A DNA stretch of 64,000 nt from Hormiphora californensis. Its lineage: Eukaryota; Animalia; Ctenophora. This document shows, one piece after another, positions 1-64,000 of the stretch. Under the pieces are notes generated by a model. It searched no databases and was not told where the DNA came from. It was given only the letters and a program-made list of their open reading frames with translations. Numbering within the stretch: the stretch's first letter is position 1; each line of letters begins with the position of its first letter. A program made the position numbers and the translations under genes. The stretch is taken from the NCBI GenBank assembly GCA_020137815.1, contig CM035359.1, forward strand, positions 5,022,001 to 5,086,000, given 5' to 3'.

Positions 1-441
1 ACCCGAGAAGTTTGTCTGTCAACAAGAAGTGGGTCAAAATTGACACTGAAGTCAAATCTATAATCTGACTTCCGAGAGTTTTTACACCACTCCCAAGCGG
101 TTTAGACTGAAACAACCCTTTTGGGGAGGGGGGGGGGGGGGGGCGGAGCGGACACCTGTGTGCGGGGGTCGCGCCAGGTGTCTATGTCACCAAAACAGGA
201 GCCTCGTCGAAATCTAGAGAGGGGAGATCAACGAACTTGAGTATTTAAATTTTGTATTCAGCTTCTCTAGTCGACCACTTTTCCATGGGGTGATAGAGGA
301 GAGATCAACGAAAGGAAAGACCAAGATTGCCAGCTCAATTGAAAAGATATATTCAATTGTGATGGGGTGATTGGATGCGGGTTCTTCCTTTAGGATTAAA
401 AACATTATTATTCCAGGGAATTACAACTATGCCTGGCTGGA

Positions 442-822
442 AAATTTTGATTTGCCGCGGATGTCGTCCAGACGCCGTCTACACGACGTCAGACGGGCTT
501 GAGACGTGCCGTTCAGACGGCCGTCTGAAACGGTCTCTACCTGTTTAGACGGAATTGGAAGAAATCAGACGGTGTACTGGACGAAATCAGACGGTTTTGT
601 ATTTTGTACAATGTACTCGTCTATACGGGTTTTGCTCCAGACGCTGTCTGGCTCATACGGGCTTGAGACAGAATTTCTATTGGTGACGTTCAGACGTGCT
701 TGAGACGGGTTTGGTTTCCGTCTGATTTCTGAGGTTCCGTCAAAACATTTCAGTCTAGTCTGGACGACGTCTGGAAGGTGTTTAGACGGCGTCTGGACGA
801 CGTCTGCGGCAAATCAAAATTT
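442..822. mobile_element. MITE-like element with ~40-bp imperfect terminal inverted repeats
   Basis: AAATTTTGATTTGCCGCGGATGTCGTCCAGACGCCGTCTA ... TAGACGGCGTCTGGACGACGTCTGCGGCAAATCAAAATTT; internal AGACG/CGTCT motifs; no clear TSD. Confidence 0.7.
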
Positions 823-1223
823 GCCTCCGACTTTATCCTGTTTCAAATGATTCAAAGAGATAACAAATCTTTTTAAAAGTTAGAAATTAATTGAACGAAT
901 CAGAATACATACAAAATTTAGTCAAATTATGCTCGGGACTTGGAAAATATCTAAATTTCACAATGATCACATTCATTCATAATCAATACCATATCAAAAC
1001 TAGAAGTCACTGTCAAATTCAATACGAAACTCAAAACATTTCAACAAAATAAATCAAATGAAATTAAGAATCAAGATAATTACATTATTTTTCAGTTTTA
1101 TCATTCACGGAAAATAGTTTTTTAGTTGCTGGAGACAGAGAAAGGAAAGTAAAACCTCGTTCTATTAATTTTAAATGTTAGTTTAGTCAAACTCAAAGCA
1201 TGGAGACTTTGAATTCATGGAGT

Positions 1224-4200
1224 TTAGTATCCACCGATTGGGTTCTTGAAAACGGCTGAAGTTTCCGCATGGTTCTTTCCAAATATTTTGCTGAAATTAG
1301 GGACAGTTAGTGGGTCAATGACTTAGAAGCGGAGAGTATATGATACCTCCAATGTCCGCGGACTTATACAGGGCAAAAGCGCCTAATTTAAATAATAAAT
1401 TCTAAAAAGCAGATCTGAATTCTTCAAATATAAAGAACAAGTTCTCTGTTCTAAACTCACCCCTTGGTAACGATGCAGTATACAATCACAAGGACGATTA
1501 TAACAAGTCCAATAAGACCGAACACGACTGCTAGACTGATGTTAGTAGCGTATGTCTTGGGCATGTCAACAGAGGCTGGCTCTCCAACATAACAATCCTG
1601 GGGAGGGGAAACGAGTTAAAATTGAAGAGAGGGAATCGGGTTAAAATGGGAGGGAGGGAAACGGGTTAAAATTGAAGAGAGGGAATCGGGTTAAAATGGG
1701 AGGGAGGGAATCGGGTTAAAGTTGAAGGGAGGGAATCGGGTTAAAATGGGGGGGGGGGGGGTCCCGGGGGGTCACAGCTATCTCACCTCTGCCATAGAAC
1801 TGGAATCAGGACAGGCATTCAACATGATGAGATACTCAGCATCCCCAACAAACCCGTACTCGGAGTAATCCAGGGTAGTTGTCAGCCCGCTTACACCAGA
1901 TTTATCAAGCTAGATATGAGAGGAGGTGTTAGGATAGAGGAGGAGGAGGGGTGTTAGGAGAGAGAATGGGGGTGTTAGGAGAGAGAATGGGGGTGTTAGG
2001 AGAGAGAATGGGGGTGTTAGGAGAGAGAATGGGGGTGTTAGAAGAGAGAATGGGGGTGTTAGGAGAGAGAATGTTTGGTAGTAAAGAGGTTTCTTGGAGC
2101 ACCGGCGTGGGATTCAATCAGTGGGGGAATATTTGGTCGAGATTGAACTACCACCCAAACAATAATTTGGGCTGTTACTCCTAACAAAATATATACGTAC
2201 AGTTCCTGCGTAGAAGGCCCCCAAGTTTCTGCCACTATCCTGCAGAGCCTCACTGGAGCTATAGATCCAAATATAAATGGGCTCTGTAGTGTCTCGTTTT
2301 GAGACCGTGTCTCGTTTTGAGACCGTTGTGGAATTAAGAGATTTCTTATACTCTGTAGTATATCGGAATATGACGTTTCCAAGATTACCTGTAATTATCG
2401 TTATTTAATTATTCAATTCAATATTCAGTTAATTAGTTATTCAATATAATTCTGGATGGGATTTTCTGGTGACAGTCAGATTGGAAAAAGGTATTCGCAT
2501 AACAATGTGTAATTAATTAACTAACTATTCATTAATCACGTACCAGTATAACTAACCAATTAACTACAAAGTAATACAAGATTTAATAATTGTTTATAAT
2601 CTTGATCCTGTCGAGCGCTTTACCAGAAATCCCTTTACAAGCAAAGATAACCAATTAACTATTAGTTAGGTACGTACCAATATACTCGTGATCTCGTTTC
2701 ACAACCAGCACATTGTAGGATGAGAATGAGAAATCAGCGATGGGGACCTCTACAACTACAGTCTTTGTTGGATTTCCCTCCGCGTCCACTGGTTGAGACT
2801 CGATATTGGACCTTAATTCTGAAATACAGTTGCATTGAGTTGCATGGTCTTGCAATTCTACTATGTACAATACAGGTGTTACCTTGGTTACGAAATAACC
2901 TTCGTGCGCTGGCAAGGGAGGGGTAACCAAGGTAACACCAGGCGCTACGTTGGTTACGAAATAACCTTGGTGCGCTAGCAAGGGAGGGGTAACCAAGGTA
3001 ACACCAGGCGCTACGTTGGTTACGAAATAACCTTGGTGCGCTGGCAAGGGAGGGGTAACCAAGGTAACACCAGGCGCTACCTTGGTTACACATAACTGGC
3101 AAGGGAGAGGTAACCAAGGTACCACCAGGGGTAACCAAGGTAACACCAGGTGCTACCTTGGTCACACATAGTTCTGGCACGGTGAATGGTTTAGTTGAGT
3201 CGCTTGATAAAAAGAAAGTATGAACAATTCAATGGTTTAGATATATTTCATGTCACAAATTAAGTAATAGGACTCGTTGAACACTTGATCAAATGGCGGT
3301 ATAATCCGTCAGGCCCCAATTCTCTGACCACAGTTCTCGCACGCTCCGCAAGAGAATATAGGGTCAGGCCAATGCTCTGACAGGGTATAATTACCTGTGG
3401 TGTAGTTGTATTTGGGGGTAGTGTAGACGAGTCCATTGGCCCAGTAGAAGGTCGTACTGACGTAGTAGGTCATATTGGCACTCAGGTCATGATAAACAAC
3501 CTGTCAGGATAAACATGGGTTAAACCCGGGGATCCATGATTGCCATGATACTGTACTTGAGGTTATCATGAGAGTCACATGTAAGTGTAGTGGTTACCAT
3601 GGTTACCATGGTTACCAAGAGTCACATATAAAGTGCAGATGTCACCATGGTTACCTACTTGTTTGTCAGAGTTTATATCCTTTGACTTCACTAGATCGTA
3701 TGACATGCCACTCTTTTTGTGAAGGTGAATCACGGTCTGAAAAACACATTTGAAGATTTAGATCAGATCAATTTTTGCGTTTATTCGTCGGCCGCCGGGA
3801 GAGGCGCAGTAACTAATTAATTAATTGTTCTAACACTCCTTTACATATGTTTCGTAGTGCGGGGTGGAACAGGGTCGATCAACTAATTAACTAACTAACT
3901 AACTACATAATTAACTAAACAATTAACTAACTAATTAACTAATTCCAGGCTCACCTTCATTGGGTCTGCTTCGGGGTATTCAGGATATGTTATCACCACT
4001 CCAATCTCACTGATCCTGGTTGTTACCACTGGCATTGCAACCTCAACAGCTAATAGGGAGAAACATAGGGTTATCGAAAGCTTTTAAAGAGAAAAACAAA
4101 GTGTAGGGCTAGATCTAAATGAAAATACCGTACGAGAAAAGGTTTACAAAAACTCCCCAAAAACATTTCCATGCTGTTACTTGAACAGAGATTTCCCAAG

Positions 4201-7200
4201 CGATCACTTTTTCGATTTTAAGATTACAATCCAACAGGTCGTTCACTTACGGTTACACTCATCAATATCTAGGACATGGCCCGGGTTGGTGGTATTGCCG
4301 CAGGAGATTGTGAAGTCAATGTTTCCATTGTCAGTTCCGGTGGGGTTAACACAGTAGTACTTGAAGGAGTCATCTATAGGGTTAGTGGGGGTTAACACCG
4401 TAGTACTTGAAGGAGTCATCTATAATAGGGTTAGTGGGGGTTAACACAGTAGTACTTGAAGGAGTCATCTATAGGGTTAGTGGGGGTTAACACAGTAGTA
4501 CTTGAAGGAGTCATCTATAGGGTTAGTGGGGGTTAACACCGTAGTACTTGAAGGAGTCATCTATAGGGTTGTGGGGGGGGGGGGGGGGGTAATTATGTAT
4601 GGGGTAGTGGGGGAATAGCCAATGGACTGAGATAATGCTGTGGTTCAGGGGTTGTCTCACAATTGACTATATCTGTACCGTGATCTGGCCTGGAACGCTG
4701 TACCGTATAATTTGTAGTCATGATGTGTGACAACGCAGCAAGAGACCCACCCCTGTGTTACTGCAAATCACAATATTACCTTGGGCAAGTAATGTCTTGG
4801 TGTGGCTCATATAGTTGGTAGTCGTGTACCCATTCCTATCCAACACACACCCACTCACACAATCCCCATCAGGTACAATGTTGCTTGCGGAGGTCCCACA
4901 GGAGTATACCCTCTTGTGGGCGGTGGGAAGGGTCCAGTTGGTCGAGCATTTTATCTCAAACTATCATGGGGAGAGGACGCGGAGTTAATCACTACTAAAC
5001 TGATAAAGTGAGTGGTCTTAAAACTGAATCAGACAAGTAATCTTATCCTCGGCAGAGGGATTTGACCATGGGTGGGGTGATGTGATCTGATCTGATGGCG
5101 GGAAATTTGGGGGGGGGGTCAAGTTTCACCCCTTTTCGCTTTATACAAGTGAGATAATAAAATCACTGCGCTGGCAAGCGCAAAGGTGACCACCACCTCC
5201 CCCCAGCCGCGCGTGCCAGAAAGCAGTAATAAGTTTTTTCAGTTTTTAGCCAAAAATGGCATTTTGCGACGCCCATAGCGAAGCCCCCACTGCACCAATC
5301 GGTCTGAAATTTGGTATACAGTGTCACGTAAACTAGATCTACTGGAGTTCAAAAGGGCAAGTCTCTATCTCTTTTAGTTTCAGAGTTATGACATGGTGAA
5401 AAAAGCAATAAATGTCCCTGGTCTACATACATACATACATACATACCGTGTGCGGCAAAAAAAAGCCCCCCCCCCCTAGACCACCATAGTTGCCGATGTG
5501 GTGGAGAGCTGTAACTTGGCAGGGTTGCTCCACTATGTCTATCTTGATCCTGACAGAAAAATCAGAGCTCTAGCTCAAAATTCATTTTTTTGATAGGAAT
5601 GAACATTGTCATTCATTCCAAGAAAAAAATATTTTCGGTCCAGAATTCAAGCAATTATCTTTGGCCATCGATTAGCTTTCCAATGTGACCAAGATCATCT
5701 AAATTGGGCAACCACAAGAGACACAGTGTCATGTTTCTTAAAGTTAGTCAGGTCATGTGATCTTCACCGAATCGTTGATTATCCGGGATTGCTAATCGAG
5801 CCAATGGGCAGAGGAATCTCGTATCACGGCCGCTAATGAGGTATGTGTACCAATACAGGGTAATGTGATTCGAGGAAAGAGGACATTTATCAAAGAGCTA
5901 CAGATCTCATGACCAATCAGCATCGTCATCCCTCATTAGTAGCCGTGATACGTGATTCTCTACCACTTAGACCGATTCGTAATACTGAACACTCAACGAT
6001 TCGGTGAAGATCACATGACCTGACTAACTTTAAGAAAGATGACACTGTGTCTCTTGTGGTTGCCCAATTTAGATGATCTTGGTCACATTGGAAAGCTAAT
6101 CGATGGCCAAAGATAATTGCTTGAATTCTGGACCGAAAATATTTTTTTCTTGGAATGAATGACAATGTTCATTCCTATCAAAAAAATGAATTTTGAGCTA
6201 GAGCTCTGATTTTTCTGTCAGGATCAAGATAGACATAGTGGAGCAACCCTGCCAAGTTACAGCTCTCCACCACATCGGCAACTATGGTGGTCTAGGGGGG
6301 GGGGGGCTTTTTTTTGCCGCACACGGTACATACATACATATATATAGACGCTTTTTTACACAATTTGCAGACAATTTTCTGGAAAAACTACAAGAGATAG
6401 ACACTTCTCGTTTGAATCATTCAAAAGATAATCGTTTGAATTGTGTTATTGGACGGTTTTCATGTTCTAGGTCCAACCAGAACGTCCTTAAAAACTGTCA
6501 TAAAGTTAAGACATTTTTCAAATCGACCAAATTTCTTTGAGCTCAATTTACACCCTGAAGACGGCTTCTGATTGGAAAACGGAGACCACACTTATGAAAG
6601 ATAATCGTCTAAACATTCAGAAACTATATTGCGAATTTGTGAAACTCTATTTCCAAGGGTCTTAAATCGCGTCTGAAGTTTTAAGACTGTATGAAAATAG
6701 ATATGACGATAGTGCGTTTTTCGCCATAGCGACCTCAATTCTTGTCCAATCGATCTCAAACTTGGTCAGCATCTTTATCTAGGTAAGCCTGATAATACTA
6801 CTTCATTATCATGACGTTATAACGTCGTGACGTCACGCTATGACGTCATAATGACGTCGAAATCAAATTTTCGTGTTTTAGCGATTCCTGACGGTCTTTA
6901 CACATTCTGCTACTTCCAGACGTGTCTTACTTCGTATTTCACATCAGAAAATACCAAAAATATACCCAATTATGCCAAAAACTAACAGAAATTAGTTGGC
7001 TGGAAAGGTGACCACTTTTGTTGTCAAACTGACACCTTTGCCCGGCCCGGGTTACGGATATCATCGATGGGGTAAATCAGGGAGTTTGAGAAAAGAGAGA
7101 GAGAGAGAGAGAGGATTTTATCACCACTCCCAATCTCATTTTCCGGTGTTACACCCCCATTGAAACCCCAACAGCTAATAGGGAGAAACATAGGGTACGA

Positions 7201-10200
7201 AGCTTTTAAGAAAAAACAAAGTTAGGGCTAAGATTAAATGAAAATACCGTACGAGAAAAGTTTACAAAAACTCCCCAAAAACTTTCAACTTTGTGTCATT
7301 CCAGCTGTTACTTGAACAGATTCCAAGCGACACTTTCGATTTAAGATTACAATCCAACAGGTCGTTCACTACGGTTACACTCATCAATATCTAGGACATG
7401 GCCCGGGTTGGTGGTATTGCCGCAGGAGATTGTGAAGTCAATGTTTCCATTGTCAGTTCCGGTGGGGTTAACACAGTAGTACTTGAAGGAGTCATCTATA
7501 GGGTTAGTGGGGGTTAACACAGTAGTACTTGAAGGAGTCATCTATAGGGTTAGTGGGGGTTAACACAGTAGTACTTGAAGGAGTCATCTATAGGGTTAGT
7601 GGGGGTTACCACAGTAGTACTTGAAGGAGTCATCTATAGGGTTAGTGGGGGTTAACACAGTAGTACTTGAAGGAGTCATCTATAGGGTTAGTGGGGGTTA
7701 ACACAGTAGTACTTGAAGGAGTCATTTATAGGGTAGTGGGGGTTAACACAGTAGTACTTGAAGGAGTCATCTATAGGGTTAGTGGGGGTTAACACAGTAG
7801 TACTTGAAGGAGTCATCTATAGGGTTAGTGGGGGTTAACACCGTAGTACTTGAAGGAGTCATCTATAGGGTTGGGGGTTAGTGGGGGAGGATTAATTATG
7901 TATGGGGTAGTGGGGGAATAGCCAATGGGCTGAGATAATGCTGGGATTCAGGGGTTGTCTCACAATTGACTATATCTGAACCGTGCAGATCGGGCCTCGA
8001 ACGCTGTACCGTATAATTTGCAGTTATGGAGTGTGACAACGCAGCAAGAGACCCCCCTTTGTTACTGCAAATCACAATAATAGAACTAGTACTTCAGGGG
8101 CATATATTGACTATCGGATTGTGCAAAAATTAGCTTGCCCCTAACGATTTCTAGGTTCGGGCTGTTTTTGACAACATTTCCATGACTTATAATACCTTGG
8201 GCAAGTAGTGCCTTGGTGTGGCTCATATAGTTGGTAGTCGTGTACCCATTCCTATCCAACACACACCCACTCACACAATCCCCATCAGGTACAATGTTGC
8301 TTGCGGAGGTCCCACAGGAGTATATCCTCTTGTGGGCGGTGGGAAGGGTCCAGTTGGTCGAGCATTTTATCTCAAACTATCATGGGGAGAGGACGCGGAG
8401 TTAATCACTACTAAACTGATAAAGTGAGGAAATTAAACTTGGTCTTAAAACTGAATCAGACAACTAATCTTATCCTCGGCAGAGGGATTTGACCATGGGT
8501 GGGGTGATGTGATCTGATCTGATGACGGGAATTTTTGGAACCCTTAACATGCATCAGGGGGATCAAGTTTCATCCCTTTTCGCTTTATATAGTGAGATAT
8601 GTAATATGTAATAGTAAACATGTAAACTCCGTCCTGCCTTATAATAGGGGCAAGAGATTGCTAAGAGGTGTCAGAAACTAAAATACTGACCATTTAAAAT
8701 TTATTTTTTGACACTTTCAGTCACTTTTATGTTCTCCATCCCTTCACCTTTGTCAACAATTGTCCTTTGTTCCCCTGAATGACGTTAGTAACACCTCGTC
8801 TCTCAAACAATTCCCTTTGAACTACAAGTTGAATTCACGTGATCTTCGCAAATCTCTCGTGACACTTTCTCAAACCCAATGAGATTTAGTTCTACCACAA
8901 ACTTCGCTATGTTCTTGTAGAAGCTAAAATGAGATGTCTCTCTTTGTTTTCGTGTGTTACGTAGTTGTCGTCACTAGAGCATTTTTCTTTGATAACGATG
9001 GTGGGTGCCCGATAGCAGTCGACAATGGGTTTTTGGTTAGGTCATGCCAAGACCAAAAAGTTTCATCCTGGGATGGCTTTCTCATGAAATGTCTTAATTC
9101 TTCCACCATATACCGTATACTACAAAATGTTTACATTTGATATTGCCACGAGAACAAAAAAACCCTATGTAACGACTTTGTGCCCTAACGATTCTATCCA
9201 GTATCAGGCTTGCGGAAGTGCAGACAGTAACATGCCCTTGTACGATCCTGCTAAAAAGCTCTTCCAAACGTCCCCCGTGTGTGGGAAGTTGTGTTATAAA
9301 CATGACAAGGATATGTACGGTTTTCACACATCGACTCAAACATGTCCCAGGGCTCATGATTTTAGTGATGCTCGACTTAGAAAAACCATATCCACCGTTG
9401 AGGGCGAGATTATTACAATCTTCATTCAAGAAGGAGGATTGTGTGACGGTCGTTGTGATGAAGTGGAGCTGGAGGGAAACATGGAAATATCTATGAAATC
9501 TATGAAATGTGTCGATGAAAGTTCTTGCAACGGATATAATTATGGGGCTGTGGCTAAGCAAAAAGATGTTTATGTCTTTACTCCCTTCAACGATTTACTT
9601 GAACTGTACAGAACAAGGAATAACGCTTGTAATGATTTTCCGCTTAATAACGCATCACGTTGCTTCATTCCCTTACCACACTCAAGTGAATATCTGTTTA
9701 GTCATATGATTTATGCTCAATATGCTGGCGTATCTTATTGTTATGACGGTTTAGACCAGACAAACTGTTCGGATCCAGCTAAGATTGCCGGTTCGTGCCT
9801 TATCGGCGGATATCTCTCTACAGTTTCCATTTATGTTCTCTGTCGGGAGAATTCAATGTTATGTGATGATGATATGCACAAAAAGTGTCCAACTATTAAC
9901 CGGTTTTGCACCATTCATAAGCATCAGTTATGCAATGGGCAAGATGACTGTGCTATGGGTGCGGATGAGCGGAAGGCGACGTGTCTTAGGCTCACCCAAC
10001 GATCGTGTGTTCGTAGTTTTAGCCAAAATCAGGGTCCTGTTAGGATTCCAGTTGACTGGGTCCAGGATGGAGAGGTAGACTGTCTTGACGGGATAGATGA
10101 AAAGGCTAACTGGCAAACATGCGGCAAAGGCATCAGGAGGACAATAAAATACTCGAATAAGAAATGTAGCAATGTATTCCTCTGCAAACATAACATGGAA

Positions 10201-13200
10201 CAATTTTTAGAGGCCACCCTTTTATGTTCCTTTCCCTCAAACTGTGACGAAGAAGTGTGCCGCATGGCCAAAAGCAGGCCACAGATATCCAAAAAGATGC
10301 TAAGCAGCAGCCTATCAGTAGGAATAAAACTCAAGAGTTCAGTTTGTACAAAAGGCCTTCAGTCTATCCTTTTTCTAACAGACCAAACTTGTCAATCTAA
10401 AACGTTCCATCATCCCTTCCATATGTTTTTCGGTAGAAACTTTACAACCGAATTAGTTTTTCCAACTACGGAACGTGATTGTAGGTACTTGTACGGCGAA
10501 GCATATGTGTTTTACAGCTGTTTAGGACTTTGTTACAACACACCGTGTCCCTTGAAAAGACCGGTCCTTCATAACACTTGTAGCAACCTCAGAAACACCT
10601 TTTATTCTCTCAACTTCGAGCTTGGCTCAATTACCATTGTACAAAAGTCTCGCGAACGGTTCCACAACGACATTTTTGTTTGTAAAAACACAAACTGCGT
10701 CCTGTTTGAGAAGGTGTGTGATCTTGTCGATGACTGTGGAGACGGGTCCGATGAGGAGGAATGTACGAACAACTTCCAGTGCTCTGATAAGTCTGGGTTC
10801 TTAGCTTTGAGTCAGAAATGTGATAGAAAGATTGACTGCAAGGACTTCTCTGATGAATGTAATGAGAGTTGTAGGAGGAAAGCCGTTAGCACTGATGCAA
10901 TTTTGGGAGTTGCCCTTGTCATGGGAACTACAGGATTCGTTTTTGGAGTTGGGGGACTTATTCGGAACATCAAACAGAAGTCGGAAAAGAGTGGCGAATT
11001 AATCAATCAAGCCATGGTCCTGATGATTTCGTTGGGAGATCTACTAACATCTGTTTATCTCCTTACCCTAACTACAATCCACTGGATCCACGGTTCCGGG
11101 TTCTGTGGATATCAAATTGACTGGATAAGTGGAGCCCCTTGTACCGTGATTGGGGTTTTGAATAGCGTTGGATCATCTATTTCTTCCCTTGTGATGGCTT
11201 TGGTAAGCTGCTTCCGACTCCATGGTACAGTGAAGGCCCTTCGATACCGCCGTTCGAAGAAGGTTACTTTGAAGCTGAAGAAAAAATTATTTGTACTTCT
11301 TGCAGTAGTCACATTAATATCTCTAGCAGTATCTACTTTTCCATTGGTCGACTCTTTCAATGAATGGTTTGTCAATGGACTAGTTTTCGAAAAAGGGTTT
11401 ACACTATTTCTTGGAGTGATGGATAAAAGTCAACTGCTGAAGATTGTTCGGGGTTATCATGGAAGCCACGAAACCAGACGAAGTCAGTCTGGCAACACTG
11501 TGTCTTGGAACACATATCAAGAAATGATTTCTGAGATGTTTTCCCAGGATTATGATCCGGTAAGGGGCAAAAGGCTGTCTTTCTACGGTAACGACCCAGT
11601 GTGTATGTTTAAGGCATTTGTCCTTTCGGATGACCCGCAAGTTCTTTTCGTATGGGCATACCTCACCTTTCATTTTCTCTGCTTTTTATGTGTAGCGATA
11701 TGCCATGGGATGATTGCAATTCTCGTTAGAAGATCGCGTATCCAAAGTACCAGGACGTCCGAAAACTCAGCTCAATTGCAATGTCTCTTTGATCTGCCTA
11801 ACTGACTTTTGCTGCTGGATGCCCTTCCTTATCTGCTGCTTCCTCCACACAGCTGAGGTTGTGGATATGTCACCGTGGTACCAGATCTTTTCCCTAAACA
11901 TTCTCCCCCTAAATTCTGTACTGAATCCCGTTTTGTACAGTGGTGTAGTGACAACGATTTGGAACTACTTTAAACGTGTCCAAAATGCTGATGTCTCTCG
12001 TGATGTTGTGACTGATATCACTCCTGCAGATCCTCCTGAAGATGTTTCTAAAGATGCCCCTGAAGATGTTACTGATGTTGCTCCTGAAGATGCCCCTGAA
12101 GATGCTCCTGAAGAAGTTTCTGAAGATCCTCCTGCTACTGTTACTGAAAATGCTCCTGAAGATGTTACTGATGTTGTGACTGAAGATGCTCCTGAAGAAG
12201 TTTCTAAAGATGCCCCTGAAGATGTTACTGATGTTGCTCCTGAAGATGCTCCTGAAGATGTTACTGATGTTGCTCCTGAAGATGCTCCTGAAGAAGTTTC
12301 TGAAGAAGTTTCTGAAGATGTTACTGATGTTGCCCCTAAAGATGCTCCTGGTGTCCCTTCTGAAGATGCTCCTAATGTTGCCCCTAAAGATGCTTCTGGT
12401 GTCCCTTCTGAAGATGCTCCTAATGTTGCCCCTAAAGATGCTTCTGGTGTTCCTTCTGAAGATGCTACTAATGTTGCCCCTAAAGATGCTTCTGGTGTTC
12501 CTTCTGAAGATGCTACTAATGTTGCCCCTAAAGATGCTCCTGGTGTCCCTTCTGAAGATGCTACTAATGTTGCCCCTAAAGATGCTCCTGGTGTCCCTTC
12601 TGAAGATGCTACTAATGTTGCCCCTAAAGATGCTCCTGGTGTTCCTTCTGAAGATGCTACTAATGTTGCCCCTAAAGATGCTCCTGGTGTCCCTTCTGAA
12701 GATGCTTCTGGTGTCCCTTCTGAAGATGCTCCTGGCGCTGATCTCGCCCCTGGAAGTTGATTAACCTGTATCAACGTTGATCGTTCAAGATACATTTCTG
12801 CTAAAAGCCCCGAATTGCTACCTACAATTCTCGAACAGGTTCCGACTCACGACTGAACAGCAAAACAATCACGTATAACGTATTATAACCTGAGAATGGT
12901 TCAGTGGACACATTAGACTCTAAGCTATGTTTTCATGATTACCTAAATGGTATACAGCTTTATTTCTTTCCTTGTTAATTGAAGTTGTACATACAAATTG
13001 TGTTCCTTCTGATGCTGCTTTAATTGTGCAAATTTTACGTTTACTTTCAAACAAAAACTGTTTTCTTTCCTTGTACTACTCCTTCTAACGGTGTGTTTCA
13101 TAGCAGAGTTAACCCAAGTCCAAAATTTAAAACTGATATCATCCGATTTAGAAAATACGAAATCGTATCTTTATCTCTGCTGGAAATGTTTACACCTCTC

Positions 13201-16200
13201 ATCTCATCACCAACAACATCACGGTACCAATCATCCATCAAAATGCTGTAAGTTCATCTGTCCGTTTTGTCTGTTCACATATTGTGCACCGTTTTACATC
13301 GGGATTCCAGACCCAAACTCAAGACATTCTCAAAGGCAAAATATTACCTTGTTCCCGACCCTCTGACCCTGTAGCTGTATACTTATAGGATAAAAGTTGC
13401 GTAATCATTGAATCCTATGTATTAGGGCCCTCCAATGTGCACTGCTCTCCCGTGAATTTTCAAGGGAGTTCGTACGGAGAGTTCCAGGCTATACCGTCTA
13501 TACCCGGGTGGTATATTGAGACTTGGTACGCCAAAAAAAAACTAAAAGCTATGCTAAGTATTATGTACCTGGTCCCCTGTATGCATTGTGGTATATCCTG
13601 TTCCGGCAAGGGTCTGGGTATCAGTATTATCCAGCGTTGTGGCCACATTACCCGGGTCGTTGTAGGAACACCCACCTGGGTATAATAGTGGCGTGGAGTG
13701 ATAATAATAGACACACACACACACACACACACACCTGGGTAGGGATCGTTATCTTCTAACTTTCCTTAAGAATATTCGCTGGGCGCAGTGAGAGAGAGGA
13801 TCTAGAGCAAAGATCTTAGATGAAGGGCATAAGGAGGGTCAAAGTGGGAAAGTTTCTTAGAGATAAGGAGGGTCAAAGTGGGAAACTTTCTTAGAGATAA
13901 GGAGGGTCAAAGTGGGAAACTTTCTTAGAGATAAGAAAGGTCAAAGTGGGAAAGTTTCTTAGAGATAAGGAGGGTCAAAGTGGGAAACTTTCTTAGAGAT
14001 AAGGAGGGTCAAAGTGGGAAAGTTTCTTAGAGATAAGGAGGGTCAAAGTGCGAAAGTTTCTTAGAGATAAGGAGGGTCAAAGTGGGAAAGTTTCTTAGAG
14101 ATAAGGAGGGTCAAAGTGGGAAAGTTTCTTAGAGATATTAGAGATAAGGAGGGTCAAAGTGGGATAGTTTCTTAGAGATAAGGAGGGTCAAAGTGGGAAA
14201 GTTTCTTAGAGATAAGGAGGGTCAAAGTGGGAAAGTTTCTTAGAGATAAGAAAGGTCAAAGTGGGAAAGTTTCTTAGAGATAAGGAGGGTCAAAGTGGGA
14301 AAGTTTCTTTGAGATCAGGAGAGTCAAAGTGGGAAAGTTTCTTAGAGATAAGGAGGATCAAAGTGGAAAAGTTTCTTAGAGATAAGGAGGTTCAAAGTGG
14401 GAAAGTTTCTTAGAGATAAGGAGGGTCAAAGTGGGAAACTTTCTTAGAGATAAGGAGGGTCAAAGTGGGAAAGTTTCTTAGAGATAAGGAGGGTCAAAGT
14501 GGGAAAGTTTCTTAGAGATAAGGAGGGTCAAAGTGGGAAAGTTTCTTAGAGATAAGGAGGGTCAAAGTGCGAAAGTTTCTTAGAGATAAGGAGGGTCAAA
14601 GTGCGAAGAAAGTTTCTTAGAGATAAGGAGGGTCAAAGTGGGAAAGTTTCTTAGAGATATTAGAGATAAGGAGGGTCAAAGTGGGATAGTTTCTTAGAGA
14701 TAAGGAGGCTCAAAGTGGGAAAGTTTCTTAGAGATAAGGAGGGTTCAAAGTGGGAAAGTTTCTTAGAGATAAGGAAGGGTCAAAGTGGGAAAGTTTCTTA
14801 GAGATAAGGAGGGTCAAAGTGGGAAAGTTTCTTAGAGATAAGGAGGGTCAAAGTGGGAAAGTTTCTTAGAGATAAGGAGGGTCAAAGTGGGAAAGTTTCT
14901 TAGAGATAAGGAGGTTCAAAGTGGGAAAGTTTCTTAGAGATAAGGAGGGTCAAAGTGGGAAAGTTTCTTAGAGATGAGGAGGGTCAAATTGGGAAAGTTT
15001 CTTAGAGATAAGGAGGTTCAAAGTGGGAAAGTTTCTTAGAGATAAGGAGGGTCAAAGTACAGTGGGAAAGTTTCTTAGAGATAAGGAGGGTCAAAGTGGG
15101 AAGGTTTCTTAGAGATAAGGAGGGTCAAGGTGCGAGAGTTTCTTAGAGATAAGGAGGGTCAAAGTGCGAAAGTTTCTTAGAGATAAGGAGAGTCAAAGTG
15201 GAAAAGTTTCTTAGAGATAAGGAGGGTCAAAGTGGGAAAGTTTCTTAGAGATAAGGAGGGTCAAAGTGGGATAGTTTCTTAGAGATAAGGAGGGTCAAAG
15301 TGGAAAAGTTTCTCAGAGATAAGGGGGTTCAAAGTGGGAAAGTTTCTTAGAGATAAGGAGGGTCAAAGTGGGATAGTTTCTTAGAGATAAGGAGGTTCAA
15401 AGTGGGCAAGTTTCTTAGAGATAAGGAGGGTCAAAGTGCGAAAGTTTCTTAGAGATAAGGAGGGTCAAAGTGGAAAAGTTTCTTAGAGATAAGGAAGGTC
15501 AAAGTGGGAAAGTTTCTTAGAGATAAGGAGGGTCAAAGTGGGATAGTTTCTTAGAGATAAGGAGGGTCAAAGTGGGAAAGTTTCTTAGAGATAAGGAGGG
15601 TCAAAGTGGGAAAGTTTCTTAGAGATAAGGAGGGTCAAAGTGCGAAAGAAAGTTTCTTAGAGATAAGGAGGGTCAAAGTGGGAAAGTTTCTTAGAGATAT
15701 TAGAGATAAGGAGGGTCAAAGTGGGATAGTTTCTTAGAGATAAGGAGGCTCAAAGTGGGAAAGTTTCTTAGAGATAAGGGGGTTCAAAGTGGGAAAGTTT
15801 CTTAGAGATAAGAAGGGTCAAAGTGGGAAAGTTTCTTAGAGATAAGGAGGGTCAAAGTGGGAAAGTTTCTTAGAGATAAGGAGGGTCGAAGTGGGAAAGT
15901 TTCTTAGAGATAAGGAGGTTCAAAGTGGGAAAGTTTCTTAGAGATAAGGAGGGTCAAAGTGGGAAAGTTTCTTAGAGATGAGGAGGGTCAAAGTGGGAAA
16001 GTTTCTTAGAGATAAGGAGGTTCAAAGTGGGAAAGTTTCTTAGAGATAAGGAGGGTCAAAGTACAGTGGGAAAGTTTCTTAGAGATAAGGAGGGTCAAAG
16101 TGGGAAGGTTTCTTAGAGATAAGGAGGGTCAAGGTGCGAGAGTTTCTTAGAGATAAGGAAGGTCAAAGTGCGAAAGTTTCTTAGAGATAAGGAGAGTCAA

Positions 16201-19200
16201 AGTGGAAAAGTTTCTTAGAGATAAAAAGGGTCAAAGTTGGAAAGTTTCTTAGAGATAAGGAGGGTCAAAGTGGGAAAGTTTCTTAGAGATAAGGAGGGTC
16301 AAAGTGGGAAAGTTTCTTAGAGATAAGGGGGTTCAAAGTGGGAAAGTTTCTTAGAGATAAGGAGGGTCAAAGTGGGATAGTTTCTTAGAGATAAGGAGTT
16401 TCAAAGCGGGAAAGTTTCTTAGAGATAAGGAGGGTCAAAGTGCGAAAGTTTCTTAGAGATAAGGAGGGTCAAAGTGGAAAAGTTTCTTAGAGATAAGGAG
16501 GGTCAAAGTGGGAAAGTTTCTTAGAGATAAGGAGGGTCAAAGTGGGAAAGTTTCTTAGAGATAAGGAGGGTCAAAGTGCGAAAAAAAGTTTCTTAGAGAT
16601 AAGGAGGGTCAAAGTGGGAAAGTTTCTTAGAGATATTAGAGATAAGGAGGGTCAAAGTGGGATAGTTTCTTAGAGATAAGGAGGCTCAAAGTGGGAAAGT
16701 TTCTTAGAGATAAGGGGGTTCAAAGTGGGAAAGTTTCTTAGAGATAAGGAGGGTCAAAGTGGGAAAGTTTCTTAGAGATAAGGAGGTTCAAAGTGGGAAA
16801 GTTTCTTAGAGATAAGGAGGGTCAAAGTGGAAAAGTTTCTTAGAGATGAGGAGGGTCAAAGTGGGAAAATTTCTTAGAGATAAGGAGGGTCAAAGTACAG
16901 TGGGAAAGTTTCTTAGAGATAAGGAGGGTCAAAGTGGGAAGGTTTCTTAGAGATAAGGAGGGTCAAGGTGCGAGAGTTTCTTAGAGATAAGGAGGGTCAA
17001 AGTGCGAAAGTTTCTTAGAGATAAGGAGAGTCAAAGTGGAAAAGTTTCTTAGAGATAAGGAGGGTCAAAGTGGGAAAGTTTCTTAGAGATAAGGAGGGTC
17101 AAAGTGGGATAGTTTCTTAGAGATAAGGAGGGTCAAAGTGGAAAAGTTTCTCAGAGATAAGGGGGTTCAAAGTGGGAAAGTTTCTTAGAGATAAGGAGGG
17201 TCAAAGTGGGAAGGTTTCTTAGAGATAAGGAGGGTCAAGGTGCGAGAGTTTCTTAGAGATAAGGAGGGTCAAAGTGCGAAAGTTTCTTAGAGATAAGGAG
17301 AGTCAAAGTGGAAAAGTTTCTTAGAGATAAGGAGGGTCAAAGTGGGAAAGTTTCTTAGAGATAAGGAGGGTCAAAGTGGGATAGTTTCTTAGAGATAAGG
17401 AGGGTCAAAGTGGAAAAGTTTCTCAGAGATAAGGGGGTTCAAAGTGGGAAAGTTTCTTAGAGATAAGGAGGGTCAAAGTGGGATAGTTTCTTAGAGATAA
17501 GGAGGTTCAAAGTGGGCAAGTTTCTTAGAGATAAGGAGGGTCAAAGTGCGAAAGTTTCTTAGAGATAAGGAGGGTCAAAGTGGAAAAGTTTCTTAGAGAT
17601 AAGGAAGGTCAAAGTGGGAAAGTTTCTTAGAGATAAGGAGGGTCAAAGTGGGATAGTTTCTTAGAGATAAGGAGGGTCAAAGTGGGAAAGTTTCTTAGAG
17701 ATAAGGAGGGTCAAAGTGGGAAAGTTTCTTAGAGATAAGGAGGGTCAAAGTGCGAAAGAAAGTTTCTTAGAGATAAGGAGGGTCAAAGTGGGAAAGTTTC
17801 TTAGAGATATTAGAGATAAGGAGGGTCAAAGTGGGATAGTTTCTTAGAGATAAGGAGGCTCAAAGTGGGAAAGTTTCTTAGAGATAAGGGGGTTCAAAGT
17901 GGGAAAGTTTCTTAGAGATAAGAAGGGTCAAAGTGGGAAAGTTTCTTAGAGATAAGGAGGGTCAAAGTGGGAAAGTTTCTTAGAGATAAGGAGGGTCGAA
18001 GTGGGAAAGTTTCTTAGAGATAAGGAGGTTCAAAGTGGGAAAGTTTCTTAGAGATAAGGAGGGTCAAAGTGGGAAAGTTTCTTAGAGATGAGGAGGGTCA
18101 AAGTGGGAAAGTTTCTTAGAGATAAGGAGGTTCAAAGTGGGAAAGTTTCTTAGAGATAAGGAGGGTCAAAGTACAGTGGGAAAGTTTCTTAGAGATAAGG
18201 AGGGTCAAAGTGGGAAGGTTTCTTAGAGATAAGGAGGGTCAAGGTGCGAGAGTTTCTTAGAGATAAGGAAGGTCAAAGTGCGAAAGTTTCTTAGAGATAA
18301 GGAGAGTCAAAGTGGAAAAGTTTCTTAGAGATAAAAAGGGTCAAAGTTGGAAAGTTTCTTAGAGATAAGGAGGGTCAAAGTGGGAAAGTTTCTTAGAGAT
18401 AAGGAGGGTCAAAGTGGGAAAGTTTCTTAGAGATAAGGGGGTTCAAAGTGGGAAAGTTTCTTAGAGATAAGGAGGGTCAAAGTGGGATAGTTTCTTAGAG
18501 ATAAGGAGTTTCAAAGCGGGAAAGTTTCTTAGAGATAAGGAGGGTCAAAGTGCGAAAGTTTCTTAGAGATAAGGAGGGTCAAAGTGGAAAAGTTTCTTAG
18601 AGATAAGGAGGGTCAAAGTGGGAAAGTTTCTTAGAGATAAGGAGGGTCAAAGTGGGAAAGTTTCTTAGAGATAAGGAGGGTCAAAGTGCGAAAAAAGTTT
18701 CTTAGAGATAAGGAGGGTCAAAGTGGGAAAGTTTCTTAGAGATATTAGAGATAAGGAGGGTCAAAGTGGGATAGTTTCTTAGAGATAAGGAGGCTCAAAG
18801 TGGGAAAGTTTCTTAGAGATAAGGGGGTTCAAAGTGGGAAAGTTTCTTAGAGATAAGGAGGGTCAAAGTGGGAAAGTTTCTTAGAGATAAGGAGGTTCAA
18901 AGTGGGAAAGTTTCTTAGAGATAAGGAGGGTCAAAGTGGAAAAGTTTCTTAGAGATGAGGAGGGTCAAAGTGGGAAAATTTCTTAGAGATAAGGAGGGTC
19001 AAAGTACAGTGGGAAAGTTTCTTAGAGATAAGGAGGGTCAAAGTGGGAAGGTTTCTTAGAGATAAGGAGGGTCAAGGTGCGAGAGTTTCTTAGAGATAAG
19101 GAGGGTCAAAGTGCGAAAGTTTCTTAGAGATAAGGAGAGTCAAAGTGGAAAAGTTTCTTAGAGATAAGGAGGGTCAAAGTGGGAAAGTTTCTTAGAGATA

Positions 19201-22200
19201 AGGAGGGTCAAAGTGGGATAGTTTCTTAGAGATAAGGAGGGTCAAAGTGGAAAAGTTTCTCAGAGATAAGGGGGTTCAAAGTGGGAAAGTTTCTTAGAGA
19301 TAAGGAGGGTCAAAGTGGGATAGTTTCTTAGAGATAAGGAGGTTCAAAGTGGGCAAGTTTCTTAGAGATAAGGAGGGTCAAAGTGCGAAAGTTTCTTAGA
19401 GATAAGGAGGGTCAAAGTGGAAAAGTTTCTTAGAGATAAGGAAGGTCAAAGTGGGAAAGTTTCTTAGAGATAAGGAGGGTCAAAGTGGGATAGTTTCTTA
19501 GAGATAAGGAGGGTCAAAGTGGGAAAGTTTCTTAGAGATAAGGAGGGTCAAAGTGGGAAAGTTTCTTAGAGATAAGGAGGGTCAAAGTGCGAAAGAAAGT
19601 TTCTTAGAGATAAGGAGGGTCAAAGTGGGAAAGTTTCTTAGAGATATTAGAGATAAGGAGGGTCAAAGTGGGATAGTTTCTTAGAGATAAGGAGGCTCAA
19701 AATGGGAAAGTTTCTTAGAGATAAGGGGGTTCAAAGTGGGAAAGTTTCTTAGAGATAAGAAGGGTCAAAGTGGGAAAGTTTCTTAGAGATAAGGAGGGTC
19801 AAAGTGGGAAAGTTTCTTAGAGATAAGGAGGGTCGAAGTGGGAAAGTTTCTTAGAGATAAGGAGGTTCAAAGTGGGAAAGTTTCTTAGAGATAAGGAGGG
19901 TCAAAGTGGGAAAGTTTCTTAGAGATGAGGAGGGTCAAAGTGGGAAAGTTTCTTAGAGATAAGGAGGTTCAAAGTGGGAAAGTTTCTTAGAGATAAGGAG
20001 GGTCAAAGTACAGTGGGAAAGTTTCTTAGAGATAAGGAGGGTCAAAGTGGGAAGGTTTCTTAGAGATAAGGAGGGTCAAGGTGCGAGAGTTTCTTAGAGA
20101 TAAGGAAGGTCAAAGTGGAAAAGTTTCTTAGAGATAAGGAGGGTCAAAGTGGGAAAGTTTCTTAGAGATAAGGAGGGTCAAAGTGGGATAGTTTCTTAGA
20201 GATAAGGAGGGTCAAAGTGGAAAAGTTTCTTAGAGATAAGGGGGTTCAAAGTGGGAAAGTTTCTTAGAGATAAGGAGGGTCAAAGTGGGATAGTTTCTTA
20301 GAGATAAGGAGGTTCAAAGCGGGAAAGTTTCTTAGAGATAAGGAGGGTCAAAGTGCGAAAGTTTCTTAGAGATAAGGAGGGTCAAAGTGGAAAAGTTTCT
20401 TAGAGATAAGGAGGGTCAAAGTGGGAAAGTTTCTTAGAGATAAGGAGGGTCAAAGTGGGATAGTTTCTTAGAGATAAGGAGGGTCAAAGTGGGAAAGTTT
20501 CTTAGAGATAAGGAGGGTCAAAGTGGGAAAGTTTCTTAGAGATAAGGAGGGTCAAAGTGGGAAAGTTTCTTAGAGATAAGGAGGGTCAAAGTGGGAAAGT
20601 TTCTTAGAGATAAGAAAGGTCAAACTGGGAAAGTTTCTTAGAGATAAGGAGGGTCAAAGTGGGAAACTTTCTGAGAGATCAGGAGGTTCAAAGTGGGAAA
20701 GTTTCTTAGAGATAAGGGGGTTCAAAGTGGGAAAGTTTCTTAGAGATAAGAAGGGTCAAAGTGGGAAAGTTTCTTAGAGATAAGGAGGGTCAAAGTGGGA
20801 AAGTTTCTTAGAGATAAGGAGGGTCGAAGTGGGAAAGTTTCTTAGAGATAAGGAGGTTCAAAGTGGGAAAGTTTCTTAGAGATAAGGAGGGTCAAAGTGG
20901 GAAAGTTTCTTAGAGATGAGGAGGGTCAAAGTGGGAAAGTTTCTTAGAGATAAGGAGGTTCAAAGTGGGAAAGTTTCTTAGAGATAAGGAGGGTCAAAGT
21001 ACAGTGGGAAAGTTTCTTAGAGATAAGGAGGGTCAAAGTGGGAAGGTTTCTTAGAGATAAGGAGGGTCAAGGTGCGAGAGTTTCTTAGAGATAAGGAAGG
21101 TCAAAGTGGGAAAGTTTCTTAGAGATAAGGAGAGTCAAAGTGGAAAAGTTTCTTAGAGATAAGGAGGGTCAAAGTGGGAAAGTTTCTTAGAGATAAGGAG
21201 GGTCAAAGTGGGATAGTTTCTTAGAGATAAGGAGGGTCAAAGTGGAAAAGTTTCTTAGAGATAAGGGGGTTCAAAGTGGGAAAGTTTCTTAGAGATAAGG
21301 AGGGTCAAAGTGGGATAGTTTCTTAGAGATAAGGAGGTTCAAAGTGGGCAAGTTTCTTAGAGATAAGGAGGGTCAAAGTGCGAAAGTTTCTTAGAGATAA
21401 GGAGGGTCAAAGTGGAAAAGTTTCTTAGAGATAAGGAAGGTCAAAGTGGGAAAGTTTCTTAGAGATAAGGAGGGTCAAAGTGGGATAGTTTCTTAGAGAT
21501 AAGGAGGGTCAAAGTGGGAAAGTTTCTTAGAGATAAGGAGGGTCAAAGTGGGAAAGTTTCTTAGAGATAAGGAGGGTCAAAGTGCGAAAGAAAGTTTCTT
21601 AGAGATAAGGAGGGTCAAAGTGGGAAAGTTTCTTAGAGATATTAGAGATAAGGAGGGTCAAAGTGGGATAGTTTCTTAGAGATAAGGAGGCTCAAAGTGG
21701 GAAAGTTTCTTAGAGATAAGGGGGTTCAAAGTGGGAAAGTTTCTTAGAGATAAGAAGGGTCAAAGTGGGAAAGTTTCTTAGAGATAAGGAGGGTCAAAGT
21801 GGGAAAGTTTCTTAGAGATAAGGAGGGTCGAAGTGGGAAAGTTTCTTAGAGATAAGGAGGTTCAAAGTGGGAAAGTTTCTTAGAGATAAGGAGGGTCAAA
21901 GTGGGAAAGTTTCTTAGAGATGAGGAGGGTCAAAGTGGGAAAGTTTCTTAGAGATAAGGAGGTTCAAAGTGGGAAAGTTTCTTAGAGATAAGGAGGGTCA
22001 AAGTACAGTGGGAAAGTTTCTTAGAGATAAGGAGGGTCAAAGTGGGAAGGTTTCTTAGAGATAAGGAGGGTCAAGGTGCGAGAGTTTCTTAGAGATAAGG
22101 AAGGTCAAAGTGCGAAAGTTTCTTAGAGATAAGGAGAGTCAAAGTGGAAAAGTTTCTTAGAGATAAGGAGGGTCAAAGTGGGAAAGTTTCTTAGAGATAA

Positions 22201-25200
22201 GGAGGGTCAAAGTGGGATAGTTTCTTAGAGATAAGGAGGGTCAAAGTGGAAAAGTTTCTTAGAGATAAGGGGGTTCAAAGTGGGAAAGTTTCTTAGAGAT
22301 AAGGAGGGTCAAAGTGGGATAGTTTCTTAGAGATAAGGAGGTTCAAAGCGGGAAAGTTTCTTAGAGATAAGGAGGGTCAAAGTGCGAAAGTTTCTTAGAG
22401 ATAAGGAGGGTCAAAGTGGAAAAGTTTCTTAGAGATAAGGAGGGTCAAAGTGGGAAAGTTTCTTAGAGATAAGGAGGGTCAAAGTGGGATAGTTTCTTAG
22501 AGATAAGGAGGGTCAAAGTGGGAAAGTTTCTTAGAGATAAGGAGGGTCAAAGTGGGAAAGTTTCTTAGAGATAAGGAGGGTCAAAGTGGGAAAGTTTCTT
22601 AGAGATAAGGAGGGTCAAAGTGGGAAAGTTTCTTAGAGATAAGAAAGGTCAAACTGGGAAAGTTTCTTAGAGATAAGGAGGGTCAAAGTGGGAAACTTTC
22701 TGAGAGATCAGGAGGTTCAAAGTGGGAAAGTTTCTTAGAGATAAGGGGGTTCAAAGTGGGAAAGTTTCTTAGAGATAAGAAGGGTCAAAGTGGGAAAGTT
22801 TCTTAGAGATAAGGAGGGTCAAAGTGGGAAAGTTTCTTAGAGATAAGGAGGGTCGAAGTGGGAAAGTTTCTTAGAGATAAGGAGGTTCAAAGTGGGAAAG
22901 TTTCTTAGAGATAAGGAGGGTCAAAGTGGGAAAGTTTCTTAGAGATGAGGAGGGTCAAAGTGGGAAAGTTTCTTAGAGATAAGGAGGTTCAAAGTGGGAA
23001 AGTTTCTTAGAGATAAGGAGGGTCAAAGTACAGTGGGAAAGTTTCTTAGAGATAAGGAGGGTCAAAGTGGGAAGGTTTCTTAGAGATAAGGAGGGTCAAG
23101 GTGCGAGAGTTTCTTAGAGATAAGGAGGTCAAAGTGCGAAAGTTTCTTAGAGATAAGGAGAGTCAAAGTGGAAAAGTTTCTTAGAGATAAGGAGGGTCAA
23201 AGTGGGAAAGTTTCTTAGAGATAAGGAGGGTCAAAGTGGGATAGTTTCTTAGAGATAAGGAGGGTCAAAGTGGAAAAGTTTCTTAGAGATAAGGGGGTTC
23301 AAAGTGGGAAAGTTTCTTAGAGATAAGGAGGGTCAAAGTGGGATAAGTTTCTTAGAGATAAGGAGGTTCAAAGCTGGGAAAGTTTCTTAGAGATAAGGAG
23401 GGTCAAAGTGCGAAAGTTTCTTAGAGATAAGGAGGGTCAAAGTGGAAAGTTTCTTAGAGATAAGGAGGGTCAAAGTGGGAAAGTTTCTTAGAGATAAGGA
23501 GGGTCAAAGTGGGATAGTTTCTTAGAGATAAGGAGGGTCAAAGTGGGAAAGTTTCTTAGAGATAAGGAGGGTCAAAGTGGGAAAGTTTCTTAGAGATAAG
23601 GAGGGTCAAAGTGGGAAAGTTTCTTAGAGATAAGGAGGGTCAAAGTGGGAAAGTTTCTTAGAGATAAGAAAGGTCAAACTGAGAAAGTTTCTTAGAGATA
23701 AGGAGGGTCAAAGTGGGAAACTTTCTGAGAGATCAGGAGGTTCAAAGTGGGAAAGTTTCTTAGAGATAAGGAGGGTCAAAGTGCGATAGTTTCTCAGAGA
23801 TAAAGAGGGTGAAAGTGGGAAAGTTTCTTAGAGATAAGGAGGGTCAAAGTGGGAAAGTTTCTTAGAGATAAGGAAGGTCAAAGTGGGAAAGTTTCTTAGA
23901 GATAAGGATGGTCAAAGTGCAGGGAAAGTTTCATAGAGATAAAAAGGGTCAAAGTGGGAAAGTTTCTTAGAGATAAGGAGGGTCAAAGTGGGAAAGTTTC
24001 TTAGAGATAAGGAGGGTCAAAATGGGAAAGTTTTTTAGAGATAAGGAGGGTCAAAATGGGAAAGTTTCTTAGAGATAAGGAGGTTCAAAGTGGGAAAGTT
24101 TCTTAGAGATAAGGAGGGTCAAAGTGGGAAAGTTTCTTAGAGATAAGGAGGGTCAAAGTGGGAAAGTTTCTTAGAGATAAGGAGGGTCAAAGTGGGAAAG
24201 TTTCTTAGAGATGAGGAGGGTCAAAGTGAGAAAGTTTCTTAGAGATCAGGAGGTTCAAAGTGGGAAAGTTTCTTAGAGATAAGGAGGGTCAAAGTGGAAT
24301 AGTTTCTTAGAGACAAGGAGGGTCAAAATGGGAAAGTTTCTAAGAGATAAGGAGGGTCAAAGTGGGAAAGTTTCTTAGAGATAAGGAGGGTCAAAGTGGG
24401 AAAGTTTTTCAGAGATAAGAAGGGTCAAAGTGGGAAAGTTTCTAAGAGATAAGGAGCGACAAAGTGGGAAAGTTTCTTAGAGACAAGGAGGGTCAAAGTG
24501 GGAAAGTTTCTCAGAGATAAGGAGGGTCAAAGTGGGAAAGTTTCTTAGAGATAAGGAGGGTCAAAGTGGGAAAGTTTCTTAGAGATAAGGAGGGTCAAAG
24601 TGGGAAAGTTTCTTAGAGACAAGGAGGGTCAAAGTGGGATAGTTTCTTAGAGATAAGGAGGGTCAAAGTGCGAAAGTTTCTTAGAGATAAGGAGCGTCAA
24701 AGCGGGAAAGGTTCTTAGAGATAAGGAGGGTCAAAGTGGGAAAGTTTCTTAGAGATAAGGAGGGTCAAAGTGGGAAATTTTCTAAGAGATAACCCATGAT
24801 GCATCTATTAAGAATCACTATTATTCGGTCGTCACAGGAATAGTTATAGCTGCTCTAGTCTCTACCATGATAGTCACTTAGACCAGCTAGGCCTGTCTTC
24901 ACTCTTCAGACAAGCTGTTCTGTAGAGACTTTCTTTCAAAATCAGGTCCACTAGAACTTACCCGTGCAGGCGGGGAGAGTAATGGCAGTATCCACATTGC
25001 AGGTATACTTGTAGGCAGTGTTCTTGGTCAGAAGGTACTTCCTTGCACACAAGATATCAATCACAGTACCCTGAACTGATTATGGGGGGTATGAAATATA
25101 TTGTTACAATATTGTTACAATATTATTGTACATGGTGTACTCGCTTCTTGCGAGATTCAAAGTGTCGTGTTATACTGGAAAGTGAGGTGGAAACAGAGAT

Positions 25201-26891
25201 CGGTTCTGTATACGTACCAACATACAAAGGGAAACAAGGAATTTTGCCAGATTCCCTTTGTTTTGAACCAGCTCTCACTCAGTGATCGAGCACTATCGGG
25301 TTTTTGGCGCCCTCTATAGTACTAAGTACGTACCAACATAAGGAGGTTTTGAGGTATCCACTTTTTCTTTTGTTATAGTTCCATCGATGTTGTTGTAATT
25401 CACCGCACAACTGTCTGAAGAAAAGGAGGGATTTGAAAAGGGTGTGTCTTTATTAACAATCTACCCTCCTAGATTTGTGTCGTTAGTCCTCCCTCAACTG
25501 ACCAAGTTTACGACTTTTTAGTCGATACTTGATAAGCTCAGACGGTCATCTGATGTGTTTGTAATCACTGGTCGGCATCCCATCCAACTCTTTACGACGT
25601 AGGGCCGGATCTGAACCAGATCAAAATTCCTCTCGCATTACTAATTCTAATTGATCTTCTTGAGATCTCACATTGAAATAGTAAAATCTTTTCAAAATCC
25701 CTTAATATCCGGACGGCTGCTTCGTGGCAAGACCTTAATCTGGTAATCAAACCAAAGCAGAAAAAGAGCGAACCAGGAAATGAAAGATTATATGATGATT
25801 TGATTTCTGGAGTCGCCTAGCTTTTTAAGATAAGTGAGGTGGGAATGAGACTTAGCATGCGATTTGTAAATAAGAAAGTATATATAAGTTATCATGTGGC
25901 CGGGCTAGTGGTCTCACTTCCTTCCAAATTGATGGCAATAAACGTGCTAATGTGGTAATGTGGTAACTGGTGCTTGGTATGTCCAGCTATTTCAAGGGCA
26001 CGTGGGAACTGAAGAACTTATACTTTACAAAAGCGGCCACGTTCAATAATAGACAACATTTTTTCCCTGCCCGGGTGGATGCCCGAAGGGCATCCACCCG
26101 GATGATCGTTTTAGCACGTGTGCTAAAAAGATCATAAAGGGTTTAGAAATCTCGGATTTGAAATAGTAACTCGAGCGTGGTCAAAATCGCGTGTGTCACG
26201 GTAGCAGCATAGTAACTGCTCCTTCATAAAATCAAATAACTGTTTTGATGAAATATGATGTCAGGACGCTTATTTTCAAAGCTGTGCGCGGCGCTCACAA
26301 CACTGTTGCTGAAGGGGTGAGGGTAGAGTAAAACAGCTGTGTAACTGCATATACATACAGGACGCATGCATCTCACATTGTGACCAAGCCTTGATATTGT
26401 GATACTGATAGTGTGATACTGATCCTGTCGACGGAGGGCAGGGAAACACCGCATTATGAATACATAATGCAATAATTCTTGTTTCTAGCTTCTAGGGTGG
26501 AATTGTTTGGCATGCTGCATCTAGACGCTGCTCTCACACCCATTTAAAACACGCGTAATAGCACATACTATGGGTATGAGAACAGCGTTGACACTGTTTT
26601 TTTTGTACTAATAATATGTAAAACATAGCAGTCCGCTATCATGAATCAGCGTTTATTCCTTCGCTATTAGTTATAGGGGAACAAACGCTGATTTGTCGTA
26701 TTTTGTTGAGGAGGGCATGTTTTTTCTCTTTCTCTTTCTCTTTCTCTTTCTCTTTCTCTTTCTCTTTCTCTTTCTCTTTCTCTTTCTCTTTCTCTTTCTC
26801 TTTCTCTTTCTCTTTCTCTTTCTCTTTCTCTTTCTCTTTCTCTTTCTCTTTCTCTTTCTCTTTCTCTTTCTCTTTCTCTTTCTCTTTCTCT

Positions 26892-26986
<95 letters not shown>

Positions 26987-29900
26987 AAAATACTGTTTTA
27001 GTAAATGATGGTATTGATATTCGTGTTTGGACTGCTCCTAACAAGAGTTGTTGCAGGGGAGATTTCATCGACCGAGTGCAAACCAATAAAAGTAAACGGA
27101 TATCTTCACGAGCAATGTCCCACACCAGACCACCAATCTTACAACCCATGGCCATTTATCAAGTGTCCAAGATCAAACATTACGTACTATTCACATTTTA
27201 GTAGTAGCCCGGGCTCAGATTCTCAGTTCTTTTCCAACGTTTGTCCTTCAGATCCAGGGTTCTACCAGGCATGTGGACACACTGGTGGTACAGCATACAA
27301 AGAACTAGATGGGACGAAATTGCTCTGTGGGACGTTCATTTGCGATGACTCTGCATTCGTAACAGGCGGTATTGACGCCAACGGTGAAAATTATAATAAA
27401 AAATACCGTTGTAAAAGTGATAAATGTGGAAACACTGAACTGAACATGGTCGGATGTAACGATACGGATAATAGCGAAACAGAAAAGTGCAACAATAAAT
27501 GTGCTGATGAAGTTTGCTTAGATGAATCAAATTGTAACGGAGTACAATACGGTATGTGGTGCGAAGAAGGAAACTACGTTCCCCCTTACAAGGTGTGCAA
27601 AACAAACTCGGATTGTTATAATATCGACTGTTTTAATTGGACTGTTACTGATCATACCACCTGCTCGGATACGTGGATTCCCAGGATGCCACAAACTATC
27701 AAAATCCAAGATAACATGAGATGTTTCCACCCTGACGGTTCGGTTTGTGAAAATGGACAAGATCAAACAAACTGCAGTGATCCTGAAAGGGTTGTTATGC
27801 AGTGTCTCTCACAGGGCTTTCCAACTACCATATCCATGTGGGGATATTGCCAGGGATATACACTTTGTGATGACGGGTACAATAACGTCTGTGTTGATCC
27901 AGAACTAGGTTGCAATATTCATAAGGGGCAGCTATGTGATGGACATCCTGACTGCAATAATGGAGGGGATGAAACTTGTACAGATCTTACCAACGTTTCG
28001 TGCATCAGAAGATTTCACTCTCCGAACGTGGAAAAGAACGTCTCCCTACCGATTCCGTTGGAGTGGGTCATGGACGGGCAAGTGGACTGTCTCGATGGAA
28101 TGGATGAAGATGAAACGCAGTGGTTGAAATGCGGAACTGACTACTACACCAAATATCAAGAGTTGGGGACTGAATGCGAGGAAGTTCTTCTCTGTCCTTT
28201 AGAGAGAAACTATATCGACTTGAAAAATCTTTGCGATAGAATAAACACATGCTCGTTTGAGGAAAAGCTGTGTAACGCAGCCCGGCAAACTGATATTGAT
28301 GTAACAAATCTCATCGATACCTTCATTACTAGCCAGGATGAGCATTTTATTCAGCATTGCTTTCCAACCGGAGCTGCAGACCTGGAAACGAAACTTGGAA
28401 AGTGCAACACAGTAGAACACTCTGCTGGAATTGTCAAAACGGTACTGAACGTCCAACAACCCGTGCTCGTAAAGATTCCTGAGAAAAAGGTCGATTGCTC
28501 TTATCTTTTCGGTGCGAACTATGTCTATGCAGCATGCAACAACATCTGTCTAAATGCTGAATGTCCCTTAAAGGAAATCCCTGGAGACACTTGCATAAAC
28601 AAAAATGATTCCGTAGTTCGAGCTCTGGCAGACACTGAAATTCCAAGTACAACGACGCTGATCAAAACTACAAAAGACCCCGGTTTCTACGACAATAAAA
28701 TATTTCCGTGTGATAACAAAGAATGTGTCACCTATCGGGATGTCTGTAACCTTAAAGCAGACTGTGGGGATGGCTCTGATGAGAGGAACTGTTCGAATCA
28801 CTTTGAGTGTAAAGATGCTAGTGGTGAACTAGTGGTCCTATCTCAAGTGTGCGATGGTGTGGTGAACTGCCGTGATTTTTCCGACGAGTGCTCACAACGT
28901 TGTCCCTCTACAAACAAGAACATTTTTGAGAACAGTTTCCTGAGATCTGCAAGCTTCTCTATGGGCATCATTGCAACATCCCTAAACACTGTTTCATTGG
29001 TAAGATCGGTTTGGGAGTTACCCCGACAAAAGACGTATGAAATGTTCCTCAACAAATCGACCATTGTTTTGATAAACCTTGGTGACTTGATGATTGGTAT
29101 TTACCTCCTGCTGCTATCCTATTTTGACTTCATCTACAATGCTGATGGCAACTACTGCGAAGAAAGATACCAATGGTTCAGTTCCAGTGAGTGTTCCTTC
29201 CTTGGAGTCTTGAGTACTACGGGATCGCAACTGTCACTCTTTGCGATGACAATGCTCAGTATCACCCGACTGGCAAACATCGGAAACCTCGTGCAACGGG
29301 ACTTGTTCAGCTATAAGTCAGCTGTCAAGCTTGGGTTGCTGCTAGTTTTCCCTCTACTGGCAAGTGTTTTGATTGCAGTTACACCGATCTTGTCATTCAC
29401 CGAGGACTACTTCGTCAACGGCCTGTACTACAATGGATCCCCGCTATTCATCAGGCCCGCTAGTAAGAGGAACCACTACGCGGTTTTCAAGGAGTATTTT
29501 GAAGGGCGGTCAATCTCGTGGGAGAAAGCCTCGTTCTCCTGGGAAGTTATCCGCTCAACAGTCAAAGAAATGTTTTCATCCGATAATGCAGGTAAATAAA
29601 AAGTTTTTCTTGTGCGTATGCGTGAAAGTCATAAGCTATATTATGTATTAAATGCATCAGAAATCCATAATACGCATTATAATCATACATATTCAGCAAA
29701 AATATCATTTTCAGGGATACCAAGCTCTACCGTCCATTTTTACGGCAATGACGGAGTCTGTGTGTTTAAGTACCTTGTTACCCGTGACGACCCCCAATGG
29801 GTGTTTTCAACATCCATTCTTCTGGTGAACTTCCTGTGTTTCATCTTCATCTTGGTCAGCTATGGGTACATCAACTTTAAAACCCAGCAATCCAGCCGGA

Positions 29901-32900
29901 ATGTGGGAGCTGCTACAGGTAGACAAGGTACGAACAGAGCTCTTCAAGCAAAAATCTCAGCGATAATTCTAACTGATTTTTTCTGCTGGGTTCCGTTGAG
30001 CATTGTTTCATTTCTGCACCTCTCTGAAGCCATAAATGCGTCAACTTGGTATCCCTTCTTTTCCATCCTCATAATCCCCATCAACTCGGTGATCAATCCC
30101 TTGCTGTATGATTCTACTTTCTACTTTGGTCTCTTTTGGGGGCCGGTACAGTTTTTTGGACGAACTGTGAATAGCCTCATAACGGCCCTCCAGACTTCAA
30201 ACGAAATCGAACCGGTTGAAGGAACTCTACCTCACCATGAATCGGCGCTTTGAATGTTGTATGTGATTAACAAATCGTGTTCTTATAACAAGCAGTCATT
30301 AGAAGTCAGACGATACGTCTTTTTGGATTTCTAAACAGAGACCGTTGGAATCCCAATCTATTATAATAACTGTCACAATATTATAGACGTTAAAATTGTC
30401 AGCACTCGAGGAAGTCACTATCCCATAAACAATTATTGTTGATTATGTAAAGCTATACTTATAAACAGATACATCAAGCTAATATATGCTATCTAATGTT
30501 TACAAATCTATCAAGCTAATATATGCGATCTAATCTAATGTTGACGTAAAATAATGTTTATGCAACAAGCTGTAAATGTATCAACTGTATCGAATTAATT
30601 ACACTGCAGTACCTACTGTAGTAAAATTCAATAAGCTTTTTTTCTTGTTAATAATAATAAAACATATAATGTGTGAGAGAGAATAATGGTTGGTTGTCAA
30701 CTAAAAAGCCGTGAGACTTGGTCAGATGAGGAAGACACAAATAACTTGAGAATTCAGCCCAATAAAGCACTTTTAATCAATTAGTTAACTAAATACTTGG
30801 GCACGTCGCACAATCCCCTGTACGTAGCGCCAAACTAAATACTAATAATTTTCTTACCTTGCATGATCACTTTCATGGTAGGACTTGTTTTTGTGAGGGT
30901 CTGTTTAGGTAGGTGCCATGTAATAACCGTCTTGTAGTCCACATTCCTCTCACTATCATTGGGGAGAAAAAGTTAAACAACGTGATGTGTGACAAAGTGG
31001 TTAAGTAGTATGTGACAAAGTGATGTATGACAAAGTGGTTTAAATGTTACAAAGTGGTAATGTGACAAAGTGGTTAGTATTTGGCAAAGTGGTTATGTGA
31101 CAAAGTGTGGCCATCCCAAAGTGGCCCGGTTTGACAAAGTGGTTATATTAGACAAAGTAGAGGGTGTGACAAATTAATTACCTGTACATAATCTGGCTAT
31201 CTGTGTATGTGTCAGAGTCGGAGCTAGCTCCAGACGTTGTGTCAACTGAAGAGGAGTCAGCGTACCAGACGTAGTCGCTGAAAAAAGGGAACAAGCTAAT
31301 GATTGAACCCTGTCAAAACTGTGACAATGATTATACAGTCGGACCCCCATTTACTGGGTTGCTCGGGGAAAATGGTTATTGCCCTGTAAATCAGGGTCTG
31401 ATTTTCCATAACAACTCACTAGGTAACAGCGACTCCGCTAACAACGTTATTGTTGCTCGTCTGAACGGTGAATGTTCCACCGTAACCAGAGATAAGAGAT
31501 GCCGTTACTCCGCTGTACGTGGCGTGGTGGCTCTTGGCGAAGGTGGGCGCGACAACGTCTGAAAAAAGTGTGGTGGAATGGGGATTAATTAACTAACAGT
31601 GCGGTAAGCCCGAGCTTGAGTCGCCTGACACTGTGTCCGTATGAACAATTCAAGTCCGAACTGTGGTAAATCTTGAGAGGGACAGTGTAGCTCCTATCAA
31701 ATACATACCGTATGAGTTGCCCATGGTGATTCGTCCCTCCCAGTTATTTCCCTCCGAGGCTGGGAACTCAACTATACAAGTATACACCTAATGTGGGGAG
31801 CAAGTGCGTTACTAAGGGCGTTACTAAGGGCGTTTCTAAGGGCGTTACTAAGGGCGGCAGTTACTAAGGGGGGGGGGGTTACAGGTTACTTACTAAAGCA
31901 TTTACTAAGAAAATAACATGATCCCCTGCTGTCAGAGCATTGGCCTGACAGATCCCCCGGTAGTTACAGTGCTGCTTGTAGTCGTATTACCGTAATGTAA
32001 ATACAGTAAGGAGACACGCACGTTGCATAACGCACGGCAAAAAGTGCATGTGTTCAGCATGTACTAGCGCCCTGATTGGCCACGGTTGCGCGTCGTCTTA
32101 CTGTATCTCAGTTTTCCATTACCGTTTTCCCACTACTGCAAGCGACCGTGTTACCTTGTGAGTGGCATATCGGGCTGCATTAGGATTCTTGATTGCCAGA
32201 GTGTAAGTCTCTACATTATCAGTTATTGATTTCTTGGAGGTGTAGTCAGCGTTACCGGTGGTTATCTCAGCACTATCTGTGGTGGGGGAGAGGGTTTAGT
32301 AGATCATGAGAGATGGAGCTTATCATAATACTCAGGAGCTGAAAACATCACAAACCAACTACCCAGGGCGGCTCTATAAGCGATCCATCCCTAATTCTCC
32401 TACCCTCTACCACCTCTGATCGGGATAAATATGAGTGCCATTAGAATCCTGAATCCTGATCATCAGATCTCATTCATGCAGTGAATGAATAATGATACTA
32501 TTACAGTCGGACCCCGATTTAACGGCACCCTCGGGGGGAAGGGTTTTGTCCGCTAAATCGGGTTCAAATATGTATCAAGTATAACTTACTGAAGTACCAT
32601 CGTGTCTGGGCGCCATCGTGATATGAGTTGTATCTGCACGTGATCTCGATATCAACACCCTCCGCATAGTGGACTGTATCATCAGGCAATGCCACAACAC
32701 CTGTCTCCATGGAGATGATATTATATTAGGATAATTTATTGGTCAATGTAGTTATTTAATTCAGTAGATGCAACCAATATAATATTATGATTAGATTAAA
32801 AAAAATGATAATATAATATTACATTTAACTGGAAAGATAAAATTACTCACGTTTACTGTAAAGAATGACTTCATTCGATGTTATCGTTTCCACATTAGCA

Positions 32901-35900
32901 GTACTGTCAGTGGTAGCTACCTGATCGTATGTTGCAATGCACTTCACCTGTAAATATGGGAAGTTAGAGGTCTGATTTGAATTGGGGTTTGTATTAGTCA
33001 CAATTAAGTATGGGAAGTTAGAGGTCTGATTTGAATTGGGGTTTGTAACAAAGGGTTAAAGTTTTATGCAACCTTTTAGCCCTTGCCTAGCTAGACTCTG
33101 TTTCGCGCGCCCCACACAAATGTAAAGGAGGGTTAGAACATAACCTTTTAGCCCACAATATAGGAATTTAAACTCACAGATTATATGTAATGCCATCCTT
33201 TACTAACCCACTAACCAATTAAGTAACCCATTAATGAATCAACTCTTTCAATTAATAACCCACAACCGTACCTTTCCAAAGTCTCTTGCTCGGGTAGCGA
33301 CTACGGTGAAAACGCTGTCTGCTCCATCTCCCCCTCCTGTTATTGTACCATGACCTGTCTCTCCATTCACATACCTAGGAGAGAGAAAGAGAGATTGTTA
33401 CATTGAATAATGTGAGAGAAAGAGAGATTGATACATTAACTAAGGCGAGAGAAAGAGAGATTGGTACATTAACTAAGGCGAGAGAAAGAGAGATTGGTAC
33501 ATTAACTAATGCGAGATATCCTAACCATTGATATGTTGGGATGACCCTCGCACCACTGTTCCCCTCAGCAACTCGTGCTCGGCATTTGAACACCGCATTC
33601 TGGTCCTGTTCCACAAACTTGGTAGTCGGCTGCACCTCCATTCCTTGAAGAAGGGGTTATTGTCAGCTTCCTTATTTAAGGCAATATCAATAATGAATGC
33701 CCAAATAAGGTAATTCCCAGGAACCGACCGAAACAAGTAAACAACCAATCAGAATTCGTTATTTAGGTCACGTGACTGGTTATAATCAGCCAATCAGGAA
33801 CCAGTATTTCCTGATTCGGTCGGTTCCTGGTAATTCCCAGATATAATAAAAACTCACGTCCAACATCCAGCCAGACGATCCGCTCGATAGTCTTCTCCAG
33901 TGAGGTCTCCGCGTCACGAACAAAGGTAAAGGTACATGTGTATTTTCCCTCTTCTGTCACAGTTACAGAACTGATATTGAGAGATGTCCTCCATCCCTCC
34001 TGGTCGTTTGTCTGAGGGCAGGGTTAACTGTCAGCTTCCTTGTTAGGTAATTAAAGGTACACCCAGATACGGAACTAAAGAATCTGACAAGTACTAAATC
34101 GGGATCAGATTTTGGTTACGAAGTCACCCCTGTGGGCTTTTGTGGAGGGGTAATTTCATTACCAAGATCAGATCGGTGCTAGGTTTTGTATAAAGGAAGA
34201 CAATAGGGTCACAGCTTGACTGACTTGTCCCACACCCCTTAGTCCTGTATGGCGGCGCCATACCCCATTTGATTCTCAAATGCGCTCAGATGGGGTCGCA
34301 GTGCCACACACCCCGGTTAGTCCACGTGTCTTACCGGGTGAAGGTAGTCAGCAGAGTCCTCATTGTATGTACTACTACTCAGGCTGGTACTTGTCTTGAA
34401 CTCCCTGCAGGGGAAAGTAATAATACAGGGCTGGATTTTAATGAAAACTCAATTGTATCACTTAATCCTTGAATCCATGAGTCACAATGTAATTATTGTA
34501 CCCACCAGTCAGTTCGATCCACCTCAAGAGTTGTGTATTCAAAGAGGTAGCATGCCATGTATGCCATGTCACCCTTCTTTTGCAGCTCATTCTCACTCTC
34601 CATCACTTAGGAAGGGGACATGTGTAATAACACAGGGGTTTATTCGTAAAGGAATGAGTTAAGTTTTAGTTCACTTTAGGACGTAATTAAATAATTTAAA
34701 TGTGATATGAATATCTCACCCAGAACGTCACTTTGAACGGTGTCAGACCAGTCTGATTTAGGGGTACTCCACGTGGAATGAGCGGCAGACAAAGTACACG
34801 TGTAGGTGAGATCGGTAACACCTGTAGTTGGGAGAGAGGGAGAGGGTGGAGGAAGAGAGTGGGGGAGGGAGACTGGGAGTGGGAGATAGAGATGGGAGGG
34901 AGAAAGAGATGTAAAGAGTGGAAGTTGGAGAGAGATAGAGAGTGGAGGAGGGAGATAGAGTAATATAGGGAAAGAGAGATAAAGAGTGAACTGCAGAGAA
35001 GATCCTGATACCTGATGAAGGGAGGTTGAATGTGACTGTGTTGCTCGTCAGTCCGTAGATTGTATTCACGGACAGGCCCGAGGAACTGAAACGAAAATAT
35101 GATCAAAAGGGAAATATCAGGCCTATAATTATAGCACTGGTGTCAGGGAACTCAGAATGGGGTGTGTTATGGCTTAAAGGGAGGGGTGTGTTAGGGAATG
35201 GTGTTAGAAATGTGCTTTATATCATTTAAAAGTTATCTAACGCAACTCGGTCGTCTAGACCATACAATCCACGTGCCATCTGGCATCTATTATATGATAT
35301 ATGTTCTTACAGCAGTAGCTCTTATAGAAGAAGCATTGGCATTCCGCATTGATAATTGCTCCTCCTTGGTCCTTTAGAAAGAAAAAATATCTCTCCCTCT
35401 CCATCTCGATACAATTACTTTCTCGCTTTCTTACTGAGATGCGTGACCTTTCTCTCCCTGTCGATGCAAGCTCTCTCCCCAAAAAATAATGGTTTGCTTC
35501 GTTGTTTTCCTATCTAAATTTAATTCTGCGTATTGTGCTAGCTAGAACTAAACTACACTGTACACGGAATATATGTATAGTAGGAGCGCTTAGATCACGT
35601 GCAAAAGTCGCGTGCCACCAAAAGTTTAGGTTACTGTCACTCCTTTGCTTTGCATCGAATCAAAAAATGACCCTAAAGTTTTTTTAAGATCTCGACAAGA
35701 TCTTTCGAAAACTTGAGGGTTGTTTTTTGATTCGATGCAAAGCAAAGGAGTGACAGTAACCTAAACTTCAGGTGGTGCACGACTTTTGCACGTGATCTAA
35801 GCGCTCCTACTACATAATATGAAAAGGGCGGTAATTCAGGGCACGCCACGAATTTGTGAGCATGGTATCCTTGCATATTCAGAATGCCCTATGTCGTCCC

Positions 35901-37886
35901 TGGCCGGTGCAGCAGGGCTAGTTGTGGTCCCTTCGCCACCAATGTCCTCCTAGAGGTTCCCTCTATCGATTCCAACCGATTCTCATATGTGCTCAAGGGT
36001 GATAAGGCTCCATTTCCGGGTCGGCGCAGTTCCTGTCATTTCAGCCTGAGGTCAAAAACTTAACTACCCTTAGGAAATAGGAGTAGAGACAAAATCAAGG
36101 TCACAGGTGACCCAATAGAAATACACTCAGTGTATTTCTATTGGCTCACCTGTGACCTTGATTTTGTGTCTGACGGTGTAATAAGGTCCAAATGAGGCAC
36201 GGAGTTTTTCTGAATCAGCTTTTCAAGACGAATCCAACGAAACCGGAATTAGCTTTCTATCTTATCGGGAAGGTGTGGTTCACTTTTTTCATTTTTAGCC
36301 GCGTGAGCCAATCAGAGGACTGGATTTCGAAATTCTGGCCTCTGATTGGCTCGGGGGTCCGTGTGCAGACTTGGCGATCGCCACTGTGACGTCTTACCTA
36401 GTAATCACTAGCGACCACATATCTGCGGGACTCTCTATCTGAGTACGACACTTTAGACGGACCTCGATGCTCGATGTGTTAGATCATCCATACCACCGAG
36501 GAGGAGAGATAAGGACCTCAAGGAAGAGAGATGAAAGAGAGGCTTGGCACGCTTGTGGTCAGGTCAGAGCTAATAAGTAATAAGTCATAGCTAATAAGGA
36601 CCTCGACCTTCGATAAACGGCGATTATCTACGCCAATGAGTAGAGTTTGACTGGAAATACATATAAGGGAGAAGTCAGGAGCGTAGATCTACTCTTTGAT
36701 GTAAAAACTACTAGGCGTAGATCTACGCTAAGTTCTATATAAGCGGAAACTTCTCTCTCTCGAGAACAGTTTTGGATCTGAACCAGCCGGAATTGGTTGC
36801 TCTTCTGCTTGAATCTATCAAGACCCTACCTCCTCTATGGACTTCTTTATTATCTGAATAGATAGTATATTTGTAGTACTGGAATCTGATATATGCCAAT
36901 GTTGTTCGATATATTTGGTGGATCCCCTATTCCCAATGTACGTAAGATCCCATCAATCAAGTAGGAAACGTCTTACAAAATGACTAAACATGATGGTGTG
37001 ACCCCCCGAACCTTCCCGGTTAGCCTTTCTACCTAAATTTGGCCGATCATTTTAGGACCTATGTTTCTCCTCACAACACACTTATATAACCCGGCCATTC
37101 GCACATTTGCACACCTCTCTATCTCATCTGTAGCCGATTTTAGAATTTCAAATTGGCGAGATGAAACATTTCTGAAGGAGCACGGATCTCAAAAATTTTT
37201 CATCGACTCCCTTGGATGTTGAGATACAATGATGGAGTCGGTAGTCGCTAGCACCTAGCTGTTTAAAAAATGCCGTTTTGGACTTTTATCGGCGGCCATT
37301 CCTTTAGAAATGCTTCGTAAATGCAAATTCCTGTTTTAGCGTTAGGGGACGATTGGGTCATAGGTGACCCAGCACTTTGAAGGCCTCTGAGAGGCACAAA
37401 ATTTGAAATATCACCCTGGAACTTTACCCCGGGGTAAAATACACACTTTTCTTGCATTTTCCAAGTTCATTTTAACCATACTCTTACCAATTTTGAGAAA
37501 TGGCCATTAAACTACCCATTTTGCCTACCAAATGCACTGTTTTAGCCCTGTTTTCCGAAGTCGACAACGTCAGAGGCTCAAAACGACCTCAAAATGGTAG
37601 AAAAATGTATGTTTCAACCCTGGAAACAATTTTTCAAACATGATCTATAAAGACGCTAAATGGGTTCAAAGTACTGGATCACCTGTGACCCAATCGTCCC
37701 CACCGTCAGACGCTAAATGGGTTCAAAGTACTGGGTCACCTGTGACCTTTTTTCTAAGTATGTTAAAAAATAAAAGTAGATGTCTCCAGAAAGTTTTAGA
37801 GAATTCTGTCTGTTGGGGGTTTATCGTCCCCAAAGGGTTAAAATTTTGTTTCGCTAAGTTTAGAGGAGAGAGAGAGAGAAGGAGAC

Positions 37887-37920
<34 letters not shown>

Positions 37921-38251
37921 GAGAGGAGAGAGAGAGAAGAAGAGACGAAAGGGGGAGAGAGAGAAGGGGGAAGCGAAAGAGAGAGGAGGAAGAGAGAGGA
38001 GAAGGAGGAGGATGAGAGAGAGAGAGAAGAGAAGAGAGGAAGAGGGAAGAGAACCAGAGAGGAAGGAGAGAGGGGAAAAGACCCAGAAAGGGGGGAGCAG
38101 AAGGGAAAGGAGAAAGGGGGAGAGAGCACAGTGCAAACGCTGTGCAGGATGAGGGAGAAGAGAGGCATGGATAAGAATTAAAAGATTCAGTAGATTTTTT
38201 TGGTTGTTGCAACTAAATTACCTTCGCAAGGAAGGAGAGAAAGCAAAAGGG

Positions 38252-38307
<56 letters not shown>

Positions 38308-41300
38308 GAGAGAGAGAGAGAGAAAAAATAAGCGATTATGGGGAAGCGATTGAGGCCCTCAATGAGGGAGGGACAGAGAGGGACTGTTGGGATAAGCAAT
38401 ATTTATTTCTGGGCACATTTTTCTGGGCCATATTTATTACCCACGTTTGGTCGTTCAGTAAAAGGCACCCTGATCTCTTAAAGTGAGAGTGGACCGAATC
38501 AGAATTGGACAAGTTTGGTGTAGGTGGTAGAGATTAGCTTTCTGAGCATTTTGCGTTTTTGCCGCTCAAAATCGACCCACTCATCACTGAGATACTATTG
38601 TTATATTGGGAGAATTTCTGCTGGATCAATATTTATCAAACAGGATAGAAACAATCCTTGTGTTTTACTAACACATTCTTTAAATTTACAATATGCTAAC
38701 TTGCATTGTTCTGCTTCTGTGCATGAACATGTCAACCTCTCTGCTTATATTCAGAATGTGTTAGGAAAACATGACGATTGTTTCTATGCTGTTTTTTACA
38801 TACTGATTAAACAGGAGTTCTCCCAACATAACAAAAATATCTCAGTGATGGGTGGGTCGATTTTGAGCGGCAAAAATGCATTATGCTCAGAGAGCTAATC
38901 TCTACTACCTACAACAAACTTGTCCAATTCTGATTCGGTCCACTCTCACTTTAAGTTTTTAGATGTAAAAAGTTTGACACAGTTGCTGTATTGGAAGTCT
39001 GATTCTTGTCGGGATGTTGGTATTTCTTACTGCGGTCTTGGCAAAAGGTAAAATGGTAACCATTACCAAACAACCATCCCTGGTATACCAGTCTCAAGTG
39101 TTAAATTAGTGTTCGCAAAGAATCTTTTGTTTTGAAGCACTACCTAGTTTTCAGTAAAAATTAGTAGAAAATAGTTAATAATTAATTAGTTAATAATTAA
39201 ACTAGTTTTTAACTCGTTATCTACTAATTTCTACTAAGCATGAGTGCTTCAAAACAAAAGATATTCGCGGTTTCTTTTCAGTTGCTTCGGGCGGTCGAGC
39301 TGCAATGGAAGAGATTACGATAGTGAAAGCAGTTTCCAACAAGACAGACGAACAATTCAAACCAGAGTTTGCTATAGATCGAAACTTCAGTACTATGTAC
39401 TACGCAAAAGACGACCCTCAAACGGGAATCAGGGGAAACTTCCTTTTGCTAACATTAGCTCAAGAGTGTAGAGTGAGTGATGTTAAAATCTACAGTACCA
39501 CCAAACTAGAGAGCGGGCAAGACAACAATATCATCAATACTACTATCTATGCGATTGGGAACTCGGGGGAATTTAACTGTGGCTCCATCGATGGTCAGTT
39601 ATTTTTCTCGATTTAAATTAAAATTACATATAGTTAAACATTGAATTTAAACGATTTTTAATTTTAGTGAACGATGGGGGTGACGAGCAGATCTTTATAC
39701 GTTCCTGCCAGAACATTCTTGCTTCGATGGTAAAACTGAATGATTCTGATACGATTAAAACCAGAAGACACAAGCTCGTAGAGGTGTATGTTTATGGAAG
39801 TTGCAACTTTCAACCTTTAACAGGTAAATGAAAAGACTCGACAGTGGACAGAAATTATATCATCTTACCACAATTAGCTTTCCCTTACTGACGCGACAAA
39901 CCATCTAATCACACTCACAGCTATCAATTACTCTACTCATATCTAAATCCGATCTAATCAAGATATCAATTAGATTAAGAAGTGAAATTAGGGGCTCATA
40001 CATCCTGGAATTTGGTGCCTTGCACATCGATTTTGTAAGGGTATACTAGTAACTACCCGGTAGGTAGTTGTTGGCCTCAGGCTGAAATGACAAGTACCAC
40101 GACCACCCGGAAAACTGTCCCTAAATCTGTGAGTTAGCGCTGTCGCGTAATGTAAGGGATATTCTTATATCAAAACTCACATGGCATTTCCTTGTTCATT
40201 TTTCCAGGAGAGAGTTGAGAGTGATCGAGTTGCAAAGTTCATGTCCCTCACGTAACAGCGGGGTGACACCTCACCACCTTCCTCGTTAGTATCGTGGATA
40301 GGATCAATCGCTGTTGGGGTGTTTAGGGAGTCTTTATAAGGGTGTTTAGGGAGTCTTTATAAGGGTGTTTAGGGAGTGTTTAGGGATTGTTTGAAGAGTG
40401 TTTAGGGATTGTTTAGGGATTGTTTGAAGAGTGTTTAGGGATTGTTTGAAGAGTGTTTAGGGAGTGTTTAGGGATTGTTTGAAGAGTGTTTAGGGAGTGT
40501 TTAGGGATTGTTTGAAGAGTGTTTAGGGAGTGTTTAGGGATTGTTTGAAGAGTGTTTAGGGAGTGTTATAAGGGTGTTTAGGGAGTCTTTATAAGGGTGT
40601 TTAGGGAGTGTTTAGGGAGTGTTTAGGGATTGTTTGAAGAGTGTTTAGGGAGTGTTTAGGGATTGTTTGAAGAGTGTTTAGGGAGTGTTTAAAGAGTGTT
40701 TAGGGAGTCTTTATAAGAGTGTTTAGGGATTGTTTAGGGATTGTTTAAAGAGTGTTTAGGGAGTGTTTAAAGAGTGTTTAAAGAGTGTTTAGGGAGTCTT
40801 TATAAGGGTGTTTAGGGAGAGTTATTCTGAAATGGATCAGGCCATGCTCTAACAATTACACTTAACAACAACTGCTAATAACCAAGGATATATAATTATT
40901 ATAACCAAGTTGCCACTTACTAAAGACATCAACTCCAAAATCAACGTAGCCCCAGCCCCCAGTGGAAGTGTGAGCAGAACACCTGAACGCCTCCTGGTTC
41001 AATTTAATGCCAGTGATCGTGAGGATAGTCTGCTTGCTGAGGGAAGGAAATTGTCATAAAGTTTACATTTTGTCAATTACTGATTGAATCACTAACTTTC
41101 TATTTACTATACCTGAGCAAGTTGTAGGTAATAGCGTAGTTTTCATCGCCAGAATCAGCGATATCCCTGTATTTACCTGAGATTCGGTTGTTTAAGATCA
41201 CGAACGTGGATCAAGTTTTGGTACACAAGCCATTATTATAGTTCACTAGCTGTTGATCAGATCCAAGGCCATATTATAAATTACTACTATAATGTACATA

Positions 41301-43947
41301 ACTAATCAACTACTAATTACCCATATTGTACTCTCCCGATGCATCATCTGTGCTATCAAACACTATCCGCATGATGCTAACATCATTCCATTTTGTGTTA
41401 CATGCTGTGGCCGTAGTGACATCATAAGATTCCAGTAGCTGACCATTTACCTAAAGAAAAGTAGGGGGTTATAATTATAATAGACAGCTTGGAACTATGC
41501 TAGAGTTGGAAAATCTCAGACTCCGCAACCCGGATTGTTAGGGTTGCCCTTTACAAAGGTAGATATTAATATGGCATCTTAATATTCCTAATGCCGAGTT
41601 ACACGTGATTTCATACATACCGATATGAGGAATCGAGTTTTGGTTTTCTCAATCTTCCACGTGTTAGTAGCTCCCAGACCGGTCGGTGTTGTAGAGAAAG
41701 CTGGCATTGCAGTTGGGGTACAGTGCTCAATCCCATATTTCTAAAGTAAAATGTATGTTTATGTGCATTTCTAGACCCTCTTTTACCGCGCCCGATATTA
41801 ATACAACATATATGGCCTGGTGAAGGATGGTGAAGGATTAGGGTTAAAACATAACACACTCATTTTCAAGTGTATAACTCACATTATTGGAGAGATCAAT
41901 CGATACGCTTCCAATGGCAGCATTGTTTCCCCTCAGCTCAACCTTGATATTGCTGCCAGAGCTAGACTTGATCTCAAGAGGTCGTGCCATTAGATCCCAT
42001 TGAATCTTCTCATCTCGAGTAACGGCAACAAAATCTACGGAATCAGAAATTACTACTTTAGTAACGCGCCAATTCCTGACAATTACTACTTAATTAGCTT
42101 CATCAATGTCACCCCACTTAATTACCACTTAATTACCACTTAATTACTACTTAATTACCTTCATCAATGACTCCCCACTTAATAACCACTTAATTACAGC
42201 CCACTTAATTACCTTCATCAATGACTCCCCACTTCAAATCGGATGATGTAAAGCTAGTGGTAGTGTCACCCGCTGTACAGGACAATGCGACGGTATCACC
42301 AAGCCTGTTGACAGAATCCGAGCCGGCGAGAGCTGTGAGAGGGAGATAAGATGACAAAGAAGCAAAGAAACAAAAAAAACAAACAGACAAAGAAACAAAG
42401 AAACAAAGAAATAAACAAACATACAAACAAACAAACAAACAAACACACAAAAAAACAAAAAACAAAAAACAAACAAACAAACAAACAAACAAACAAACAA
42501 ACAAACAAACAAACAAACAAACAAACAAACACACAAAAAACAAACAAACAAACAAACAAACAAACAACAGACTCACTATAAGTGTTGATGTCATTTGACT
42601 CTGTGTCCTCTGGGTATGTCGATGTGGCACTGTTAACAGAGGTTCTAAAGACACACGTGTATGAAGCATCCGCAGTTAACTCTTTCTTTACATAGACTGA
42701 TGTATATGTTTCACCATCTACCGTCGTAGTGAACTATTATAAAAAAGGGGTGGTTTTTACTTTACTTTACTTTACTTACTTACTGTGTGGTGTTCAGGTA
42801 TTACAAATTTGCAAAGGAGGGAATTATAACATAACATTGTTTCATCAGTCTCCGTGGTGTTTGTCACTCCAATGAATAATAATATGTCAGATTTGGTTTA
42901 GACGTAACGGCATAGAAATGGGGTTTGCATTTGGTAGCTTAGTGGTATAGCTCCGAGCATGTCTCTCTGGAGGTCCCTGGTTCAATTCCCGGTAAAACCC
43001 AATATTTTTCGATTTTCTTGCCTTTCTACCTATTTAATTCTTGCTCAGATCTCTTTATTCAGAGTATAGAAATCACTCACGGTGTTAGTATCACTGGCAG
43101 TGATCTCAGAACTACCAGTTTTCCAGGCGAACTGAGGTTGGAAGTTAGCATCTCGAGAGATATCTGCCCGGGCAACGCAAGTCAGGGTCGCTGTGTCACC
43201 GACTAGGCTTTCCACTGTATTCACCGAACTGATATCTGATATATAAATGGGAGGCTGGTAGAGAGATATGTACATTGTACATTAACCTGTTGCTATGTCA
43301 ACCTTTTCAAGGAGACCGGGTTACCAAATTACAAAAGCTGAAATGCACTTACAGTAGGTAGTCACTTTGGTAGGTATTTCGAAGGTTTTTCCGTCTACAA
43401 CGATTTTGTAGGTGATATCAAAGTCAGTTCCAGGTGTCACCTTAGCCGATGGTATGACGATAGATGATCCAGCGCTGTTTGACCTATTGCAGAGATTAAC
43501 GATGAAAATTAATGTAGATCAGAAGAATACGTATAGAGTCAACAGCAGCTGTCAAACCTTGATTTACGCAAATTCACCCCGATTTATGGGGCATAAAACC
43601 CTTCCCCCGAGCATATATCCTATAGTAAATCAAACGCGGTTATAACTTACGATATAGTGTATCCGGAATAAATGCCGGCACCTTTACTGGTCACTGTGAG
43701 GGTATCAGAAGCAACGGAGAAGGTGTTTGTAGGAGAGAATGATGTTAGACCAGTTGAATCGATTGCAAAGGTAGTGGTAAATTCAGCACCAGCCAGGACA
43801 GCATTTGGCGACGTCTCCGTAACCGCTGCATCATAGATATTGTTTTGTTTAAGCCCGAAGAGAGGGTCGAATAATTAGCAAGTCAAAGAGTACTTATATA
43901 TAGTTAGTTAAACAAAAAGATCAACGTACAGAAAAATTCCTAAATCC

Positions 43948-43978
<31 letters not shown>

Positions 43979-46900
43979 CACCATATTTAGGCATAAATCA
44001 TGATATATGCGTCAATATATTCATCACATGATGGCGGTGGTGGCGAGTATAAAACTTACAGAAAAGTTCCCAAGCTGTGTCCTGTGTAAAGGAACCAGTC
44101 CAGGCGTAATCGTGGGTAATTTCACACTTAAAAACCTTGTTGGCCGCTTTCATTGCCTTCGCTCTGACTGCATCAACGTGAAGATACTCCTTGCCATTCT
44201 CTCCCGTCGAACTGCCGGGAAAGGGATATTATATCGGCTTGGGGAGACGGTAATATGTGTTATTCATGGTAATTTATGGTAATATGTGACCCTCTTAACT
44301 TCTAATTCCATAACTGAGATTCTGCTAAGTGTCGCTGCAGAATATTACAATACATTTCGGAAATTATATTATGAAAATAAGGACACACAACGCTCATTGG
44401 CAAAGTTTATTCCACTAGAGAATTAGGCCCACTTCCATGCTACCACCTCAGCTGTTCCTCTCTTTGAAAAAAAAAAATAAATGCCCCGGTTTAATCAACA
44501 AATATATATTGTATATCAACTTACTAAGCATAAACCTCGTTTTCCTTGTCATAGTGGTCAGCGTCAAACCAGTACGTTTCATCCTCAAAGGTCCACCTGA
44601 GAGGGTTATGTAATGCCTTTTATGGATGTATTGTAAGCGAAGATATTATCTATATCTTGTTCCTATATAATATTGTAAACTTCGATATACTCAAATATGT
44701 GGTAGTATCGTGTATAAATCTATTATACCAAAACTAATTAAAATTAGTAGGCCGGAAAGGTTGCCCTATGATTTGAGCTACCTTTGCCACCGTAACATTC
44801 ACGGGCTACAGGCAGGGTATAGATACTTCGTCTATATTCAAAAGGGAATGTGCCGGTGCCAAAGGTAGCTCAAATCATAGGGCAACCTTTCCGGCCTACT
44901 AATTTTAATTAGTTTTGGTATAATTTGCATCATTTTTGGGATTTTTTATCCATTTAGAACAGGTAAAATGACGTCACGATGTCATGACGTCACAATTAAA
45001 ACGTCATATCATCGGGATTACCTAGATAAAGATACTGACCAAGTTTGAGATCGATTGGATGAGATTTGAGTCCGCTATGGCGAAAAAACCCATATCGTCA
45101 TATCTATTTTTAAACAGTCATAACACTTCAGACGCGTTTTAAGACCCTTATACATGTAGTTTTGAAAATTCGCGATATAGTTTCTGAAAGTTTAGACAAT
45201 TCTCTTTCCATGATATAGTCTTCGTTTTTCGATTAGAATCCGTCTTCCGGGTGTAAATTGAACTCAAAGAATTTTGGTCAGAGTCTGAAAAATGACGACT
45301 TTAAGACGTTCTGTAGGACGTTCCTGGCGTTGAAAAGAGACCCCATATCGACTAATGCACACACATCCAGTAGATCTACCAGCTGTGAAAACGAGAAGTT
45401 TCTATCTCTTTTCGTTTGGCGTGAATATGGTTTACAAAAAGCGTCTCTCCTACGCGCGCGTATGCGCGTGTTACACTGAATTTATGGCAAATGGGACATA
45501 TCTATAACTTCGGTTCCAGATGAGATAGAGACTTGAAATTTTAAACTTGAGTCAAAGACCCCAAGCCGGGTATACATTCCAAATTTCAAGTCAAATGGAT
45601 GAAAGGGAGCCACGCTATAGCTCTTTTTCTTACTTGAAATGTAGACCAGCAATGAGACTAGAATCAATGCCAGATACTGAACAAGTTAAAATACTGTCTA
45701 CTTCCTCGTAAGTTTGGGTCATCTCGGAGGTCAATTCTGCAAAAATAATAGATTTTAAACATAAGTGTGGAGGCAAGTTGCCCGTGAAATAACACCTGCA
45801 GCTGCCAATGAAAATGGAACCTAAGTTGAGAACATGAATCATGCTGCCAGACCAAACCCAAAGAACCGAGACAAACCCCGCAAAACCAACCTCCAAACCA
45901 AACAGCCAGCAAACCTCCACCAAACCTCCAAACCTCCACCAACCTCCAAACCTCCAACAACCTCCAAACCTCCACCAAACCTCCCCCAACCTCCAAACCT
46001 CCAAACCTAAACGCAACCTAACCACACCTAACTCCGCCAAACACCAAGAGATCCGGAACAGCGGAAAGACCGAGACCCTCCGTCCACTAAGATGGTAAAT
46101 GTGGACACTCGCCAGAAACCGAGACTCAGATCGAACTCATCAGCCGTAAACCTGACACCGTTTCGGGGCTTTAATTCGGTACGGGTACACAAGGTACTAA
46201 GTCAGGCGCCCCGGCAATCTCGATAATCTGAGACCACCGTTCGATCTATACCCAGTTGCCCGGAATGAATGTGTCGACTGGGGTCCCTCACTGCCTCCCC
46301 CTTTGACAGGTTTATGACAGTAAGGGTACACCCGTCCAAACACACACTCCACTGCGAGGGCGAGTCTCAACCACTTCACTGCCTCCACTACTCCACATTC
46401 CTGTACTCCCACTCCTTCTTCGCCGAATGGAAGTAGATCCACATGGAACAGTGAGCAGCCTCTTTCCCCGTATCCTTAACCAGCTTCCTAAGACCCCTCC
46501 CTCTAAACCCAAGACGAGAAGCTGCTCTAACCAGACTATCCGCCACCTGCCCTCGAGCCCCAACCTCTACCGCCATATTAAAACACCTCCACCCATTAGA
46601 CTCACACTCCCTCTCAAGGTCCGTGTACCGTTCAATCTTGAGAGTATGGGCATCCCCTATTCTCTCTTCTGCAGGGCAAGTGAGCTCCCACCAGATCACC
46701 GTCTTTACCTCTCGCGAGAAGACAACAAGATCAGGCCTTAACCTGGTCTGGGCGATCTCCGCCGGGAACTTGAGCTGACTTCCGATGTCAGAGAGGACAA
46801 CCCAGTCCTTAGCGCCTGACAGGATCCCACACCCACTAACCCTCTTCTTCCCCTTCTTCTTCCCCTTCTTACCCTCTGCAACGAACTCGATACTCCGGGA

Positions 46901-49900
46901 CCCTCTCGTGGACCTCGATGCAGCGTTAGCACGGACCTCGCAGTGAAACTGTACCTGCTCGCCTATCTGCCGCAGGACCTTGTCATGCCGCCACCGGTAT
47001 CTCCCCTGACCCAGAGCCACCTTACAGCCGGTTAGAATATGGCGAATACTCCCTGGAGCATCACCACACAGCTTGCAAAGACCGTCTTCCCCTTCCTTCC
47101 ACTTCTTTGCAAGCGACGGCACGACAAGGGTTCCATAAACTGCTCTTAGGATGAAGCCTACCATTCCCTCCTTCATGTCGAATAGGCTTCTCCAGCTTAA
47201 CTCCATCGAGACCACATCCTCCCTCCAAGCTAACCACATCCCCTGAACCTCTAACTGCATGGTCTCTACAGTCCTCACCTGGTCTAACCTCTCTCGAACT
47301 CGCTCAATCACAACACCTCTCCTCTCGCTGTCCGACAGCTTCTCCCAAGGCTTTCGCCACTCACCGAAGCCAATCCCTGCCCTAGGGTATGGAGGAATCA
47401 TACCGCGGACTGCATCACACCGAACATCACTAACTGCCTCCTCTAACTCTTCCCCTGCTTTCCACTTCCTACCAGACCTGACAAGAGGCTGAAGCGCTAG
47501 GATAACTTCATCCTGTGAAGAACTGTAAGTCTGCTGCAATCTACACTTCTCCACTTTCCAGGTGTCAAGGAGGCTGTTCAACGGGAGCCGTACAGAAGAC
47601 TCCGAGTTGAACAGACAAAGTCTGCTAAGAGTGTGACCTCCACCCAACCACTTTCGCAGGAAACTGTTTACTGACTGTTCCCAGGCTGCTACGGTGGTCA
47701 ACGGGGTGTCGTAGATTGCCAGAGGCCACTTCATCTTAGGCAGAACAAGGTACTGGTAACCCCAGCACTTCTCCAAACCCGATAATCCACTCTCGTCCAA
47801 CCGTCCCATCCACAACTTCAGCTGGCGAGCTGTTTCCTCGATGGCGACGGTGTCCCTTACATCAGCCCGAATCCACCGACCAAGGAACTTAATCGGCTTC
47901 TCAGTAACGTTCGGGATCGTCTCACCCCCAAACGACAAACTCACCGACTCTACCACCTTACCTCCCTCCAACACCAGGGCCCGAGACTTAGATGACTTAA
48001 CAGTAAATCTCGCCCACTCCACAAACTCTCCAAACACCGACAACATAACTTGCATGTCACTCTGTGTGGCAGTGACGAGGCAACTGTCATCCATGAACAG
48101 CTTCAAAGGAGGGACCGGTGTGCCATCTTTCACGTAGGCCACACTACGCGGTATCTTGATGGCCAGATACTCCGATACCATGTTCATACACAGTACAAAC
48201 AAAATAACGGAGATGACACACCCCATGAATATTCCGACCTCGAACTGTTGCCAGTTCGATGTTACCTCCCTTGAACTGAACCTACCGAAGACTCCAGAAA
48301 AGTAACTCAGGACTATGTCCACGATCGGCTGTGGAACTCGATAGAACCGGAGAGCCTTGACGATCAAGAGGTGAGGCACGGCACCATAGGCATTCGCCAA
48401 ATCCAACCAGACCACCGACAGGTCCCGCCTCATAATCCTTGCGTCCTTCAAGGTCTCCCACATAGCCCCGAAGTGTTCCACACATCCACTTACCCCGGGA
48501 ACACCACCTTTCTGGATCCGCCTATCCACGTACCCATTCTCTACCACAAACTCTGTTAAGCGCCTCGCAAGTGTCCCTAGGTAGATCTTTCCCTGGACGT
48601 TACCTAAGGAAATCGGTCTACCAGTCGCCGGAGTGAAATCCCCTTCCCCCTTGGGAATGTACACTCCTTCAAACCAACGACAGTTTTCTGGATATCTCCG
48701 GTACTTAAAAGCAGACTTATTCAAGTTCCACAAGTTCCGGGAAATCTTAGGACACCGCTTGTACACCAAGTATGGGATGGCATTGGGACCTGGTGCACTT
48801 CTAGCGCGAGCCTTCTCCACCACCGACTGGTGTTCCTTCCAGGAGATAGGCTTCATGTTGAAAGCGACCTCTGGTTCAGGTGCAAAGTCTGGGAGCCCAG
48901 CTAGTACCCCGAGGGCCTTCCCCCGCTCAGGGTCTCCGTAGGTAGTCTGGAGATGTTGATCTAGCTGGTCCTTCGAGCAGCGCAGTTCCCCAACTGGACT
49001 CGGCTCTAAGATTTCCTTCACAGCTTTGAAGGGGCTCCTCTTGAACAGACCTCTCTGTCGCTTCCTTTCTCTCTCGTTCTCTCTCCTTCTCTCTGCATTC
49101 CTCAGCTTGGATAACTGGGAAGCAATCTCCCTCACCTTACCTTCCCAGCCTACCTTCCTCTCCGCCCTCACAACTCTCCTCTCCGCCACCAGGGACTCAA
49201 TCAACCTACACCTCCTACTCCGAAAGGGTTCCTTGCGGCCACCCTTCTTCACCTCCACCAGACCAAACATCTCTAGGCCAACCTCATACACAACCGTACA
49301 ATGAACATCCATCTTATCCTGGTACAAACAGCCAGCCTGCCCATCCCTTAACCTTTCAGAGACCGAATCCTCGTACTCTTTCCATCTACTATCTGTCCCC
49401 GATGGCCAGTTCACTCGTCTATTCCTTGCGGTAGGTGGTACTAATTCAGTGTTCATCTTCAGTAGGGCTGTGGTATCTTCAGCACTGTGGTTGTCGACCG
49501 GGCCAAATTCCCCACCCGAGCTTACAGGACCAGGTCCCTGCGTTGCCCCATCCACCTTCAATAAACACTTCATCTTCCCCCGATGAATATTCCTACCTCG
49601 CTGACTCGTGAACTCCTTCCCACAAACACATCTAAACGCCTCCGCGTTCACTTCCTTGCTCTCACCTCCAGTTGTCGAGGGCACTCGACTGTAATCCTTT
49701 GCTCGTGTCACAGGATACTGGAGGGGTTGCCACCCGGTCTGGATTGATTACCCAGGCACCCGTCTCTAAATAAAGACTCCTGGGGCTTGGGGAAAGCAGG
49801 AGGCACTGCACCAGGGCGGCTGTGGTAACAGTATTGTATAACCCCATCACACTCTCCCCTGACGGATCCGCCGACGCCGGAACCGCCACCGACACCCTGG

Positions 49901-50427
49901 CTGCTGACCAAGGGCACCATCTGTTCTCATCAGCCGGGCCTTACCCCGGAGGTAGCTGGACTATCCCAGCAGTCGAAGGTGAGAGTAAGTTGAGAACATG
50001 AATCATGCTGCCAGACCAAACCCAAAGAACCGAGACAAACCCCGCAAAACCAACCTCCAAACCAAACAGCCAGCAAACCTCCACCAAACCTCCAAACCTC
50101 CACCAACCTCCAAACCTCCAACAACCTCCAAACCTCCACCAAACCTCCCCCAACCTCCAAACCTCCAAACCTAAACGCAACCTAACCACACCTAACTCCG
50201 CCAAACACCAAGAGATCCGGAACAGCGGAAAGACCGAGACCCTCCGTCCACTAAGATGGTAAATGTGGACACTCGCCAGAAACCGAGACTCAGATCGAAC
50301 TCATCAGCCGTAAACTTATATCCATATTTGGGCATGTGATAACACCATATTTGGTACCTACCGAATGTGTCAACAGTAACAGTTTCCTTCCAGTTGTCGA
50401 TAGTGGTACTGCATGTAAACGTCTCAT
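1224..50427 (-). CDS. Large multi-exon type I membrane protein (multiple Ig-like domains, sushi/CCP-like modules, FN3-like region, TM helix, short tail); 5' end not found in the window; host of nested genes
   Basis: Exons joined by hand with GT-AG boundaries and consistent phase, in transcription order: 50362-50427 (DETFTCSTTIDNW), 45634-45736 (ILTCSVSG), 44525-44596, ~44060-44211 (VFKCEITH), ~43651-43825, further exons at 42.2-43.5 kb (GDTATLTCVA, GDTVALSCTAG..KWG), 41883-42034, 41621-41740, 41321-41450, ~41113-41176, ~40921-41037 (ILTITG..FRCSA), 40181-40310, 35012-35085, ~34720-34821 (TYTCTL), two exons at 34.3-34.6 kb, ~33858-34012 (SLNISSVTVTEEGKYTC), ~33523-33645 (AVFKCRA..YQW), six more at 31.2-33.4 kb, 30858-30952, 25334-25414, 25132-25205, 24962-25070 (GTVIDILCARKYLL..YTC..LPAC), 13569-13675, 8196-8376 or 4780-4960, 7373-7495 or 4251-4373, 3955-4049, 3659-3736, 3395-3500 (DLSANMTYYV), 2678-2818, 2201-2388, 1787-1909, 1461-1597 (TM: LAVVFGLIGLVIIVLVIVYCIV), 1224-1290 (KIFGKNHAETSAVFKNPIGGY*). 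Confidence 0.85.
1927..2070. repeat. 21-bp intronic tandem repeat (GTTAGGAGAGAGAATGGGGGT)
   Basis: Read directly. Confidence 0.9.
2878..3170. repeat. 66-bp intronic tandem repeat rich in GGTAACC/GGTTACC
   Basis: 22-aa periodicity in spurious ORFs 2655-3146 and 2734-3180. Confidence 0.88.
4340..4571. repeat. 46-bp tandem repeat (5 units) spanning a host 3' splice site
   Basis: Unit GGGTTAGTGGGGGTTAACACAGTAGTACTTGAAGGAGTCATCTATA. Confidence 0.92.
5446..6326. mobile_element. Foldback MITE with ~390-bp inverted arms and a TA target duplication (Tc1/mariner-like), inserted in a (TACA)n tract of an older repeat
   Basis: TA|CCGTGTGCGGCAAAA...TTTTGCCGCACACGG|TA; mirror ORFs 5606+ and 6165- in the track reflect the arms. 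Confidence 0.9.
7118..8599. repeat. Near-tandem duplicate of ~3990-5155 including two complete host exons and part of a third
   Basis: Identical 69-aa track ORFs at 4802 and 8218. The copy has scattered SNPs, a ~110-bp extra segment (~8080-8190) and many 1-bp deletions in 7118-7372. Confidence 0.9.
7462..7872. repeat. Same 46-bp tandem repeat (about 9 units) in the duplicated block
   Basis: Same unit, more copies. Confidence 0.92.
8934..12760 (+). CDS. LDLa-repeat class-A GPCR (GRL101/RXFP-like 7TM, no LRRs), interrupted by two apparent frameshifts; pseudogene or assembly error; nested in host intron 8377-13568
   Basis: Signal-peptide ORF 8934-9140 shifts frame near 9115 into ORF 9127-11805 (LDLa motifs CDLVDDCGDGSDEEEC, CDRKIDCKDFSDEC; TM1-5; FYGNDPVC). 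It shifts again near 11770 into 11714-12760 (TDFCCWMP, PLNSVLNPVLY). Colinear with the intact paralog at 59198-62245. Confidence 0.85.
11990..12735 (+). repeat. Coding tandem repeats (12-48 bp units) forming the acidic C-tail of the first LDLa-GPCR
   Basis: PEDVTDVAPEDA and PKDAPGVPSEDATNVA repeats. Confidence 0.9.
13826..24792. repeat. ~11-kb satellite, 34-bp monomer TTAGAGATAAGGAGGGTCAAAGTGGGAAAGTTTC (~320 copies) with ~1-kb higher-order repeats, filling host intron 13676-24961
   Basis: Period of 34 read directly; diagnostic variants recur at ~0.83-1.28 kb spacing. Confidence 0.97.
26723..26986 (+). repeat. (TTTCTC)n then (TC)n microsatellite directly upstream of the second LDLa-GPCR
   Basis: Read directly. 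Confidence 0.97.
27005..30253 (+). CDS. LDLa-repeat class-A GPCR (GRL101/RXFP-like, no LRRs), 2 exons (27005-29591, 29715-30253); nested in host intron 25415-30857
   Basis: Signal peptide, LDLa motifs (CDGHPDCNNGGDE, CNLKADCGDGSDERNC, CDGVVNCRDFSDEC) and 7TM with TDFFCWVP and PINSVINPLLY. A 123-nt GT..AG intron at 29592-29714 joins ..DNAG-IPSSTVHFYGNDGVC in frame. Confidence 0.92.
33718..33829. mobile_element. 112-bp hAT-type MITE
   Basis: TIR CAGGAACCGACCGAA...TTCGGTCGGTTCCTG, perfect 8-bp TSD GTAATTCC (33710-33717, 33830-33837). Confidence 0.92.
35578..35812. mobile_element. Near-palindromic ~235-bp MITE with TA ends
   Basis: TAGTAGGAGCGCTTAGATCACGTGCAAAAGTCG ... CGACTTTTGCACGTGATCTAAGCGCTCCTACTA. 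Confidence 0.85.
37862..38325. repeat. GA-rich low-complexity / (GA)n tract
   Basis: Read directly. Confidence 0.9.
38482..38950. mobile_element. MITE with TTAA target duplication and AG..CT termini (Kolobok-like)
   Basis: TTAA|AGTGAGAGTGGACCGAATCAGAATTGGACAAGTTTG...CAAACTTGTCCAATTCTGATTCGGTCCACTCTCACT|TTAA; ~110-bp imperfect arms. Confidence 0.88.
39014..39831 (+). CDS. Small secreted F5/8-type C / F-type-lectin-like domain protein, 3 exons (39014-39047, 39282-39593, 39668-39831); nested in host intron 35086-40180
   Basis: Phase-1 GT-AG joins give MLVFLTAVLAKVASGG..FAIDRNFSTMY..LLLTLAQECRVSDVKIY..NCGSIDVND..RSCQNILASMVKL..LVEVYVYG..TGK*, which has the AID(G)N / V..V.I / EV.VYG pattern. The exact start exon is uncertain. 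Confidence 0.65.
40315..40818. repeat. Intronic minisatellite of 12-bp-type units (GTGTTTAGGGA/GTTTGAAGA)
   Basis: Read directly. Confidence 0.9.
42355..42570. repeat. (AAAC)n microsatellite forming most of a host intron
   Basis: Read directly. Confidence 0.92.
42920..43000 (+). other. tRNA-derived SINE head or tRNA pseudogene
   Basis: A-box TAGCTTAGTGG and B-box GGTTCAATTCC at tRNA-like spacing; acceptor and anticodon stems are poor. Confidence 0.55.
44722..44924. mobile_element. ~200-bp MITE-like inverted repeat (~70-bp arms)
   Basis: ATTATACCAAAACTAATTAAAATTAGTAGGCCGGAAAGG... / ...CCTTTCCGGCCTACTAATTTTAATTAGTTTTGGTATAAT. Confidence 0.8.
44965..45625. repeat. Dispersed repeat; an inverted, diverged copy lies at ~5270-5400 plus ~6345-6860, split by the MITE
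   Basis: Reverse-complement matches, e.g. ACCAAGTTTGAGATCGATTGGA / TCCAATCGATCTCAAACTTGGT and ATCGTCATATCTATTTT / AAAATAGATATGACGAT. Confidence 0.75.
45822..46151. repeat. 330-bp direct repeat, 3' copy relative to the retrotransposon ORF
   Basis: TAAGTTGAGAAC...CAGCCGTAAAC, apparently identical to 49986-50315; contains a (CCTCCAAA)-like degenerate array. Confidence 0.95.
46388..49711 (-). CDS. Retrotransposon polyprotein: N-terminal Zn finger, reverse transcriptase, CCHC knuckle, PD-(D/E)xK restriction-like endonuclease
   Basis: CVCGKEFTSQRGRNIH; RT motifs GRPISL, QKGG, LDLANAYGAVPH, GIFMGCVISVILF, FMDD, KFLGR; CKLC..HILTGC; RWRHD; RPDLVV..WELTCPAEE..KIERY. No internal stops. Confidence 0.95.
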   Translation of the reverse strand: MTRAKDYSRVPSTTGGESKEVNAEAFRCVCGKEFTSQRGRNIHRGKMKCLLKVDGATQGPGPVSSGGEFGPVDNHSAEDTTALLKMNTELVPPTARNRRVNWPSGTDSRWKEYEDSVSERLRDGQAGCLYQDKMDVHCTVVYEVGLEMFGLVEVKKGGRKEPFRSRRCRLIESLVAERRVVRAERKVGWEGKVREIASQLSKLRNAERRRENERERKRQRGLFKRSPFKAVKEILEPSPVGELRCSKDQLDQHLQTTYGDPERGKALGVLAGLPDFAPEPEVAFNMKPISWKEHQSVVEKARARSAPGPNAIPYLVYKRCPKISRNLWNLNKSAFKYRRYPENCRWFEGVYIPKGEGDFTPATGRPISLGNVQGKIYLGTLARRLTEFVVENGYVDRRIQKGGVPGVSGCVEHFGAMWETLKDARIMRRDLSVVWLDLANAYGAVPHLLIVKALRFYRVPQPIVDIVLSYFSGVFGRFSSREVTSNWQQFEVGIFMGCVISVILFVLCMNMVSEYLAIKIPRSVAYVKDGTPVPPLKLFMDDSCLVTATQSDMQVMLSVFGEFVEWARFTVKSSKSRALVLEGGKVVESVSLSFGGETIPNVTEKPIKFLGRWIRADVRDTVAIEETARQLKLWMGRLDESGLSGLEKCWGYQYLVLPKMKWPLAIYDTPLTTVAAWEQSVNSFLRKWLGGGHTLSRLCLFNSESSVRLPLNSLLDTWKVEKCRLQQTYSSSQDEVILALQPLVRSGRKWKAGEELEEAVSDVRCDAVRGMIPPYPRAGIGFGEWRKPWEKLSDSERRGVVIERVRERLDQVRTVETMQLEVQGMWLAWREDVVSMELSWRSLFDMKEGMVGFILRAVYGTLVVPSLAKKWKEGEDGLCKLCGDAPGSIRHILTGCKVALGQGRYRWRHDKVLRQIGEQVQFHCEVRANAASRSTRGSRSIEFVAEGKKGKKKGKKRVSGCGILSGAKDWVVLSDIGSQLKFPAEIAQTRLRPDLVVFSREVKTVIWWELTCPAEERIGDAHTLKIERYTDLERECESNGWRCFNMAVEVGARGQVADSLVRAASRLGFRGRGLRKLVKDTGKEAAHCSMWIYFHSAKKEWEYRNVE
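49986..50315. repeat. 330-bp direct repeat, 5' copy relative to the retrotransposon ORF
   Basis: Same sequence as 45822-46151 at an offset of 4164; both copies yield the same 85-aa spurious ORF in the track. Confidence 0.95.
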
Positions 50428-50795
50428 CTAGGAAGGAATAAAATAATGATCGAGAAATTGCAATAAATACTTTTAATACTTTCACTTTCGACCCGAAGAA
50501 AAAAAGACAAAAATTAACCATGCTCATTTTTTTTCATGCTCGGAGGTGGGCATGCCCGTATAATTTAGGTTTGAGGCATCGACCTGAAATTTTGTAGGCG
50601 TGTCCTCCTAAAAAAATAGTATATATACTGGTTCCCTCGTTATATAAAAATAGTTTTTTTTAAATCAACTTTTTAATATCTGATTTTTGACAATTTTTCA
50701 TCAGCATTTTAATTTTTGCATCGTGCTAATTTTCAAGAAATTTCCAATATTTCTCAAAAACCGCGGTAATATATCATGGATGTATTCCTATAATA

Positions 50796-51684
50796 ACGTG
50801 TTGGGCAAAAAAAATGTCCCCCCTAGACTAGCATAGTTCCAGAATCCAGATATCGTAGAGCTCTAAAATTTTACACAGTTACTCTATGGAACAAATAAAT
50901 AAGTTCCACAAAATTTCAGACTTTTAGCTCAAAGTTCATTTTTTTGATCGGAATGAACATTGTTATTCATTCCAAAAAACATGATTTTTCGGTCCAGAAG
51001 CCAAGTAATTGTCTTTGGCTCTCGATTTTCTTTCAAATGCGACCAAGAAAAGCCAAAACGGACAACCACAAGGCACACAGTGGTCATGTTTCTGACAGTT
51101 AGTCAGGTCATGTGATCCCCATCGAATCGTGAGTTGCTAATCAGGCTTAGTCTAGTGGGGAAGAATCACGTATCACAGTCGCTAATGAGGGATGTGTATC
51201 GAAAAAGCGACATGTGATTCGGGAGCACTTGGGTAAAGAGGCCACTTGTTAATGAGCTTCGGATCTCATGACCAATAGTCATCGTCATCCCTCATTAGCA
51301 GCTGTGATACGTGATTCTCCACCATTAAGCCTGATTAGCAATTCTGAATAAATTACACGATTCAGTGGGGATCACATGACCTGACGAACTGTCAGAAACA
51401 TGACCACTGTGTGCCTTGTGGTTGTCCGTTTTGGCTTTTCTTGGTCGCATTTGAAAGAAAATCGAGAGCCAAAGACAATTGCTTGGCTTCTGGACCGAAA
51501 AATCATGTTTTTTGGAATGAATAACAATGTTCATTCTGATCAAAAAAATGAACTTTGAGCTAAAAGTCTGAAATTTTGTGGAACTTATTTATTTGTCCCA
51601 TAGAGTAACTGTGTAAAATTTTAGAGCTCTACGATATCTGGAACTATGCTAGTCTAGGGGGGACATTTTTTTTGCCCAACACGT
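50796..51684. mobile_element. Foldback MITE related to 5446-6326
   Basis: ACGTGTTGGGCAAAA..CTAGACTAGCATAGTTCCAGA ... TCTGGAACTATGCTAGTCTAG..TTTTGCCCAACACGT; shares GAATGAACATTGT and CATCGTCATCCCTCATTAG with the 5.4-kb element. Confidence 0.88.
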
Positions 51685-52424
51685 ATATAGGTATCTTATG
51701 CTTGACAGCGAGCGAGAATTTTTAAGGCGGTATCAGATGCAGATATCACTGCATGTACAATATGAATTTACGCCCATTATAGGCCCATAATGGTGCGTCT
51801 CGCATGTGTTATCTCGATTTTCAAAAACATGCTAGAGACATGCGGTTTTCACTAAGGTTTTAGTTAGCCATCAAGGAGTATCCTTTTTGTGAAAATCCCT
51901 GCTGTTCTCTCCCACTTTAACATGATTGTTGTACGAAAGAGAGAGGGAGAGAAAGTCATGACGATGAAAAACCTGCTGTGGCAACCATCATGTAACTCGA
52001 TCCTATAATAAGAGTTCCGAGTTTTTCGCCACACGAGTTCCATGTTGTTGATCTATAACCGAACCCTCACAGAGAGACGGTGTGAGCCATGACACATTCA
52101 TAGAGTTCAGCTGTCTATGAAACGGTCAGTTTGTGTAATGTGTAGCTCACTTGCAGTTCCTCATTTAAAGTATAGATATATCAGTAAACGACTGCACGGG
52201 ATTCGTCCAAAATGACCGAACTGGACGCCGGGATTTTCCTTAGATTTTATAGATCCTCCTAGATAAAAGAGTTTTGGTTTTCTAATTATATCTCCCTCTC
52301 TCTATCTCTCTTTCTCTATCTCGAGACGAATCCAACGCAACCGGAAGTTCCTGAGTAACTGCTTCTTGCTCGCATAGGATAGCATTTTGTATTTGTTTTT
52401 TAATATCGCAACTTTTCCAGGATT

Positions 52425-53513
52425 ATGGACGCTGATACAACGGACTTCTTTGAAAGTTTTCAGGCTAATTTGGCCTCCAAGGCACCCCCTGATGACCCAC
52501 TGAGAATCAAGATCGGAGAGACAGTGCTTACAATTATAACTCTTCTCACATGTATCATTGGTCTACCCATTGCCACTCTTCAGGGTTACTTCCTATTTCG
52601 TGTTGCCAAGGAACGGACCCTCAGCTATAGTATTTACCGTGCAATATGGCTAGTGGATTTCTTGGTCATCTTGTGGAATATCCCTGTAGCAACAGTTTAT
52701 GTGAGGGGCCGACAAACAACAGACACGGCCTTTGTTCTAAGCGATGGTCTAGGTTGTGCCCTGTGGACAATCGGATGGAGATCGCTAATTCGGGTGTCTA
52801 TCTTTAACCTCGCAGTGCTTAGTATAACCAGGACCTACTCACTGGTTCGACCATTCTCCCAACCACCCAGAGTTCGAGTTGTCATGGCAACCATTGTGGT
52901 GTATAGTCTGCTGGTCCTAACGCAGTCCACCATCCCTCTCTGGTTCGGGGCGACATTTAAGTATATGTGGTGGTATGTGGAGTGTGTGGAGTCCTTTTCC
53001 AACACCACCACTTTAAACTCCAACTCGTACTATGGAGTTTACTGGAATGCAGCCGAGTTTATCCAATTTATTGTTCCCATGGTAGTGGTGTTAGTGAGCT
53101 GTGGGGTAACCATAGCAACTTTGTGGTCAAATAGGGCGGCGTCAACCTCCAGTGATATGATTCGAAATCAAGCTACAACAACCATCCTAGGTCTAACTGG
53201 GATTTACATTTTCTTTAACACCCCCGTTGTTATTTACTGGGTTGTGGCAGTAGTCAACACCAAACTACCCGATTCCAATATTTTGGCACCGTTTTTCAAG
53301 GTTTTTGATGGTCCAACGGATGGTTGGTTCATGTACTACCATCTGGCAAACTACAGCGTTAACTACAGTGTTGGGTTAAACTCCATGGCTAACATTATAA
53401 CGTGGAGCTGTAGGTCTCGTCCAATGAAGCTCTGGATTGTTAGCTCTGGTAGATCAGTGAGTAGGAGGATCAATGTGCAGCAGCAATGCACAGCACAAAT
53501 CTATAGAAGCTAG
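52425..53513 (+). CDS. Intronless orphan rhodopsin-like (class A) GPCR, 362 aa
   Basis: Seven hydrophobic segments, TM3 Cys (GCALW), TM3 end LAVLSITRTYSLVRPF (DRY replaced by TRT), TM6 IFFNTP, TM7 LNSMAN. Confidence 0.88.
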   Translation: MDADTTDFFESFQANLASKAPPDDPLRIKIGETVLTIITLLTCIIGLPIATLQGYFLFRVAKERTLSYSIYRAIWLVDFLVILWNIPVATVYVRGRQTTDTAFVLSDGLGCALWTIGWRSLIRVSIFNLAVLSITRTYSLVRPFSQPPRVRVVMATIVVYSLLVLTQSTIPLWFGATFKYMWWYVECVESFSNTTTLNSNSYYGVYWNAAEFIQFIVPMVVVLVSCGVTIATLWSNRAASTSSDMIRNQATTTILGLTGIYIFFNTPVVIYWVVAVVNTKLPDSNILAPFFKVFDGPTDGWFMYYHLANYSVNYSVGLNSMANIITWSCRSRPMKLWIVSSGRSVSRRINVQQQCTAQIYRS

Positions 53514-54832
53514 ATTGTACAAGACGTACTATTATGAGTTATGATATATGGCTCCTAGTTGACTATGGAACCTTATAATGATTTAGATATGATAGATAGA
53601 TCAATGATGAACTAATTGTCAAATCAGTCGACCACTGCATATAATACCGGGTTCTCTATGTGGCGGATAATCCAGAAAACTGTAATAATGAACTATGGAA
53701 GAGTTAGCATTTAGCATTTTGATCTATTGTCGATCTAGGGTAGATCACGTTTTCGAAATGTCGATTAAGCGTTTTTAGCTGTTATAATGTGCTAAAATGG
53801 CATGAATTATAGGCTATCCGACCGTGTCATAGTATTCAAGTTACAATATATGTTATGCTGGTACCATTACTTTGCTAAAAAATTCAAATATTTTTCTGTC
53901 TCTATACTCTTAAACTGCGTCAAATGCCGTTCGGCGTTCATTTCCTTTATCGGGGGAAGATTACCTTCCCGGTAAATCGGGGGACTGGTGAATCGGACCG
54001 GCTGCAATGAGCACTATATACCATTATCTTATCAAAATCGGTAAAGAAATAGGAACTTATTTTCTTCCTGTATGCACATTTCTATTGTATCTCGCTAAAC
54101 CTTTTCATCTCACAAAGCGGGATTTTGGTGCTAACAAAATAAAAAACGGGGGTTGAACAGCAATAAATCGGATATATAACACATTTAAAATACATGAATA
54201 AATAAATATTAAATATTGAACTAGCCTGGATTTTTGAAAGTCATAAATATTAAGCTATAGCAGATCTGTGAAACATGATGTTCTTCAAAGCATTTAAGTA
54301 GCATTTTTTAATTGTTATTCTTTCATGTCTTATATGTAGTTTGTTATTTGTAAATAAAGTCCGCTTGAGAGAACTATTCTTTTTTTTGTTTCCTTTTATC
54401 CTCTTTTTTTCTCCACACGTAACCCACTGTTGTTCAACAATTCGGCCAGGCACTGTCATATATGTGAATCATATTTGAACGAATAGGGCTGTGCAGCTTA
54501 TTGATTTTATTCTTCGCAATAAATTAACGTTAAATTATATGCAGCCTATTAGTATAGCCGTATACATATTGTACAGTCAAATATTAAAATCTCAATCGAA
54601 TTAGATCTAAAAGGGTAGGGATGGTCGCTGAATAAGAGGGTCATGACTCTCCAATGAACTATCCATACTTGAGATATAATCGTCTGGGCTAGGGAGTGGG
54701 GTACGCAAAAGTGTCTGAATACTTCCTGAACAGATTCGCTTGGTGAGAACGTCATTTGAAAGGCCAGTCTTTTTAGAGAGTCTAGTCAGCAGATACCTCA
54801 ATACCGCATTTTAGAGCTAGTCAGCAGATACC

Positions 54833-55825
54833 TCAATACCGCATTACCTTTCTCCGGAATGTTCTGGCATTCTTTGTAAAGGTGAGGTAGAGGAGTCCGT
54901 TGATGAGGGAGGCTGTTGTTGGCCACAAATTATGCCCCAGATAAGATCCTATAAATGGGGTCATTAAAGTATCCAATTCCACCGTAGATTGCATGTCCTT
55001 CAGCCTGTAGGCGAATGGCTTAGCCACTGCAGAGTAAATGAAGAAACCCATTGAGACAGTGCTATTGAAGTTAAGCAGGGATATCTTGATTGTGCCATTT
55101 AGAGAGCGCTTCTGCCCACCAATGGGATGCTTGTAAAGCCATATCAGGTATGCGAGTGTTAAAAACGTTGAAGTCATGCCAAGAAAATTAATCAAGGCAA
55201 TTGATGAGAAGAGGAGGTAGACAAAATAAAATGGGACGTTCCCCCTCGCGAGGGAGGGGAAATCAATACCGAAGACAGCAGGTTTCAGGGTGTATGGCCA
55301 GCCCTTGCTGACCAAGTAGGCTATGTAGAGGGGTGGGTAGAGGATAGAAAACATAGTGCCCAGCAGGATGTATTTTAATGGTAAGTGTGCGAAGGGCCAC
55401 CGAATTTGAATGAATCGCACGGTTGCGAAAATGGCTGTTATCATAATTGGAGCATACTGCAAAGTATAGACCATTAATGATACGGATAGGTCGAAGATAC
55501 TTGGAGTGTTACTTTTTGTATACAGAATATAGTAGTCCTCGCACAGCAAACCCGAAATGTTAAACGTGAGGAAATTCTCCATACTGCAACTGGGATCTTT
55601 GTCAGTCCAAAGGGCGGATAGTGCTACCGGAGAAAGGACTACACTGGAAAGCAGGTCTGAGCATGCAAGGATTATGTAAAGACATTGAGAAATGGAATAT
55701 CTTTTGTAGTAGTTGTGCCGGATTACCATTGCGTTTAAAGGGGCAGATATCAGCGTCAAGACAGCCAGAATCTGGAAGACACCAAAGTCAGGAAAGGTTG
55801 TTTTTCCTTCACTGAAAATTGCCAT
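54833..55825 (-). CDS. Intronless orphan rhodopsin-like (class A) GPCR, 330 aa
   Basis: TM1 PLN, TM2 LACSD, TM3 end IFATVRFIQIRWPF, TM7 SLINGLLY; about seven hydrophobic segments. Convergent with 52425-53513. Confidence 0.85.
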   Translation of the reverse strand: MAIFSEGKTTFPDFGVFQILAVLTLISAPLNAMVIRHNYYKRYSISQCLYIILACSDLLSSVVLSPVALSALWTDKDPSCSMENFLTFNISGLLCEDYYILYTKSNTPSIFDLSVSLMVYTLQYAPIMITAIFATVRFIQIRWPFAHLPLKYILLGTMFSILYPPLYIAYLVSKGWPYTLKPAVFGIDFPSLARGNVPFYFVYLLFSSIALINFLGMTSTFLTLAYLIWLYKHPIGGQKRSLNGTIKISLLNFNSTVSMGFFIYSAVAKPFAYRLKDMQSTVELDTLMTPFIGSYLGHNLWPTTASLINGLLYLTFTKNARTFRRKVMRY

Positions 55826-56055
55826 AGTTGTCTGAAAGGCATGTGATTATCTGCATTATTGTGTCATGAATGATGTTATCAAACAGTCAAACACAATGTT
55901 TAAAAACTAGTAGTCGACTGTATAAAAGCATAACATATTAACATAATATAAAATAAATTAATAATATGTATTACTATTCAATCACTCGTTGTATTTACTC
56001 GTTGTATTTATTCGTTGTTTATGCTTGTATAACATATTTACATGTATTTTTTAGC

Positions 56056-58335
56056 TACTGGAAGCAACTATGTAAAAGCTTATTACTAAAAAAATTTTGA
56101 GGACACCAACACATACATAACATATTGCTCTTTACATCATAGTCACGGGCCATTTAAATGATGAAACCTTTGCTCTGATAGGATATCCTTTTAAGTTGAA
56201 TATTCCCAGAGATAAACGATCACGTTCTATGCTTGATAATTGAGAACCACATAACGGACATGTGGTTAAACTCGCACATCAGTACTTGATAAATGTTTCT
56301 CAAGCAACAAAAAAATTGTTTTATCCTCCTCGAGCTCGAAGAGGATAAAACAACTTGGTACCATTTGTTGAATAATTGTATAAGACAGGAGAAACAAAAG
56401 ATCTTTGTGCTGGTAAAGAAGTGAAAAAACATTGCGAAACATTCTCAGAATTAAACTTCTCTCACACTTGACATCTCTGTGCACACGCAACCACTTTTGA
56501 GCTACTTATAGAAGCAACTAAAAGCTTATTACTAAAAAAATTGAGGACACCAACACATACATAACATATTGCTCTCTACATCATAGTCACGGGCCACTTA
56601 AATGATGAAACCTTTGCTCTGATGGGATATCTTTTTAAGTTGAATATTCCCAGAGATAAACGATCACGATCACGTTCACGTTCTTGAGAACCAGGAAACG
56701 ACCGAACCGGGTTTTTTTTCCACCGAACCGAACCGAACCGAATTTGAAAAAATTTTTTACCGAACCGAACCGAACCGAACCGAACCGAATTTCGGTAACC
56801 GAACCGAACCGAACCATACAAAACTTTTTCTGTATAAATGTTTCTCTAAAAAGTCATGGAGAGCACCGATCAAGGTATTGAGAATCATTCTCTGAAATTT
56901 TGTTAAAAAATGTTTGAAAAAATTTCAAAGTCAATTTTGTGAAAAAATTTTCAAAGTCAATTTTATCGTAAATTTTCTATGTCAATTTTTGCGTACGAAT
57001 CGTGTTTCGAATCGGCAATGCTATACGGGAATGGTATTGCTAATTAGCAGGATTAAACGAACCATGAATCGTGTCTCTCTAAATTTCCTAATTAGATTTG
57101 ATGGGGGATCAGTGATCACGTATCCGCACAATCCATCTCGGACCCACTAATTACCAACATCACTCCCGTTTAGCATTGTCGATTAGAAACACGATCCCCC
57201 ATCAAATCTAATTAGGAAGTTTAGCGGAAATGATTCATGTTTCAATAAATCCAGCTAATTAGCAACATCACTCCCGCTTAGCAATACCGATTCGAAACAC
57301 GATTCGTACGCAAAAATTGACATAGAAAATTTTCCATAAAATTGACTTTGAAATATTTTCCAAACTTTTTTACAAAATTTCAGAGAATGATTCTTAACAC
57401 CTTGATCGGTGCTATCCATGAATTTTTTGAAAAAAAAAGTTTCTGAATTTGTTGACCCTCTCATGAGGACACGATTCGTCGGGAAGTCAGGTATCAAATC
57501 AATCCATATCGAACCCGCTAACTAGCGAAATCATTTCTACATAGCACCACCGATTCGAAATAGTGTTAATACGGCGAAATTGACATTGAAATCCATACAA
57601 TTTTCGTGAAATAATTGAAAAATTTTGCATGAAAAAGCCCGGTTTCTGGGCATTTTTTGACCAAAAAATTCGGTGGTTCGGCCAAAATTTCCTACCGAAC
57701 CGAACCGAACCGAACCGCCCAAAAAACACCGAATTTCCGAACCGAACCGAACCGAACCGAATATTCGGTCGCTTCCTGTTGAGAACCATTTATAAAGGGC
57801 ATGTGGTTAAACTCGAAGAGAGATCAGATGTAGCCGAGAGATCTGTTAGGACTTGGTCAGCAGCTGCACAATTATGGTACTCAATTATTTTATACCCACA
57901 TTTCTATAATATATGTGGGGTAATAACAACTGCATTTTGTAAGGAGCATGGCCATAAACCGGTGAAAATAACATTTATATAGCAGCTGGAATGATGATCA
58001 TTAGCGAGAGTAATACCGGGAGTAGTTAGCTAGGAGATGCAGAGAGGAACTACATTACATTATATAGGGAGGAATATAGGGAGGAATTATATTGAAAATA
58101 TCATATACAGAAACTAGCCGCGGTTGCTATGTTATACCGGGCCCTCACTGAGCGCCCCTCAAAGTGATCAGTAAATATTCGCATATGCACAACTTGGTAC
58201 CATTTGTTGAATAAGTTTTAGACAGGAGAAACGGAAGATCTTTGTGCTGGTAAGAAAGTGAAAAAACATTGCGAAACAAACAATATCAGCATAAAACTTT
58301 TCTCACACTTGATATCTCTGTGTGCACGCAACCAC
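56056..58335. repeat. Local tandem duplication of a ~450-bp unit (56056-~56495), second copy interrupted by the hAT element
   Basis: GAAGCAACTA..AAAGCTTATTACTAAAAAAA..GAGGACACCAACACATAC at 56061 and 56511; later part ACAACTTGGTACCATTTGTTGAATAA at 56350 and 58189. Confidence 0.8.
56692..57778. mobile_element. 1.09-kb non-autonomous hAT-type element with (CCGAA)n subterminal arrays and an internal inverted repeat
   Basis: TIR CAGGAAACGACCGAA...TTCGGTCGCTTCCTG, 8-bp TSD TTGAGAAC (56684-56691, 57779-57786); same TIR family as 33718-33829. Confidence 0.92.
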
Positions 58336-58974
58336 AAGGGGTTATATAGTGTATGCAGGTACAGTTCCGTTACACACGTACAGTGCGGTCAAGCTAGCTA
58401 TATACTTATATAGTCAGATTTTAAATGAGTGTCGTTTTAAGTTAACAAGAATTATTGCATTATGTATTCATAATGCGGTGTTTCCCTGCCACAAATGGAT
58501 TTAAAATTGATGAATACGCTTCAAAACTGGATTTCCTGATGAATTTTGTGCTCAAAGAGCATGTTTTGGCTGATGCGATGTTGGTTACTAAGGTAACTAG
58601 GTAAGTTGCTATGGTAACCCAAGCAGTTGCTATCAAAACCAAATCAGTTACTATGGTAACCAGGACAGTTGCTATGGCAACCAAGGCAGTTGCTTAGGAG
58701 ACCCCAGTTGGTTACCAAGTGCTTCAACTTAAACCGCATCTCAACTCGAGTCTAGTGGGGCACTAGTGTGACAGTAGTTCCATGCTTGGAAGACGTTCTA
58801 TCAGTATCACTTCATAGCATGGCTGTAGGGCGCCCAAAGTGATTTCAGGTGATAGTGGGAAGTGCTATCAGCGAGTAATTGCGCGCCACAATGTGTGTTA
58901 ATCATTTCCTTTGTTGAATCAACGAAGCGTGAGATGAAAGTTTTATGAAGGAGCAGACTTGTTGTTAGGCGTTG

Positions 58975-59117
58975 TCCGTGACGGACGGACGGACGGACAT
59001 TTAGTTAACCCCCACGATCTGCTGATTTCTAAACCCTGAATGATCTTTTTAGCACGTGCGTGCTAAAAAGATCATTCCGGGTGATTGCCTTCGGCAATCA
59101 CCCGGGCAGGGAAAAAA
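58975..59117 (-). mobile_element. Terminus of a DINE-1/HINE-like (Helentron-derived) non-autonomous element; a second copy of the terminus is at ~26058-26150 on +
   Basis: T-run, CCCTGCCCGGGTG hairpin, second hairpin TGATCTTTTTAGCAC..GTGCTAAAAAGATCA, then a (GTCC)n microsatellite. Confidence 0.55.
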
Positions 59118-59197
59118 TGGCCATAACTCCGATTCCTGATAAGATTTCGAACCTCTTAATTTCAAGTCTCTGTCTCATCAGGAACCGGAGATTGTTC

Positions 59198-62100
59198 TTA
59201 ATTAGCTGTGATGACTGGTCCAACATCGTTGAACTTGAACATCATTTTGCAGAAATCCAAAGCACCACTGAAGATCTCAATGTTGTAGAGCAGTGGGTTT
59301 ATAACGGCATTTATGGGCAGAATTGTAAGGGAGAAAACCTGGTACCATGGCGACATATCGACCACCTCGGCCGTGTGGAGGGCACAAGAAATCAGAAAGG
59401 GCATCCAGCAGCAGAAATCTGTGACGCAAACCAGCATAATTTTCCGGTTAAGTCTCGAGGCGAGGTTGCTTCCCTGTGCTAAGTTGTTCTGGGTTACCAG
59501 CACCCCAATGACAGTATGGCAAACTGCCACGGTTAGGAAACAAACCAAATGTAGGGATATGTTAAGCCACACGAACGTCACCTGTGGGTCATCGGGAAGG
59601 ACAAAGAACTTGAACAGACAAACCGGATCATTTCCATAGAATGACAGCTTCCTGTGCTGTACTCCTCCGTTATCTGTAGTAAACATGCTTCTCACAATAC
59701 TCCTGATCCTCGCCCAGGAGAGGCCAGTCTCGGATCTGGTGATCATCCTGGTGCCATGGTATCCCTGGATAATCGCCAGGAGCTTCTCTTTTGTCATCAC
59801 TCCCAGGAAGAGCTGAGTGGCATCTTCATAAGTAAGCCCGTTTACAAAACCGTCCTCAAAGCTCGAAATAATTGGGGTAACCGCACAACTTACTGCTATA
59901 CAAATTATAGCGATCACCATAACAAAAACCTTTTTCTTAAACTGCTTGCTGATATCCTTGGACCTCCGGTAATGTAGGCCACGGGTAGTTCCCTGAAGCT
60001 TGAATAGACTGACTACAGCCATGGAGAGAGACGTGATGGTGGTGCCTGTTGTACTGATAACCCCAATGAGCTCACAAGGCCAGCTGCTAACCCAAGCTAG
60101 CTGCTTCTCGCAGAAAGTATCTTCTTGGGCCCAGTGGAGTGTGACGAGGATGAGAAGATACAAAGATGTGAGTAGGTCCCCCAGTGCAATGAGCGTGGAT
60201 ATAACTTTGTTCACAAATATACTGTCCTTCTTTGCTGGCTCTCCCCAGTAGAGACTTTTAATAATCTGAAGGCCACTCAACACTGACCCGAATATACCCA
60301 TCGCCATTGCACAAACCATGATACCGGTTTTTTCAATCGACTTCCGATGACAGACACTGTTGCATTCGTCAGAAAAATCAGGGCAGTCTATAATCCCATC
60401 ACACATTTGACTACGTGCTATGTAAATACTGTTTTCTTGGCATTTAACGCTACTTTCGCAGTTCTCTTCATCTGACCCGTCCCCACAGTCGTCCACCAAA
60501 TCACAAACCTTGGAAAATGGTATACAAAGGTTAGTGTTACATGCAAAGAAATTATTGTGATAGCCGTGCCTGTCTTTTTCCACAACGGTGACCCCATGCT
60601 TGGCAATGGAATACCGAATATTCTTTATATTTCCACAAGACGAGTGCATGATTGGTTTATCCAAGGGACACATTTTGTTACCACACTGCCCACTACAACT
60701 TCGATATACGTACTGCTCCCCATAGAAGTAGCGACAATCCTGCTGAACCTTTGAGAGGACAAGTTGAGTCGTCAAGGTTTTCCCAAAAAATTCGTAAAAT
60801 GGATGTATGAAAGACTGTGTGGTACACCCGTCACCCGTCAGTTCCCTTAGGGTTTCCAATCCTTTTTGGCACCATCCACTCCGTACGATCCGAGTGTCAC
60901 CTTCAACGGTTTCAGTCAAGGCTGATTGAGTCACGGTTGGTTTTAAGATCTCGCAAACTTTTCTTCCGCACGTCGCTGCAGTTGCACAAATATCTTCCAG
61001 CTCGAGGTATTCAAATGGCTCCTCCGGTCGACAAAAGAAGACGTCCCTACATTGCCCAGTTCTCCTGACCCTTTTTGTTGATCCTGTTCCACATCTCTCC
61101 CAGCTGAAGTCCTCGTCTTCTCCTCCTACACAATCAACAATTCCATCGTGGACCCAGTTATAGGGAATTGGTAGTAAATTTTTAACCTGAGTCATCCTCC
61201 GTTTACAGCTCCTTTTAGTGAGCCTACTGCAGGCACCGAGTGTCTCATCTGCGCCTGAGTTACAGTCACTGTGACCATCACAGAGTCGATGTTTGTGAAC
61301 GCGACAATGCCGATCAGTTGTAAAACATTTCCCATCTAGTTTGTCATCACACAAGATTGGCATGTCTCTCTCACATAGAATGTGTGTTGAAATGGTTGTC
61401 GTGAAGCTATCGACCTGGCATTGCCCCGCTACAAACCCCAAGTAGGAACAGTTGGTCTGATCATGTCCATTTAAACAGTAGGGAGAAAAGTCTACCCCAC
61501 TTGTAGCATCATGCCTCCTCAGATAGAAACACCGAGTTAAGTTGCTCAACGGATAATCGTAAAGTTTGGTGTCATAGCTAGTACAAACGCTTTCGAACGT
61601 TACGTTCGCGAGCTGGGGAAATTGGCTGGTACCTCCAAATAAGGCTAGAGATTGTGGATAGATCCCAAGATTAGGGATAACCACTCCATACGACAACCCA
61701 TTACAATCCAACTCATCGACACAATTCCAACAACTCTCCCAGTAATCACACTTCCCATCACATACCAATCGAGGTGGTATAGGGAAACTGTCCTGTGGAG
61801 ATCTAGGGTTGGTGTACTCTTGTATCTGATCTTCGTCTTCTGGACAATGCTGAAGCTCTTCAAACTGGTAGGCTTGTTCTTCAGCATTCCAGCACAATCG
61901 ACCACACACGGGCTGTGAATCGAACAACTGACTTTTCACTTTAATGTTGTAATTGCTGAAGAGATGCCTACTGGCCATGCAAGCCTGGTAAACAGCAGTG
62001 TCATTCGGACATAGTCGTGTTACCAGGTTGTTCCTTGTTCGCCGAAAGGAGAAGAATTTCGTGTAGGCATCAAATGTGATGTTCGAAGCGGGACACTGGA

Positions 62101-62245
62101 GTGTAAAGACACGCGAGTAAAAGTTTATACGCGAGCTTTGTTGCGAGCAATCGTTAGCAAGAAATGGACCAATTTCAGTTATTCTACAGTCGCTGCTGTT
62201 TGTTATACGGTGAAATGTAATCAGCACTGCTAGCAGCAACCACAT
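59198..62245 (-). CDS. LDLa-repeat class-A GPCR (GRL101/RXFP-like, no LRRs), intronless, 1015 aa
   Basis: Signal peptide MWLLLAVLITF, LDLa motifs (CDGHSDCNSGADE, CDLVDDCGDGSDEENC, CDGIIDCPDFSDEC), seven hydrophobic segments, FYGNDPVC, TDFCCWMP, PINAVINPLLY. Confidence 0.93.
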   Translation of the reverse strand: MWLLLAVLITFHRITNSSDCRITEIGPFLANDCSQQSSRINFYSRVFTLQCPASNITFDAYTKFFSFRRTRNNLVTRLCPNDTAVYQACMASRHLFSNYNIKVKSQLFDSQPVCGRLCWNAEEQAYQFEELQHCPEDEDQIQEYTNPRSPQDSFPIPPRLVCDGKCDYWESCWNCVDELDCNGLSYGVVIPNLGIYPQSLALFGGTSQFPQLANVTFESVCTSYDTKLYDYPLSNLTRCFYLRRHDATSGVDFSPYCLNGHDQTNCSYLGFVAGQCQVDSFTTTISTHILCERDMPILCDDKLDGKCFTTDRHCRVHKHRLCDGHSDCNSGADETLGACSRLTKRSCKRRMTQVKNLLPIPYNWVHDGIVDCVGGEDEDFSWERCGTGSTKRVRRTGQCRDVFFCRPEEPFEYLELEDICATAATCGRKVCEILKPTVTQSALTETVEGDTRIVRSGWCQKGLETLRELTGDGCTTQSFIHPFYEFFGKTLTTQLVLSKVQQDCRYFYGEQYVYRSCSGQCGNKMCPLDKPIMHSSCGNIKNIRYSIAKHGVTVVEKDRHGYHNNFFACNTNLCIPFSKVCDLVDDCGDGSDEENCESSVKCQENSIYIARSQMCDGIIDCPDFSDECNSVCHRKSIEKTGIMVCAMAMGIFGSVLSGLQIIKSLYWGEPAKKDSIFVNKVISTLIALGDLLTSLYLLILVTLHWAQEDTFCEKQLAWVSSWPCELIGVISTTGTTITSLSMAVVSLFKLQGTTRGLHYRRSKDISKQFKKKVFVMVIAIICIAVSCAVTPIISSFEDGFVNGLTYEDATQLFLGVMTKEKLLAIIQGYHGTRMITRSETGLSWARIRSIVRSMFTTDNGGVQHRKLSFYGNDPVCLFKFFVLPDDPQVTFVWLNISLHLVCFLTVAVCHTVIGVLVTQNNLAQGSNLASRLNRKIMLVCVTDFCCWMPFLISCALHTAEVVDMSPWYQVFSLTILPINAVINPLLYNIEIFSGALDFCKMMFKFNDVGPVITAN

Positions 62246-62884
62246 GTTTGTCTGAAATGAGAACAGGGGGATTGTGATATAATGTTATCGCGATAATTAT
62301 ACCCGTCAGCTCAACTGTACAACCCAGAGAGAATCTGAATAATAAAAACTCTGACAATCAAACATGAGGCTAATAAACAGTTATCCGATCACCCATCTGT
62401 CCACGAAATAAAAGAGAATAGGGTCAGACAAATGCTCTCAGAAAACAAAAAAAAAAGCTTTCAAAATAAATCTAATCAAATATTCAGGTAAAATGTATTT
62501 TAAAACTCGCGGCCGTGCCCCACAATATATAACTTGTCAGTTATGACACTTTCTCACAAAGGAATCTCGGCCGCTAATATAACCATTGTACAGTTGTGCA
62601 CCAATCGCCCGCATGTATGTATATTTTAATAATTTGTAAAATCTGCACCTTCATTTTGGAAATGGCTTTTTATTCATTTTGGAAATGGAATTTAAGTACT
62701 CTCAAACCACGTGACAAGATTTTAGGGTCACGTGATAACGTTATAGGTTGATACTCTCGCCCAATTCTTGAACATTCTCTCTAGTCTCTGAGAGTCTCTG
62801 TCATTAATCTCCCCCCGGGATTTGCCTTATTCGACCCTCCCTCCCCGCGCCCCAATAAAAAGGGTTTGAACAACACAACCCGGG

Positions 62885-63846
62885 ACCAAACCAAACTCAA
62901 GACACTCTCAAAGGCAAAACGTTACCTTTTACCAGACCAAACCGAACTCAAGACACTCTTAAAGGCAAAACGTTACCTTGTACCAGACCAAACCAAACTC
63001 AAGACACTCTTAAAGGCAAAACGTTACCGTGTACCAGACCAAACCAAACTCAAGACACTCTTAAAGGCAAAACGTTACCTTGTACCATACCAAACCGAAC
63101 TCAAGACACTCTTAAAGGCAAAATGTTACCTTGATCCAGACTAAACCAAACTCAAGACGCTCTTAAAGGCAAAACTTTACCTTGTACCAGACCAAACCAA
63201 ACTAAAGACACACTTAAAGGCAAAACGTTACCTTGTACCAGACCAAACCAAACTAAAGACACTCTTAAAGGCAAAACTTTACCTTGTACCAGACCAAACC
63301 AAACTCAAGACACTCTTAAAGGCAAAACGTTACCGTGTACCAGACCAAACCAAACTCAAGACACTCTTAAAGGCAAAACGTTACCTTGTACCATACCAAA
63401 CCAAACTAAAGACACACTTAAAGGCAAAATGTTACCTTGATCCAGACTAAACCAAACTCAAGACACTCTTAAAGGCAAAACGTTACCTTGTACCAGACCA
63501 AACCAAACTCAAGACACTCTTAAAGGCAAAACGTTACCGTGTACCAGACCAAACCAAACTCAAGACACTCTTAAAGGCAAAACGTTACCTTGTACCATAC
63601 CAAACCGAACTCAAGACACTCTTAAAGGCAAAATGTTACCTTGATCCAGACTAAACCAAACTCAAGACGCTCTTAAAGGCAAAACTTTACCTTGTACCAG
63701 ACCAAACCAAACTAAAGACACTCTCAAAGGCAAAACGTTACCGTGTACCAGACCAAACCAAACTCAAGACACTCTTAAAGGCAAAACATTACCTTGTACC
63801 AGACCAAACCAAACTCAAGACACTCTTAAAGGCAAAACATTACCTT
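62885..63846. repeat. 51-bp tandem repeat (~19 copies)
   Basis: Unit ACCAAACCAAACTCAAGACACTCTTAAAGGCAAAACGTTACCTTGTACCAG. Confidence 0.95.
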
Positions 63847-64000
63847 CACTCACTTCACTTTTTCCCAGACCCATCATTGAATTTTATGTATCATCATGAA
63901 CAGTTTTTATCAATCTAAAAGACCGACCAATACAGACATACCACAAGCGAGGGGCCCTCCAATGTGCACTGCTCTCCCTTTTTCAAGGGAGTTCGTATAC

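Follow-up and report, generated by a model that had tools for sequence, protein, structure and literature searches.

In a 64,000-nucleotide stretch of the genome of the ctenophore Hormiphora californensis (here called the window; contig CM035359.1, positions 5,022,001 to 5,086,000), we identified an intact non-LTR retrotransposon, probably of the HERO clade, with a restriction-like endonuclease (RLE), in which a copy of the element's tail stands before its head. This 330-bp repeat is the element's own 3′ end, came with the element and joins the 5′ UTR at a fixed point. Further, a hammerhead core in the 3′ UTR is conserved among relatives together with covarying stems. A sequence-only reading of the window had noted two identical 330-bp repeats around an intact ZnF-RT-CCHC-RLE ORF, the absence of both poly(A) and a short target site duplication (TSD) and a normal intron of ~131 bp after removal of the insertion, and all of these observations held.

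The two direct repeats (45822–46151 and 49986–50315) are 100% identical over 330 bp with 0 mismatches, are spaced by 4164 bp and stop sharply at either end of both copies, all four edges abutting unlike sequence. The element is autonomous, measures 4.2 kb per unit and, like all features given here, lies on the minus strand. It opens with the front (5′) copy of its last 330 nt, a pseudo-LTR (49986–50315) recognized by its 100% identity to the rear copy and by the empty allele described below. The 5′ UTR follows (49748–49985); its start is the invariant junction 49985/49986, which a single bridging contig crosses in sequencing runs X1, X9 and X19, and similar 5′ UTRs occur in the related loci L001–L006. 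Just inside the 5′ UTR are two short hairpins with 8-nt purine-rich loops (49934–49973), found in the window and in L002, L006, L024 and L032. Such hairpins are repeated at the 5′ UTR start from ctenophore-type through fish-type elements and may mark a priming site, bind protein or aid non-AUG translation. A single ORF, 1119 aa from stop to stop (46388–49747), encodes an N-terminal zinc finger, the reverse transcriptase (RT), a CCHC knuckle and the RLE. Downstream lie a predicted hammerhead-like RNA in S-G-C order (46128–46247), recognized by descriptor matches and pairing tables, and the rear repeat (45822–46151), which is G/T-rich and lacks poly(A); its composition and the many unlike flanks at the equivalent place (49984–49989) identify it as the true 3′-terminal 330 nt. 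The whole insertion sits in sense orientation in a host intron (45737–50361, GT..AG), and its excision in silico leaves a GT..AG intron of 131 bp between exons that both read in frame. No poly(A) was seen in the element sequence, no TSD of 4–24 bp was found at the element edges and the repeat ends are not TG..CA.

As expected of a HERO-type protein, the ORF combines all four domains in one frame. RVT_1 (E 4e-15) was the only Pfam domain above threshold. The C40/C42/H55 zinc finger, the FMDD motif, the C891-x2-C-x8-H-x4-C908 knuckle and the PD...E...K endonuclease residues were aligned with the Tetraodon polyprotein Q7T1J8 (P0151), which is 36% identical to the ORF over 1101 aa; R2 structures score just 41–61 bits, far below P0151. 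We take P0151 to be Zebulon/HEROTn and Q76IN2 (P0182, a Takifugu RT) to be HEROFr. The best named relatives are Bolinopsis and Mnemiopsis proteins, with 59–61% identity over the C-terminal half. In a quick tree of this half (midpoint root, without named R2, R4, NeSL or CRE rows, and with loci of short matches left out), a 61-row clade with 100% SH-aLRT contained P0151 and P0182, and every motif-bearing locus fell into this clade with the two pufferfish proteins; one of them, L060, was marked motif-positive by eye and not by script. The knuckle spacing fits CX2-3CX7-8HX4C (PMC5678591). The first Met is residue 59, downstream of the conserved zinc-finger residues, and translation likely starts at a non-AUG codon, as is also likely for R2 according to the accessible part of PMC13580325. 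The habits of HERO elements were found as well, namely 5′ truncation, the absence of poly(A) and diverse 3′ flanks, HERO insertion being described as mostly non-specific (PMC4640811, in the portion available). Two other assignments were rejected: an LTR retrotransposon, because RVT_1 alone was above threshold, there is no TSD and the ends are not TG..CA, and a Penelope-like element by enzyme, because its hallmarks, a GIY-YIG endonuclease and a telomerase-like RT, did not apply. In a HERO-related group (proteins P0079–P0120), longer ORFs carry PF02902, presumably the Ulp1 protease family, and two loci of that branch (L041 and L074) have no hammerhead motif in the 3′ sequence examined. Viral contigs gave 44 pattern matches, none of them a relative, and prokaryote genomes gave just 2 short distant contigs, which were uninformative.

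The window also contains a very strongly GC-skewed 34-bp satellite (13829–24792), with 91% matches over about 318 copies, and a cluster of receptor-like frames (9088–11805, 27005–30253, 59198–62284, 52404–53513 and 54833–55846), three of which have cysteine-rich repeats and membrane segments (GPCR-like by eye) and one of which has Pfam 7tm_1. Long inverted repeats at 44722–44924 and 50796–51684 have very high depth in the compared runs and look like MITE-type transposons.

We compared contigs of four sequencing runs with positions 44500–51500 (5 of 22 runs were used overall). In run X5, from another sample of the same organism, a contig with a depth of 44.7 joins 45820 to 50336 via 35 other letters. 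This empty site has no repeat copy and belongs to a somewhat different allele, with an intron of 145 bp. Because the element is missing from this allele, the insertion is polymorphic; it is also recent, as the identity of the repeats had led the sequence-only reading to propose. Further, because the empty site holds no 330-bp copy, a long TSD of the R9 type and a host repeat, the alternatives that the same reading had named, are excluded. Compared with the empty allele, the filled allele has lost about 3–4 target bases, and the 5′ edge of its element shows 3 nt of microhomology to the target. Both window repeats share letters that are rare in the compared runs (45905 and 46100): the window has G at 45905, where A accounts for 610 of 610 depth in X1 and 41926 of 44201 in X5. 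This is as expected from one common template, and assembly polishing could also homogenise the two copies. No single run contig spans the whole window element.

The compared runs also showed how the repeat joins the element. Many unlike flanks begin at 49984–49989 (the equivalent of 45822) in X1, X5 and X9, so that insertion 3′ ends scatter over these positions while the junction of 5′ UTR and repeat is invariant in two organisms. In X1, all of the 5′ UTR depth listed at the junction (116) comes from one contig with zero differences; the contig that crosses it in organism B has a single difference and a depth of 556, beside 420 for the 5′ UTR. No inserted or deleted letters are listed for the junction contigs, and X5 has no contig on the 5′ UTR side in this comparison. 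One depth-2 contig of an RNA run also crosses the junction, but it may be DNA and was not counted as expression. As is usual with 5′ truncation, depth in X1 drops about tenfold along the element, from ~2000 (3′ end) to ~200 (5′ end). At 49984–50052, many contigs of X1, X5 and X9 share just the last 50–60 nt of the repeat (~90%) and then diverge, with a summed depth far above that of the 5′ UTR; they may be sister families or non-autonomous partners relying on a common 3′ signal.

The layout recurs in many relatives, from ctenophores to fish; those compared comprised 78 metagenome loci (L-numbers) in short-read consensus contigs that represent a dominant path and not single copies. A 3′ tail precedes the 5′ start in L001 (63 bp to the contig edge), L002, L003, L004 and L005, and circularly permuted contigs were found for the distant relatives L026–L029, L032 and L051. 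A scripted scan gave 18 matches to 5′ starts, of which 14 have a 3′ tail upstream; the others were L066 (spurious), L006 and L027 (tail-positive by other comparisons) and L043. L022, which the script missed, has a 5′ start without an evident tail upstream (judged by eye; its 3′ end is cut off). Only the window element and L005 show both flanks. In L005, the repeat is 1680 bp with one difference, and its front copy runs through the hammerhead motif into the ORF; L005 is a short-read contig, and this repeat may be an assembly walk. The length of the overlap thus varies across the family, which does not agree with a fixed LTR-like unit as the sequence-only reading had pictured it, and the tails upstream of relatives contradict its premise that R2-group elements such as HERO have no LTR-like repeats. 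Its suggestion that the repeat derives from the element, whose 3′ end has been duplicated in front of the 5′ end, is borne out by the invariant junction and by the many flanks that start at the repeat's 3′ end. The element is therefore a partial tandem that forms a pseudo-LTR; it works like Penelope without being a member of that group. In L023 (3420–3700), two elements only 68% alike (longest identical run, 27 nt) adjoin directly, the 3′ end of the first leading into the 5′ UTR of the second, and this joint reflects a heterologous jump, recombination or an assembly chimera. In L046 (1–94 and 3899–3992), a distant RLE element outside the HERO clade, the 3′ end assembles ahead of the 5′ end. 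The self-BLAST repeats in L035 were judged a host repeat, and those in L009, L016, L037, L042 and L063 local tandem repeats; none was taken for a pseudo-LTR. The pufferfish HERO element Zebulon reportedly occurs as partial tandems, a description said to go back to Bouneau et al. in 2003. Our literature searches, with most subscription journals and Repbase outside their scope, found no published description of a HERO partial tandem and nothing relevant on a ribozyme in HERO.

The structured 3′ UTR motif that the sequence-only reading had noticed is a permuted hammerhead core, which it had missed. Side by side, the 3′ UTRs show the order cut site, GAAA, CUGANGA (non-circular S-G-C). In the window, the 5′ strand of P0 lies at 46247–46239, the 5′ strand of the pseudoknot begins at 46212, GAAA is at 46164–46161, CUGAUGA is at 46143–46137 and the 3′ strand of P0 begins at 46136, with the predicted cut after 46180 (GUA). 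The front repeat starts 28 nt downstream of this cut, at the edge of the P1 helix and inside the motif, not right at its end as had been stated. The distance from cut to end is 358 nt in the window and 358–555 nt in the ctenophore-type branch, compared with 133 in L024. A descriptor of the motif gave 35 strict matches in 33 sources, all on the sense strand, compared with 3 in 3.1 Mb of shuffled sequence; with the cut-site filter off there were 38 matches, 36 of them with N-U-H. CUGANGA and GAAA served as search anchors, and the independent evidence is U16.1/H17 and position. Among 26 instances picked by the descriptor, U16.1 is present in all 26, N7 is free, and N7 and H17 vary as in hammerheads. 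Stem I pairs 1–3 and stem III pairs 1–4 form in 26 of 26 with several pair types, and in a covariation test uncorrected for relatedness, stems I and III, the pseudoknot and P0 each paired better with their own partners than in any of 1000 partner swaps. The motif thus has the core of an SGC hammerhead (CUGANGA, GAAA, A15.1–U16.1 and H17) between covarying stems I and III, but it differs in stem II, where the canonical pair 10.1–11.1 forms in just 2 of 26 instances. The strand preceding GAAA pairs upstream instead, forming the pseudoknot, and the strand following CUGANGA pairs with a different upstream strand (P0), which splits stem II over two helices. Such a permuted hammerhead would likely cut out unit-length RNA. 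Known hammerheads tolerate at most 1–2 inserted nucleotides at 10.1–11.1 in the accessible part of PMC10085705, and the split stem II may leave the fold inactive or acting otherwise. Folding of single sequences did not show the motif (z -2.84; 5′ UTR, z -0.21) because of the pseudoknots.

Of 58 loci whose sequence extends 200 nt or more past the ORF, 28 have the motif, and many of the 30 without it fall outside the HERO clade in the quick tree; L030, L060, L064 and L072 are near matches by eye. L005 contains two complete motifs with cuts 4365 nt apart. In L006, a member of the ctenophore subclade, the tail-to-head junction is present and no motif lies within its 328 nt of 3′ sequence. More broadly, the 3′ UTRs of L006, L007, L009, L013, L016 and L017 lack the permuted hammerhead in the sequence examined and have other conserved-looking structures without an Rfam match; replacement by another RNA is possible in this subclade. 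We took the structure in L006 to look twister-like, but this resemblance found no support and was dropped. Searches of the element, the motif and 15 related loci against Rfam yielded no relevant match, and a relaxed descriptor gave chance matches at window position 24952 and in the flank of L001.

With about even confidence, we propose that the front repeat, being part of the 3′ end copied for a second time, arose when reverse transcription overshot on a unit RNA that had been cut by the ribozyme and joined at its ends. A master copy in which one unit separates two complete motifs, the arrangement seen in L005, would be transcribed through, and self-cleavage at both motifs would then give a monomer that starts and ends at the cut. 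The monomer ends would be ligated, or else the helices of the motif would keep them together while the RT crossed by a template jump. The RLE would nick a non-specific site, and target-primed reverse transcription would begin internally, at the apparent 3′ end beside the 5′ hairpins. Most runs would halt early and leave 5′-truncated copies, and a few would go full circle and into the tail again. For the window copy, synthesis would have ended 28 nt before reaching the cut, and the 3 nt of microhomology would have served to join it to the target, with the loss of about 3–4 target bases; because its front repeat lacks the upstream half of the motif, this copy alone would not cut out a monomer. 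The empty allele, the diverse flanks, the clean junction, the shared rare letters, the 14 of 18 tails and the conservation of the motif are consistent with such overshoot copying. Among the mechanisms listed by the sequence-only reading, a pseudo-LTR strategy and a circular or read-through RNA include this one, whereas a habit of targeting its own 3′ end is at odds with the diverse 3′ flanks. Cutting, ligation and more-than-unit copying have been proposed for Penelope-like elements (PMC4209133), and the same circular logic for retrozymes (bioRxiv 10.64898/2026.07.22.740005), as far as the available portions of these sources go. Several results weigh against overshoot copying: pair 10.1–11.1 forms in just 2 of 26 instances, L006 has the junction without the motif, L023 joins elements only 68% alike, an outcome that a single circle could not produce, L022 shows a 5′ start without an evident tail upstream, and both flanks are seen just in the window and in L005, itself possibly an assembly walk. 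More tentatively, and with somewhat less than even confidence, we suggest that HERO elements in general may be autonomous LINE-type retrotransposons that replicate via ribozyme-cut circular RNA and internal-site target-primed reverse transcription, using an undescribed S-G-C hammerhead with a split stem II that has been kept from ctenophores to fish.

A partial tandem made from two templates has a lesser but substantial chance of being correct. Here, a linear RNA would begin in the upstream tail or at the junction and finish at the 3′ end, and the RT would jump from its 5′ end to the 3′ end (or a homologous tail) of the same or another RNA and copy a portion of it once more; the front copy would serve as a promoter, as in Penelope and HeT-A, and the RNA fold would be protein-binding, regulatory or only occasionally cutting. 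Such jumps could leave clean junctions, given that the R2 RT template-jumps in vitro, best with a 1–2 nt overhang complementary to the new template (PMC8857657), and the Penelope regulatory sequence sits in a pseudo-LTR made by a partial tandem (PMC2377424), both according to the parts of these papers available. Two templates would explain the heterologous tandem in L023 and the junction without a motif in L006, and the non-canonical stem II also speaks for them. However, ctenophore and fish elements alike retain all catalytic positions and an N-U-H between covarying stems, more than a simple binding site would require. The junction, too, is invariant while insertion 3′ ends scatter over 49984–49989, and 28 nt separate the predicted cut from the start of the front repeat, albeit in one case only. 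Overshoot copying and the jump between two templates may both operate.

We think it unlikely that a linear, terminally redundant RNA was copied once, the upstream motif having cut to give its 5′ end and the downstream motif having stayed uncut. Front repeats could then reach about 358 nt, and the 330 nt of the window lies just under this cut-to-end distance; but two identical motifs must behave differently, and the front repeat of L005, if the contig is real, passes the motif into the ORF. Very improbable is an origin from independent insertions, either of a truncated and a full-length copy made adjacent by self-targeting or with a long TSD or host repeat, because the unlike neighbours in L023 would fit it but the empty allele without a repeat contradicts its TSD and host-repeat forms, the 3′ flanks are diverse and both copies share rare letters. 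The least credible explanation is an assembly artefact, in which the assembly made one turn too many through a collapsed repeat family: most supporting loci are indeed short-read consensus and the window element is not spanned by any one run contig, but contigs with the junction came from independent runs, the empty allele carries both flanks contiguously, and a varied satellite of 11 kb is resolved in the window, which suggests long reads.

Textbook non-LTR elements copy linear RNAs by priming at the 3′ end and cannot regenerate a lost 5′ end. If our proposal is true, R2-group elements would, through the clade-wide tail-before-head layout and the conserved self-cutting core, have arrived independently at a route like that of Penelope, possibly by rolling circle, and a hammerhead that builds stem II out of two separate helices would add a new architecture to the known ribozymes. 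The intact, polymorphic copy would make the origin of partial tandems testable. An RLE enzyme able to prime on a template that is circular or starts internally would also be of interest for RNA-templated gene insertion.

Overall, the element resembles several known systems in part. Like members of the HERO clade, it has a single ZnF-RT-CCHC-RLE ORF, with 36% identity to P0151 over 1101 aa, and no target specificity, but it lies on a separate, ctenophore-type branch with a longer cut-to-end distance. Like R2, it has the RLE domain order, a likely non-AUG start and, as predicted here, a self-cleaving RNA that would process a read-through transcript; unlike it, R2 is rDNA-specific and, in the source portions available, has an HDV-like ribozyme at its 5′ end and not a 3′ UTR hammerhead, and R2 structures give 41–61 bits. 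With the type-SGC hammerheads (HRIMA-1 and variants, Eckert et al. 2023), the motif shares the block order, all core nucleotides and the short linker from stem I to stem II, but in those RNAs the strands beside CUGANGA and GAAA pair mutually, whereas in the window each pairs with a separate upstream strand (P0 and the pseudoknot). Non-circular S-G-C hammerheads are known, cleave and have an ordinary stem II; they come so far mainly from environmental RNA, and the main text of that report, in its accessible part, names no retrotransposon host (PMC10085705). Penelope-like elements likewise show a full-length copy after a 5′-truncated copy, a hammerhead in the repeated region and proposed circular, more-than-unit copying. 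However, they have a telomerase-like RT, a GIY-YIG endonuclease and minimal type I hammerheads, in contrast to the R2-group RT, RLE and S-G-C core described here (PMC2377424, PMC8557442 and PMC4209133, each as far as available), and, unlike them, the window element has no inverted copy. Finally, in metazoan non-LTR retrozymes, tandem units each with a hammerhead, the need for two motifs to begin a cycle and a circular RNA parallel what we propose for the window element, but the retrozymes are, in the available part of the preprint, non-autonomous and short with a type I hammerhead (bioRxiv 10.64898/2026.07.22.740005), whereas the window element is autonomous and has 4.2 kb per unit.
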